From: Microthyrium microscopicum
Taxonomy: Eukaryota
Reading direction: 5' to 3'
Assembly: GCA_010405405.1 (NCBI GenBank)
Contig: MU004236.1
Span: 1,370,070-1,434,069 of the forward strand
DNA: 64,000 nucleotides
Positions 1 to 64,000 of this stretch are shown one piece after another; the first letter of the stretch is position 1; every line of letters starts with the position of its first letter. Below the pieces are notes generated by a model. That model was not told the DNA's origin. It did not search any database and saw only the letters and a list, made by a program, of their open reading frames with translations. A program made the translations under genes and the position numbers.

Positions 1-3000
1 ATTTCCCCATAGGATCTGCCGCAGCCACACCTACTACTGCTGACAAGCGATCTGGGTTTGGCAGCATGAGCCGATTCAAAGGATTGATGAAAGAGTCCAA
101 CGGAGAAGGAAACTCGCCTCTTAGAGAGAAGACGTCGCTCATAGGACTGGGGAGTTACCTCGACAACGCAGAATCCAAGCCACCGCCATCCAAAAGTGAA
201 ACCTCGAACCCGTTCGCCGAGTCTAAATTACCGACTGGAAGCGCTGCTTTACAAGGTGGGGATGACTTGAGCCCGCCTCGAACTCGAGGTACTGCTCAAC
301 GTCTTCCAGGAATAAGCAGTAGACTAAGCCAGGACTTCCAACAAGACGCGAATCAGCACCCGTCGCGTGGTGGTCCTGGCGAACCGATGAGCCCCACTGG
401 CACCAATACATATCAAAGCCCAGAGAATAACAAGCACCAGTCGAGCGAATTAACCAATGATGCGTTTCAACAGACTTTACCAGGACTTGGTGGTTACATG
501 CCGGGCGAGACCTTCCCTGGCCTAGCTGGATTCAATAGCATGAAGCCCGGCCCTGGCCTTGATACAGTGGATCGAAGCGGAAGTCGAGGACCTTCACTTG
601 GCCAGATGGGTTCTCTTCCAGGGCTAGGCTCAAGTTCAACCTGGAACACTATGCAAGCGACGGCTGGTACACCTACGCGTGAGCGTCCGGCTCCTTTTGG
701 AACTGCGTTTGGAGATGGAATCTTTTCTCCAGTCGATCAACCAGCAGGGCTAGGATTCTCACCTAGTACTTTTGGAAATGCGTCTGGCTTTGGTAGTATC
801 GGCCGAGGAAGCCGGATACAATCTTTTCTACCGCAGGCAATGCACGATCAAACAAGACAACAAGACCCTGCTGGATTATCTAATGATAGACCATTTGATC
901 CATTCAGTATGCCATCACAATCTGGATATCAAGGCTTGGATCGAAACATGTTTGGCGCAGGCCCATTAGGAGGTCCTCCGACTCGGGAGGGCGATAGCCC
1001 TTTTCGAACAGGTCGAGCCTTCCCACTAGATGATATGATTTCAAGTCAGAATCCTGGCAGCGTTCCTGGCGACAACAATGCATCTCCTATCATTGCCTCA
1101 GGGACCACACCTCAGCAGGGAGCTCAAGGGATTTCCCGGGGTCCACAACGTCAAGGCTCTGTCAACAGTAACACTTCCAGTCAACCAGGGCCTCCACAAG
1201 TCAGAACCATGGTTATGCCCGATAGAATGAAGTGGGTGTACAAAGACCCGGATGGAGTAACTCGAGGTCACTATTCAGGTCTGGAAATGCATGACTGGTA
1301 CAAGGCGGGCTACTTCACACCAGAGTTGCTCATTCGAAAGCTTGAAGATAGGGAATTTGAACCACTTGCTCAGTTGATTCGGAGAATTGGCAACTCTCGG
1401 GAGCCATTTCTGGTTCCTCAAATCGGTGTGCCTCATGAGCCTGTCAATGCTCGCGGCATGCCTTTGGGCGGCGCCGGCGGCGGTCAGCCTCCTTTCCCCA
1501 ATAGCTTTCCAAGCTTCGGGACTACATTGACCGCTGAACAACAAAATGCCTTGGAGCGACGCAAGCAGGAGGAGCAGTTTTTGATGGCTCGCCAGAAGGA
1601 ATCTCTCGCTCAACGACAGTATATGATGAATATTGGGATGCATGGTAATAGCGGTAGCAGCTTCCCCACGCCCACTCTCAACCACCAGGCGAGCCAGCAA
1701 AGCTTGCATAGCCAGCCTAGTTTTGGGAATCTCGCCTCTATTGGAAATTTTGGAGCTCCAGGCATGCCAGGGCCTATAGGGGCTAGTCCTGCTATGCCGG
1801 GTATGGTCGATACTGGCTATCGTGGAGCGCCTGGTATGCCATCCGCTGGTGGATTAGGCATGGATGTGCTTAGCAATGTGCCTGAAGAAGGCCTCAATGA
1901 CATTATGAGCCGCCTCGATATGAACCTAGGCTCTGGGCATGATGGACTTGGCTCACTTGGCCCTTTAGGCCAGCACGGGAACGGAGCTAATCAAGCTCAT
2001 CAGGTCGCCGCCATGCTTAATGATCGTGCAAGACTGCAACGCGAACAATCAGAGGCTCACAAGTTTCAGCTTTCACAAGATGAATATGAAGCTAAATACG
2101 CGTCTGAGCGCTTTCAACAGTTCCAAGACTTGCGCTCCGATGCGCAGACTGAACCCTCAGAATATGAGGATCACGAAGACAGTTCATTTCCACCAACAAA
2201 AGAAGGGGCCGATGCCATGATGAGCTCAAAGGATCTTCTGTCTGAAATGGAGCGTCTACGAGAACGGGAGCAATCCATTACACAGCAAGTCCAGGAAGCC
2301 GTTGCCAATAAGGGGGCTCAACCTATGGCATGGAATCGTGTGGATCCCGTCACTATGCAACCTATCGTGCCACCACCACAGTCAAGCTCGCCCATGCCAG
2401 CACCAGTTGCACAACGCAAACAAAATGTCGCCGATACACTAGCAGCGGGGTCTCGATCTCGTTCACAAACGCCATCGCTCGACACACCATCTGCATCCAT
2501 AGCACCATGGGCAAAGGATTCTAATGAGGCGTCCAAAGGACCATCCTTGAAAGAAATTCAAGAAGCTGAGGCTAAAAAGGCAGCGCAGCAGGAAGAAATT
2601 GCTGCTGCTGCTCGCCGAGCCGCTCTTGAAAGAGAGGTACTGGCTCAGCAGTCAACTATAGCACCAGCTCCTGGCTTACCGTCTACCTCGACCTGGGCAA
2701 GTGGTGCACCCGTGCCAAACGGCGCTCCCGTGTGGGGAGCGAAGACCACCGTCAAAGTTGGTCCCCCAGCAACTGGCAAGAAGACACTACAACAGATACA
2801 AAAGGAAGAGGAAGCGCGCAAACAACGCGCTGCTGTCTCCTCTACCGTGACTGCTACTGCTGGTGCAACACAGATCCTGTCCTCGGGCAAACGGTATGCA
2901 GATCTCGCGAGTAGAGTTACTCCTGCGCAACCAGCTGCTCCTGGGCCTGGAGGTGCGTGGACTACGGTGGGAGCAGGTGGCAAGACCAAAGCACCTGGAC

Positions 3001-3547
3001 CGGCTCTTCCTGCTCTCCCTGGTCGCTCTGTTAGTGGCAGTATTGCGACCATCGCTCAGCAAGCAACTCCGAAGCCTAAGCAGCCCATCCGTAGCACGAC
3101 TATGGGCAATGCCCGTCCGGGACAAGTTGATGCGGTAGAGGAGTTTAGAAAATGGGCCGTCAAGGAACTTGGTAATCATCTCAACAAGGGTATCACTGGT
3201 AAGTCACTACCCCTTTTATTCATCCTCCAGTAAATACTAACTTCAACACAGCCGATGACTTTGTGCAGACTCTGTTCGCTATTGGCCTTGAGCCCGAGGT
3301 TCTGACTGAAGCTGTGCATTATAACTCGCAGACCATTGACAGCCGTCACTTTGCCGAGGAGTTTATCCGTCGACGCAAGTTGGCCGACAAGGGCGTGGTA
3401 GCGCCCGACTCGACGCCAGCCCTGCCGACGGCAAACGCTAGCAATGCAGCAGGAGGCTGGAACGAGGTGGCCAAGAAGGTTCAGCCCCAGGAGAGCCCGA
3501 GCAATTTCAAGGTCGTCGCAGCAAAGAAGAAGGGCGGTCGTAGATAG
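1..3547 (+). CDS. GYF-domain protein (Smy2/Syh1/GIGYF-like translational repressor or P-body adaptor), 5'-truncated by the window edge
   Basis: GYF motif WVYKDPDG..GHYSGLEMHDWYKAGYF followed by the fungal REPFLVPQIG and FGTTLTAEQQNALERRKQEEQ segments. The frame is open from base 3. Intron 3199-3251 (GTAAGT..ACTAAC..ACAG) joins in frame to the exon ending FAEEFIRRRK...KKKGGRR* at 3547. Confidence 0.9.
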
Positions 3548-3947
3548 TCCCGAGTGGCTATGGAAAGCTAGCTTTCGAGTGGTCGTAAAAGTTGAATGAT
3601 GCAACGAAAGCGGTGGGTAGATTCATTCTTTTGACAGGAGCCGATGACAGAAGCCTGGTCCGAGAAGCACTCTTTCATTCTGCTCCTGGGCGAAGCTTTC
3701 CAAGTTCGAAGGCGACTGTTTTATTGTTAGCGCACGTCCAGAACGGTCCTTATCCTCTGACATGCCTGATATACCCGATTTTTCTTAAGGATATCACAAC
3801 ATCAGCGTTGGGTTCAGCAGTAGTAGTAGTCTTTAGTATCAAAAACATTCATTTCGTGCTTTATATAAAGGGTATTCCAAAAACTCCGCCTCTCATCGCC
3901 AATGCTTCTCCACTCTATGCTCCTCCTCCCATGCCATCAATCCCCAA

Positions 3948-4587
3948 TCATAGCGCATCCCAGAAATAATTTGCATAGAAATACCGCGAAAACCGCGGAT
4001 CAACATTCACAACCTTGACATCCCCCTTCTTCCCACTCCTTACCACCGCCTTGTTGTATAAACCCGTCTCCGCATCAGCTTCGACATCTATGCCCAGCAT
4101 CCGATATACCTTCAACTTCAACAACATCTCATCCGCACCCTCCTCCTCTCTCCCTGCCATACCACCCACACCCTCACCATCTTCGCTCAATGCACGCTTT
4201 GCACCACCGATTTCTTTCGCCAGTCTCTCCGTCGCAATCTCTAGCTCATGCGCTTCCTTGGCTATGCGGAACTTGGCTGTATCCAGACGGGAGATTTCTG
4301 TGCTGTGGGTTATGGGGTTGTGTGATTTTGTGGTGATGGCGTGGTTGTTTTGGAGGTTTGCGAGCGTGCGGTTTTGCGAGGCGAGGGTTGTTCGTTGAGA
4401 GGTGAGGAGGGAGGCGCGTTGGGAGTGCAGGTCTGCGAGGGCGGCGTGGGTGCGTTTTAGACAGTCGCGGTCGGGTTTGGTGCTGAAGTTTGTTATGCAG
4501 TTTGCTATTAGCTGGTGGAGTTGTTAGTTGAGAGGTATGTAAGGGGATGGGAGGGCTTACGGAGGCGGGATCTTCGTCGAGAAGCAT
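3948..4587 (-). CDS. SPC24: Kinetochore Ndc80-complex subunit Spc24
   Basis: Exon 4587-4561 (MLLDEDPAS), intron 4560-4512 (GTAAGC..CTAAC..CAG), exon 4511-3948. This gives 196 aa with a coiled coil and the C-terminal LKLKVYRMLGI...SRYFYANYFW typical of fungal Spc24. Confidence 0.85.
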
Positions 4588-5105
4588 TTTGTGGATGAGT
4601 TGGGGATGCTCTGCAGTCGGAGGTTTGTTGTTATGGTTTTTGGGTTGCGCACGTGTGGTTCGCGGGTGGTTGGAATAGGTTGGTTGCTTGGAGATTTGGG
4701 AGGCGACTGCTTTGATAGTTGTGGATCTAGCGCTGAAGGATTGTTTATCTTTGCGACAATTTGGTGGTTAAGAAGTGGTGAAGGAGATGGTGTTGAGGAT
4801 TGAAAGCGAATGTTTGTTTACACAGGGATTGCTAGGTTGCCAGGGGGCTAGGAGTCCGAAGGAACGACAGGTGGCGCTCTTTCCATTTTTGCCCCTCGAG
4901 CGCCACATGAGCTCAACTTCAATCAGTCGTCACTCGTCTCAGTCCCCTCCAACTTTCCGTCTGATCTTCTATCGCAAGTTATTCTTCTACTCAGTCAACA
5001 ACAAATTTTGTCACCCATATTACAGCCTTGTACTTCAGCCAACAGCGCCAATCCTTCTTTTCCTTATCCCTATCTCATTCCGCCCTCATCTCCACCACTC
5101 TCGAC

Positions 5106-5926
5106 ATGAGCACCGCTCTACCATGTATGTCCAAAAGCTTGCGCAGGCAACCATATAACAAGAACAAGACTAACAACATTTACAGATGCCGCTGATGCGG
5201 AAAGGTATACATCATCACCTTCTATCATCCTCCGCGACACAATCTAACGCCATCAATAGTCCACTAAAACCAGAAGAACTCTCTGTCCTACGAACACAAT
5301 ACGAGAACGAAGGCGAATACGTTGGCATACAAACCAAATTCAACTATGCATGGGTATAATATCTTGACTCCCGATGTTGTTCTATGATTCTAACTCGTCT
5401 TCTCAGGGCCTCATCAAGTCAACCGCACGCACCGATCAACAATACGGAGTCCAGCTACTCAGCGAAATCTTCCGCGCATCGCCTGATCGTCGTCGTGAAT
5501 GTCTCTACTACCTCGCCCTTGGCCACTACAAGCTCGGCAACTATGCTGAGAGCCGCAAATACAACGATTTACTGCTAGATCTGGAGCCTAACAATCTTCA
5601 AGCGGCAAGTCTTAGACAGTTGGTGGACGATAAGGTGCAGAAAGAAGGTAAGAAATCAACCCCCTCGGAAACACCTGAAATCTATCGTCAAGAATATCGT
5701 GGACTGTATATAATGATGTGTTGGGCTTTGTGCTGCTTTTTGAGCAGGTTACGCGGCCTAGTGCCAGCATATCATCCTAGAATTGGCTCGATACCACAGC
5801 TTGCCCAAATGGATCAAACCAGTTTGCTAACACGTCACAGGTCTAGTGGGTGTAGCAATCGTAGGCGGCATCACAGTAGCAGCCGGTGTGGTTGCAGGGC
5901 TATTGATGAGAGGACGACGGAGGTGA
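5106..5926 (+). CDS. FIS1: Mitochondrial fission protein Fis1 (TPR plus C-terminal tail anchor)
   Basis: Five exons (5106-5124, 5186-5204, 5260-5353, 5407-5647, 5841-5926) give 152 aa: LPYAADAESPL...[13 protein letters not shown]...[19 protein letters not shown]...[28 protein letters not shown]. Confidence 0.95.
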
Positions 5927-6119
5927 TAACCTTATGGTACATAATATGTTGCATTGCGTAATGGTACAGGTTATATAACGGTTTCCCGGTTGAAATGTAA
6001 TGCTTCCTCCTCCCCAACTCCAAAACCGATCAAAGCCAAACTGGGAGTGTTTACTGTTATACGTAACGTGTGTATAAGGTGGGTAGGATCTCCCGGATGA
6101 GCCAAGGTAGACTGGTCGT

Positions 6120-7304
6120 TTAGTCCTCTTGTAAGTAAGCAAGAGCATTATCGACAAAATCCGGATCGAGCAAGCTGTCAGCGCTATATGGCGCACTATC
6201 GCCAGAATCAAGCCCAGGGTCCGTTGAACCTGCCATAGACGGCAATGACATGTCCTGAGAAGACGCCTCAAACATCATCGGGTCCATGGCCATGGGGACT
6301 CCCTCATTTGGCCAACTGGGTTGAAACTGTTGTTGAAGCACCCAATCTGCTCCTTCCGTGAATGGGAAGGCAGACATATCCAGCCCTCCAACTTCCATAC
6401 TAGACTGTTCAAGCACCAACCCAGATCCAGCGCCTTCTGTACCCGGAAAGCTGCCCATATTGACAGCTTCCATTTCCACATCTGCAGCCCGTGGAGGCAC
6501 CAACTCCGACCCTTCTATAAACGGACATCTAATCACATCCTTGGCATCGTGGCAAATCCGCCCCATTCTCGCAATGCCGGGCGTGTGGTACACGTCTTCT
6601 GCTTCCGCACACGACATGGTCGTTACCATGGCGTATGCGTTGGCTGGCCAGGGCAGTGCTTGTATACAGCCGCGACCGTTGTGGTTGCTGCGGATGTTGG
6701 ACAGGGCTTGTTGTTTGCCGGGGTGGGCATGGATGCGGTAGTGGACCCCGTGTTTTTGGAAGTGGGCTTTGACCTGTGAGGTGGGTGGTTAGTACTGAGG
6801 CTGTGGGTAATGCTATCCACAAAGGAAAGTGCTAATGAGTGCGATGGAGCCATATAAGGCGATGAGACATTCCAATAAAAGGCTAAAATGCGAGGAAATG
6901 GCAATCTTGGACATTCAGAATGCTGAATTCTGGAGATTTGAAGAGGGTTTCAAAGTTCCTATCGAGTGTCATGGCAGTTATCGACTGCAATGGGAGTCAT
7001 AGATAGCCATTGCAAATCCCAAGTCAAGACTGAAACATGAGAAACTGAGGATTTGGGATACCCAAAATGTTGAAAATGGAAGGTTTTGCAGAACTCTTCG
7101 GATCTCCCATCGAGTTTTATGGTAGCCATCGACTGCGATGGGAATCATAGCATGCGATAGCAAATTACGATTTCAGGATGCACATACCAAACTAGCTGCC
7201 GCCTCAGCAGCTTTTGTGACCTCCTCTTCAAGTGTCCAACCGCTTTGGAATACTTGAGAGGTGTTGCCCATTTGGCATTTGGGAACTTCTGTTCGTTGAG
7301 ACAT
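6120..7304 (-). CDS. Hypothetical protein (~256 aa), two exons, acidic low-complexity C-terminus
   Basis: Exon 7304-7188 (MSQRTEVPK...AAEAAASL), intron 7187-6774 (GTATGT..ACTAAC..CAG), exon 6773-6120 in frame with the 169-aa ORF. No recognised domain. Confidence 0.55.
6956..7150. repeat. Degenerate direct repeat (~45-50 bp core, period 148 bp); each copy is an imperfect inverted repeat
   Basis: ttcctatcgagtgtcatggcagttatcgactgcaatgggagtcatag (6956-7002) versus ctcccatcgagttttatggtagccatcgactgcgatgggaatcatag (7104-7150). Confidence 0.8.
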
Positions 7305-7914
7305 CTTGATAGTCTATGGGTATAAACGTGGAATGTTGAGCTGGGTAGGTTGAACTGGGGATATTGATAGGGGATATTGGGCAAGTATTGAAGATTATGT
7401 TATTCTAGGATTATTGGGAGGACTTGAGTAGTTTAAATACTCATATATTGCTAATGGATGCCTTGAGAGTTGAACAATGGTTGAAGAAACCATAATTGAG
7501 ATGGAAAGACATGCAAGAACGGCAGGTACGCGACGCTTCTGTAGGATTGAAGGGTAGAGTCGACGACTAGCTATGATGTTTTGGTAGTAACTAGAGCTAA
7601 CTTCAGCTTTTTGAGTCCATAACCTTCAGTGATGGGCGTGACATCAGGAAAGCGCAAATGGTGATTATGAATGTTCAACCGTTGAGCATGAGCTTCTTGA
7701 GCCCAAAACTCTGCCTCTTACTAATGGCGAGAAGACGAGAACATGGTATGAAATATGGTAGGCACGATAATACCTTCCGGTGATGTCTACATTGGTAAAA
7801 CATCATATGCGACGCGATCATGTAGATTCTTAGCTGGTACATCTCGCCTCCACAAAACCCAAGTCCCACGTCACAAAGAATGGAAATCTGGATCATTAAT
7901 ACTGAATACGCAAA

Positions 7915-10697
7915 CTAAGTGTAAATACTCTCCGTAATCTCATTAACAGCCAACCCCCGCTCCGCCATCTCCGCATCGCACAAAAAGTCCAACGGCATCC
8001 ACACCAAATGCCCCTTGATCTGATCCAGCTGCTTCTTGATTTCCACAGGACTCATTTCCGTATCCCAAATATGGCCTTGCAAATGCGTCTTATCCTGCTT
8101 TGGATTTGGCGTGAAGTTTTCGTAGTCTTCAAAGGTTTTGACTGCAAAGTATTGGTTAGCGAGTTCCATTTGGTACACTCAACTTTGGTACGCAGAGCAA
8201 GTCTGGTACATATCTACAAGTATGCGCTCATCAAAGGTCACTTACTGCTATTATCTGGATCTGCGTGAAACAGGTCCCGGAAGACTCGCGTGTTCGTATC
8301 TGCCTGTTCCGTCCATATTTTCCAGAGTTTGTCACATAGTGGATCTGCGACGAGTTCGAATTCGCTTCCTTCGTCGTTATTGTTGGGTCCGTCGCCTGGT
8401 GGTTGAGCATTTGGGTCGTTGGAACCGTCTAGATCTTGCGGTTCTAGAAGACCTAGATGTTCGCGCCAAAGACGTCTACGGAGCGTTGCAGCGTGATGAC
8501 CTGCTTGGTATGGTTTGCCATCCATCATTGACTCTAGCTCGTTTGTGTCTTCCATGACTATCGAGAGCTCTGAATCGTGTACACCCAGCTGTGACCGATC
8601 GTTAATGTTCGATGAACCACAGATGACTATTTTGTCGTCTACAATCAGAAGTTTGGCGTGGATGTAGAGTTCTTCTTGGATGAAGTTCTCGCGCTCGAGA
8701 TCATCTGCGCCTTCGTGCCAGTGTTCGTCGCTGACGTTCTTAGTGTTCAGCATAGCGTTTTGGGCCACTGTGCTTGAAGTCATTTTGCCTAATTCAGTAC
8801 CGTCCGCAGTATCTTTAGCCGCGACCTCTTCTTTGTGCGCCTCGAACTTTCTCTTGGTGTCAACGCCATGCTCCTCTGCTAGATGGCCAGAGTCATCCGA
8901 TGTCAACGAGGAGTCGGATGCGTTGCGTTTCGAAGCACCGGCTTTTGCGTCTTTGGATGGCTTGATATTATCACCCATAATCTCATCTGCCTCAGCATTT
9001 TGAACATCTTGATACTTGATGCCTGTCTCCTCTTCCTTCTTCTTGATGTCAGGGGTTGTATTCAGGCGATCATATGAACGCAAGTTGAACGTGAAAATAT
9101 GTTCAGTAGGGTCTACGCCTTCAGCGCGAATTCGCTCGTAGATCGAGTGTTCGCCACGTAATAGTGATTTGTACTGGTAATCCATAATGGCACGGGTTCC
9201 CATTGCTGCGTCCTCACGCAAGTCACCTGCGAAGCCAGGAATCGCGGGAATGACGATAATGACCCGAAACTTTCGCTTTTCCTTGCCCGCGCGCACAACA
9301 GCATCAACGATTGCGCGGCCAATAAGATTTTGGATGGGTGCTTGATGTTCTCCTGTAGCTGTGATAAAGAACTGGTTTTCGATGTAAACGAAGTGCTGTG
9401 CGTTGGCGATGACTTCGCAGTACGCATTTTGAATACTGTGCTCAGGAAGGATTCCACTGCTCCAGTCTGCGCTGCTGCGAACAAGCTGTGCCTTCACTGT
9501 GCCTCGATTATCGAGATTTTTGGTGCTCATGGGACTAAGAGGGTGGTGTGTGTAACCACCTTCGGGGAATTTGGGGCGCTGAACTCCAACGAGATCCTCA
9601 TCTTTGCCCTCGCGGCCTTCCAGAGTCAGCCATGGGTATTTGCCTTTGCGCTTATATTTGTCGCGCTTGCAAAAGTTCCATCGCAGAACAAAGTGCTCAG
9701 CAATGTCAAAGACGCATGGGCCGATCAAGCCCATCGATACATCATGCCATGGCATGCGGCCATATTCTGCCTTTGAAAGCTGATTTTTCTTCCAATCTTG
9801 GACTGACTGAAAATCCATGATACGGTTATTGTTGAAGTCCTGACCTGGAAATACCTCATTTTGAACACCTTGAGGATGGATATCTGCCATGGTGTGCTGG
9901 TGCGCATCCCATCGACCAAAACATAGATCCAAGCCACCAATGAAGGCCATGTTGTAATCAATCACAATGAACTTCTCGTGATGTGCCCAGTAAAAGGTCA
10001 TGTCTCCTGCATTTACCAGAAAATTGTGTTCTGGATGACGCATCACTTTGATATTGCCATATCCGGGTGAGCCTTTTGGGCAAAGTTTTTGAAGGCTTGT
10101 CTTAGTATGCATGCTGTTGCAAGTAATAGCAGCTTCAATCTCCTTGTAAACAATCACAAAGATTTTGACGCCTTGTTCCGCTTTCTTCTTCAAGATTTGA
10201 TCCAGACGCCATTCCTGGTTGTAGTATGGAGGGCGCCTCAAAAACAGTTCTGGAGAGAGCCACCAATCGGCGATGTAGATGGTCTCCTTTGCGCGATCCA
10301 AAGCGACCGAGACAGCCCAAAAGTAGTCTCGTCCGTCAACATACCATTTGACATCATTGCCTGGTCGTGGTGGTGCAAAGCTCTCAAATCGATGACCTTC
10401 TGCAATCTTGGTACGCTTCTCATCAGTCTCTTTTTCATGTTTCTCGTCGTGTCGATGATTTGGGTTGAAGAGGTTGCCATATTTGCCAATGCGATGCTTG
10501 AGGTTGTAGGCTTTGACCTTGAAATCGTACAGGCTGGAATTCTTTATCTTTTCTCTGAGATGTGGAAACGGTTTTGAATGGCCTGAACCGTCATCTTCAG
10601 ATTTGTTCTCATCGGTAGCTCCTCTGTGGGGAAGATTTAGATGGTGATGGTGGTGCCCAGCTGGGGCCTCGCTCTTTGGAGGTACGCCAGTCGCCAT
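7915..10697 (-). CDS. Phospholipase D (two HKD motifs; short fungal type without evident PX/PH region), ~892 aa
   Basis: HHEKFIVID and YIHAKLLIVDD HKD motifs plus YIADWWLSPE, PWHD, YIENQFF and GSSNINDRS. ATG at 10697. Intron 8245-8142 joins to the last exon ending GHLVWMPLDFL...ESIYT*. Confidence 0.95.
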
Positions 10698-11041
10698 TGT
10701 GTTTGTCGCGGTCAGATTAAGACGGCAGTGAAAACGTTCGAATTGGCGAAGCGAACAGAGGGGGTTGATAAAAAGCTTGTCTTCACTTTCTGAGGAAATC
10801 ACGGCATGACTACTGAAGCTTGGCAAGTGCTAATTCTAAGGAAAAACTGGGTTTACTGGGCAGTAGCCAGTAGCCCTCACGACGACCACATGCTCCCGTA
10901 CAGATCCAGTGTGCACTGTGCAGTGCATCCAGTTGAGTGTCCACACATCAGGTTGGCCCCCGTTTGGCAAGCAGTCTACTCCAAATCCGTCCCATCTGAA
11001 CCCGCTTCTTGTACCCTCTCAAGAGAAGGGAATATGTACCC

Positions 11042-11049
11042 TGACGTCA
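11042..11049. promoter_or_regulatory. Palindromic CRE/ATF-type site TGACGTCA in the PLD/PheRS divergent promoter
   Basis: Exact TGACGTCA match. It is a single site, so function is unproven. Confidence 0.3.
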
Positions 11050-11400
11050 CCTCAAAATCAACTCTATGTGGGCCTAAAGATGGCGCTTGCAAACGCAAGA
11101 TCCACCATTTATTTGATCGTGGGCCATAAATTTAACGCTGATAAGGTTCAAGCCCGGATGAAGTACTCGAGACTGCTCTCATGCTGCTGTTTCAAACTTC
11201 ATTCCTGGAACAATTTTAAGGAAGTAACAGATCAAATAAAACATGGACCTGGCCTGGTCAACATTACAGGAAGGTGCACCCGTGTGTAGCCGGGGTTTAC
11301 TCCGTCCTTACTTAGAAGCGCGCGTCTGTCTGTCGCGTGTCATTTTTTTTATCATTCACGCCATTGACTTTGTCATCGCGACACAGGCCAAAATCACGGA

Positions 11401-12834
11401 ATGCGCAGCTCAATATGGCGCTTGACGCGCAGATTACAAGATAGATCCGCTTTCTATGCACCTTCTCAAGCATGGGTGTGTAGGGGATGTCAACAGAGAC
11501 TCAACTCCACCACAACCTCCACCAATGAACCTATAACGGTCCAAGAACATCAGTATGAAACTGATGAATGGACCAATGCTCCCGCGCAAATACTTTCTTC
11601 AGTTTCCCGAAGGTTACATTTGCAGAAAGATCATCCAATAACCATCACACGGAAGATCATTGAGTCGCGTTTTCCCGGATTCAAGACACACAATTCCCTG
11701 TTTCCCGTGGTCACGACCTATCAGAACTTTGATTCATTAGGCTTTCAACCAGACCATCCAGGACGAAGTAGGACAGATACATACTATGTCAACAAAAACA
11801 CGGTGCTGAGAACCCATACTTCAGCACATCAAGCTGATGTCTTCCGTGCCAATGAAAGCGACGGCTACCTCATTAGCGCAGATGTATATCGAAGAGATGC
11901 AGTTGACAGAAGCCATTACCCCATCTTTCATCAGATGGAGGCAGCATTGACCTGGGACAGCAACTCTCTAAATGGGGAATCACTAGCCAAACGGGTATGG
12001 GAAGACCTAGAGGCTTTACCCAAAAACTCCATCGAAGTCCTTGACGAGAACCCAACAATACACCCAGAACGCAACCCCCTCCAACAAGAGCACAAGCAAG
12101 AAGACGTCGAAGCAATAGCCGCGCATCTAAAAAAGTCCCTCGAAAATGTCGTCGTCGAGATCTTCGCCCGAGCAGCTGAATCCTCCAAATCCACCACCAA
12201 CAACGTAACAGAAGCACCACTAAAAGTCCGCTGGGTCGAAGCCTACTTCCCCTTCACCTCACCCTCCTGGGAACTCGAAGTTTTCTGGCAAGACGAATGG
12301 CTCGAAGTTCTCGGCTGCGGCGTCGTCAAACAACAACTCCTCAACAACGCCGGCGTCCCCACCCGCAGCGGCTGGGCTTTTGGCATAGGACTCGAACGAA
12401 TCGCCATGATCCTCTTCAACATCCCCGACATCCGGCTCTTCTGGTCACAAGATCCGCGCTTTCTCTCCCAATTTAGCGAATCTGCCCAGCCGCTTGTGAG
12501 CCGCTTTGTCCCGTTTAGCAAACACCCAGCCTGCTACAAAGACATATCCTTCTGGCTGCGTAGCAGCAGTGCGGCAGGCGGTATGGTCAAAGGCACAACG
12601 TCCGATTTCCACGAAAACGACTTTATGGAGCTGGTCAGGGATGTTTGTGGGGATTTGGTGGAGGATGTGCGGCTGACGGATGAGTTTGCGCATCCGAAGA
12701 GTGGGCGCAGGAGTATGTGCTATCGGATTAATTACAGGAGTTTGGAGCGGACGTTGACGAATGAGGAGACGAATGGGATGCATGAGCGGGTTCGGCAGGC
12801 GCTTGTGGAGAAGATGGGCGTTGAGTTACGATGA
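11401..12834 (+). CDS. MSF1: Mitochondrial phenylalanyl-tRNA synthetase (monomeric, with FDX-ACB anticodon domain)
   Basis: Arg-rich presequence, then LRTHTSAHQ, YRRDAVDRSHYPIFHQME, YFPFTSPSWELE, GWAFGIGLERIAM and a C-terminal DISFW...CYRINYRSLERTLT. Intronless, 477 aa. Confidence 0.96.
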   Translation: MRSSIWRLTRRLQDRSAFYAPSQAWVCRGCQQRLNSTTTSTNEPITVQEHQYETDEWTNAPAQILSSVSRRLHLQKDHPITITRKIIESRFPGFKTHNSLFPVVTTYQNFDSLGFQPDHPGRSRTDTYYVNKNTVLRTHTSAHQADVFRANESDGYLISADVYRRDAVDRSHYPIFHQMEAALTWDSNSLNGESLAKRVWEDLEALPKNSIEVLDENPTIHPERNPLQQEHKQEDVEAIAAHLKKSLENVVVEIFARAAESSKSTTNNVTEAPLKVRWVEAYFPFTSPSWELEVFWQDEWLEVLGCGVVKQQLLNNAGVPTRSGWAFGIGLERIAMILFNIPDIRLFWSQDPRFLSQFSESAQPLVSRFVPFSKHPACYKDISFWLRSSSAAGGMVKGTTSDFHENDFMELVRDVCGDLVEDVRLTDEFAHPKSGRRSMCYRINYRSLERTLTNEETNGMHERVRQALVEKMGVELR

Positions 12835-15800
12835 TAAATGGGATTACTTGTGAGGATTTGAGTGGTGGCGCTGTTGTTATGTTGCATTTTACCGAGTGTA
12901 TCATATTGTATCGCTACTTTTTTGACATGTTTTCAGGGGTGTACTCTAGGGAAAAGGAATCAATGTTAGGTGTGGTTCTAAATTTGGAGCTGTATACATA
13001 AATGTGATATTGCGATTAGCATTGTCAGTATAGTTGCTCGTTTTGAATTCCATATCACTACTCTACAACTTGTTACAGATAATATAGAAAAAACCAATAT
13101 TCGCCGGAAGGCAGTGATCAATATCACAGCAGCCCGCTGAGTCTGGTGTACTGGTAACTAAATGGATTCGTGACTTTACATTTTTGCAATGTCAAAGACT
13201 TAAGGTCCGATTGAACAGCTAACATGATGATACAGGAGCACACCACCAGAATGGTATAGTCGAGTTGTGGTGGTTGAGAGGCGTAGATAGCATGTTTCGG
13301 GCTGATATGTCCTGAGTTGACGTACATCTTCTGAGACTGCATGTCACAGGTACTCAGGATACTGAAAATGAGATATTACACTCGATGACAGTGCTCAAGC
13401 CCTCATCGATCAAGCTACTCTCGACTGGTAAGGAGATGCAGAAAGTGGATATAGCAGGATTCTTCGAAGGATTTACATATTTTCTTGTCAGAACAGATAA
13501 ATGATACTGGCATGGAATCTAGGTAGCCAAGGGAACGCAAATGCTGGTTAAGATGTTGGCACCACTAGCTCACGTCTTAAACGATCTAAGCTTTCAATGT
13601 GGTATGATAGAAGTGTTTAGAAGGCTGGGCTGATTATTGGCACTACTCTAGAAGTATGTTGAAAGTCTTTGTGACATCGCCCAGACTTGTGGAAGGAGAT
13701 ATATGCAGCCAAGACAGGCTGTGATGATCTTTGCGAAGGAAGCTGTTCTCGGCAGAGTATCATCTAATCATTCTGTCCAGAGTAGCAACTACCAAGTACA
13801 CCGGCGGTATATTTCACATATTATCGACTATCGTGAACGAGTCACCATACGCTCGCTCACTCACAGGCTGATACTCAAGGCGCCACCAAAACTCATGAAG
13901 ATTGGAAGCCTTTCCTAGAGTATACGGGCTGCAGAGTTCCCATGACATTTCCATTCAGAGTAGTCGACCATAAACGCAATTGGTGTTTCGCTACCACACT
14001 GAATCCTACAAAGCAGCTATCACCTACCTGCAGGAAGCTAACAAGAGGAAGCTAACGAAGTGACAATCGGCAAGACTAAAACAAAGAGCTGAAATGTTTC
14101 AACACTTACATCTTCCTCTCAAGGAGACCCTGGCTTTGCTATACTGTACTTCTTTCGTCCAGGCAGTTTCCTTGCTCTCACACTTCCTCAGATCAGAAAC
14201 GTGGAAGCGGAGCATATATCCAGTTTAGTATCCAAATAGATAAGCTTCGAATGAGCTAACCTTGTTTTATTGCTCAATATCTGTTTGAAAGTCGCACTGG
14301 TAGAGAAATGTGTTGAGCGGTAAGCATAAATGCTACCCGGAAGCTCTGCCGGCAGGGTACCAAGACGAAAAGTGCGGAGAAGGTCCATTCACATTTGACG
14401 ATCCGCCTCCAACAAAAATTCCAACTTTTTAATTGGAAGGAGAGGCTGGAAAAGGTTTGCTGTACCTACCAGAGTATCAAATGATCAACTAGACGGGCCG
14501 AATAGACATGCTGAAGTGTGCTTCTGATTCCTGGTCAAACCAGCGTTTGGCTAGAACAAATCTTGCCCGTTCCTGTCAAGAAGGCGGGTTGGACACATGG
14601 AGTGCTAGAGTAGAGTAGTAAGGAACAGGACACTTACGCTTGCTAGCCACTGACCAAGTCCAAACAAGTCAAAGTTGCCGCGTAACCGACTATCGATTGG
14701 TCTGCATGAAAGTTGTTTTGAACGTGCCTGTAAGCTGTACCTGTTCCCGCCGCCACTAGGTCGTTCACCGACTCGCAACTGCGCCGATTCGGTCGATTTG
14801 ACAGGTGTGTTAGTTTAATGTCAAATTTCGTCAGAGTGTGGATGGCGCCTGTCAAACTTTTGTGAATTAGTTAAAGTTATTGGATGGTTGGTGAGTTGGA
14901 GTTGGATTGACAAATCTATTTACTACTCAAGTGGTCACTGGCTTTGTACATCAGTACCGCCAAGTTAAGGTATGGCATAACGACTCGTAGACTACCTATT
15001 GACGGAAGATTTTCATACAGATGTTTATTATCCGAAGCTACCAATGATTTGATGTAGATCTTTCCGATGAAGATTAACGAGCTAGATTTGGTCTATAGCG
15101 GGTGGCCTGAATATTGCAAAAAATTCCATTGAGCAATGCTCAAGCCTGAGTTTCTGGGGAGGTACTCTAATGTTTTAGACCTCCCTTGCGTTCGTCAACT
15201 GCAGACTAGCGCACGATTAATGCACCCAGATGGATTCGTGATTGAAGAAATTTTGCAGCAACCCATGGCAGATTATTGAAGTCTAGTGTATGGAAGCTCT
15301 TTTGCAACAAGGCCTCTGCGTCTGCATATGATGGCTGCGAACTATTGTCAACTACTGCTGCAATTTTCACCGAGTATTGTAGGACATGATTGATGTTGAG
15401 AGGCGTTGTTCCTGCTCAAGCTCCATGAAAACGTGCCGTCTCTCGTTGAGTTGGAGTTTGGTTCCTGGCTAACGACAGTAGTTGAACGCAGGAACACTAC
15501 AGAAAACAGAACTCCCACATGGTAGCAGGCTATCCTGGTAATATCAGGATGCTCTCTGGTATGATATTGCCCACGTTTACAGTGAGGGTCTGTAAGGGTC
15601 TAGAGTACTCTATTGCACGAGTTCCATCTTCTGGCCTCTCCACTCCACACCCTCCCATCGACAAAGCCAAGATATGGAGACGCGGGTAGATTGTGGGGTA
15701 TGTAAGATTGCTTAAGAAATCAGTGGACATGTGAACTTGTGAAGCAGTGGCTTTCCTTCACACCGTCGTGACTTTGTTAAGGACCGGTTCTGCTGTACTT

Positions 15801-17232
15801 GTTCCTGAATGGCTGGCTCAAGCCGCTTGGCCCGTGGGCTGATCTTTTCAACGGCGACTAGGCTATATCTTATCTAGTCCCATATTATACCGTAGAATTT
15901 AGACTCCTTGAGAAGTTGAGGCAAAGTCGCAATAATGCTGACGACCTCTGACTCTTTGCACATGTACCAGCCTTTCTTCAGCACTCTTTTCCCTCATCTC
16001 TTGATTCTCCCCAGTAAAAAGTCGAGTACACCAGCGAGGTCGGATCATGGTCGTCGCTGACTGGCTCCCCGCATTCGATCCTAGCGGCCATGCGGCTGAC
16101 TTCAAGGAAATTCGGGAGGTTGAGCCGTAATGAAGTATTATCTCCCGCACGAGGACAGGCATGCACTGAACAATCAAGACCAAGTCTTATCTGTAGACCG
16201 AGGTCAAGACGGAGACATTGATTCCTTAAGATTTTTGCTGGGAAAGGAAGAAAAGTTTCGGAGACCTTGAAACGAGGCGAGTGCTGCCGGTATTGAGCAT
16301 ACCGGTATTGGAGTACTCGAAAACACGAGCTTGCAACCAGGTACAAGTGTCTACAGTACTATCTATACAGTTTCTCCAAAATCGCGAGACAAGAAAAGCA
16401 TTTTCCTAAAGCCTACGGGAATTGGAAATCTGATCGGACACTAGTGCTCTACAGAGGTACCTGTACATCTTGATGGAGTAGTTCGATGCTGCAGAGATCG
16501 GTTCCCCGCCACCACAGACCTACTCCAAATGGATGGCGAGCACCAACCGCCATCCTTTTAAAATGGTGATGAAATTGTGCCGTTGCTGGAATTCACAAAA
16601 AGAAGTTCAAGCCGAAAAGGAGCGAAACTCCAGTCTCAACCTAAAAGGCAAGACAAGGGAAATTACCTTTACGGTTCCCTGGCAGTTTGACTGCATCTTG
16701 ATCTGTCTTCTGGACCAAGTCTTTCTACTAAGTGGTGTGAAAGAGAGAACAGAGACTCAAAGATACCATGAAAAAATCCTACTCTGCAACAAAATAACCA
16801 CTCAACGACACCGCTAAAAGTACTTTTGAGTACAAGTACATTCATGCTCCCTTCTAGCCATCATGCATCGACCGCATGGATGGCGTTTCAGTTGACGGTA
16901 CCTGGTTCGCTACTCCGTACTGCACCTCCATCGCCCATGTCTTAGTTTCTTTTAGTGCTATGCCTCTTCCTCATCTCTTCATGAAGAATCGAAGCTAACG
17001 GATTCTTGATGCTAGCTGTCAGTCTAGGATCACCAAATGACTTATCCTCTTTCGGCTTCGTCGTTGTTCGTGATACTAGACCAGTCGCAGGCTCGCAGCT
17101 ATGTTAAAGCAGACCGAGTCGCTCATCCACACCATGGTGCAGGGCGCCTTGTTTGATGAAATCTCGCCTCTGCTTCATGCTCCGAGTCGTTGATCCTGCG
17201 TTTTATGTATTAATCAAACCTAATTCCCCAAC

Positions 17233-19084
17233 ATGGCTCCCATTGTACATTGGATGAAAGACGTTCTTCACGCCCGAGTGAGTGTTTATATTCCAAAGGA
17301 AACAGTGTTTGCAAATCATCCCACAAGAACATCTACTACTGCAATTCCGTTTGATATACACAGTGCCGCCCCAATGGAGCACATAGGAAGCAAGTCGGAG
17401 CCTACCACCCCGGATCAAAAAAATGGCGATACTGCTTCTCTCACTCCAAGTCGACCATCCGTCTTGAACAGATATCAACTATGGCCAAGGATGAAAAAAC
17501 ACCGAAGACAAGGCAGTGATGATGTTGTGCGAGATATTGTGCGAGCCCCGCAAGGGAGATCTCCATCATCATTGAGCGATACATCTGTGCCTGCACCTAT
17601 ACTACCCGCTGTCAATTATCGAGGTAGCTCCTTATCACGGAGAAGGAAAATCAGTGTTCCTGAGCTACGTCGAAAGCCAGCACCGGAGAACATGGCACAA
17701 CCTCTTGTCGATTCTCGTGAGTATGAACCTTAGTACAATTATGTTATCACTAACAATTCCAAGCTACGATCCCTGGCCGTCCTGCTCTACGATCCGTATC
17801 TTCTGACCTAGCTCAACATGAAAGATCTAGCAGTTGTCCAGATGAGCCCTGGAAAAGGCGGCCTCTAGAAATGGAAACCTTGGAACGAAAATCACTTGAC
17901 CATCGACCTAGTCCTCCAAAGTCGTCATGGCCGCTCCCGGCAGCAGATTGGATGTCTTATAATCCAACAAGACCACTTTCTCCTATCTTCTCACCTATCG
18001 AGAGTACCACACCAATTACTGGTGTCAACCCAGAGAGTACCCCTGAGACATTCGACATACCGCCACAGGTACCACCAAAGTCAGAGTGTCCTTCGACACC
18101 AACCATACCACCACGAAAAGTGAGCACAAAACTTCGATTACAGCAAAACGAAACTAACATACCTCTCTAGGAATCTTTAAAGTCAAGCCAGCTACCTGTT
18201 GAAACTCCACCTCCACACATCTCACAAGCCGCCTTGAGTAGACCTAGAACACCTTCGGCTCATAGCGACAAGAGCTCCCCGATCAGAAGAACTATGACCT
18301 CTTCCCCAAAACTTTCCATATCAATTCCATCCTCAATACCTGAAGATATGTGCTCTCTGTTGGATAGGGGAAGACCAATGGTTCGCCAAAAGTCGCACCA
18401 TGAGTCAGCAATTGTCGATTACGCAGCTTTGCCTACAGGGCTTCGTCCCATAGAAGCTGCTTTCATGCTTCCGGAAAACGAGAAGGAACTACTTCGGAAA
18501 CAAGCGTCAAATCAAGCAGAGCGTTATGAGATACTCGGCTCTCGACACGTTAACTCAATGTCAAGGGTATTTATTCTACTCTTATCCTATCTGTTACATT
18601 CACTTACTTTGACTAGGAACTCCGAAACCTTGATGAGCGGTGTGAATACCTTCGAAAGACTTACAAGTCTCTTCGCGCTGGTCGGAAAAAGCTACAAGAC
18701 CGTCTCCTAAGCTATCTCAAGAGCGAAAGTCTCGTTTTCTCCAAAGATCGTCTACTCAAGCAACAGGAAGCTTTAGTAGAGCTTGACCGTGCCATTGACG
18801 ATTGGGCCAACAAACTCGAACACGCAGAAAATCGCCGCCTTCGAGTTCGACAGAAGCTTCTCGAGCATGTTGCTGCCTCCATGATGCTCAACATTGCCAA
18901 TGTCCAACCCGCATACTCCCTTGAGACACCTCCCACTAGTGGCAAACACCCCGAGCCAACTGAACCGTTACGCGTTGATCGAAAGGACATTGAGTCTATC
19001 AAGATCTACGCTGATACACAAGTGCTTAATCTATTTACAGATATTGAGCAAGCAATTGCCGGCATGTGTGAGCCAGCTTGTTAG
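17233..19084 (+). CDS. Up-regulated-during-septation (Uds1) domain coiled-coil protein
   Basis: Introns 17717-17763, 18120-18170 and 18567-18617 join four ORF pieces. The C-terminal ELRNLDERCEYLRKTYKSLRAGRKKL...RRLRVRQKLLEHVAA matches the Uds1-like pattern. The N-terminus is Pro/Ser-rich. Confidence 0.8.
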
Positions 19085-19496
19085 AAGCCTGTCTATCTTA
19101 CACCCCCTTGATGTGCCCCACGATGTTTATGTTTTGCATTCCTCTATTTTGGACATTTCGTTTGGCTGTATTCTAACAAAGCTTTTGCATCCCCAAGCAT
19201 TATGTTGGCCCAGCACCTGGGTTTTGGATCTACCCATTATTTGTATCATAATGTTTCTACGACGAGACGGCCTCTAAATACCAGAGCGGGTTGTATTATT
19301 AGAAGCTTAACCCAAAAAGTGGTGTTTGGTTCGCGGGCTGCATTCCTTCCTTGATCTGGTTGTATGCACACATTCATTCCCATTTTATTTATGACCATTT
19401 AAATATCTATATGATATCATTACTTGTGCTATCCATATTGTTCTACTTTACATTAAGTGATACAAGTGTCCGTATACCATTTTTTGACAACACCGA

Positions 19497-20284
19497 TTAA
19501 ATCCAAAAGTCTGTGGTTGGTTTCGCACTCATTGGCCGCTTTGATTCTGGCTCTACATTCCACAGTCTGTTGAATCCCCGATCTCGCATACGGTAGAGTC
19601 GTAAGCGGAAGAAAAGAAATACACATGCTCCTAATAGCAACACTAATGGTGTCGCTAATCCAGCTATCACGCCCACACTCATTTGTCCATTTGCAAATCC
19701 GCTTGACTGCTGAGCACTTGATACTGGCATCGATGATTGATTCCCTGGTGCGATGTTTGCCACTGTTGTGGGCACTGAAGCATTATTCAATGCTTGATTG
19801 ATGGTTGTAGGCGCGACAGTAGCAGTAGTTGTGACAGTTTGGCGTCCACATGGCCCACCGCTGGGCCTACATCCTGCCGGACCTGATCGAGGCGGTCGGT
19901 AAAGTACCCCGAATTGTCCTTGTGCTTGGTTACAGCACGCTTGGTTGTTTTTACCGCAGCAGTAGGAGCCGTCCTGGCATTTTGTGAATGTACTTTGCAG
20001 ATCCAGTGACCCGTCACTGCCGTATACTAGATTTGTTAGTGACCCTATACTCGGGATTTGTACAGAAGAGATATACCTGGTGGGCAGGGACATGATTCCG
20101 TCGGATTTGTGCCCCAGCTTTTCTCCGTACACGATCCAGAGACTTTGTTGTTTGATTGATCGATACAGAATAAGTTGGTTGCACATAGAGCGCTCGAACT
20201 ACAACATGTTGTGACATTGGCTGTAGAGTCGCATGGTACATCTGCTGTCGGTATTCCGGCACTGCTGAAGCATTGGAGGGACAT
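19497..20284 (-). CDS. Cys-rich single-pass membrane protein (CC..C / YCCG..CC ectodomain, Ser/Thr stalk, TM), ~245 aa
   Basis: Exon 20284-20077, intron 20076-20027 (GTATAT..CTAAC..TAG), exon 20026-19497. TM VGVIAGLATPLVLLLGACVFLFF is followed by basic residues. Confidence 0.75.
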
Positions 20285-21645
20285 TGTTATATTGTCGAAG
20301 AGAGGAATCTGGTGGATGTGCGAAGTTAGTGGATGGTCGTCATAAGGAAGGAAGCGCCATGAGGACCACGTTGACTGCGGTTCCAGGCATGACTGGGCTT
20401 AAAAGAACTCGAGTTCACGCGACACATGGAAGAACTATTTATTCTCGAAGGATTACACAGTTTGTCGCTTTTCAGCGCCACAGTAGCACAGAAGTTGTTC
20501 TACCAATCTCGGGCTGCTGAATGACTGCGTTTTGGATTTGAATTTATGACGACAGGATAATCAGCTCTGATATGAAAACTAAAGCTGACATGGTTGTCGT
20601 CATGCTATGATTTCAGATAACTCAGTATTGCCCGGTAGTCTCATTTTCCTTGACTTTGTCTACCGGGTCGAATTGCTAGGCTTTGTGTTACTTCGGAACA
20701 TCGCTTGCATATCACCTCGTCGGACGAGCTCTTGGAATCCCAGTGCACCTTCCGCAATTGAAATCTTCAGATGGGGTTTAATGCTAAAGCAAGGGGTCGG
20801 ACTGAAGGCGTTTTTCGGCTCTCCAACTATCGTAACACGTACTCAGAAGTCTTTTCTGAGAAGGCTGTAGCGTACTGGGGCTCAGTCTTTAAGTAGAAGA
20901 TATGTTTAGACACCGCTTCTTCCTCAAGTTGGACTTCTCAATCGGAACAGAGTTTCCAACCATTTCTGGGGTTTGAGAGGCGCTCATGTGTGCCTCCAAA
21001 CAAGTGACCGCTGGCAGGCGGCTTCGAGTTTATGTGCCGATACACTCAGCTCGTCCTTGGAAACGCAGACTTTATGATCTCAAATGGTGCGCAATATGAC
21101 AGTATACAGGTCCCGAGAAGTGGAACGCAGTATCGCAAAGGTCTTTTGGTTTTGAGAATTGACCCAATATCCTAAAGATCTCAGGCATACTTTAACCTAG
21201 AGTACTTTTGAAGATCGCGGCTGACTTCAAGATTTGGTCCAGAGCTTCGGGCCTTGACTGATTCAAACTTGTCAGATTGCTTACCGTGATGCCCTGCCAT
21301 CATAAAGAAACTTGATATTAGGTAGAGGAAGCATGTCTTCTGCGTAGCATTGGTTGATAAAACGTTAACATTGATCGCATACTAGTTTCGGTTGCGTATC
21401 CTCCTATCGGCAATTTAGACAAGGAGACTTGGGGACAAATGAAGTCCACGAAGCAGCGGTGGAGCATTTTGGATTTTTTGAGTTTGGATTTGAGGGTGGT
21501 TCGTTCTGTATCATCCGATCTTGGTCCTGGCCCCCACAGCATCAGAAATGAGGTTTGCAACATTTTAACGCACTGCACCCAACCTCTTCTCAACACTTCC
21601 ATCTCAACATCCCCTTCACGATCCACTGCAATAATCTCTTTCATC

Positions 21646-22017
21646 ATGGACTTGTTACCAAGCGTCAATCTGCCACCGCTTGTCTTGGTGCACTCCATTT
21701 TTCTGTCGTTAGTTGGACTGCGCATGGTCTTCACGAACTCGGCAAAAAGCTCCCCAATGGCTGGCATCACCATGCTGGCTATTGGCATCGCCTATCTTTC
21801 GACATCGTATATGCCAATCGCTCAAAACCAATTTCTGCACGCAAGCGTACCGGTACGGATCCTCTTGGCTCTAGTAGCTGGCTTGAAGATGGTTGTGGAC
21901 AAGAACATAACGCAAAGCGCGCGAAACGAAATGCTGTTGGTATTCTTGTACGATGGGATTGGCGGACTGGTTTGTGGTTGGCAACTGGAAAACTTCAGCG
22001 GTAAAGTGCCCGCGTGA
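21646..22017 (+). CDS. Small multi-pass membrane protein, 123 aa, unknown function
   Basis: ATG 21646 in good context (ATCATGG). Four hydrophobic segments and a YMPIAQNQFLHASVPVR motif resembling conserved fungal hypothetical proteins. Confidence 0.7.
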   Translation: MDLLPSVNLPPLVLVHSIFLSLVGLRMVFTNSAKSSPMAGITMLAIGIAYLSTSYMPIAQNQFLHASVPVRILLALVAGLKMVVDKNITQSARNEMLLVFLYDGIGGLVCGWQLENFSGKVPA

Positions 22018-22119
22018 GCCCCGAGATCGAATGATAGAGGATTCAATGCCTGGAGCAGTAGATATCGGATGTGCTGGCAACTGAAGGTCGACGATCGATT
22101 TAAAAAGTGGCAACTTCAA

Positions 22120-23032
22120 ACGCGACTAGCGTTGAGCAGAGCCTCCTCGTTCTCATTATTCTACAGCACGCGTCTCTCTTCCTGCATATTATTTCGACCT
22201 CGATCATTCAGCCTTAGCTTCTTCAAGGAAGTGCTCTGGTTCTAGATTTCAAAGTCCTCGATATTCACCCTTGCGTCAAATCTTCGCGACTCATCCGAGC
22301 GCCTCGCGTACCCAACGCGTGCCCTTGCGCTCAAAGTCATTGTAATGGTCGACGTCTAGTCGATTCTGACAGGAATAGAATAGCTGTTTTGTGATGGCTC
22401 CAGCCAATCAAGGATCGCAACGCGGCAGTCAGAACGACATATTACCAACTTGATTGCAGAGCTTAGATGGAATATGGACATCTCTCGGCCTGGATTCATC
22501 TCCATTACTCTTTAGAACAAGAAGCACTTGCTAGGTGTTTGCAAGAGCAGGGAAAGAAGCTGACATGGTTATGTCTATGCTAAGAACCTCAACTGCGGAT
22601 GGCACTAGTATAACCAATATTCTCACTTTTTTTGGAGTGACCAAAATTCCATTGCCATTGCCCTGGAAGCTAGACTATCATGAAGAATGGAGCTTGCAAT
22701 TGGGCCTATCATTTTCCAGACCGTGGCCCCTTGTTGATCTCATTCCTCTCATGTTGATAGGAATGTGTAAACACGCGTTTTTGGGATGATGGAGTAACAT
22801 AAGGACAATAAAGCGCTTTCTTGGGTGGAAGACCTACCAAAACTCGTCAATCGCCGTTCTGACGTTCCTTTAACTGTTTTTATTCACGAAACTTGCGATT
22901 ACTTCAACCATAGACCCTCATTTTTTGGTGAGTTCATAACCTCCCAGTATGTGCAGTTCTAACAGGTCGACCTAGACACTCATTTGAACCGGTACTGGAT
23001 CCTAGGCCTCTCGATTTTAACTCGACACGCGA
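22120..23032. promoter_or_regulatory. Cluster of WCGCGW (MCB/StuA-response-like, APSES factor) motifs upstream of the giant mucin gene
   Basis: Seven matches at 22120, 22168, 22284, 22304, 22315, 22773 and 23027. Three are the perfect MCB ACGCGT. Confidence 0.45.
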
Positions 23033-23055
23033 CGAAGCATCCTTTCGCAGCCAAG

Positions 23056-26000
23056 ATGGCCGGACCTACGTTGAGGCCAAGGGCTTCGCTTTGGCAATGG
23101 GTCATTTTACTACTCTCTTCATATGCTCTTGCTGCACCCCAGTACCAAGAACCAAACGCTTTAATAGCCGCAAGACAACCGCAAATCACCCCTGCGCCTG
23201 ATAAGCGTCGTGTCCACCAGAAGCTTGGCCTGCACAAAAGAGATCAAGTCTGGGTTGGATCTTGGACCTCATTGGGCTGCATCCAGAACACTTATGGGAA
23301 TATGGCGCCATTGAGTCCCATTGATTCTGTACTTCACACACCAGGACCAGACGGGGATGTAGCTACCACGGTCTATGACCATGACTTAGTGGTCCCGGAA
23401 TACTGTCAAAGCGTTTGCCAGCAGTACTTCTTCACTTATTGTGCCGCTCAGGAAGGAGGGAATTGCTACGGAGGCAATGACTTCAACTCTGGTATCCAAA
23501 GTCTTGCTACCGCTGTCGACGGCACCTGTGATAGTTACGATTGTGCTGGAGACCCCCAACGGAAATGTGGGGATCATTTTAATGCAGTCTTCTACTCATT
23601 CGATGGAGTTCACACGCCTAATCTGACTTCCACCACGGGTTGGCAAGAAGTTGGTTGCTTCACTGCCAGTGGCAATCCCAACGACGTAGGTCACGTCTTG
23701 GATGGGCCAAGCACCTTAGGTCAACCGATGGATGCTTCAATCTGCGCTAGCTTTGCCAGCTCCCTCAACGTCAACGGTGACCCAGGCACTGCTGGATCAA
23801 TCTCTTATTTCAATCTCAACTATCAGCAGGAATGCACCGTAGGATCATCCCAAGTTCTTCCACTATATCAGACTCAGGTTCATAGTCTTTATTGCAGTCT
23901 CGGCTGTTTCACGGCAGGTAACAATGTTAGCTTCGCAACAGATGGATCATACCAAGGCGACTATTGTGGTGGACCTAACTTCAGAATGAATCTTTACACT
24001 TACTTATCGGCACCTGGAACAGGTAAGTCTTCTTATCGTTTCTCAATTTCCTCCATTTCATCGCATCATCTCGATGTTCCCGCTTTCAAAAGACAAGTAG
24101 GGGCAACCTCTGTAACCTGTAACGCTTTTTGTCCATCAGGGACAGTTACAGCGTCTGCTCCTAACTGTCTTTTAAATGCGGACAACAGCAAATGCTGGAA
24201 AGCATATTTTGTGTCATGCACCAATATCCTCAACATGGCCGGATATACTACATATCCCATTTCCTACGTGTGTCCTAGCTCTACTGCATCTGCATCCTTC
24301 TCCATTTCTCCTACATCTTCGCGTCCGTCCTCTTCTTCTTCTCCCGTTGCTTCAAGTTCTTTACCCTCTTCTTCTGTGATTTCTTCAAGTTCGCGGTCAA
24401 CTTCTGTCATATCCAGCTTTTTGTCATCCTTATCGGTTGCCTCGTCGAGTTTGCGAGCATCGTCTTCTATACCTTCAAGCTCTTCTCCTCCCTTGAGCTC
24501 TTTCATATCTTCCAGTGTTTCCATAACTGCGAGCTCTTCCGTCCCTCAGAGCTCGTCTACTCTTCCAAGCCTTTCTGTTTCTGCAAGCTCTATTCCTTTT
24601 TCTTCTATTTCTTCTTCGCTGGGTACTAGTGCACCAAGCTCCAGCTTGGTCTCCTCTTTGCCATTGTCTTCGTCATCGGCATCGCCATCAGCATCATTAT
24701 TAGCATCACCCCCAGCAAGTTCGTCGGCATCAATGTCAGCTTCCGCACCGGTATCTGCTTCGATATCAGCTTCGGCATCTACTGTGATATCAGCTTCGGT
24801 ATCAGCTTCGGCATCGGCTTCGATGTCAGCGTCAACATCAGTTCTGGTCTCGGTATCAGCATCGACACCGATGCCACAGGTTTCGAGCTCTCTGATGACC
24901 AGCCCCCCGGCGAGTTCGAGTGTAACAACATCCATCGGAGGATCCTATACTCTCGGATCCGCGAGCAGTCCTCTAGCCTCATCTCCAATACTGGTATCTT
25001 CGTCAGTTCAAAGCTCTCTCCCAGGCACATCAAGCCTGGCTTTGGTTTCAATCTTAAGCTCTACTGGAAGCTCGTCCACATCATGGATAACACTCATCTC
25101 TCAACCTGTTTCTACCGCAACGACTTCATACCAGACTGAAAATTCTGCCCTCGGCTCTTCCAGTGTTGCTTTGAGCTCTAGCTTACCTGTACCGACTGGA
25201 AGCTCGTCAGTTTTGGGATTGACCGGCAGCTCCCATATGTCATCTCCTATGATGTCTACGTCTCTTTTGGTGTTTTCATCTTCTTTGATGTCTTCATCAC
25301 CATTTCCCACTGGAACTTCGTCGGTTTTAGGTATGACAAGTAGTCTCCAGGAATCGTCTGCCGTAGTATCTTCGTCACAGCTTCCGAGTTTATCAGCCGC
25401 TTCTTCAAGCCAGGCTTTGAGCCCGAGCCTGCTTTCGACTATTGGAAGTAGCTTTTCATCCGGAGCATCAAGCACTTCCCAAACGCCGTCTGCAATATTG
25501 GCTTCATCATCACAAGGGCAAAGCCCCGTGCTTGTTACCTCGAATGTCGTTGTTGTCTCGAACCAGGTCCCATCAAGTGGTAGTTCCCTAGCTTCGGGTT
25601 CGACATGGACTTCATCACAGGGTGAAGGCTCTATTCTTTCTTCCAGCATAGCCTTGACATCAAGCTACCATATGCCCGGTATTAGTAACATGGCTTCATC
25701 TTCACCTCTAGAACCATCTTCAGTGGTCTTGTATAGTTCAGCTCTGTCTTCGAGCACCCTTTTGGCTTCGAGCAACCTTCCGGCGTCGAGTGCCCTTCCA
25801 GCTTTTAGTACCCTTCCAGCTTCGAGTAGTCTTCCGGCTTCGAGCAGTCTTCCGGCTTCGAGTAGTCTTCCGGCTTCGAATAGTCTTCCGGCTTCGAATA
25901 GTCTTCCGGCTTCGAGCACCTTTCTGGCTTCGAGCACCTTTCTGGCAAGTGGCAACTCCGTGGCTGTCTCTACAACTCCGTTATCGTCTTCAGCCATGTC

Positions 26001-29000
26001 ATCTTTGGCGTCTTTGACCTCCGGCTTTCTTTCACCTAGTGGCGGCTCTTTGACTCTTTCCGAAATAGCACCATCATTCTCGGCTGCCTCAAGTTTGTTC
26101 TACTCAAGTAGTAGTTTTGTAGTACCGCCAACAACTTTGACAGCATCCACATATGTGCCAGTCATGAGCTCCGTTGGTTCCTTGACCAGTGTAGAGAGTA
26201 CCACCTTCTTCAGCGTGGTCTCCAGTGTACAGCATACCTCCGTACCTTCCGGGTCTATCATTGAATCTTCAATTTCGAGCTTTGTTGCTACGAGCAGCAG
26301 TGCTCTTCCACAGCTCTCGAATCCTTCTGACGACGCAGCGGCTACTCCATTGCCATCGTCTATGAGCTATCTTGAGATCGTGGGGAGCAGTAGTGTACTT
26401 ACCCTGCTGAGCACGCAACCGGCTACGTCCAGCCTAGGCATGTCGGAAATGTCATCAAGCTTCAGTCAAATCTTACTCGCAGGCAGCAGCAGCGTTCTAC
26501 CATCCAGTAGTGTCGCAATTTCTTCGGAGTTCACGATGCCATTCACATCACCGAGTACAACTGGAGGACCTCTTGCCTTGTTGTCATCGAGTCTAGTGAT
26601 GTCCTCCAGTTCGCCAGTGGTTTCAGTGTCCGGTCCAACGTCATCGCATGCTGAGCCTAGCTCATCTTTGGAGACCTCCAGCTATGTAGATGTAGTGGCC
26701 AGTACAAACTTGGTAATATCGTCAACACTGGAATCTTCGTTAATACCCGGAAGCTCTGAACAGTCTCTCTCGTCCTATTCTCCGACGGAAACCTCAAGCT
26801 TAGTGGTTTTGAGTCCTACTTCAGTCGACTCATCCGCAATAACGAGCCCCTCTGCCTCTCAAGCTTCCATTAGCTTCACTGCCATAGTTCCATTAGTCAG
26901 TTCTGCGCTGACGACTTCCGAGAACCCTTCGATGTTACCTGTGTCGACTGGGAGCATGATGCCCGCAAAGTCAGATTTTGAATCTAGCAGTTTTGTGGGT
27001 ATCCATGCTTTGAGTAGCACAATCTTGATATTTGGTTCTGACAGCTCGATTGAACCCTCTGGCGACACCTCATCCATGATTTCTATTGATATATCGACCA
27101 CAGCCGGCTTGGTGTTGAGTGGTGCAAGCACTACATCTTCAATCCCAGATATATCAGTGCCGTCTACCTTAAGCGATTCCGGTTCTCCGTCGCCATCGCT
27201 GTCTGGCACAGTTGCAACAACGTCAGAATCAGCCTCACAACTGCTGCCACTGTCTAGCCTTGCCGAATTGCCATCGTCTGTTGAGAATCCATCAGACACG
27301 ACCACTTCAAGTCCTCCATCGACTCCACTTGCAACGCCAAACGAGCTATCAACAGCCCTCCTCGAAAGCATGCCACCCATCAGCACGCAACTGGTAGTGC
27401 CAACATCGGTGTCGAGCCTTTCGTTTGACACCCTTACTGTCCAGTTGACTGCCACATCTGAGGCTAATCTGGTCCTAAGTTCGCTTAATGAAGTCGCTTC
27501 CCCATCAAGCGGCATCCTTACCTCGGTCACAGATTTGTCGAGCATCTTTCTGGAGACAGTTTTGGCTTCAGAACCTAGCCTCTCAACTTCCAGTGTGGTA
27601 TCAACCAATTCTGTGTCTGTCGACTCCGTGGTTCTTATGTCTTTAATAGTGCCATCTGAAAGCGGTATATCCTCATTTGCCTCGACAGCGAGCATTGTAC
27701 TCTCTCTTGCTGGCCCTGAAACTACGTCGAGTCTTGTTCCACCGATCTTATCAAGCATTAGTGTTTTGGATGAGGCAAGTAGTGAGAGTTCAGTTCACTA
27801 TTCAATGTCGTCTTCCGACGGCTTATCTGCGGCAGGCTCTGCAGAAGCTAGCATTTCAGATATCAGTGAGAGGTCGACCAGTGCAGAGCTATCAGCAATC
27901 ACCAGCTCTATCCTAGTCACCGTCTCGGAAAGGAGCAGCACCGAAGAGGCCAGTGGCTCTTTAACTTTCAACTCTCTGCAACCGACTGAACTTTTAGCCT
28001 CAGTTCTGAGTTCTTCGGAAGCGGAGGTTGGCGAGTCATCGGCTAGCGAACAGACTTCAGCGATTACCAGCTCTACGATGGTCACCGGTTTAGAGATTAC
28101 TGGTACCCAAGAGGCTAGTAGCTCTGTGGCATCATCCTCTCTTCTATCAATCGATGTATTAGCTTCGGTTCTGAGCTTTGTCTCCCTTGAAGTGACGCTC
28201 ACGAGCCAGCTTAGTTCCCTGACCGCCACTTCACAATCAAGTGGCTCCACAATGGACTCCGACCTGTCGTCGTTTTCGTCAACGAGAAACACCGCCGTTC
28301 GAAACCCGCATAATCAACCACTAGTTGTCGCCCAGGACTCGTCTCAATCTGATACAGGCATCAATTCCCCTCCAGAGTCATCATATGAAATCAGTACTGG
28401 GTCGCCCTCGACGGCTACTATTACTTTCATAACGTCCGTCAGTGTGCAGCCAGAGACGCTGTCCGCGAGTTCGGCCTCGATTGCGTCAATATCAACTCAT
28501 GGAACCGATGCAGCTTTCAGTGCTTCAGCCAGTACAAACTCTGTGTCCATCCTTACAACTGATGTTGCTTCGTCGAGCGATATGCCGATGCAGTTTACCT
28601 CCGTTACAATTCAAGTGTCGTCAAACTCGGACAACTTCCAGGCCTCAATCTCTGAAGCCACTTCCGCTCTAGGAGACACGACATTGACCTTGAGTATTGC
28701 GAGCTCGGCTCCTGAATTGATGTCGTCTGTGTTGACACTCTCAGCCGAGGCGGTTACTTCCGAAGCGTCTTTGTTGACAAGTCGGACATTACTCGGCGAA
28801 GTCTCTTCACCGAGTTTATCTTCTGACGCTGCTACACTGACGGCTAGACAACCGACTTCTAGTGTGTCATTGAACATAGACTTGGAGCTATTGACCTCTA
28901 CTATGCTCACATCCACGACGACAGTTTTTGGCTACGACGGCACTGAGCCGTACAGTAGTAGTGCTGAAGCGTCTATCAGGGGGTCATTGAACAGTAATGA

Positions 29001-32000
29001 CGATGTTTCGTACACGTCTGAGTTCGGAACATCGTCTTCCGATTTGACCTTTATGACCTCTGAGCTCCTCAGTCAGGCTCAGCCAAATGATACATCTATC
29101 ATGTCGATTCTTTCAGCCACGGATTGGTTGTCTGCTGAATCCTCTACGATCATTGAGTTTACCAGAACTCTATCCACTCTTTGGACAGAGACCGATGATT
29201 TTACCACTCTAACGAGCGCGAATACTGGTCTGGAGTCCTCAACGTTCATCACATCTGTTGAGTCATCGACTGCTCCTCTTGATTCCATGGCTACAAGCAT
29301 GATGACCGTCCAGACTTCGGCTGACACTGCCAGCGAGTCGAACTTGTCAGGTTCGTCTTCTGTGGAGACACCTTTTTCCAGCTTATCCGACTTGCGCAGT
29401 GGAACTTCCTCAGATGATGGCTCGGTGCTGCCCACTAGTACGACGAGTCTGGGTGCTTCCACTTCTACCGATCTATTGTCGGCTTTGTCTGTCTCTACTG
29501 CCGATTCAGCTTCTTCTGTCGAACTTCCGCCGACCAGTTTCTTCTCACCAAGTGCTGCTTCAACGGCATCATCATTTGAGACCTCTTTTACGAAAAGTAG
29601 TGACTCTTCTGGAAGTTCATCTCTGATGTCCACGTTCGATAGCGAGGCGTCGTCCGCGATTTCTCCGTCCGGGGACCTTCTCATGATTTCCTTGATAGAG
29701 ACATCCCCAACGGTGCTCTCTGATACCTCAACGATCGCTTCATTTTCTGCGACCCCCCCAGATGTGCCATCTATCACATTGTGGTCCTCTGGATTGTCCA
29801 CAACATCGCAACTGTCTGAGATATCTTCCACGCTAATATCTCAGATCTCGTCAAGCATAAGTGCTGCTTCTTTATTAGAGCTGTCCTCTGCAACATCTTC
29901 CGAGATCACTCTAGAGTCTACGGCAGGACAAAGTTCGACATCAGCTAGCCAGAATACAAATGCTGGCTCATTCCTCATCTCGTCTTTGTCGCTGTCGACG
30001 ACGAGTAGTGCCACCGACATGATAGTGTCCACCTCAGAAAAACCTGATTCCTCTGAATCCACAGGAACAACAGAATTAGGCTCCACAAAATTCTCAACAT
30101 CTCTTAATTCAGTGGCTTTCTCGGTATCGCCTAGCCAAGAGACAACGTTCTCGACATCTACTCTTCGTTTGAGTCCTGGGGACTCGATTACGTCCTCATC
30201 TTACCCTGAAATCATATCAAGCTCTTCACGCATTTCGTCTCTAGATGATTCTATCCTGAGATCGGCTTTCGCTAGTTCTGGCAGCAGTAGCAGCGAGGAT
30301 ATATCGGGATGGTCGTCGTTCTCGCCAGGTGCTAGTGGCGTTAGCTTATCGACGTTTCCTTCCCGCTCTGAGATTAGCTCGCTCAGCGTTCTTAGTTCTT
30401 CCAGCGATGTTGTCAGCTCGTCTGAAGTCTCCATGAGTGCTCCTCTAACTTCAACTGATGTTAGTTCATTCGAACCCAACTCAAGTGTGGCACCATCGAG
30501 CTCCGGTACTGAGTTGTCTAGCACTGTGACAACTTCATCCGAAGCCAGTGCATCTGCTGCGGTAGCAAGCTCTGATGTTGCTTCTGCGATCAACTCAACA
30601 AGTCCTTTGACTTCTTCATTTTTTGAGGGCAGCTCTTCGCCAACCAGTGCCACGATTTCAACAGTACTGGATTTCAGCCCATCTTATCTACCAAGCAGCT
30701 CTGACACTAGCTTGTCTACGAGCTCTATGGTGTCTTCAACCCTCGACATCAGCAGTTCTAGCAGTTTAAGCAGCTCCGAAGTCACTATCCATAGCAGCAC
30801 TTCTCAAGCTGCTACTAGCTCGGTGCTACCTACAAGCTCCGAGCTTGATTCTTCGTCTTGGTCTAGCATCGAGACGCAGACTGTTGTATTTGACTCCTCG
30901 GCTCCACTCGAGAGTACTAGTACAGGCAACTTGCCACCATATTCATATTCCTCTGCGGCCAATACTACCCAAAGTCTAGCGAAGACTTCAGGATCCTCCG
31001 AAATCATAGCTTCTGTGTCAATACTGTCAACCTCGATTTCTTCTTTTTCTGCTGTTATATTTTCGTCCAATACAGAAACACATATCTCGTCAATCGAATC
31101 CACTGTGGCAGGATTGAGCACCAGCAGCCTGATCTCAAGTCTGCCATTTTCTTCCCTAGATTCAAGCATGAACCTTACCTATGCATTGTCGACTGGAACA
31201 TCTTCCATAGACAATGCCGTCAGCTCATCTGAATCTAGTACGGGATCGAGTTCGAAGAACGGAAACCCTCGTTTCTCTGTCCTCGCCCATGGCATTGGGG
31301 TTCAGCAGCCTGCCCTCAGTTCTGCCATGTCGACAACAGGATTCAGTCTCGAAAGCGTCACATCTTCCAACTCGAGGAGTGTAGCTGTTAATCCATCTTC
31401 GAGTTTCGAAACTCGTACAAGTAGCGAGTCGCAGATTTCTCCGAGTACAGATACTCCGATATCTCCTGCGACTTCTACGATGGCAGACAGCTCATCTGCA
31501 GAAACCCAGTCTGTACCTGCATCCACGTTCACAACGATGTTTCATGTCACTACACAATCATCAACTACCACTTCAACTGCTCTGAACATATTTTCCTCAT
31601 CCAGCACATACTCTGCCTCAATCCCAACAGCATCCAGTTTAGAATCCTCAACTAATACAGCCACACCAGTTTCCGCAACCGTCACGACGTCCAGTCTGCC
31701 AGATAGCTCAACCGTAACAAGTTCAGATGCGTCCTTGCCAACGTCCTCAGGTAAGTCTATTCTCTTGTATTCTCCTGCCCAATATCCCCAATATCCCAAC
31801 ATCCTTTGTTTCAGCAAATTCGCCATCAGCATCCCTTACATCGTCTTCAGCGGACTCGAGTTCCAGCTCCGAGGATTCCAGCTCCATTACTTCCTCCGAC
31901 ACTAGCACTGCTACCAGCTCGGATATCACATCAAGCGTAACTTCCTCCGACGTCAGCACTGCTACCAGTTCGGATATCACATCAAGCGCAACTTCCTCCG

Positions 32001-35000
32001 ACGTGAGCTCTGATTCTAGCTCCGACATCATATCGAGCGCTACAACTTCCTCCGACGTAAGCTCTGATTCTAGCTCCGACATTACGTCAAGCGCCACTTC
32101 CTCCGACGTGAGCTCTGATTCTAGCTCCGACATCACATCGAGCGCTACAACTTCCTCTGATGTTAGCTCTACCAGTTCGGATATCACATCAAGCGCAACA
32201 TCCTCCGACATGAGCTCTGATTCTAGCTCCGATGTCACATCGAGCGCAACATCCTCGGACGTGAGCTCTGATTCTAGCTCTGATATTACATCGAGCGCAA
32301 CATCCTCCGACGTCAGCTCTACTAGCTCCGACATGACATCGAGCGCAACATCGTCCGACGTGAGCTCTGATTCTAGCTCCGATATGACATCGAGCGCAAC
32401 ATCCTCCGACGTCAGCTCCACTAGCTCCGACATGACATCGAGCGCAACATCGTCCGACGTGAGCTCTGATTCTAGCTCCGATATGACATCGAGCGCAACA
32501 TCCTCTGATGTTAGCTCTACTAGCTCCGATATGACATCGAGCGCAACATCGTCCGACGTGAGCTCTGATTCTAGCTCCGATATTACATCGAGCGCAACAT
32601 CCTCTGATGTTAGCTCTACCAGTTCGGATTTCACATCAAGCACAACATCATCCGATGTCAGCTCTACTAGTTCGGATATCACATCAAGCGCAACATCGTC
32701 CGACGTGAGCTCTACTAGTTCAGATATCACATCGAGCGCAGCAGCATCTTCAAGCTCCGATATTAGTTCTACGATTCCAAGCAGTACAGCAACCAGCAGC
32801 TTGGATATCAGCAGTTCCTCGAGTGTTTCCTCTTCTTTATCGTCATCTGATGTGACTGGCTCAGCGTCTTTGTCCAGCTCAGCCACTTCTTCCGATCTTT
32901 CAAGCTCAACAACCAGCATAGCAACCGCTACCAGTTCTGTTACATCCTCAGATGTGTCCAGCTCACTCACAAGCTCGGCACTTCCAAGTTCTTCAGACTC
33001 TTCAAGCCTCCCTTCTAACACGGTGTCTTCAGCGCTATCTTCAGCGACTAGCTCTGCAGCGTCGTCTTTACCAAGCAGCTCAAGCAGCATTCTCACAAGC
33101 TCCGCTACTAGCTCCGAAGTCTCAAGCTCCACAAGTTCTGGTATCTCAAGTTCCATCACTAGCTCCGCCACAAGCTCAGCTGTCACGAGTTCTGCTATCT
33201 CAAGCTCTCCGAGCCCGTCTGCTTCTATCTCGAGTTCAGTCGCAGCATCTTCGTCCTCAGGCGTCAGCTCCAGTCCATCCGCCGCTGCCTCGAGTTCGAT
33301 TGCAGCATCTTCGTCCGTAGGGGTCAGCTCAAGTCCATCTGCTTCCATCTCGAGTTCAATCGCAGCTTCTTCGTCAGTAGGGGTCAGCCCCAGTCCATCT
33401 GCCTCCATCTCGAGTTCGATTGCAGCGTCTTCGTCCGTAGGGGTCAGCTCCAGTCCATCTGCCTCCATCTCGAGTTCAATTCCAGCTTCTTCGTCCATCG
33501 GCGTCAGCTCCAGTCTATCAGCTCCTGTCTCGACTTCAGCTCCAGGCTCTTCAACGACATCCTCTCAGTTCTCGTCTCCAGTCGTTGTCGCGTCGTCGTC
33601 AATTGCATCGACTAGCGTGCTGACGAGCACTTCTTCAGGTTCCCCAAGCGCAAGCGTTGTATCGTCCAGTATTATATCATCTTCCTCGCTTGTATCCCCA
33701 TCCCCGAGCGTGATATCGTCAAGCGTTGTCGCATCATCATCAAGCATGATGGCCTCTCCTTCAGCATCATCCGGTACGTAATTGACGGGAAATTTATCCT
33801 GAGCCCCTTGCATCGGATGCGCTGAGCGCAAAAATCATGGATCTGTACTGACGTCCTTTAGCTCAATTAAGCAGCATCGCTTCGAGCCCAATCGCTTCTA
33901 GTGTAGTCTCTTCTGTTGCTGAATCATCTAGCTTGGCGACTTCGTCCCTGGCATCAAGCCCTGTGGTTTCCAGCTCTTTGGCTCCAAGTCCCTCGCCACA
34001 ATTAAGCTCAAGTCCCATTGTCAGCCCATCTTCTAGCCTGGTGGCAAGCAGTCCAGTCGCGAGCAGCTCAGTTGCAAGCAGCCCAGTCGCCAGTAGCCCG
34101 GTTGCCAGTAGCCCGGTTGCCAGTAGCCCGGTTGCCAGTAGCCCGGTTGCCAGTAGCCCGGTTGCCAGTAGCCCGGTTGCCAGTAGCCTAGTCGCCAGCA
34201 GCCCAGTTGCCAGTAGCTCAGACACCAGTAGCTCAGCAGCGAGCAGCGAGCAGGTATCCAGTCCTGTGGCAAGCAGTCCAGTTGCCAGCAGCCCAGTCGC
34301 CAGTAGCCTAGTCGCCAGCAGCCCAGTTGCCAGTAGCGAAGACACCAGTAGCTCAGCAGCGAGCAGCGAGCAGGTATCCAGCCCCGTGGCAAGCAGTCCA
34401 GCTGGTGTCTCCAGCTCCGCGGGAATATCAAGCAGTCCGATGGCAGTATCTAGTACTCCTAGTTCACCGACAAGTAATGAACAACCACCACCTAGCATTG
34501 GATCCATCAGCGTAATCATCGAGTCCTCGCCGACTCCGACATCCACCATAAGCTCATCAACAGTGGATCAATCGGCCGTTGATACAGCCTTTTCCTCAGC
34601 CACTACTGATGGACCTGTCTCAGTTATTGCTGGTAGTGCAGGCCCAACTCTGTAAGTTTCCATCTTCAATGCTTTGCAGGAGTCTTTAGCTAATATTTTC
34701 TGCAGTGGATTCTCTCCTACCGACGGCGCTACCACAGCCGCTGCAACTGTCGCTATTCCTGATGAAGTACCAACTACTCAACCAGCAAGCTTCCAAGGTC
34801 TATTGACCATAGTTGGTTTGAATACTCCAGCTAGCGCAGCGCCGACTGTAAGCGCAACGCAAACTTCCACCGAGGCGCCAGCTTCAAGCGTACAGCCAGT
34901 AAAGAAGCGTGAGGCGGCTGTTCACAATGTGGTCGCCAAAAAGCAGCAAGTCGCTAAAGCGCGACGAGCTGTTGACAAGGCTGCACAGTTTGTGGCTAGA

Positions 35001-35684
35001 GCCGTCATCGACCAGCTTGCCAAGAGGCAAAATGGACCTGGACAAGACCCAACCCATTGCTACTTCCTCATCCTGGTCGACAATGTGACTGTGTATGAGT
35101 TGGACTTGAACACTGTCACAGTTGGTGATCCGGTCGCCTTCAACACGTCAAGTTTCACGCCTGATGACAACTCGACCTCCGTTTTCGAAGAAAGCTGTCC
35201 ACCAGGTGTGCCGTATCCAGTCTTGAACGTCGCCAATCTACAACTCGTTAGTGGTCCCGCGGCGCCAAACGTGACCGATGTCTCTTCCACTCTAAGCAGC
35301 GATATTTCTACGCTCAGCGTCGATGCATCTTCCCCGATAAGCATTGCAGTCTCATCTCCGCTAAGCACCGATTCCGCGGTCATTAGTGGGCCAAGCATAA
35401 GCATTGGAAGCATAAGCGTGATCATAAACTCTGGAAGCGGCTCATTATCTGGATTCTCTACGGTTCCATCTTCTATACCGGCGTCGGTCTCTGCATCCCC
35501 TGGCCCATCGCTATCCACTGCGAGCTTTGATCCCTCCTCAAGCGCCTTGAGTCAGCTCTCTTCGGTGATGGCCTCGTCAACGTCCATGTGCCAACAGGTA
35601 TATGCCTATACGACAGTTACTGTCACGTCATACTCGACCATCTCGCCAGACCAGGTATCGTTGTATTCCAGCGTCATCATGTAG
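23056..35684 (+). CDS. Giant secreted WSC-domain Ser/Thr-rich mucin/adhesin-like protein (~4,140 aa)
   Basis: Signal peptide MAGPTLRPRASLWQWVILLLSSYALA and two WSC-like Cys modules (WTSLGC...YCQSVC...CYGG...CAGDPQRKCG; WQEVGCF...CASFA...ECTVG...C...C...YCGG). Introns 31751-31814, 33774-33861 and 34652-34705 join four ORFs in frame. There is a possible additional in-frame intron at 24023-24100. Confidence 0.85.
25759..25947 (+). repeat. Coding 18-bp tandem repeat (LPASSS-type), about 10 units
   Basis: cttccggcttcgagtagt, cttccggcttcgaatagt and tttctggcttcgagcacc units are visible. Confidence 0.9.
31880..32770 (+). repeat. Coding 42-48-bp tandem repeat (SSDITSSATSSDVSS[D/T])
   Basis: Recurrent tctagctccgat/acatcgagcgcaacatc/tccgacgtgagctctgat units. 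Two alternating unit types form higher-order pairs. Confidence 0.9.
33200..33515 (+). repeat. Coding 60-bp tandem repeat (SSPSASISSSIAASSSVGVS), about 5 units
   Basis: Successive 60-nt lines 33241-33481 align in register (..gcagc.tcttcgtc.gtagg.gtcagctc.agtccatct...tcgagttc.at). Confidence 0.9.
34040..34400 (+). repeat. Coding 15-bp tandem repeat (SSPVA) with a 120-bp higher-order duplication
   Basis: Perfect gccagtagcccggtt copies at ~34088-34180. Lines 34201-34260 and 34321-34380 are nearly identical. Confidence 0.9.
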
Positions 35685-36302
35685 GCAGGATTGTGCTTGT
35701 AGTAAGTAGTGGACGACGAGACAAAATATGGCCGCAAACTTGTGTGGATTTTGTGATTTTTGGTAATGATTAGGTAGACGTGTAGGCATGCATAATTTCA
35801 TAATTGACGGATTCAGTATTTCTTGAGTCAAGTTCCAGCTTTGCCGTGCTTGTGAAAATGATAGAGAGCTCAACTTCATGAACAGGTCGGTATCCTGCCA
35901 AAATTGCGGACAAGAAGAAATACCGCTCTGGGTGACTATGGTAAGTCACTGCTATTTGAAATTGGGAGCATATAAAGATTAGCAATAGATCAACCGCAGA
36001 TGATTCCTAGAAGCCGCATCTTGATGGATTTCATTGCTCATTGAGCGATTGAGGTGAAGGAAGAGGTCTACCCTAGCCCTAGACAAACAGGGGTCACCCA
36101 AGTTACTGCCCCTTGCACTAGTTCTACCCCAAAATGCTTGCATGTGAGCCTCAACAAAACAACATCAAGCTCCCACCTCTGGCATCGCGTCTCGTTATTC
36201 AGTATCACAAACTCGTCCCGCATTCCGCCAAATTACTGTCTCACATACGCCGATTCTACAGTACCATACGAAGAGGATGCGCTTCTCTCCACGCTTGCAA
36301 CC

Positions 36303-39300
36303 ATGTCCAAGCTAAAAGTTGGGCAGCGGGTCCGAATTCCCAACGGAAGCGAGGCCTACATCCGATTCATAGGAGAGACCGATTTCAAAGAGGGAGAATG
36401 GGTGGGCTTGGAATTGGATGAAGCCATTGGCAAAAACAATGGCACGGTTAACGGCCGAGTCTACTTCCAATGCGAAGAGAACTTTGGCATGTTCATGCGC
36501 CCGCTGCCGACAATAGAGGTTCTTAAGCAGCCGGTACCCGTCGCAAAGCCGCCAAGTCGTGCTCCTCCTCCCCCAAGGGTATCAACCGCCGCTCCAGCTT
36601 CGATATCGCGTACACGTCCCAGTCTTGCTGCTCCCTCCTCGAAACGAAGCTCGATAGCTCCTTCGGCATCGTCTGCGGCGGCCAAGCGACTCTCGACAAC
36701 AGCTGCTGCAATACCAGCATCTCGGACCTCGAGGTTATCTGTGGCAAACCGAAGTATAAGCCCAAAGAAGCCCACGACATCAGCAACGTCGAGTCGTACA
36801 TCTTTAGCACCCCGTTCAGCTGGCATACGGTCACCGGGGCAAAACTCGTCTAGATCCAGCCCTGGTATGGATAGACTCCTTAGTCCAGGAAGCTCTTCAG
36901 GCGACAGACCACCATTAAGTGCTCGCTCTGCCCCTATGGGTCCTCCAGCACCCAAGGCCAATGCGAAACAGACGAAAGATATCGAAGAATTGCAAACGAA
37001 AGTGCAATTCTTGGAGAAGAAGCGATTGGAAGATCGAGAAAAGCTGAGCAAAGTACCTGAACTGGAGACGAAACAAGCGCACTACGAGAAAGTGTTACCA
37101 ATACTCGAAACCAAATGTCAAAACTTGCACCAACAAAATAGCAAACTCATGAAAGAGGCCAAAGAACTGGTTGATCGTGTCGATGAATTGGAAGGTATCC
37201 AAGCCGAACACGAATCAATTCTGGAACTGGCAACGCTAGATCGAGAAATGGCTGAGGAAAAGGCAGAGTCCTACAAAGCCGAGCTGGATGCAACAAAGGC
37301 ACGAATGGAAGAGGCGGAACTGGAAAATGAGATATTACGAGACGAAAATGAAGAACTCGGAAAGGACATGAGCCCTGAAGAACGCACAAGTCAGGGATGG
37401 CTTCAACTGCAGCGAGAAAATGAAAGACTACGGCAAGCTCTGCTTAGACTTCGAGATTTGTCTCAAGAACAAGAAGAGCAGTTGCGAGAGGATATCAAAG
37501 AACTGCAGGAAGATAGCCAAGAACTCGCGGACACCAAGGACAAACATGAAGCAAGCCATGCAAAAGTTCTGGAATTGGAAGCTGATAATGAGGATTTGCG
37601 AGAGCAACTTGATGCGGCTCTCGGCGCTGAAACCATGATCGAGCAATTAACGGAGAAAAACCTCACGCAATCCGAGCAATTGGACGAGCTTCGAAAGACC
37701 GTTGAGCATCTTCAAGATCTTCAAGAGCTTAATGATGAGCTGGAAGAGAATCACACCGAGCACGAGCGACAACTTCAAGAAGTCATTAGCCTCAAGGAAA
37801 CCCAATTAAACGAATCTACTCGTCGGGTCGCCCAGCAAGACGAATCGTTAATGGACCGGGAATATACTATACTAAGATTTCGAGAGCTTGTGTCTGCGCT
37901 ACAGTCAGATCTGGACGATATGCGATCATCTAAGGAAATATCGGAACAAGAAGCTCAAAATTTGGAACATTCGAGCCGTGCCATCATGGACATGAATCGT
38001 CAATTGCAAGCATCCGCGACTAGTGCTACGGTGAAAGCAATTGACATTGAGATTCAAAAGCTTGAAGCTGCACAGGCGTCTGATCAGCTGTCTATTGTAC
38101 AGCTATTTGTCCCAGAAGCCTTCAACACTGAAAAGGATAGTATTCTGGCTTATCTTCGTTTCAAGCGTGTTAGCTTCAAGGCTCGCTTACTTCATGGCTT
38201 TGTCAAGCAGCGAGTCGGGGAGTCAGGTACCAGCGCGACCGGTGTCAACATATACGCGGCTTGCGATGTGCTTGATAAACTAACCTGGCTAAGTGCGATC
38301 GCTAATCGTTTCGTTGCCAGCATTGAGGTTAGCTCGCTTGACCAATTTCCCCGGTTTGAGAGCACACTTCACGAGGTTGAACCTGTTGAGAGAAGTCTCA
38401 ATAGCTACCTTGAAAGCCTCAAGAAGGATAATCTACAAGAACTCCAGGTTGCAGAAGGTCTCCAACGGTATGTCTATATTCCCCCTGCTCCCTCAAACCC
38501 CGCTAACCAAATCTTTAGTTCGATCGCTGTTATGAAGCATCTGAGCGAAATCCATCTTGGCGACGGACTGGAATCATTTGCTGAAGAAGTACTGATGCAG
38601 GCCCTTCTGATGCAAAGCCACTTGGAGAATACTGCAGTCGTCCTCGCCACGGCTCGAGCGGATGTTTACCGTACTGCGCCCCCGCCTACTGACTCTGATG
38701 ATGAGAACACCATCCTCTTTGAAAAGAACTCCGATTTGGCCTTGTCAGCTCTACGGAGCGCAAAGGTCATTGCAGGCAAGTTACATCATGTACTGCGCGA
38801 CATGAAAGCACGCAACTTGGCATTAAATCCAGACACAATTACCAAATTTGAAAAATGCAACGATCTCTCCTCAGTACTCTTTTCCTATTACCAGGCTCTC
38901 GGCAAAAATGTTGTTGATCTACTCCACCATGAAGATCATACAACGGATGTCGACTTCGGATCAGTTTTGATGTTGATGCGCCGAACCAGCTCCCAGCATT
39001 TCCATATTGACAATGCGGACATCTTCTCTCCTTCGCTTTCCAAGTTACGCTCTTTGGCTGAGACATTAACCGACTTGAACCACATGGCTTCAGATTTAAG
39101 TCAGCTTACAGAGTTCGAGAAACCATCACCCCCCTGGATACTGCGGTCCAAAGAACTCCAAGATCGCAAAGCAATTTCGATTGTGGCGGAGGAAGAGATC
39201 AAGGTTCTCAAGCGCGAGATTCAAGAGCGCGCAACTGTTCTCAAGATGCGTCAACAGCAGCTCGAAGAAGCCAAGATGAAGATTGAACTTCTCGACGTGC

Positions 39301-39914
39301 GGAATAAGGAGGCCAACAAGAAACTCGAACGTATCGTTGAACTGGAAGCAATGGTTGACAAGTCGACTGAACGGGAAAAGAGCCTCGAGAAAGCTATTGA
39401 AATCCAAACTCAGGCTGCTCAGCGATATGAAGAGGAGCGTGACCGCTGGATGCGCAAGGCAGCTGAAGTCAAGACATTCAGTAAGGGCAACGAAGACAAC
39501 AAAAGAGGCATGGAGATGGTTGGCAGTGCTCTTGAGATGGACTCGCTCAAGTCCGAGGTTAAGCTACTACAGGATACAAATCAGTATCTACGACAACAAT
39601 TCAGTCGCAAACGAATTGAAGAAGAAACCAAGAACAATGGCTGGCTCTCACAGCCTCTCTGTCGGCCCAAGAAGGTTGATCCTGAAGCAGTCAAACTACG
39701 TTCTGTTCTCAAGAACATTGCATTACTTCCAACAAACGCGAAACCACTACGTCTAGCAGACTTGGGCTCGAAAACAAAGAGTTCAGCCATGACGCGAAAA
39801 CGTACGCCGAAAGCACTGTTGGTGGAAGAGGAAGGTAAATGGCTGTCTGCGTGGCAACCTATGGCCGACTGGAAAGGACCGAGGATTGCAGGTCTTGATG
39901 TGCAGGTTTTGTGA
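36303..39914 (+). CDS. ro-3: Dynactin p150Glued subunit (Ro-3/NudM/Nip100 ortholog)
   Basis: N-terminal CAP-Gly domain (GEWVGLELDEAIGKNNGTVNGRVYFQC), basic Ser/Pro linker, coiled coil with LELATLDREMAEEKAE and ALGAETMIEQLTEKNL, and the dynactin domain. In-frame intron at 38468-38518. Confidence 0.95.
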   Translation: MSKLKVGQRVRIPNGSEAYIRFIGETDFKEGEWVGLELDEAIGKNNGTVNGRVYFQCEENFGMFMRPLPTIEVLKQPVPVAKPPSRAPPPPRVSTAAPASISRTRPSLAAPSSKRSSIAPSASSAAAKRLSTTAAAIPASRTSRLSVANRSISPKKPTTSATSSRTSLAPRSAGIRSPGQNSSRSSPGMDRLLSPGSSSGDRPPLSARSAPMGPPAPKANAKQTKDIEELQTKVQFLEKKRLEDREKLSKVPELETKQAHYEKVLPILETKCQNLHQQNSKLMKEAKELVDRVDELEGIQAEHESILELATLDREMAEEKAESYKAELDATKARMEEAELENEILRDENEELGKDMSPEERTSQGWLQLQRENERLRQALLRLRDLSQEQEEQLREDIKELQEDSQELADTKDKHEASHAKVLELEADNEDLREQLDAALGAETMIEQLTEKNLTQSEQLDELRKTVEHLQDLQELNDELEENHTEHERQLQEVISLKETQLNESTRRVAQQDESLMDREYTILRFRELVSALQSDLDDMRSSKEISEQEAQNLEHSSRAIMDMNRQLQASATSATVKAIDIEIQKLEAAQASDQLSIVQLFVPEAFNTEKDSILAYLRFKRVSFKARLLHGFVKQRVGESGTSATGVNIYAACDVLDKLTWLSAIANRFVASIEVSSLDQFPRFESTLHEVEPVERSLNSYLESLKKDNLQELQVAEGLQRYVYIPPAPSNPANQIFSSIAVMKHLSEIHLGDGLESFAEEVLMQALLMQSHLENTAVVLATARADVYRTAPPPTDSDDENTILFEKNSDLALSALRSAKVIAGKLHHVLRDMKARNLALNPDTITKFEKCNDLSSVLFSYYQALGKNVVDLLHHEDHTTDVDFGSVLMLMRRTSSQHFHIDNADIFSPSLSKLRSLAETLTDLNHMASDLSQLTEFEKPSPPWILRSKELQDRKAISIVAEEEIKVLKREIQERATVLKMRQQQLEEAKMKIELLDVRNKEANKKLERIVELEAMVDKSTEREKSLEKAIEIQTQAAQRYEEERDRWMRKAAEVKTFSKGNEDNKRGMEMVGSALEMDSLKSEVKLLQDTNQYLRQQFSRKRIEEETKNNGWLSQPLCRPKKVDPEAVKLRSVLKNIALLPTNAKPLRLADLGSKTKSSAMTRKRTPKALLVEEEGKWLSAWQPMADWKGPRIAGLDVQVL

Positions 39915-41195
39915 TTTAAACTTGATACCCACGAAGCAGGTCTGATTCTAACGTAATACTTGCATAGCGAACGAAAGCTTTTACTGATCTAACATTTCAG
40001 CTCCATTTCTGCCTATTCTAAGACTGCTCGACCTTGAACGAGTGGGGTTCGTCCTGTAATGTACTCTTTTGAAACGGCGAGCCTGCTACAGAGCATTTGA
40101 AACTTCCTGCTCTGTTATCCCAACCCACATCGCCTAGATTAGCAATACCCGGATATCTGATGAGCCCATAGCCTTCCCCATCGCAGTGGTCGCCGCTACA
40201 ATACTAAGCTTGAGGGTAGTATGAAGATGGGGTCAAACTCACCTGTACAGATAGCAGGCAACAGACGGGTCAGGTCCAAACGAGCTAATTTGCTTATACC
40301 TATCCGCACAGATTAGCCTATGAAAATACCCGAGTAAGTTTGCTCAAGCACACCAGGGATCTGGAAGAGTTCGACACCACCCAGAAAAAGCGAACATCGG
40401 CCAGGTTTGGCAGAGACCTGTAAAGTTTGGGTCTAAGCACACGTATACCTAGCGTTCATTAGTTGGTGGTATTTTAGAGGTGAGGTTGAGACATACTCCA
40501 TTGTCGAGTGGTGCCTCTTGTGCTGGTGCAGCGCTCGACAAAGCGAATGATAAAAGAACGGATAGGGCCTGCTGTAGCTTCATGATTGATGATAAATAGG
40601 CTTGGCAAAGACAGAGAGGTCATTGGCAATTTGCATGACTACTTATGCTTAAATGATGCGATAAGACCTGGGAATGACTAGATGTCTGATCAGGGGTCGT
40701 CCGCGTATGGTCACTGGTAGTCGGGTGTAACCGAGACATTTCCTAATTGGGTAATGCGGATAGATTCAATGGTGTTGAGGCTAGTGACGGATGGCGAGAA
40801 TGTATGGCGCGCTATCTCTAACCACTACTGCTACCGTCGCATCGTGGTAAGACTTAATCCAGCCGCCATTGTATTGGATATCTAATAGCATCAGTTCAAC
40901 GCGTCGAAAGAACGACAAAGTACGGGTTTTGATAGACAATTTAAGAGGTGCTTTGGGTGTGGCAAGTGCAAGTTCAAGTGGCGTGCATATCGAGACGTCA
41001 TTCCAAGTTTTCCCCATCCTCTTCGCAGCCTGGCGAGCACTCCACTCGTATCCGGTCCATTCGCGATTCTGTATACGCAAACAATCTCTCCGTGTCTATC
41101 CTTGATTTCGTCCTACCTACCACCCGAACATGACCCATCACTCTCCCCGCACCACTTCGTAACAGCAAACCAATTCTCTTCTCACAACCACCACA

Positions 41196-43336
41196 ATGCC
41201 TGACTCATCCGCCCTCACACCCCAACGCGCGCACGCGCTCTTTGACCTCCTAGTCCACCAAAAAACCTACTTCGCCGACGTGGTACGCTTCAATCGCCCC
41301 GACGGCATCGTCGGCTACGGCCCGCCCTTTGATCCAGCAACATCCACCACCGCCCCATCATCCGCGCCCGTCCTACAAACCCTCTTATCACGCTTCATTC
41401 TCCCCCTACCTGGCGTGCGCGCCTTCACACCGACCTTTTGGGCCAATGTGCGCAAGTTGCTGGTGGAATGTGCTGGTGCGAACTTGAGTGATTCGTATGA
41501 CCATGCGGGGCTCGGTCTACGGCGCACACTAGCCGCTGGTGCGAGCGCGTTGCTGGAATATCCGGGCCGCGGTGTCTTTGGGAAGATCGCGAACAGGGAG
41601 GGGAAGGGTGAGGTGAAGGAGTATGATTTGGAGGATCCAGAAGCGTTGAAAGACGCGTGGGAGGAGTTTTTGGCACAGGCGGTGCATGGGGATTTGGTGG
41701 ATAGGGTGTTTGAGAAGGTCGCGGAGACTGATGATCTGGATCAGCATGGGAGTTTGCTGAGGGCGGCGCATGAGTATATTCTGATCCAGTAAGTTCTTGG
41801 GTATACTTTCGGGGCTTGGATAGTGATTAATGGGTGCAGCTTTGCGTCGGTGCTGCATTATATTTATGTGGAGAGTCCGGATGCGCGATATGCGCAGAAG
41901 CTTTCTTCGAATTTGCTTAAGCTCATTCCTTGGATGATGCTGAGGCAGAGTCTGCGCATCGGCAACGCGGCGAGCATGATCAATGCGGTGGTGAAACTTT
42001 TTCTTACGAAGCTTTCCTTTACCTCTTTCACAAATTGGGTGGGACTATCGAACAATCCTGATGATGGAATGAACCTCATGCAGACGTATGAATCCTCTTA
42101 ATCCTGGATGATGCATCGGGCTAACTAGTTCTAGGATAATATCGACTGTTATGGGTTGGGATGTCACAGAGTTCGAGAAAAAGCTCAAGACAATCAAAGA
42201 GTCTGAGGATATGCCTAGTGAGGACTATACCGCAAAGCTCAATGAATATGTAGGGTTTGACTACTACGTGCAGGAATCTTACAGACAAAAAAGCCGTAAG
42301 TACAGCGGTTCCAATACTAACAAATAGCGACTAAAGTTTTACAGAGGTGGAAGGGAAGTCCATTGTGACTGTAATATTCGAAGAATCCTCACTGGAACCC
42401 CTCGAAGGAGAATCACATCACGTTGCTGTTGAATATCTTGGCCTACGCTCCAAGCTACGTGACCGCGAAGTCTTGTCGAAAATCATCTGCAAGAGCAGCC
42501 CGGACATTCTCACTCAAACCATTCGCGAAGGTGTCGCCGCCTACGATCCTATATTCCGCGCTGTTCACAATGCGGTAGACCTTAGCTCTACATGTCTAGA
42601 CTTGGAAAGCTTCCTTCGGGATTTCATGAAACTCTTTGAAGCGGCACCACCCTCCAGCAATGGAACATCCACGCCAACGCCTAAAGCAACTCAAGACACA
42701 AATCTCAAAAAGAACGACGTTGGAGTAGAGCAGTTTGCCGCTGTTCTTCGCAAGCATCAACATTCTCTGCACAAATTCTTACATCAAATGGCCAAGAACG
42801 GTGGTTCCGTGACCGAAGACTACCGTACATACGCCAAGGAAGCTGCTGCACAATTAAAGTCCTCACGAAAGGAAGATACCCAACCATCTGCTGGCGACAT
42901 GACTTTAGACTTGGAAAAACTAGTCGCCGCTCTCCCCGCCGATAAGCAAAAACAAGTCCTAGAAGCAGTGGACATGTACGCCGGCTACCTAATGGCCCTC
43001 ACCAGCGTAACCGAAGACCGAGTCCGTGGCGTAGTCCAAGGCAACGCACCTCGTGCTGGACCCGGTGTCTTCCTTGCCCGATGGCAAAACCTTCTTGGCG
43101 CTACAGCTACGACTCCCACCAAGCCGAGCGGCCCAGTACGATACGGCAGCTCGAGATCTGTGCCAGAGTATGACGAGAAAGAGACAGAGCATGATGATGA
43201 TCAATGGGATAAATGGCCAAAAGCACCAGATGTCAAGATCGTTATTGATACTCTTGGCAAGGACTTTTGGAAGGTCTTGGCTGAGCAGGGAAAAGAGTAT
43301 TGGGTAGCAGAGGAAGTTCAGACAGATGTTGATTAG
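41196..43336 (+). CDS. PX-associated (PXB) / DUF3818-like domain protein
   Basis: N-terminal LTPQRAHALFDLLVH, then LSDSYD..GLG.RRTLA and LIPWMMLRQSLRIGNAASMINAVVKLFL. Introns 41789-41839, 42086-42134 and 42296-42344 splice in frame. Confidence 0.75.
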
Positions 43337-43668
43337 ATGGTAAAGGGAAAGCAACGATTCATGATTAATGTGTTACTGTTACTTACTGACGAGGGGAGGG
43401 TACGGGCCTGGTTGCATAGCGATATTATGGGGATTGATGGGCACAAACGACACGATACACAGGCTTCGGGGGTTTGCTTCAACTGAATATTAGACTTTGG
43501 ACTCTTCTCTTCAACAATGTTCCTGTATATTGTATATCATATTCGGCTTTTAGATACCGCAACTTTCACGCACAATTTGGCACACCTTTCGACCCACATC
43601 CCCAAACAACCCACTTCAACGACGATGCCATCCATCCATCACTCCATCCATCCTCCCTCCTGCCCCAT

Positions 43669-44010
43669 CTAAAGCTGTTTCAACCCAAAAGCCTTGCCAG
43701 TAAAAACATGACAGTTCGCATTATTTGTCAACGGCACATCCTCAAACTTTACATCTCCCGTTCCACCACACTGGCTGCTGATCAGCTGGAGATTGATGTT
43801 GCGGCCAAATAATCCCTGGCCGACGTTCAAGGTTTTGGCGGAGTGGTAGGTTTGGCCGCCAGTGACGGTGTGGCAGACTTCGGTGTTGCCTAGGTTGGCG
43901 CTTTCGATTAGGTTTTGACAGTTGGAGTCGCTGTAGACGTGGATAGTCGCTGTGTCGGCTGCGACGAGAGCGATGAGGGAAAGGGAGAGGGTGGTGAGTT
44001 GGAGCTTCAT
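43669..44010 (-). CDS. Small secreted cysteine-containing protein (113 aa, 4 Cys), candidate effector
   Basis: Signal peptide MKLQLTTLSLSLIALVAA, YSDSNC motif, Kozak-like CACCATG and upstream TATA box. Confidence 0.85.
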   Translation of the reverse strand: MKLQLTTLSLSLIALVAADTATIHVYSDSNCQNLIESANLGNTEVCHTVTGGQTYHSAKTLNVGQGLFGRNINLQLISSQCGGTGDVKFEDVPLTNNANCHVFTGKAFGLKQL

Positions 44011-44128
44011 GGTGGTGAAAGGAGTTGGTGGGAGTTCAAGTGGTAGTTTTGAAAGTTTGGAATGTTGTTAATGATTTGGAATGGCGATTGGGCTGTGATG
44101 AGATTTGTTGTGATGAACTTTGATCTGC

Positions 44129-44135
44129 TTTTATA
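44129..44135 (-). promoter_or_regulatory. TATA box (TATAAAA) of the small secreted protein gene
   Basis: TATAAAA on the minus strand ~120 bp upstream of the ATG at 44010. Confidence 0.55.
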
Positions 44136-44412
44136 CGATATGTTATGTTCAGCTGGTCTTACTTGTTTGAATGTCATGTTCCACAAACATTATGATTACT
44201 ATTCATCTCATCTTCCCGCATTCTCCCCTCAGTCAGATTCAATCCTTCATCCGGTGCGTCTTACGACGATAGACCAATTTTGAGGCCAGAGGAAACTGAG
44301 AGAGAGATATTTTGATATTTGTACGACTACCAGGAGATAAATCATTACGTACATTTCACCAGAATTTGACCAGGACTTGCCAATTTCATAAGATCCACCT
44401 GTCAAGTATCCT

Positions 44413-44640
44413 CACCACCGTAAATCAAGAGCCGGGCTTATGTGCCAAAAAAAATAAGCTGATGGTTACAGCAACTCAAGAGAACCACTGCGATGCCTGC
44501 ATTGGTGGTTGTATGGAATGGCGCTAGTGGTCAGATTGACCAATCCCAGTGAGGATCAAAAGCGATTACTTTACTAGTACCACACTGTAAAAGGGGTATT
44601 TTGGTCTTGCGCCAAAAATAAGCGGTATGGTCACTGCAAT
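44413..44640. repeat. Degenerate direct repeat, period ~167 bp
   Basis: gccaaaaaaaataagctgatggttacagcaa (44444-44474) versus gccaaaaataagcggtatggtcactgcaa (44611-44639). Both are preceded by a cac..c.gtaaa element. Confidence 0.6.
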
Positions 44641-45039
44641 TGAGCAACACAATGAGCAATGACAAATCGTTACCTGAGTAGTGCTACGGCAATGATCCAT
44701 CACGAGGCTACAGGCAATAATCAAGATAGTTTGATTCTCTATGGATTTCGTTCACACAATGGATCGCTTTTGCAGCTTATGCTCTAGAGATGCAGATTTG
44801 ATAAATATACAACAGTGATCAGTTCCATACTGTTCTCCCCGTTTATTGCACAACAGTATGCCTGAATTGTGGAACCATCAGATTTCTTCGTCTGTTTCTT
44901 GCTCTTTTCGAGTCTTTCGTTTTTTTGGTGGGCTGGAGTGATTATAAGGCTGAAATCGTGCCTCTTTACGAGCGAACCATTTACGACCAGAAGCGGGACG
45001 GAATGCCAAGTTTCCAAATGTCGGCTGCTCGACTGCAGA

Positions 45040-45924
45040 CTAGATCTTGCGAGGTGTTTGAGTTGCCAAGTTGGTTGGTGGTATGTTCTCTTTGTTGCCT
45101 GTACTTGCACGGCTGAAATCTATAGACGGGGAAACGGAGAAGCCTGCCATATCTACAGCTACTGGCTCGACAGAAGGGTAAAGAGATAAGTTCGCAAGAT
45201 CTGCTGCAGTGACATCTAGCGTTTCTTCTTCCATAGATGTATTGGAAACAGAAGGAAGTGCAGTATTGGCACTGAATTGGCCTCTACTAGTATAATTCAG
45301 AGATCGCTGGGCCTTCAGGTTCTCCACTTTCTCGAGTAGATCTTGGTGTGGCAGACAAATGAGCTTCAGGGAATATTTATAAGCGTTCCGATCCTTCAGA
45401 TGCTTGACTTCAATAGATTGGACGAGCCCATGATACAGCTTATTTTGCACATAATTCACAATTTGAGCGACATGAGATCCATGATATTCCAAGATCTCGC
45501 TCATCACTGCTCTATTGATTGCGAAATCATCATGTTCAAATTCTGGAGTAACCACGATCTCGAACCCTATGATCTGACGAATGCCCATGTGCATTGGTGC
45601 GTAGTCTACGTACCACTGCAAGCTCTTTGGACCATGAGGCAGGTTTGAATATACCTCGACCACAGTCTCAAAGTTGTGAAGTCCCCAGGTCCGGACTCTC
45701 GCAGGCGGGGGTATCTGGTGCTGCATGATAGTCCGAGTTTGAGGCTCTACGACTCTCTCGGTCAGATCAACAATCCATGCGCCGCGCAGATGCAAGAAGT
45801 CGAAGCCCTGGCCTGTTGCTTTTGCACTTGTTGGTCGGAGTTTATCGCGATTGATCATGTCTTTGATACTCAGGACACCACTTTGCTGGACAACTGCTGC
45901 CTTTTTCGTTGATGTGGAGAACAT
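45040..45924 (-). CDS. Uncharacterised tandem-family protein, paralog A (294 aa, intronless)
   Basis: Uninterrupted ORF with ACCATG start. Clear similarity to 46779-47657 (DKL.P, LR.AWIVDLT, M.HQIPP..R.R.W, ETV.E, WYV, IG.E, LY.G..QSI.V, KL.CLP). Confidence 0.85.
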   Translation of the reverse strand: MFSTSTKKAAVVQQSGVLSIKDMINRDKLRPTSAKATGQGFDFLHLRGAWIVDLTERVVEPQTRTIMQHQIPPPARVRTWGLHNFETVVEVYSNLPHGPKSLQWYVDYAPMHMGIRQIIGFEIVVTPEFEHDDFAINRAVMSEILEYHGSHVAQIVNYVQNKLYHGLVQSIEVKHLKDRNAYKYSLKLICLPHQDLLEKVENLKAQRSLNYTSRGQFSANTALPSVSNTSMEEETLDVTAADLANLSLYPSVEPVAVDMAGFSVSPSIDFSRASTGNKENIPPTNLATQTPRKI

Positions 45925-46778
45925 GGTTGTGGAATAACAAGAAATTGATGGTGCTGGTGGAACCGGTTATACAAAGTGTTGCGGAAGTTGAGCTTCGAGA
46001 AACAGAGGTGGATATTGCGGTTAGGAAGAAGTTCAAGTTCCACAATGCTTTGATATCTTAAAAGGATGAAAACCGGAGGCTCCAGATCTTCGGTCACTTT
46101 GGCGTTACTTGGCTGCCTGAAATTTCCTGTCACTACTGATGTGGCTTTATGGCCACCTCTTTGATGGTGAGGTGACTCGAGGTACTCTAGAAGTCTACAA
46201 TCTGATTAAGTTGCCTAATATATCACTTGAGGTGAATACGACAAATCTACACTCAATCGCGATTATTTTTGAAAAAGGAAACTTACTTAAATAAAGAGTT
46301 TCTTGCTTTTGAGGCAATGGAAAAAGAGAGCGACTTTATCAAGGCTCAGCTCTCTGGAGCTTTTGGTGGGTAGTGATATAAGGTGATGGCAATTTCGTAC
46401 TCTTGAAATGAACCGCTGTGTCTTACTCATTTTCAAAAGAGTCATCTGATCTATCATTTAGTAATTCTACAGCATTCCCAGACTTACCTATAAGAGTCTC
46501 TAGATATGTCATACCAATCCTGAGCCAGGCATCCCGCAAAGGCAGCCAACCGGGTGATAACATGAATGGCACTCTTCCAAAAGCGGTAATGGCTGCCAAC
46601 GCACCTTATAACGAGTATAATGACTTCTCCATCTTAATTGATAACTTTAGCGATGAACCATGCACTCGATGGGTAATAAAATGCTCTGTAGGAAAACGTA
46701 GTACGTGGTAGCCGTCGCACTTGATAGGAGCGTAACATCAATTGTGCCATCCTATTGATAGCTCATTGGGCAATATGT

Positions 46779-47657
46779 TTATATCTCCTCATTGTCCTCA
46801 TCAATAGACTTGTTGCTCCGTGACACTGACTTCTTTTTTGTTTTTGGTCGCTGGTATGGCGCAGCTCGTGACTGATTCCGAGGCGATGGTTTGGCGGGAC
46901 GAAAGGTAAGATTTGCGAATGTTGGAAGGTTGAATTCAGGACGCGAGCTAGGTTGTGCCGTCTCCTGAGATACAGTAATTAATCTGTTTGGAGGACTATT
47001 CCCTTTGTCAGCCTTCAGCATTTCCTCGTTAAAATCGGAAAGACTAGTAAGACCGAAACCCTTGAAGTCCTCTTCCGAGAGCTCAGATACCTCACGAGCT
47101 TTAGAACTCGTTGCGGTGCCAGTCACCGAGACCTTGTACCGGCGCTTTGGCAGACATACAAGCTTGACGGTGTATTTGTCAGAGTGATATGCTGCGATGC
47201 GTTCAACCTTGATCGATTGGATGTGGCCGTAGTAGAGACAATTTTCGATGTAGCTCATGAGCCTCGCAAGGATTGTGCCATGATCAGCTACCAATGTTGC
47301 CAATATTCTGGTGTTGATATCAAAGTGAAGATCTGTATACTCGGAGACAATCGTCGCTTCAACACCAATGACAGTTCGAACTGCCATGTACTGATTGACA
47401 TTGTTTACATACCAGATTAACCATCGTGGCGCCTTTGGTATATCTTCACATATCTCAATGACAGTTTCATAGCTATGCTGGCCCGAGAACCACGGCCGGA
47501 ACCGGCTTTGCGGGGGAATCTGATGGTACATCAGCACACGTTGTTGTGGTCCAGCGAACTTGTCAGTTAGGTCCACAATCCATGCATCCCTGAGCATGTG
47601 AGGTTCTGATGCCGTACCTCTCATATAAGGCGGTTGCAGCTTATCTGCGTTGACCAT
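46779..47657 (-). CDS. Uncharacterised tandem-family protein, paralog B (292 aa, intronless)
   Basis: Uninterrupted ORF paralogous to A, with a basic C-terminus RAAPYQRPKTKKK. Confidence 0.85.
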   Translation of the reverse strand: MVNADKLQPPYMRGTASEPHMLRDAWIVDLTDKFAGPQQRVLMYHQIPPQSRFRPWFSGQHSYETVIEICEDIPKAPRWLIWYVNNVNQYMAVRTVIGVEATIVSEYTDLHFDINTRILATLVADHGTILARLMSYIENCLYYGHIQSIKVERIAAYHSDKYTVKLVCLPKRRYKVSVTGTATSSKAREVSELSEEDFKGFGLTSLSDFNEEMLKADKGNSPPNRLITVSQETAQPSSRPEFNLPTFANLTFRPAKPSPRNQSRAAPYQRPKTKKKSVSRSNKSIDEDNEEI

Positions 47658-48402
47658 CTCGATGATTCAATGTAGAGAAACTAGATCTTTGGAAAGATCC
47701 CTTGCGAAGCCTGTCGCGGGAACGATGAAGAAAAATGTTTCGAGACTCGGTGGATGGTAGTTGCAATAATGAGAGAACATTCAAGTATATCAGAGGTAGC
47801 GAGATGAGAGTCGTCAAAGCCAAACAATGGTCGTTTAGCCGAGGATACCTTTGTTCTTTATGGTGCCTTGTTTGAATAAAAGTCTTTCTCAATGAATCTT
47901 TCCTTAAGTGACCATAGTGAAACAAGTCTATTGTTTGAACTGGCTGCCTAATAGTTCTAATCATATTTCAAACAAGGGAGTCAAGTAGCCATCTGAATGG
48001 CAAAATAAATTGCGTGCCCCCTTTAACTACGATGGCTGCTATACGTTAGGCTTAGCTATCGAGTGCTTCATCCACCGTAGAAGACATTCAAGATTTAACA
48101 TCCTATTGAACACATGGGCAAATATGGCACTTCTCAGTTAATGGAGGTAGTGGCAGTCATCATCGTTGATGGGAGCGGGTCGTTATCTTGCCATGGCGTT
48201 GGTTGATCATGATGATGATCCAAAAAATAAAACAAAAAGTTGCTTTTATCTGCTCATCAGATAGATCGCAACGCTAACAGAGCTAGAAGTCTAACGATAC
48301 CGAAAATGAAAGAATTAGAAGTCAACGAGAGTGAGCGTTGATTAAAGCATGGATGAGATTACATAGAACACGATGAAATGCGTCAGTGAGTTTCTCATTT
48401 CT

Positions 48403-49281
48403 TCAATGAGGAGCTGGTCGGAACACTAAGTTCGACAACATGCTCATATCAGGAGCTGCCGTTTCTTCTTGCTCAGCTTTCGCAACGTCAAAGGGCAGGT
48501 TTGTGCGCAAATCTCCAAGCTCGTAAAGTTGGCTTTGGTCTTCCTCTGACTTATTTAAGGATGATAAGCACTCGTCTTTTTGTGTCTTCGAGTCAAAGGC
48601 CGGGTCTTCAAATAGGGTTGGATACAAGACAGGGTAGTTTCTCGTTGCTCCCCAATGCATATGCGGGAACACAAATCGATCACCTGAGCGTATCGTTGCT
48701 GGATATAACATGGTAGTTTCAGAGGTCGCGGTATCAAAGGGATCGAAGAAGCTGTGGCTCAGAAACCTTGACTCTCCTGGAAGTTGGACTCGAAAGGTTG
48801 CTAGATCTGGAGACTTTTTGAAAAGTGTCACCGAAAATATGTTGAACTTTCCCGAATTGAACTTCTCCGTCTCTATCAACTGCACCAAGGAATGGCGTCG
48901 AATCTCGATCTCTCCTATTAAGCTGCGGGTTTCGGGGCCGTACTCCTGCAGACACTTGTTGAGTGTAGCTCTATTTGTTGCAAAATGAACATTCTCTAGA
49001 GATGATACCCACTGTTCTCGGAAAGCGTAAACATTCCGAAGGGTAGACGGGCTGCAACCGTTGAGGTAATAAGATAACACAGTAGGCTGATCTGAAGTGT
49101 TGTCTGCTTCATACTGCTCAATGAGTACGTCAGCCAGGTGAGTACCCCAAGGACGCGAGGTTTGTTCGTGGCAGATGCCATCGATCAGTATAGTTATGTC
49201 CGACGAATAGCCTGGTTGTAGCCTAGTCATGTCAACTACAGTTGCACCTTCAAGTCCGTCATAGGTAGAGGTGAATACCAT
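48403..49281 (-). CDS. Uncharacterised tandem-family protein, divergent paralog C (292 aa, intronless)
   Basis: ATG at 49281. It shares L.GA.VVDMT, RPWG, HFATNRA.L...L.EYG, HSLVQLIE and the C-terminal NLVFRP with A and B. Confidence 0.75.
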   Translation of the reverse strand: MVFTSTYDGLEGATVVDMTRLQPGYSSDITILIDGICHEQTSRPWGTHLADVLIEQYEADNTSDQPTVLSYYLNGCSPSTLRNVYAFREQWVSSLENVHFATNRATLNKCLQEYGPETRSLIGEIEIRRHSLVQLIETEKFNSGKFNIFSVTLFKKSPDLATFRVQLPGESRFLSHSFFDPFDTATSETTMLYPATIRSGDRFVFPHMHWGATRNYPVLYPTLFEDPAFDSKTQKDECLSSLNKSEEDQSQLYELGDLRTNLPFDVAKAEQEETAAPDMSMLSNLVFRPAPH

Positions 49282-50345
49282 ATTCAATATCTAAGAGAAC
49301 ACAATATTTCCCAACTGGCCAGGTTACGCTTTGAATGTATAGACTCTCCAATGGTGGGAAATGGAGTAGTCAATGGAGGGAAGTTAGTTGCAGAGATTGA
49401 GGAGCGAAATTATATAGAATCACCTCCCTGGAGAGTGAAAATTGCAGAGTAGGTGTTTGGAGGTGTTGACTGGCAAAGTTGTCACCGTTATTGAAAAGCA
49501 TACGTCGAATAGAACAGTGACTATTGAGGTGCTTAAAGTTGTTTAAGGTGGTCAAACCTTGACTGATATCCTCACTGTGTCCGGGTATGACTGAAATCAT
49601 GATTTGTAGGACGCCACCAAATTCTACGTGGTGAACGATACTTTTGAATTAGAATGAATTGTCAGACCGATGATGTCAATCGCCAATTTGGCTAAACTAT
49701 AAGTGTCAATCGCATGAAATGATAACTAGCATTTTCCCCATCAATTTCGCTGGCTCCCACGAACGCTGTTACTTAAGAGATGTTATATTCTCCATTGTGT
49801 TTGATAAGATGTTTGGGCCTGAGCGTCCTACATGGCAAATAAAATACTCCATACCAGAGCTTATCTTGTAGGAGCCATCAAAGTCGATGGATTGAAGCCA
49901 GTAGTTTTGTCTATCGGCTGAGGTGTAAAGAATTGAGAAGGGTTGATCAAAAAGATCCGAACTTAGACTTCTCAACACATACAAATCACCTCAGAAACAA
50001 CTCCCAAACTACAGTCATGTCTGTGAGATTTTGCAATAATCGTGCTTGTTTTGTACACAAACAGTAATATGAAAGTCTTGCAACGAAACAAGGACTTAGT
50101 GCATCGAAACAGCAATACGTCCCAGTGTATAGGCTTCATCAAAGGGTACGAAGCTAGATATACTTTGAATAGCAATCAATTCGTGTGTGCCACAAACGGA
50201 CAGATGAAAGTAAGCAGGAAACTCAACTACGTGAATATATAGGATTAATAAAAACTCAAGATCTTGATTGATGTGTAGAGGAAATGTTTGAAAATGACCG
50301 CCTGAACAAGCGATGGTATGGACAAGACTCACGCACCGAAAGCCT

Positions 50346-51398
50346 CTACAAATCCCTAACAGCCAACATAGCCGGAACCTCCGAGTCTGGACGGAAGGCC
50401 ATTCCGCGTAAGTTGGTTAGGTCGCGCTCAGCGGCTTCATAGTGAGCTGCACGGAGCTCATCAGGTAGATCTGACAGCCTTATTTTATAGTCGTTGCCGA
50501 AATTCATAGTGCATCTACAGAAACGAAGGGTACGCAACCAGTCATCAAAGACGGCCAAACTTTGATTCGCAGTGGCATTATTGTTGTATACGTTCAAAGG
50601 TGTCTCTCTTATGAAGTAGCCCTGGTGTGAGAAACATGGTGCTGGGACATCGTAAAGATTATCCAAGGTCAAATGAACCCACGTTTGCCAGGAGCCTGGA
50701 GCAACACCTGGAATTAAAGACTGTGTTTCCTTGCCATGGCCGGTGTACAGTAGTCCCGTTTTCAAGTGGAAGTGAACCATGAGTTGCCCGCCCTCCGGAT
50801 CCTCCATCCAGGCGCTAAAGCTGCCAGAAGGGCTAGGAGTGAAATCAATAGCTGTAGTCTGAATTATGCGACATACGTTGTCTTCGTCGTGACCGGAGTT
50901 GCCCAGCTCTCGGGCAATGAAATCGCGGTGACATCCAAATTTGAAACTAAGATGCTGCCTTGATTCCCGTCTACCCATTCGTCTGACTGACTCGGCGAAA
51001 TTGCCCACAAATCCAGCTGGAACTTCTATAGTGCTCAAGTCCCGAATAGTAGGTCGGTCAAGACCCGCGCGTTTGGGGTCCTGAGATTGAAACCCTAACT
51101 GGATTTTCCTTGCAAGCTCTACCCATCGTGGAGGTGCTACATCTGTTTGAGTAGCAAGCTCCCATTGCTTAGCCGGCGGAGCATCTGCTATGCGGAAAAC
51201 TCGCTGGCGACACACTGGGCAGGTATCGTTGAACTCTTGCCAATACTCAGAACATTCAATGCAGCAATTGTGTCCATATTTACATATAATTTCTCCGTAC
51301 ACCTGGGTAATGTTTAAGTTCCCGGCTTCTCGATTAGCATTAGCAAGAGTGTCCTTGCAAATTGGGCATTCCTTCTCTGGGGCGGTAGCGTCGGACAT
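50346..51398 (-). CDS. RING-finger protein (putative E3 ubiquitin ligase) with an unrecognised C-terminal domain, 350 aa
   Basis: CPIC...CKYGHNCCIEC...W...CPVCR is a RING-HC-like pattern. Intronless. Confidence 0.8.
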   Translation of the reverse strand: MSDATAPEKECPICKDTLANANREAGNLNITQVYGEIICKYGHNCCIECSEYWQEFNDTCPVCRQRVFRIADAPPAKQWELATQTDVAPPRWVELARKIQLGFQSQDPKRAGLDRPTIRDLSTIEVPAGFVGNFAESVRRMGRRESRQHLSFKFGCHRDFIARELGNSGHDEDNVCRIIQTTAIDFTPSPSGSFSAWMEDPEGGQLMVHFHLKTGLLYTGHGKETQSLIPGVAPGSWQTWVHLTLDNLYDVPAPCFSHQGYFIRETPLNVYNNNATANQSLAVFDDWLRTLRFCRCTMNFGNDYKIRLSDLPDELRAAHYEAAERDLTNLRGMAFRPDSEVPAMLAVRDL

Positions 51399-52449
51399 TT
51401 TGGTACGTTATATAAGGCGATGCCAAATCGTGCGGTAATTGGATCTATCTATGAATGCTCAAAGAAGGAACTCTCATATTAAGTACTGTTGGAGTTAGTA
51501 CTGCAGCATCGATGAATAGCATAATGATTTCTTTATGAAGCCATAAACATAATCTGAACAAAGGAAATGACGAGGAGAATATCTGTCGATATTTTACGGT
51601 ACACTTTGAGGGTGAAGATTGTTGGCGCCTCTCTCATAAGGAGGTCGATATACTGTGATTCCCAAATAGGTGATATATATATCAGGCGAAGGTATTGACC
51701 TGGTTAGATCTGTTTCTAGCGTACTCTTGTTCCAATGACGCGTTATCGTTTGATCATAAGCTGGAGTTCATGTTGGCCGCATAGGGACCATCCTTTGTTG
51801 TAGTCTCCTTTGTGCCTCCCACCCTGTCACTGGCTATTCCGTGTCCACATTTTCTTGTCTATTGATTGCTTCGTTTTTGGAGGTCAATATCTTTGTGCCG
51901 TTCTGGCATGAAAAAGACTGCGACGACTATAAAGCATCGACATCTCTTTGTATCCTGCTTTCTTTGTCAATATAATTCAATAGGTTTGTATCCAGCTGGT
52001 GTGAAGTCTTCTGCAACTACCTATATGACGAGAAGAGAAAGAACCCTTCACCCGCAGTACCCTAGCCTAGCCTAGCCTTTTCACCTGCTATGTGCAAGGA
52101 TCCCAGCCTTTTCTTAGCGTTTAGTCATGACGTCGGACCTTTCTTTAGTCTGTGCACACTGGTAGTTTGTGCGGGGAAGGAACTCGAGTCCTGCCTTCCT
52201 TTTTCTCAACGTCTCACCAAGAGATAGCTGAAAGTTGTACATGTTCAATGTTTCATCTCACCACCATACCACCATACCGCCAAATCTCCTCAACCCCTCT
52301 CCCCCCTCTCCTCAGTGCTCCTCTTCAATTCACACCCTCCTTGAATTGAAGCACCACATTATCATTCGTGGTCTTCTGTCTACACCAATCCTAAACCCGG
52401 CGCGCTCTCCGCGCATCGCCGACCAAAACCCACTATCATACACCACACC

Positions 52450-53837
52450 ATGTTAACCTCCTCACTACCCATCGTGCCCACCACCCCTCCAAACCACAAT
52501 CACCCATCTGATCCCTCTTCTGCTCCTCCTCCCAATCGGCGCCTGTGGTCCTCCCCCGCCATTAGCGACTACTTTTCCGGCGACGAGACCGCCAGCTTCA
52601 CACTCTCCCCGCCTGCGCCAAGCTTCAAGTCCGCCGCAACCTTCGCCGAGAACGAATTGCCAAAAGAGTCGACGAAGACGGATTCAACTCGCAAATTTGA
52701 TCCGCCGGCTGGGCTGGTTCGCGCACTTAGCACCTCCCTCAATGTCGAAGCACAAATGTCGCGCGCGGCGCAAAGCCAGCGCCTATTGTTGATGCGCTTG
52801 AATGCGGTCGGACGCGCGATTGTACAAGCAGATTTGTCTGAAGTGCACTGTGAACGGCTGGCGGTGGATGTTAGCCGGCTTGAATCGACGTTGGCGGCGC
52901 CGGATGCACAGAGCCGGGAGCCGGCGGAGATTGCCGAGTCGGGTTTATTCGATGAAGAGGAGGAAGATGAGGAGGATGATACGCTATCGAAGGTTGTGGA
53001 AGAGGAGGAACCTGAGAGTGAGACATTGAATCAGGCCGAAGAAAAAGAAGAGCCAGAAGTAGCGCTCACTGCGGAGATATCACTGGCCGAACTGGAGAGG
53101 GCTCAGATAAAGCGCCAAGAAGCTGCGGAGTTGATTGCACGGGTCACAAAATCTGCTGAAGAATTGAGGGAAAGATATCGTGAGATGAAGGTATGTTTTC
53201 TCCTCATGCGTAAAAGATTGTAAGCTAATTGTTTCAGCACGTCAATGACATTGCAACATCCAAACTCGAAGCAGCCGCCAACGAGATATTTCGATTACGA
53301 CAAGAAAACCAAACTCTGAATTCCGACGACAAGAATTCCGACCTTCTGTATCTTCGACTGCGGCTAAACAATCTCGAGGAACGAGCAAAGCAGGGTCTGG
53401 GCCGTAAGAGACAGGAAGAACTTGTCGACAGCATCGAAAAGCTCAGCATTGAGAGTAGTCCCAAGCGGCAAGAAAGTCGGGATACTGGTCATGGAGCAAG
53501 CCGATCTCCAGAGGCCACCATGACGAACAGCATAAACGCAGACTATCAGTTCGATGTGGAAGAACCAAGAAAGATCAACGGACATGCATATCCTAGCTAT
53601 CGGCATCGGTCACTTCCAGAAGACGTGTTTGGATGCAATGATGAACCGGACGATAAGATGGCCAATGACGGCCTTTCCAAGGATGATGAGGAAGACGAGG
53701 ATGAAAGTAAGATTGGGAATAATAAGATTACTTCTTCCCATGATGAGGAAGATGAGAGTAAGCCCCTTACTCCCTGGCAACAACTTTGGGATGGCATATC
53801 GGATTTCGTTGGCATCCACGATTACTACAGCGAGTAG
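52450..53837 (+). CDS. Hypothetical acidic coiled-coil protein
   Basis: Intron 53191-53237 (GTATGT..GCTAAT..CAG) joins the 257-aa and 202-aa ORFs in frame. C-terminal TPWQQLWDGISDFVG motif. Confidence 0.75.
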
Positions 53838-54327
53838 CTGTATGATCATTGGTGAACACTTACGAGATTGCTCCTTGAATCTGCAGCATGCAAGCGATGT
53901 CTGGCTGGCGTTTTGTACTGGAGTCTGGAATATGATACCCCTTTGCTTTGATGGACGGATTGTTGGGTATTTTGTACCCTTCACACTTGGTTGCTTGAAG
54001 CAATGTTCTTGCATGTTGTTTATACTACTAGTAAGTAATGTCTCAATAGAAGATCCGCGAAATAAGTTTCAATGGCTGTCAATTGTACTGTCCATGTTTT
54101 TCAAGGTGATCGGCGCTTTTACTTGAGCTCTATATACAGTAGCCTCTGGCCGGGTTCAGGGTCCAACCTTCAGCCTACAATTGCGGGGCATCTCAACACC
54201 ATGCATCCCATTGACCCCTCTATCACCACTTATCGTTCTCTCGTGCTTGACTCAAGACCCATTTGATCTTAAAACTTTCCATAGTACCAATCGACCCCCC
54301 TTCTATCATCAAGTCACGCCTGTCAAC

Positions 54328-55168
54328 ATGGCCACTGCTCACTCCCACGACAATGGCCATACCCACGACCACGGTGCCAACGATCACGGCCATACCCACG
54401 AGCAATATACGTCTGCTGGCTCCTATCTAGGTCGCGAACCACCCATCATCACCGGCCGCGAATGGGCCGACCGCGCTTTCACAATCGGCATCGGCGGGTT
54501 AGTTTTCAAGCTCGGCGTGATGCCTAGCTCGGGATGTTTACTGACAACAACCCCATAGCCCAGTAGGTTCCGGCAAAACCGCCCTCATGCTCGCCCTCTG
54601 CCGTGCCCTCCGCGACCGCTTTAACATCGCCGCCGTGACCAACGACATCTTCACCCGCGAAGACTCTGAATTCCTCGTCCGCCACTCTGCCCTCCCCGCC
54701 GAACGTATCCGCGCAATCGAAACTGGCGGCTGTCCCCACGCTGCCGTTCGCGAAGACATCTCCGCAAATCTCGCCGCTCTAGAAGACCTACATGCGCAAT
54801 TCGGCACAGATTTGTTGCTTATTGAGAGTGGAGGGGACAATTTGGCGGCAAATTACTCGAGGGAGCTGGCGGACTATATCGTGTATGTGATTGATGTAGC
54901 TGGCGGAGATAAGGTGCCGAGAAAAGGTGGACCGGGCATTACGCAGAGCGACTTGCTGGTGGTGAATAAGACTGATCTGGCCGAGGCTGTGGGTGCAGAT
55001 TTGGGTGTTATGGAGAGGGATGCGGGACGGATGAGAGAGGGAGGGCCAACGGTGTTTGCGCAAGTTAAGCATGGGGTGGGTGTGGAGGCGATCATTACAC
55101 TGATTTTGAGCTCGTGGAAGGCGAGTGGAGCGACGCAAGCGGAGAAGTTGCGCAAGGAGCAATCGTAG
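54328..55168 (+). CDS. ureG: Urease accessory GTPase UreG
   Basis: His-rich N-terminus, [16 protein letters not shown] across intron 54498-54558, then [42 protein letters not shown]. Confidence 0.97.
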
Positions 55169-55524
55169 ATGTGTATTTGGGTGTATTTTCGACGATATAA
55201 GCCGGTAGATTCAGCATGTTCATGGAGATGATGAAAAGAGGATAGAAGCTTCTTTACTGTAGATATACTCGGCGCTGCTGTTAAACAGTTGTCGACCGAC
55301 ATGATTTCGAAACTATGCTAAACGCTATGCAAATAAGAATTACAGTATAATACCCAATATCTCCAGAGATGCATATAAAACCATTGCAGATATTCGGACT
55401 GGATTCTACCAGCCACTGTGGAAATCGTCCTCCCAAGCGCCATGCTAGCCATAAAATCAGTTCAAGTCGTATCCCATGCTCCCGCCATAGATTGTACATC
55501 CGTTCAGCGAGTCTTATATCTCCT

Positions 55525-56507
55525 TCAATATCTGGCGTCTCCGCGCATTGCCTTCATCAGCCAGCGCTTCCACCAATTTCGCACGCTGATCACGCTCGCC
55601 TTGCCATCTTCATCCTCCTCTTTCAAAAAGCTACTGCGCCGCGATTCGCTCTCCGTGCCTTCTGGATCGCCAATGATCGCGGCAAAGAACCAGAAGAATG
55701 CTGCTGTCCAGGCAGATATGGCGACGGCAATGGATATAACGGGCGCCAGCAGCAGGACTACTACCAGTAACGGAATCGAGTAGGATGAGAATACATCGCT
55801 GTGTAGAGTCGCGCATATGCATGATAAATGGAGTTTAAGCGCGGGCGCAAGGAGAATCAGGGCGCGTTCGCGGGGAGTTCGTTTGGAGCGGCGAAAGATG
55901 GAAAAGGGTGTTATGATGAGGAAGATGAAAAGGGCGAAGACAGCCCAGAGAGCGAGGATTAGGCTTATGAGGAAGACTGGAGCGGAGAGGTAGACCTGTG
56001 ATTTGCGGAGTTAGTCGGAGTTTATTGATATAGAAATGGATGCTTCTGGGGAAAATTAGGTGAACTTACCAGAATTTGTAGCGATTTTGCCTTGACGTCT
56101 TCGCGGGTTTCGTGATAGTTGTCGTTGGGATGGAATTCGTAGCTGGTGGACTGATCCAAGGCGAGTTGCGCCTTCTCAGGATCAATTGGTGTGACTGGCT
56201 GCGGGGGCAATATCGAGATTGGTCTGGGACTGAGCTTGTTGCTGGAGTCGTCCGATGATAGACGTGCTGAATCGGGGCGTGCTGGCGTTTTTATGTCTCT
56301 CTGAGTATTTTCTGGTTTGTTGCCTGTTGGCCAGGCTCGAGGCTTTCCCGCGCCATATGATATCCACTGACTGTTCTCGATGCTTGAGATATCTGCGTCG
56401 TCTATAGGATTCGGCGATGACGGGCCAGTGGAAAATGGATTCGAAAGTCGTTGGGGTTGTTCCTTGGATGGAGAGCGGGGAGGCGAGTAGTGCGTGTATG
56501 TGGACAT
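55525..56507 (-). CDS. Hypothetical membrane protein (~302 aa; disordered N-terminus, hydrophobic C-terminal half)
   Basis: Exon 56507-56070, intron 56069-55996 (GTAAGT..CTAAC..CAG), exon 55995-55525 encoding VYLSAPVFLISLILALWAVFALF...AWTAAFFWFFAAIIGDP...VRNWWKRWL...RY*. Confidence 0.75.
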
Positions 56508-57880
56508 GGTGGGTGGTGTTATAAGCGCAGTATCGAAATCGACATATCTGGTGGACGATCTTCAACACCAACAACCCAAAAAGTGCAGCTAGCTGATGGG
56601 ACGGAATATAGTGTTTGCACAACTCAAGTCGGCAATACAAGGACCAGAGCAGAGATTTAAGAAGAAAGTATCATGATAGCAAACATGAAGCGGCACAACT
56701 CCCAAGGAGTGGAAAGCTTGAGAGCCAAGCAGACGAGCCGACCAAGAGACCAAGAGCCATGCCTCGTCTCGCGACAGATGAGAAGCAGAGGCAGGCCAAG
56801 ATCCAGGAGGAAGTTGCCCAGCCGGATGATCAGGATAATTGCTGTTGGAGAGAACACAAAACATTTCTTGGTCCACCTTGGCAGCTTGGCAATTGTCTCC
56901 ACAGCCAACCCAAGAGTCCAAGACTTTGTAGCACTTACAGATGTACTCTTTGCATTTAATTCTCAAGACCCTTTCACTCTTTGTGCCCTGAACTTCTCTT
57001 CTTGTGCTCTAGAAGGTACCAAGCTCCAGTATCCTGCCGCACGAATAGATTGCTCACTAGCGATCGACAGCTATTCCCATATGAGCCTGTACGATACCTA
57101 GGGAGTTGATGAAAGCAAGGACTCGGTATGCTAGATACGACCTCCTGGACGCGGAAACCCAGCATTGGCAGTTTGGTGGTTGACTATGCCTCCCATCGCC
57201 AGGAGACTAAATCAGAGGGCCCAGAATGATGCCAACAGATGAAATCATCACACCAAGAAATATTATTCATGGGGTTACAATGGATACTGCTTTGGTCGCT
57301 TGGCAATGGCAAATCGAGCGTTGCGATGAATGGAACCTTTGCCAAGCCAACAGTCTTGAGATTGAAAAGGGGAATAAAGGTTTAGGAACTGGACTGGTAT
57401 TACCGATAATCTGATACCTGGATATCAAAAAAGTGTCAACCCTGCAACTTGCAACAACATCGGCCAAGGATTTTGATGTTTTCCTCTTACAACAGAGTGG
57501 TTTGGGAGCACTGCACACTTGTAAGTCTTTGAGCAATTGCGGCGAACAGCTCAATTTTGGCTTGGCGCCGAGCGCTTTTGAAACACCATGACTGGACAAA
57601 CAGGTGTGGGTGTAAGGGCAACTTTGAGATTGGAGCATTGATCGTGAGGAGGGTTGTTCGTCTTGTAAATCTCAAGTCGATTGGTGGAGGTAAGGATTAT
57701 GAAAGATTTCGAACGGTTGCGGATCTGGGCAGAGGCTGGAGTTACCGTAGAAAGCTCACAAGATGTCCGCAAGCTCTTGGGCGTTCAAAGTGGCTTTTAG
57801 CGTGTTTATGTGGCGTTCTTACATTCTTCATAACTTCTCCCATTTACTTCGTTGTTACAGTAGGAGAATGCTTGAAATTC

Positions 57881-58025
57881 ACAGTATAGAATAACAATAC
57901 TAAGCTTATATACCTTAACTTCTTATAGAGCCAAAATATCTTAAGATTCTATAGTTCTAATACTTCAAAAGTTGAGCCTACAAAACTGCTCCACTTAATA
58001 GCTACTTAACCCTGTACTTTTAACG
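57881..58025. other. Short AT-rich, TpA-enriched patch (possible RIP-mutated repeat relic)
   Basis: Hand count gives roughly 23 TpA versus 12 ApT in 140 bp, in contrast to the flanks. Confidence 0.35.
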
Positions 58026-58826
58026 CCAAATACGCCAAATAGGCAGTTTTGGCGGAAACGATTGGCTACCTTGCGGACATCTTGTGGGAATTCTACGGTA
58101 CTCCACGTTGGTAGCCGCTTTAATTTTATCCGAGCTTCCTATATCCGTACTATTATGACAACTGTACCGTTACTACCACCTATCTTTTCCTTATATCCCA
58201 CCACCTCTTGATTAAGACTGCCTTTCAGGCCTCCTTGCCATGATCTTTATATGTCAAAGCGTGCAGTCGCCCAAGACTTGATCACACCCAATGGTTCATC
58301 TCGTGTTACTCATCCACAAATGTTACACAACCAAGCAGTCGTTCTTGTCTAACAGGAACCGAATTCAATCACAAATTGCATTCTGATAGCGAAAATTTGT
58401 CCATGGCTTGGGGCTTGGGGCTTCGGACTTCGGCCTTACAATCAACAAAATACACGTCAAGTTCCAAGCAATGAGATGGACCGTACACCATATCCACTTG
58501 GTGTTCAACTGAAGTTTGTCTTGTTGTTCTTTCTTGCGTAGTGCAATTTGTCATTCGACTTCCTTCGACATTGACGACAAACGGTCCAAATTCCTCGCTT
58601 AAAGAGCCTCACAAGACATTGCGCGCCATGGCAGCATGGCCAAGAGACTTGGACGCAAATAGTAACTCCCACGTTGTAAGGCTCCTTTTAAGTTCCTTCT
58701 ATGCCAACCTCACGCCGTAGCCGCCTACACAGCCAAGCCCTTTGACCTCTCCATCACGCGCTCAACTGAGATCTTGGACCAAGTGTAACTTCGTCTAACC
58801 TATTCCCGTCATTCCCGCTTGCTGTT

Positions 58827-60116
58827 TTATATAGCGCGAAAAGTTCCGTTGCTACACCCTATGCCCAGTCTTGGATTCAAGTCCGATTTCGCGTTCATAC
58901 AAATTTGCGTCGTATGGGCATTTCCTCCCGCCGGCTCAAGATTAATGTTCTTGAGCACAAAGTTTTGACAAGATGTCGCCGAGTCACATCCCAAGATAAC
59001 CGCTTCTGTATGCCTAAGCGTTGGCAAGCCATCATTATACCAACAGGGCTTCACACAACTGCCATCTCCCGGGTTTTGCGTATTGATCGTCCCGCTGAAA
59101 TTCGACCAGGTAAAGTCCTTCATTCGAACTGCTTGGCCACTTGGCCGTGACTGCTGGCCAAGCGCCTGGTTCTGATATGTTTGCGTAACGAAAATTGGAA
59201 AAGTCACGTTCTCAAGTCGAATATTTGACCAAGTGACGTTTTGTACAAGTCCTTTTCCTCCTTTCCAGGACTTGAAGCGTGCGGCGTAGAGACCTCCTTT
59301 TACGGTGATGTTTTTGAACATGATATTGGAGACGTCCGCAGGTGAATTGGGGTCACCGCCGAGAGAGCCGACGCTCATTCCATGCGTTTGGTAACCGATT
59401 GTGTTGTTCTCAAACAAAATGTCGTGGGCGCCGTTTTGGATTGCCAGCGCATCATCTCCGTTCAAAATGTAGCTGTTCTTGATCGTTACATTTCGAGCGC
59501 CTACTCCAAAGGCGTCAGTGTTGAACGGGAATGCCGAGGTTGAAGAGACAGCATCAATAATAGCGTCGGTGATGAGATTGTTGTCTCCACTGATGCCTAC
59601 ATTCCACCCCATAGGCTTCCTACTCTTGAAATGCCTGACAGTTCCTTGGTTAACGGCCCATCTGAACAAATGCGGTCTGCCTTCCAACCCAGTTTTGCCT
59701 GGCGGGTTGGCGTCATACCATTGCTGGCCATAGGAGTTGATCCAACCATATTTTTCATTGCTACTGCCAATCCAGTGAACATTGGCCCCAGAGAACTGAA
59801 ACCAGGTTACCTTCCTGCCATTAGTGATCTGCAATACCTTGATGATACTGTTTGGGAGATGCAGGTTGCCGTTCACGCGAATATCCACGTTATTCAATTT
59901 ATGGGTGATAGGGGTCCAGACGTTGTAATCGACTCCTGCTTTGAATTCTATTACCCCGTTGGAGGCGCATTTGGTAAATGCAGCTTTGATTGCTGGAGAG
60001 TCATCAGATTTTCCGTTGGATGACTCTACTACGCAATGGGGTTTGTCTGATTGTGCTAAAACAACAAAAGCCACAAAAAGACTAATTAGTAGCCGGACAA
60101 GTGATGATATTGACAT
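58827..60116 (-). CDS. Secreted glycoside hydrolase family 28 (exo-polygalacturonase-like), 429 aa
   Basis: Signal peptide plus GH28 motifs FNTD, GDD, THG and RFK, with DDSPAI..AF..C and GQQWYD. Confidence 0.92.
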   Translation of the reverse strand: MSISSLVRLLISLFVAFVVLAQSDKPHCVVESSNGKSDDSPAIKAAFTKCASNGVIEFKAGVDYNVWTPITHKLNNVDIRVNGNLHLPNSIIKVLQITNGRKVTWFQFSGANVHWIGSSNEKYGWINSYGQQWYDANPPGKTGLEGRPHLFRWAVNQGTVRHFKSRKPMGWNVGISGDNNLITDAIIDAVSSTSAFPFNTDAFGVGARNVTIKNSYILNGDDALAIQNGAHDILFENNTIGYQTHGMSVGSLGGDPNSPADVSNIMFKNITVKGGLYAARFKSWKGGKGLVQNVTWSNIRLENVTFPIFVTQTYQNQALGQQSRPSGQAVRMKDFTWSNFSGTINTQNPGDGSCVKPCWYNDGLPTLRHTEAVILGCDSATSCQNFVLKNINLEPAGGNAHTTQICMNAKSDLNPRLGIGCSNGTFRAI

Positions 60117-61184
60117 CTTTCAGCGACCACTATGCCGAATAAAAGCAGAATCACTAGTTGGTAAACCTGGATTGGCATCACAGCATCGAAAGACGACTTT
60201 GCTCAGACTTAATATGCGAAGGACTCTTTAATTAAAGTAACATATATTGTACTTATGTATATGGATTCATTCCAGGATTATCATTGGTCGATTGATACAT
60301 ATTCACATCGAATCAAACGTATAAAAAACGATTGAAAGTATATCGTAATTTCACCTAATGGGTCTTCAAAGTTCAAACATGTCTGTACAATAGGACCTTT
60401 GTTTTTTGACGTTAGCTTTATAGCTTTCTTCTGGTTGGAACAAGCTTGACTACATTTCATATCACCGTAGCCATTTTCCCTTACTACCTACCTGACATGA
60501 GGCATTCATGCACCCATTGAGCAGCTACGTTGGGCCTACCTACTTGACTTGGATCTCTCTGTTGTACTTCTCTTAATGGGGCTCCGGAGCGAACGTGACA
60601 TGCAAGTATAAGGTTATATGTCGTGAGATTCGGCGAGGCTATAACTTAAATGCAAATTTAAGTGGCCACCATTAGATCCATATCCATACTCTTTCATAGC
60701 TTCAATACGTTTCTCTACAAGGAGTGGCCCATGTATCAGGTCAACTCTTGCCTTTCGCGTACTCGCATATTCGTTCGCTGAGCAGTTAATTACGCCGAGC
60801 CTGACACGCAGTTCTGCCTGTCAAGTGTGATTACCCTAAGTTCTACTATGATTGCTGCCAGGGGTCGCAGACGAAAATCCACGTTCTTCGAATAGGAATG
60901 CGGCCAGCTGCTGACCCCTTCTTAGTATCGGTATGAATTACTCCGAATAAGAAGATCTATATACACATTTCTCTCCAATTTCCCGGTTACTGGCGGTATT
61001 TCCACCCGGGTTTTCGCTATGTTGAAGTGTATAATACCGATTCGATTCTCCGCACTTGACCATCAGTTCGTGAGACACAAATCGTAGCAATCGCTCATCT
61101 TATTGGATGAAATATTGGAACTAAATAATCCTAATCTCGTACATATTCACATATTGACTTTCTGCCTACGAAACACCGGTCATT

Positions 61185-63284
61185 ATGGCTCCAGTAGCCG
61201 CTGCGGGTTCGCAATCTGCGGCTTTACAGCGCAGACAAGAGCTTATTGGAGTAACAACTGGCCCAGGAGCATTGTTGAAAAATTTGAAGGTGTTTTGCAT
61301 CGCATGCTTCGCATGTTTGGGTGGTCTTCTCTACGGTGTATGTGCAGTTATGAGCATCTGATATGCAATAAGACACTGACCTCTTGTAGTACAATCAAGG
61401 TGTATTTTCTAGTGTCTTAACAATGACATCTTTCAAAAACCGTAAGAATGTCTTCCCATTGAACAGATAATATCTTACTGATTGAACAAGATATGGGAGC
61501 ATATACTTCCGATTCGACCAAAATGGGCTGGCTCACATCGATTCTGGAACTCGGTGCCTGGTTTGGAACCATGTACAGTGGCTTCCTGGCCGAGATATTC
61601 TCTCGAAAATACGCCATTCTGATCAACGTTGGGATCTTCATCGTTGGCGTGATAATTCAGACCACTGCCGTCACATCAGCTGGGCACTCGGCGATTTTAG
61701 GTGGGCGATTCATTACTGGTATGGGAGTCGGTTCATTATCTATGATCGTTCCAATGTATAACGCGGAGATTGCACCTCCTGAGGTTCGTGGTGCTTTGGT
61801 TGGCTTGCAACAGCTTTCTATTACTCTGGGCATTATGGTGTCGTTCTGGATTGATTATGGAACAGTAGGCTGCTTGTTCCTCCGGGCTGTTTCGCTCTAC
61901 TAACGCTTGTAGAACTTCATTGGTGGTACTGGAGAAACTCAAAAGGATACTGCCTGGCTACTTCCTCTGTGTCTACAGCTGGTACCTGCCGTCTTTCTGG
62001 GCGTAGGTATGATCTTCATGCCTTTCAGTCCGAGGTGGTTGGTGCATCATGGCCATGAAGTAGAGGCGCGAAAAGTGCTCGCGAGCCTTCGTGGATTGTC
62101 GCAAGATCACACGCTTATTGAGATTGAGTTTGCGGAAATCAGAGCGCAATCACTGTTTGAAAAAAGAACCATTGCAGAGTATTTTCCTCATCTCAAAGAA
62201 CAGACATCTTGGAATACCATTAAACTGTCAGTGTCTTGGGCTTCTGTTGACATATTGGTGCTAACAATATCCAGGCAATTTGTTGCTATCGCTTCTCTTT
62301 TCAAAACGAAGCCTATGTTCCGTCGAGTTATCGTCGCCACGGTGACTATGTTCTTCCAGCAATGGACAGGGTGAGCGTTTTGACACAAGTATCAACAGGT
62401 TTGAATCTAACCTAGTTCAGTATCAACGCCATCTTATACTACGCGCCAAAAATCTTCAAAGGGCTCAGCTTAGGCGAGAATGCAACATCACTACTAGCCA
62501 CAGGAGTGGTCGGCATCGCCATGTTCTTAGCCACCATTCCTGCAGTCATGTATGTTGACAAGCTAGGTCGTAAGCCAGTGCTCATCGTTGGTGCCATCGG
62601 CATGGCTTCCTGCCATCTCATAATCGCAGGAATCAATGGAGCTTTCTCGAACGACTGGCCGGCACACAAGTCAGGCGGTTGGGCAGCCGTCGTTATGGTC
62701 TGGCTCTTCGTTGTCCATTTTGGATATTCATGGGGTCCTTGCGCCTGGATTGTGGTTGCAGAGGTGAATAACACCCCAGCTGTGAGCGCGGTCCCTTGCT
62801 AACTGTATCAGGTTTGGCCATTGAGCAATCGACCCTACGGCATCGCACTGGGAGCGTCAAGCAACTGGATGAATAACTTCATTGTCGGACAAGCAACGCC
62901 AGATATGCTTGATAGGATGAAATACGGAACTTATATCTTCTTTGGCTTGCTTACACTTGGTGGCGCACTATTTGTGTGGTTGTATGTGCCAGAGACGAAG
63001 GGATTGACATTGGAGGAGATGGATTTGATTTTTGGAACTGCGGATATCGTCGCCAGAGATAGAGAGATCATGGACGAAGGTAAGTGCAAAAGTCCCACCC
63101 TTTTTTCCCGATAAAGCTCGGGTTGAGATATCCTGTGCACGATGGACTCGGGAGACCCAACAGCCATTTGACCCACTACTGATTATTTCGACATGTACTA
63201 ACTGTTGTGCCAGTCAATCGCGAAGTTGGTCTGGTGGATCATAGCGAGAAAGATGCGAAATACGTTGGTGACACCAAAATCTAA
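61185..63284 (+). CDS. MFS sugar porter family transporter
   Basis: GGLLYGYNQG, GRFITGMGVG, PMYNAEIAPPEVRG, PFSPRWL, FQQWTGIN, VDKLGRK and VPETKG motifs. About 7 short introns. Stop at 63282-63284. Confidence 0.93.
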
Positions 63285-64000
63285 GACGGTAAAGAATACC
63301 AGGCCGAGTTCTACAGTACACCTGGGACAGCCACCTTGGGCATTTGAAAATCATTAGCACACTCAGGAGATCTATTGAAGGTAAAAGATTGAATTATTAT
63401 CATGTAAGAGAAAGAGACTTTCTAAAATCAGAATGGTCACATCCTGCCTTCTAATCAACAAAACAACTTAATGTCTGTCTGCCTCACCCCATACCGCTCT
63501 CGTAATGTCAAAACTCGGACAATTCTTCCCCTGACCATGAAACTGTAGATTTACACGTGTCGGTCTCTCTAAATTCGCGATGAATGCTTTTGGGCAATCT
63601 CGTAGCGCGATTGCCAGTCTCGCAACCACTATCATCAAGCCGAATGGACTTTCTAACGCTTAAAGCAAAAGTAAGATACAGTCAATTATATACAGTCATA
63701 GCAAAACACCCACCTGTTGTCTTTTTCAGGCTGTATGAGCAATTCAGCGCCTTCTTTGAACAATATGCTCAATACCTTTCAGCCCGGAATCACCGAATTG
63801 TTTTTTGAGACGATCCATATGCATGAGCTCCTGGTCCGTTGGCCGTCGCTCTACCCCCTGATAGCGAATGGGGTCCTGGCCGGGTATGCGACGCAAATGG
63901 AACTGGTAGTGCGAGATTGATGGATCTACCATTTTGTAGTCTACAACTCTGTACAGACCATCATACCGAAAGCCGAATGGCGGAGAGTATATACTCTCGG

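Follow-up and report, generated by a model that had tools for sequence, protein, structure and literature searches.

Substrate adaptors of E3 ligases, such as the F-box and BTB/MATH proteins, form lineage-specific arrays of tandem, fast-diverging paralogues. Among Dothideomycetes, ~1,950 unique gene clusters have been counted per newly sequenced species, and only 8.6% of the unique genes have a Pfam domain (PMC7082219); as far as the available part of that survey extends, it is usual for fungi of this class to carry species-unique genes that lack Pfam domains. PY nuclear localization signals (PY-NLSs), in the available part of their description, combine a disordered basic region, an N-terminal basic or hydrophobic epitope, and a C-terminal R/H/K-x2-5-PY, and their basic subclass is the one taken by yeast Kap104p (PMC2408616).

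Three of the genes described here (A, B, and C) resemble the orphan clusters of Dothideomycetes, as these appear in the accessible portion of the survey, in having no Pfam domain and no relatives outside the species, in their ordinary length and native composition, and in being annotated as predicted proteins only (PMC7082219). They differ from such clusters in forming an old tandem triplet, 26-39% identical, with a recognizable tail module. With the F-box and BTB/MATH arrays they share the arrangement of tandem, fast-diverging paralogues beside ubiquitin machinery, here a neighboring RING gene (D); however, Pfam detects neither F-box, BTB, or MATH nor any other adaptor domain in them, and a link to D would be hypothetical.

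The four genes lie on the minus strand of a 64,000-nucleotide stretch of the Microthyrium microscopicum genome (hereafter the window), as co-oriented ATG-to-stop ORFs of 294, 292, 292, and 350 aa (Table 1). A sequence-only reading had reported four co-oriented ORFs at these places, spaced ~1.6-2.1 kb apart; the start-to-start distances are indeed 1733, 1624, and 2117 bases, and the peptide strings quoted in that reading are all present in the translations. Such ORFs exceed chance expectation: when 44001-52500 was Markov-shuffled 300 times, the longest frame free of stops had a mean of 140 and a maximum of 258 codons. That A-D are intronless is taken from ORF continuity alone, the coverage of these genes by RNA contigs being too poor to show it. 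The flanking genes do contain introns, as had been proposed, the RNA contigs of run X6 being spliced there at five GT..AG joints (41788-41840, 42085-42135, 42295-42345, 53188-53236, and 54496-54558). By CDS G+C, GC3 (0.47-0.49), and codon usage (codon-adaptation index 0.82-0.84, against 0.81-0.85 for the conserved genes of the window), the clustered genes are native; the 44-52 kb stretch as a whole has a G+C of 0.43-0.45, below its flanks, because of its long spacers and not its coding sequences.

Table 1. Features of the four-gene locus, in window coordinates.
Feature	Position	Strand	Evidence
Gene A, 294-aa ORF: ~170-aa core (residues 23-194) and tail, premature TAG	45040..45924	-	
In-frame TAG (within ATC TAG TCT) that shortens A compared with B	45040..45042	-	
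A post-stop extension: 52 sense codons (44884-45039) and TGA; PTFGNLAFRPA, RFQPY, KKRKTRK, ends EEI	44881..45039	-	
45-nt intron of antisense spliced RNA over A 3' end; + strand signals (GTATGT...CTGAA...TAG)	45081..45125	+	joint 45079->45125
Gene B, 292 aa; sole copy with core and complete tail	46779..47657	-	
B tail module (residues 245-292) with PTFANLTFRPA, then a basic linker, RAAPY, a patch KTKKK, and ...NEEI as acidic end	46782..46925	-	
Short multi-copy repeat upstream of B	47997..48092	.	excess depth, loose ends, diverged contigs in X2/X4
Gene C, 292 aa; most diverged copy	48403..49281	-	
C end: LSNLVFRPAPH motif, stop directly behind	48406-48438	-	
Short multi-copy repeat upstream of C	49737..49797	.	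~5x depth in DNA runs; in run X6 too
Gene D, 350 aa: N-terminal RING and ~280 aa without detectable relatives	50346..51398	-	
NLRGMAFRP in D tail, residues 329-337; possible counterpart of A/B/C tail motif	50388..50414	-	shuffle test, post hoc pattern
C3HC4 RING finger of D, residues 11-63	51210..51368	-	ligand regex, Pfam models, Hrd1 alignment

A and B are 39% identical over 174 aa (E 5e-48) and A and C 26% identical over 149 aa (E 7e-10), while B aligns with C at E 6e-5. The C-A and C-B scores were matched by 0/300 shuffles in shuffle controls, and a profile of the three cores matches only A, B, and C among the 1239 window frames of at least 30 aa. These scores bear out the common ~170-aa core that had been proposed, including the significant alignment of C with the other two, and on such alignments A, B, and C are true paralogues of one family. 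No DNA-level repeats were found between the copies, so the duplication appears to be old. At codon positions 1/2/3, the nucleotide identities are 0.55/0.68/0.35 (A-B), 0.36/0.56/0.27 (A-C), and 0.44/0.49/0.29 (B-C), and dS between the copies is saturated; this pattern of divergence shows long purifying selection. Selection despite divergence had previously been argued from the intactness of all frames. The codon-position pattern upholds the selection, but the premise is wrong for A, which has an in-frame TAG with 52 codons behind it. A, B, and C are real genes, old tandem copies maintained by selection, and because the copies are only 26-39% identical, the family is an old one rather than a gene newly arisen de novo.

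The core, in profile and sequence searches, matches no described family among the libraries used, in agreement with the earlier failure to recognize a domain. Pfam returned no family for A, B, or C at E <= 0.01 (best Metal_resist, E 0.087, 13.4 bits against a cut-off of 29.2), and nothing significant was found for the core in NCBIfam (best E 0.097), PHROGs (best E 0.17), PADLOC (best E 0.016, over 27 residues), or PDB sequences (best profile E 0.21). A true relative was absent among the 1.84 billion representative proteins searched, and 0/43 pattern matches in viral contigs were confirmed as relatives. The structure prediction for the core was not confident (pLDDT 41.9), and VIA-align gave a best Z of 4.7 (POTRA domains), with 0/48161 chains at Z of at least 5. 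An atlas search with A, for which the model had a pLDDT of 0.40, listed phage tail-tube-like clusters at TM 0.48-0.55 and a feature score of 0.92, with 157 features in common, under the tool's mark of 170; a phage tail-tube-, Dit-, or CIS-tube-like fold for A is an atlas lead only, from low-pLDDT models, and PHROGs gave nothing for it. With a 19-residue hydropathy maximum of at most 1.08, the A, B, and C products are predicted to be soluble and to lack a signal peptide or membrane segment. The trio had been called lineage-specific, and no relatives were indeed found, but this status is less striking because the last exon of a flanking gene has a nearest database relative only 30% identical and because species-unique genes are commonplace in this fungal class, to the extent covered by the available part of the survey (PMC7082219). 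The host lineage of M. microscopicum is sparsely sampled, and the apparent restriction of the family to it may equally reflect poor sampling.

The tails, earlier described as divergent and of low complexity, are not only such. Those of B and of A (behind its stop) share a conserved PTF-x-NL-x-FRPA, an R-x2-PY, and a K/R patch. The A extension is 40% identical to the B tail over 47 aa (BLASTP, E 3e-7), both ending in EEI, and it retains a coding pattern, with codon-position identities of 0.59/0.70/0.34. The near-equal lengths of the three products (292-294 aa), to which attention had been drawn, are therefore for A a coincidence of truncation; the stop itself is likely to be recent, because no further lesion is present in the extension. 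Across the TAG, no differences are seen in the contigs of runs X2 and X4, with the limit that these derive from the same sample as the probable source and are not independent. Downstream of the C stop, nothing tail-like was found. R-x2-PY occurs in two sequences only, the A extension and B, in aligned columns, and C and D are without it. Both occurrences agree with the C-terminal R/H/K-x2-5-PY rule, and both have basic residues ahead of the PY, the A extension containing 12 K+R against 7 D+E and the B tail having a net charge of +2 and 44% S/T/P/N/Q/G. These two tails look like a PY nuclear import signal, and the products are probably nuclear proteins. The likeness to PY-NLS cargoes of Kap-beta2/Kap104p, as given in the available part of that source, lies in basic residues followed by R-x2-PY within a putatively disordered tail (PMC2408616); the A extension and B differ from them in an extra conserved hydrophobic PTF-x-NL-x-FRPA ahead, and theirs is a predicted signal only. 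This motif, present in C and D without the PY part, may have another purpose.

On balance, and with modest confidence, we favor an ordinary lineage-restricted tandem family, triplicated long ago, whose ancestral protein would have been imported into the nucleus, with the RING gene separate and its link to the family unproven. A taxonomically restricted family of a filamentous ascomycete would have undergone tandem triplication, each copy comprising an N-terminal alpha/beta domain of ~170 aa followed by a disordered tail. The full-form tail (B, and A if read past its TAG) would run from PTF-x-NL-x-FRPA through a basic linker, R-x2-PY, and a K/R patch to an acidic ...EEI end, and would constitute a PY-NLS belonging to the basic subclass and followed by a classical basic patch. 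As far as such short motifs can suggest, the ancestral protein would have entered the nucleus, with Kap104/transportin as its probable importer. The copies would since have diverged, B retaining the whole module, C stopping directly behind FRPA, and A either having lost the module late by nonsense mutation or requiring stop read-through to make it. If so, the family would be one of roughly two thousand species-unique clusters per Dothideomycete genome, going by the accessible portion of the survey (PMC7082219), and of modest value as such. It would nevertheless be a clear instance of an orphan tandem family that is old and under selection and whose targeting module can be read. Its paralogues would differ in having gained or lost this module, in one case through a very recent nonsense mutation, and would thus potentially offer a simple case of sub-localization divergence among orphan paralogues. 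Greater weight would attach to it only if the RING link were real, or if the core were a new fold with relatives elsewhere.

Gene D had been read as encoding a RING, and a complete C3HC4 is present at residues 11-63: the pattern C-x2-C-x9-39-C-x1-3-H-x2-3-C-x2-C-x4-48-C-x2-C, with eight Zn ligands, occurs in full in 1/381 window frames of at least 60 aa. Pfam scores are 23.7 bits for zf-C3HC4_3 (E 4.1e-5, cut-off 27) and 20.8 bits for zf-C3HC4 (E 3.6e-4, cut-off 21), and residues 8-68 align with the yeast Hrd1 RING (6f98/6vjz) at E 0.0021, with the ligand columns aligned. D is like C3HC4 RING-finger E3 ligases in its eight metal ligands in RING spacing, the yeast Hrd1 RING being the closest solved sequence. 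Unlike Hrd1, it is of HC and not H2 type and has no membrane segments, and unlike known C3HC4 RING E3s, it has ~280 residues without known relatives and scores, with significant E-values, just under the Pfam curated cut-offs. A word-indexed search, which with A did not return even B, detected no relative of D, and the single-sequence structure model (pLDDT 35.0) was unusable. D is a predicted orphan C3HC4 E3, separate from the trio. As a candidate fourth paralogue of A, B, and C it was rejected, with BLASTP E of 1.1 or worse, an hhalign probability of 0.2% (E 0.37), and Smith-Waterman scores that did not exceed those of negative controls and that 475, 875, and 33 of 1000 shuffles equalled or surpassed.

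It is unlikely, though the genes are adjacent and co-oriented, that they constitute a RING-centered module in which D is the E3, A, B, and C are substrate adaptors, substrates, or regulators, and NL..FRP is a docking site or degron. The links of D to the trio are this adjacency, a co-orientation that four genes would have by chance in 1 in 8 cases, and a weak post hoc tail motif; D is also as orphan as A, B, and C by the one search made. NL-x(1-4)-FRP stands near the C-terminus of all four products (behind the stop in A) and arises in 141/100000 D shuffles, 19 of these in the last 45 residues, but the pattern was set after seeing D, where it needs a 3-residue insert; if real, the motif would be an argument for some link of the trio with the RING gene. 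Between the tails of C and D there is a weak alignment of 30 residues, with a score that 33/1000 shuffles reach and that lies inside the negative-control range (16 to 150 of 300). The body of D is unrelated to A, B, and C, and no upstream words are common to the four genes beyond chance, so the earlier idea that the family and a ubiquitin ligase make up a module is not supported. We consider it rather improbable that the four genes form a self-contained, lineage-specific ubiquitin module with a new, triplicated ~170-aa domain, in which NL-x-FRP would dock all products on the same partner or mark A, B, and C as D substrates, and gain or loss of the PY-NLS tail (the A stop, the short end of C) would switch nuclear import.

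The favored reading, that of an old and selected tandem family, must also be weighed against decay, in which a formerly functional family of dispensable, young-lineage genes would now be contributing little and be in the course of loss. The premature TAG of A, the end of C right after FRPA, and the antisense spliced RNA overlapping the 3' end of A (one RNA contig of run X6, depth 3.7) are consistent with this. It is nonetheless a fairly improbable account, given that all three cores stand in open frames of 292-294 codons with saturated third and conserved first and second positions, that B is complete, and that the stop in A would be recent. A genetic-conflict element, such as a spore killer or an allorecognition system, derived from fast-diverging tandem paralogues would share with the trio such general features as tandem, lineage-specific copies, strong divergence, and one nonsense-mutated copy; it is very improbable, since HET, NLR, toxin-like, and membrane features are absent and the divergence, as far as readable, points to purifying rather than diversifying selection. 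Hardly credible is an origin of the genes as cargo carried by, or a remnant left from, a mobile element or virus that had inserted among conserved genes. Such an origin might be suggested by the low G+C, the repeats and weak contig join near B and C, and the atlas listing for A, but it is opposed by the native coding composition, the absence of a RIP signature and of terminal or direct repeats bounding the region, the lack of any Pfam family (transposase, RT, and viral domains included) in the 64 other frames of 43672-53220, the unconfirmed viral-contig matches, the negative PHROGs search, and the low-confidence model and sub-threshold feature count behind the atlas matches.

The two short multi-copy repeats upstream of B and C have no tRNA or Rfam match. 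Positions 48068 and 49739, on either side of C, are joined in one contig that stems from another part of the genome, with a shorter side of 29 letters at 80% likeness, flagged as weak.

The four co-oriented reading frames described in the sequence-only reading, the paralogy of three of them (A, B and C) and the RING domain of the fourth (D) are real, but copy A proves to be truncated rather than intact. The starts of A and B, B and C, and C and D lie 1733, 1624 and 2117 bases apart, and all of the peptide strings previously quoted for A, B and C are found in their translations. Across 300 Markov shuffles of positions 44001–52500 the longest frame without a stop had a mean of 140 codons and a maximum of 258; four frames of 292–350 codons are therefore not a product of chance. 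The cluster sits among conserved eukaryotic genes (GYF, phospholipase D, mitochondrial-type Phe-tRNA synthetase, dynactin p150, PX/DUF3818 and GH28), and GT..AG introns are evident on either side of it in spliced RNA contigs from sequencing run X6, which is taken to be RNA by guess, no run being on record as such. The cluster ORFs have a GC3 of 0.47–0.49, a codon-adaptation index of 0.82–0.84 (against 0.81–0.85 for the conserved genes of the window) and normal RIP indices; the G+C of the region falls below that of its flanks because of the long spacers, which have a G+C of 0.40–0.45. None of the 64 other frames of at least 50 aa across 43672–53220 matched a Pfam family at E ≤ 0.01, and no transposon or viral remnant is thus hidden in that interval. 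The feature is ordinary for this class of fungi.

Genes and multi-copy elements of the cluster
Feature	Position	Strand	Description
Gene A	45040–45924	-	ATG-to-stop ORF, 294 aa
Gene B	46779–47657	-	ATG-to-stop ORF, 292 aa
Gene C	48403–49281	-	ATG-to-stop ORF, 292 aa
Gene D	50346–51398	-	ATG-to-stop ORF, 350 aa
Multi-copy element	47997–48092	.	Upstream of B; ~1.7x DNA-run depth
Multi-copy element	49737–49797	.	Upstream of C; ~5x DNA-run depth

A failure of C to align with the other two copies had been named as evidence against the family, and the reverse was found: A and C share 26% identity over 149 residues (E 7e-10) and B and C align at E 6e-5, while for A and B the figures are 39% over 174 residues (E 5e-48). 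When a profile built on all three cores was run against the 1239 window frames of at least 30 aa, it matched A, B and C alone (next E 0.041), and no DNA-level repeats linking the copies were found. With dS saturated (NG86 returns -1 and LWL85 fails), nucleotide identity by codon position was used in place of dN/dS; at positions 1/2/3 it is 0.55/0.68/0.35 for A–B, 0.36/0.56/0.27 for A–C and 0.44/0.49/0.29 for B–C. Third positions are randomised and first and second positions kept, a pattern that points to old duplicates under purifying selection on the protein and bears out the selection earlier suspected on these frames. A and C open with M(V)F(S)TST, and B does not; just 5' of B's ATG (47641–47700, minus strand) an out-of-frame ...SSFSTL..., too short to be called a frameshift, may be what is left of the ancestral N-terminus.

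The statement that all frames are intact is wrong for A, where a premature TAG (45040–45042) cuts off a B-like tail. Beyond the TAG the same frame stays open for 52 sense codons before it meets a TGA; this extension (A-ext) aligns with the tail of B at 40% identity over 47 residues (E 3e-7), both end in ...EEI, and the codon-position identity of 0.59/0.70/0.34 is a coding pattern. The alignment, common ending and coding-type divergence show that, barring read-through, the TAG arose late in a gene that once had ~347 codons. A TAG followed by T is not known to be a context prone to read-through. Contigs of two runs from the probable source sample agree on the TAG, although they are not independent of the assembly. 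C stops directly after its FRPA motif, and no tail-like sequence was found 3' of its stop. The near-equal lengths of the three proteins stand as described but are partly coincidence, A being truncated. Within A's 3' end, 45 nt (45081–45125, plus strand) are skipped by one low-depth X6 RNA contig; the boundaries are canonical on the plus strand (GTATGT...CTGAA...TAG), which indicates a spliced transcript antisense to A's tail, and the splice leaves A's TAG in place.

The tails, described earlier as divergent and low in complexity, are more than that: a conserved [PTF]-x-NL-x-FRPA motif is common to A-ext, B and C. After FRPA, A-ext and B carry basic residues, an aligned R-x2-PY (RFQPY and RAAPY), a K/R patch (KKRKTRK, detected in A-ext; KTKKK, read from the sequence of B) and an acidic end. 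In PMC2408616, a PY-NLS is defined as a disordered basic region with an N-terminal basic/hydrophobic epitope and a C-terminal R/H/K-x2-5-PY, and the basic subclass is taken by yeast Kap104p; the A-ext and B tails fit the rules as given there. No signal-peptide or membrane-helix segment was found in the proteins (maximum 19-residue hydropathy 1.08). From the tails and the lack of a hydrophobic segment, we infer that nuclear import would be the fate of the full-length family protein, and that the signal for it would have been lost from C and from A as encoded. The locus most likely holds, then, a nuclear-targeted family whose copies differ in keeping the import tail.

By sequence comparison, this family appears to lie outside described families while being under selection. 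The A/B/C core gave nothing significant in Pfam, NCBIfam, PHROGs, PADLOC or PDB sequence profiles. When 1.84 billion representatives were searched exhaustively with HMMER, the hits were A, B and C and five long repeat proteins (533–1805 aa); the five were rejected on inspection of their sequences, each holding 5–8 stretches that individually cover 35 to 56 profile positions and inflate the score by repetition. The earlier impression that the core belongs to no characterised family is upheld across these databases. A word-indexed search of 5.8 billion clusters with A returned A alone (of 648 candidates), at a reach so short that the same query missed B, and pattern matches were confirmed in none of 71 cases in metagenome contigs and none of 43 in viral contigs. 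For the last exon of the flanking PX gene, the closest database relative shares just 30% identity, which indicates a very thinly sampled lineage, and the absence of A/B/C relatives accordingly does not mean much. The AlphaFold2 core model, built from the three-sequence alignment, has a pLDDT of 41.9, and VIA-align of this model against 48161 solved chains gave none at Z ≥ 5 (best 4.7, POTRA domains); with models of such low pLDDT and no chain at Z 5, the fold cannot be assigned. Atlas leads for A (phage tail-tube, Dit and DNA_circ_N) come from neighbours based on a model of pLDDT 0.40 with feature overlap below the tool's mark, and received no backing from PHROGs or the viral-contig scan (0/43). 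Among the literature matches listed under the species name, no work on this locus appears.

The neighbouring gene D carries a complete C3HC4 ligand pattern at residues 11–63, the sole match among 381 window frames. It scores E 4.1e-5 and 3.6e-4 against Pfam RING models, just under the curated cut-offs, and E 0.0021 against the yeast Hrd1 RING. Nothing matches the other ~280 residues, a word-indexed search with D returned D alone (of 3408 candidates), an atlas search gave no usable match, and the model of D alone (pLDDT 35.0) is unusable. The orphan status of D is weakly founded, since a search of this type, run with A, failed to recover B.

That A, B and C serve as adaptors or substrates of D as a RING ligase is unsupported: the proposal draws on adjacency, orientation and a single weak motif. 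D as a further paralogue was rejected by BLASTP of its body (E 1.1 or worse), by hhalign (E 0.37) and by Smith-Waterman scores that 475, 875 and 33 of 1000 shuffles reached (controls: negatives 16–150 of 300, positives 0/300). The motif, NLRGMAFRP, lies 22 residues before the C-terminal end of D; the loose NL..FRP pattern, written after seeing D, occurs in 141 of 100000 shuffles of the protein. No words are common to the regions upstream of A–D beyond chance; one 9-mer occurs in three of the four (null mean 0.3), a count equalled in 53 of 200 nulls. A predicted complex of D and B scored 0.00 against a mark of 0.34, which, with no alignment used and the partner fold uncertain, is no evidence either way. 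The genetic-conflict roles also proposed are unsupported.

Run X6 is spliced and exact on the flanks and leaves the cluster almost uncovered save for low-depth pieces, which says nothing on expression. Run X5, from another sample, contains parts of D and the flanks as exact matches and none of A–C, at a depth (2–4.5) that makes such gaps meaningless. The two multi-copy elements sit 340–520 bp upstream of B and C, have diverged copies on other contigs, and match no tRNA or RNA family in ARAGORN and Rfam. In one contig from another part of the genome, 48068 is joined to 49739 across gene C; the join is weak, with 29 letters on its shorter side.

Directly beside A, positions 43669–44010 (minus strand) encode a protein of 113 aa that has a hydrophobic leader at its N-terminus, four cysteines and no Pfam family, a candidate small secreted protein that is covered by a contiguous X6 RNA contig at high word depth. 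Beyond D, a spliced, well covered gene at 52228–55000 (plus strand; introns 53188–53236 and 54496–54558) has an acidic product without a Pfam family; its 5' end is ~830 bp from D's start, and the two genes may share a divergent promoter region. Farther away, a very large open frame (2,981 codons; 22963–31905, plus strand, running on to ~33781) has a signal-peptide-like start, a weak WSC domain, 29.5% Ser and 10.5% Thr, and is followed by tandem arrays of 51/99-nt and 60-nt units at 31892–32740 and 33218–33538. Its product has the look of a mucin-like cell-wall or adhesin protein, and the frame accounts for the strong negative GC and AT skew between 24 and 34 kb.
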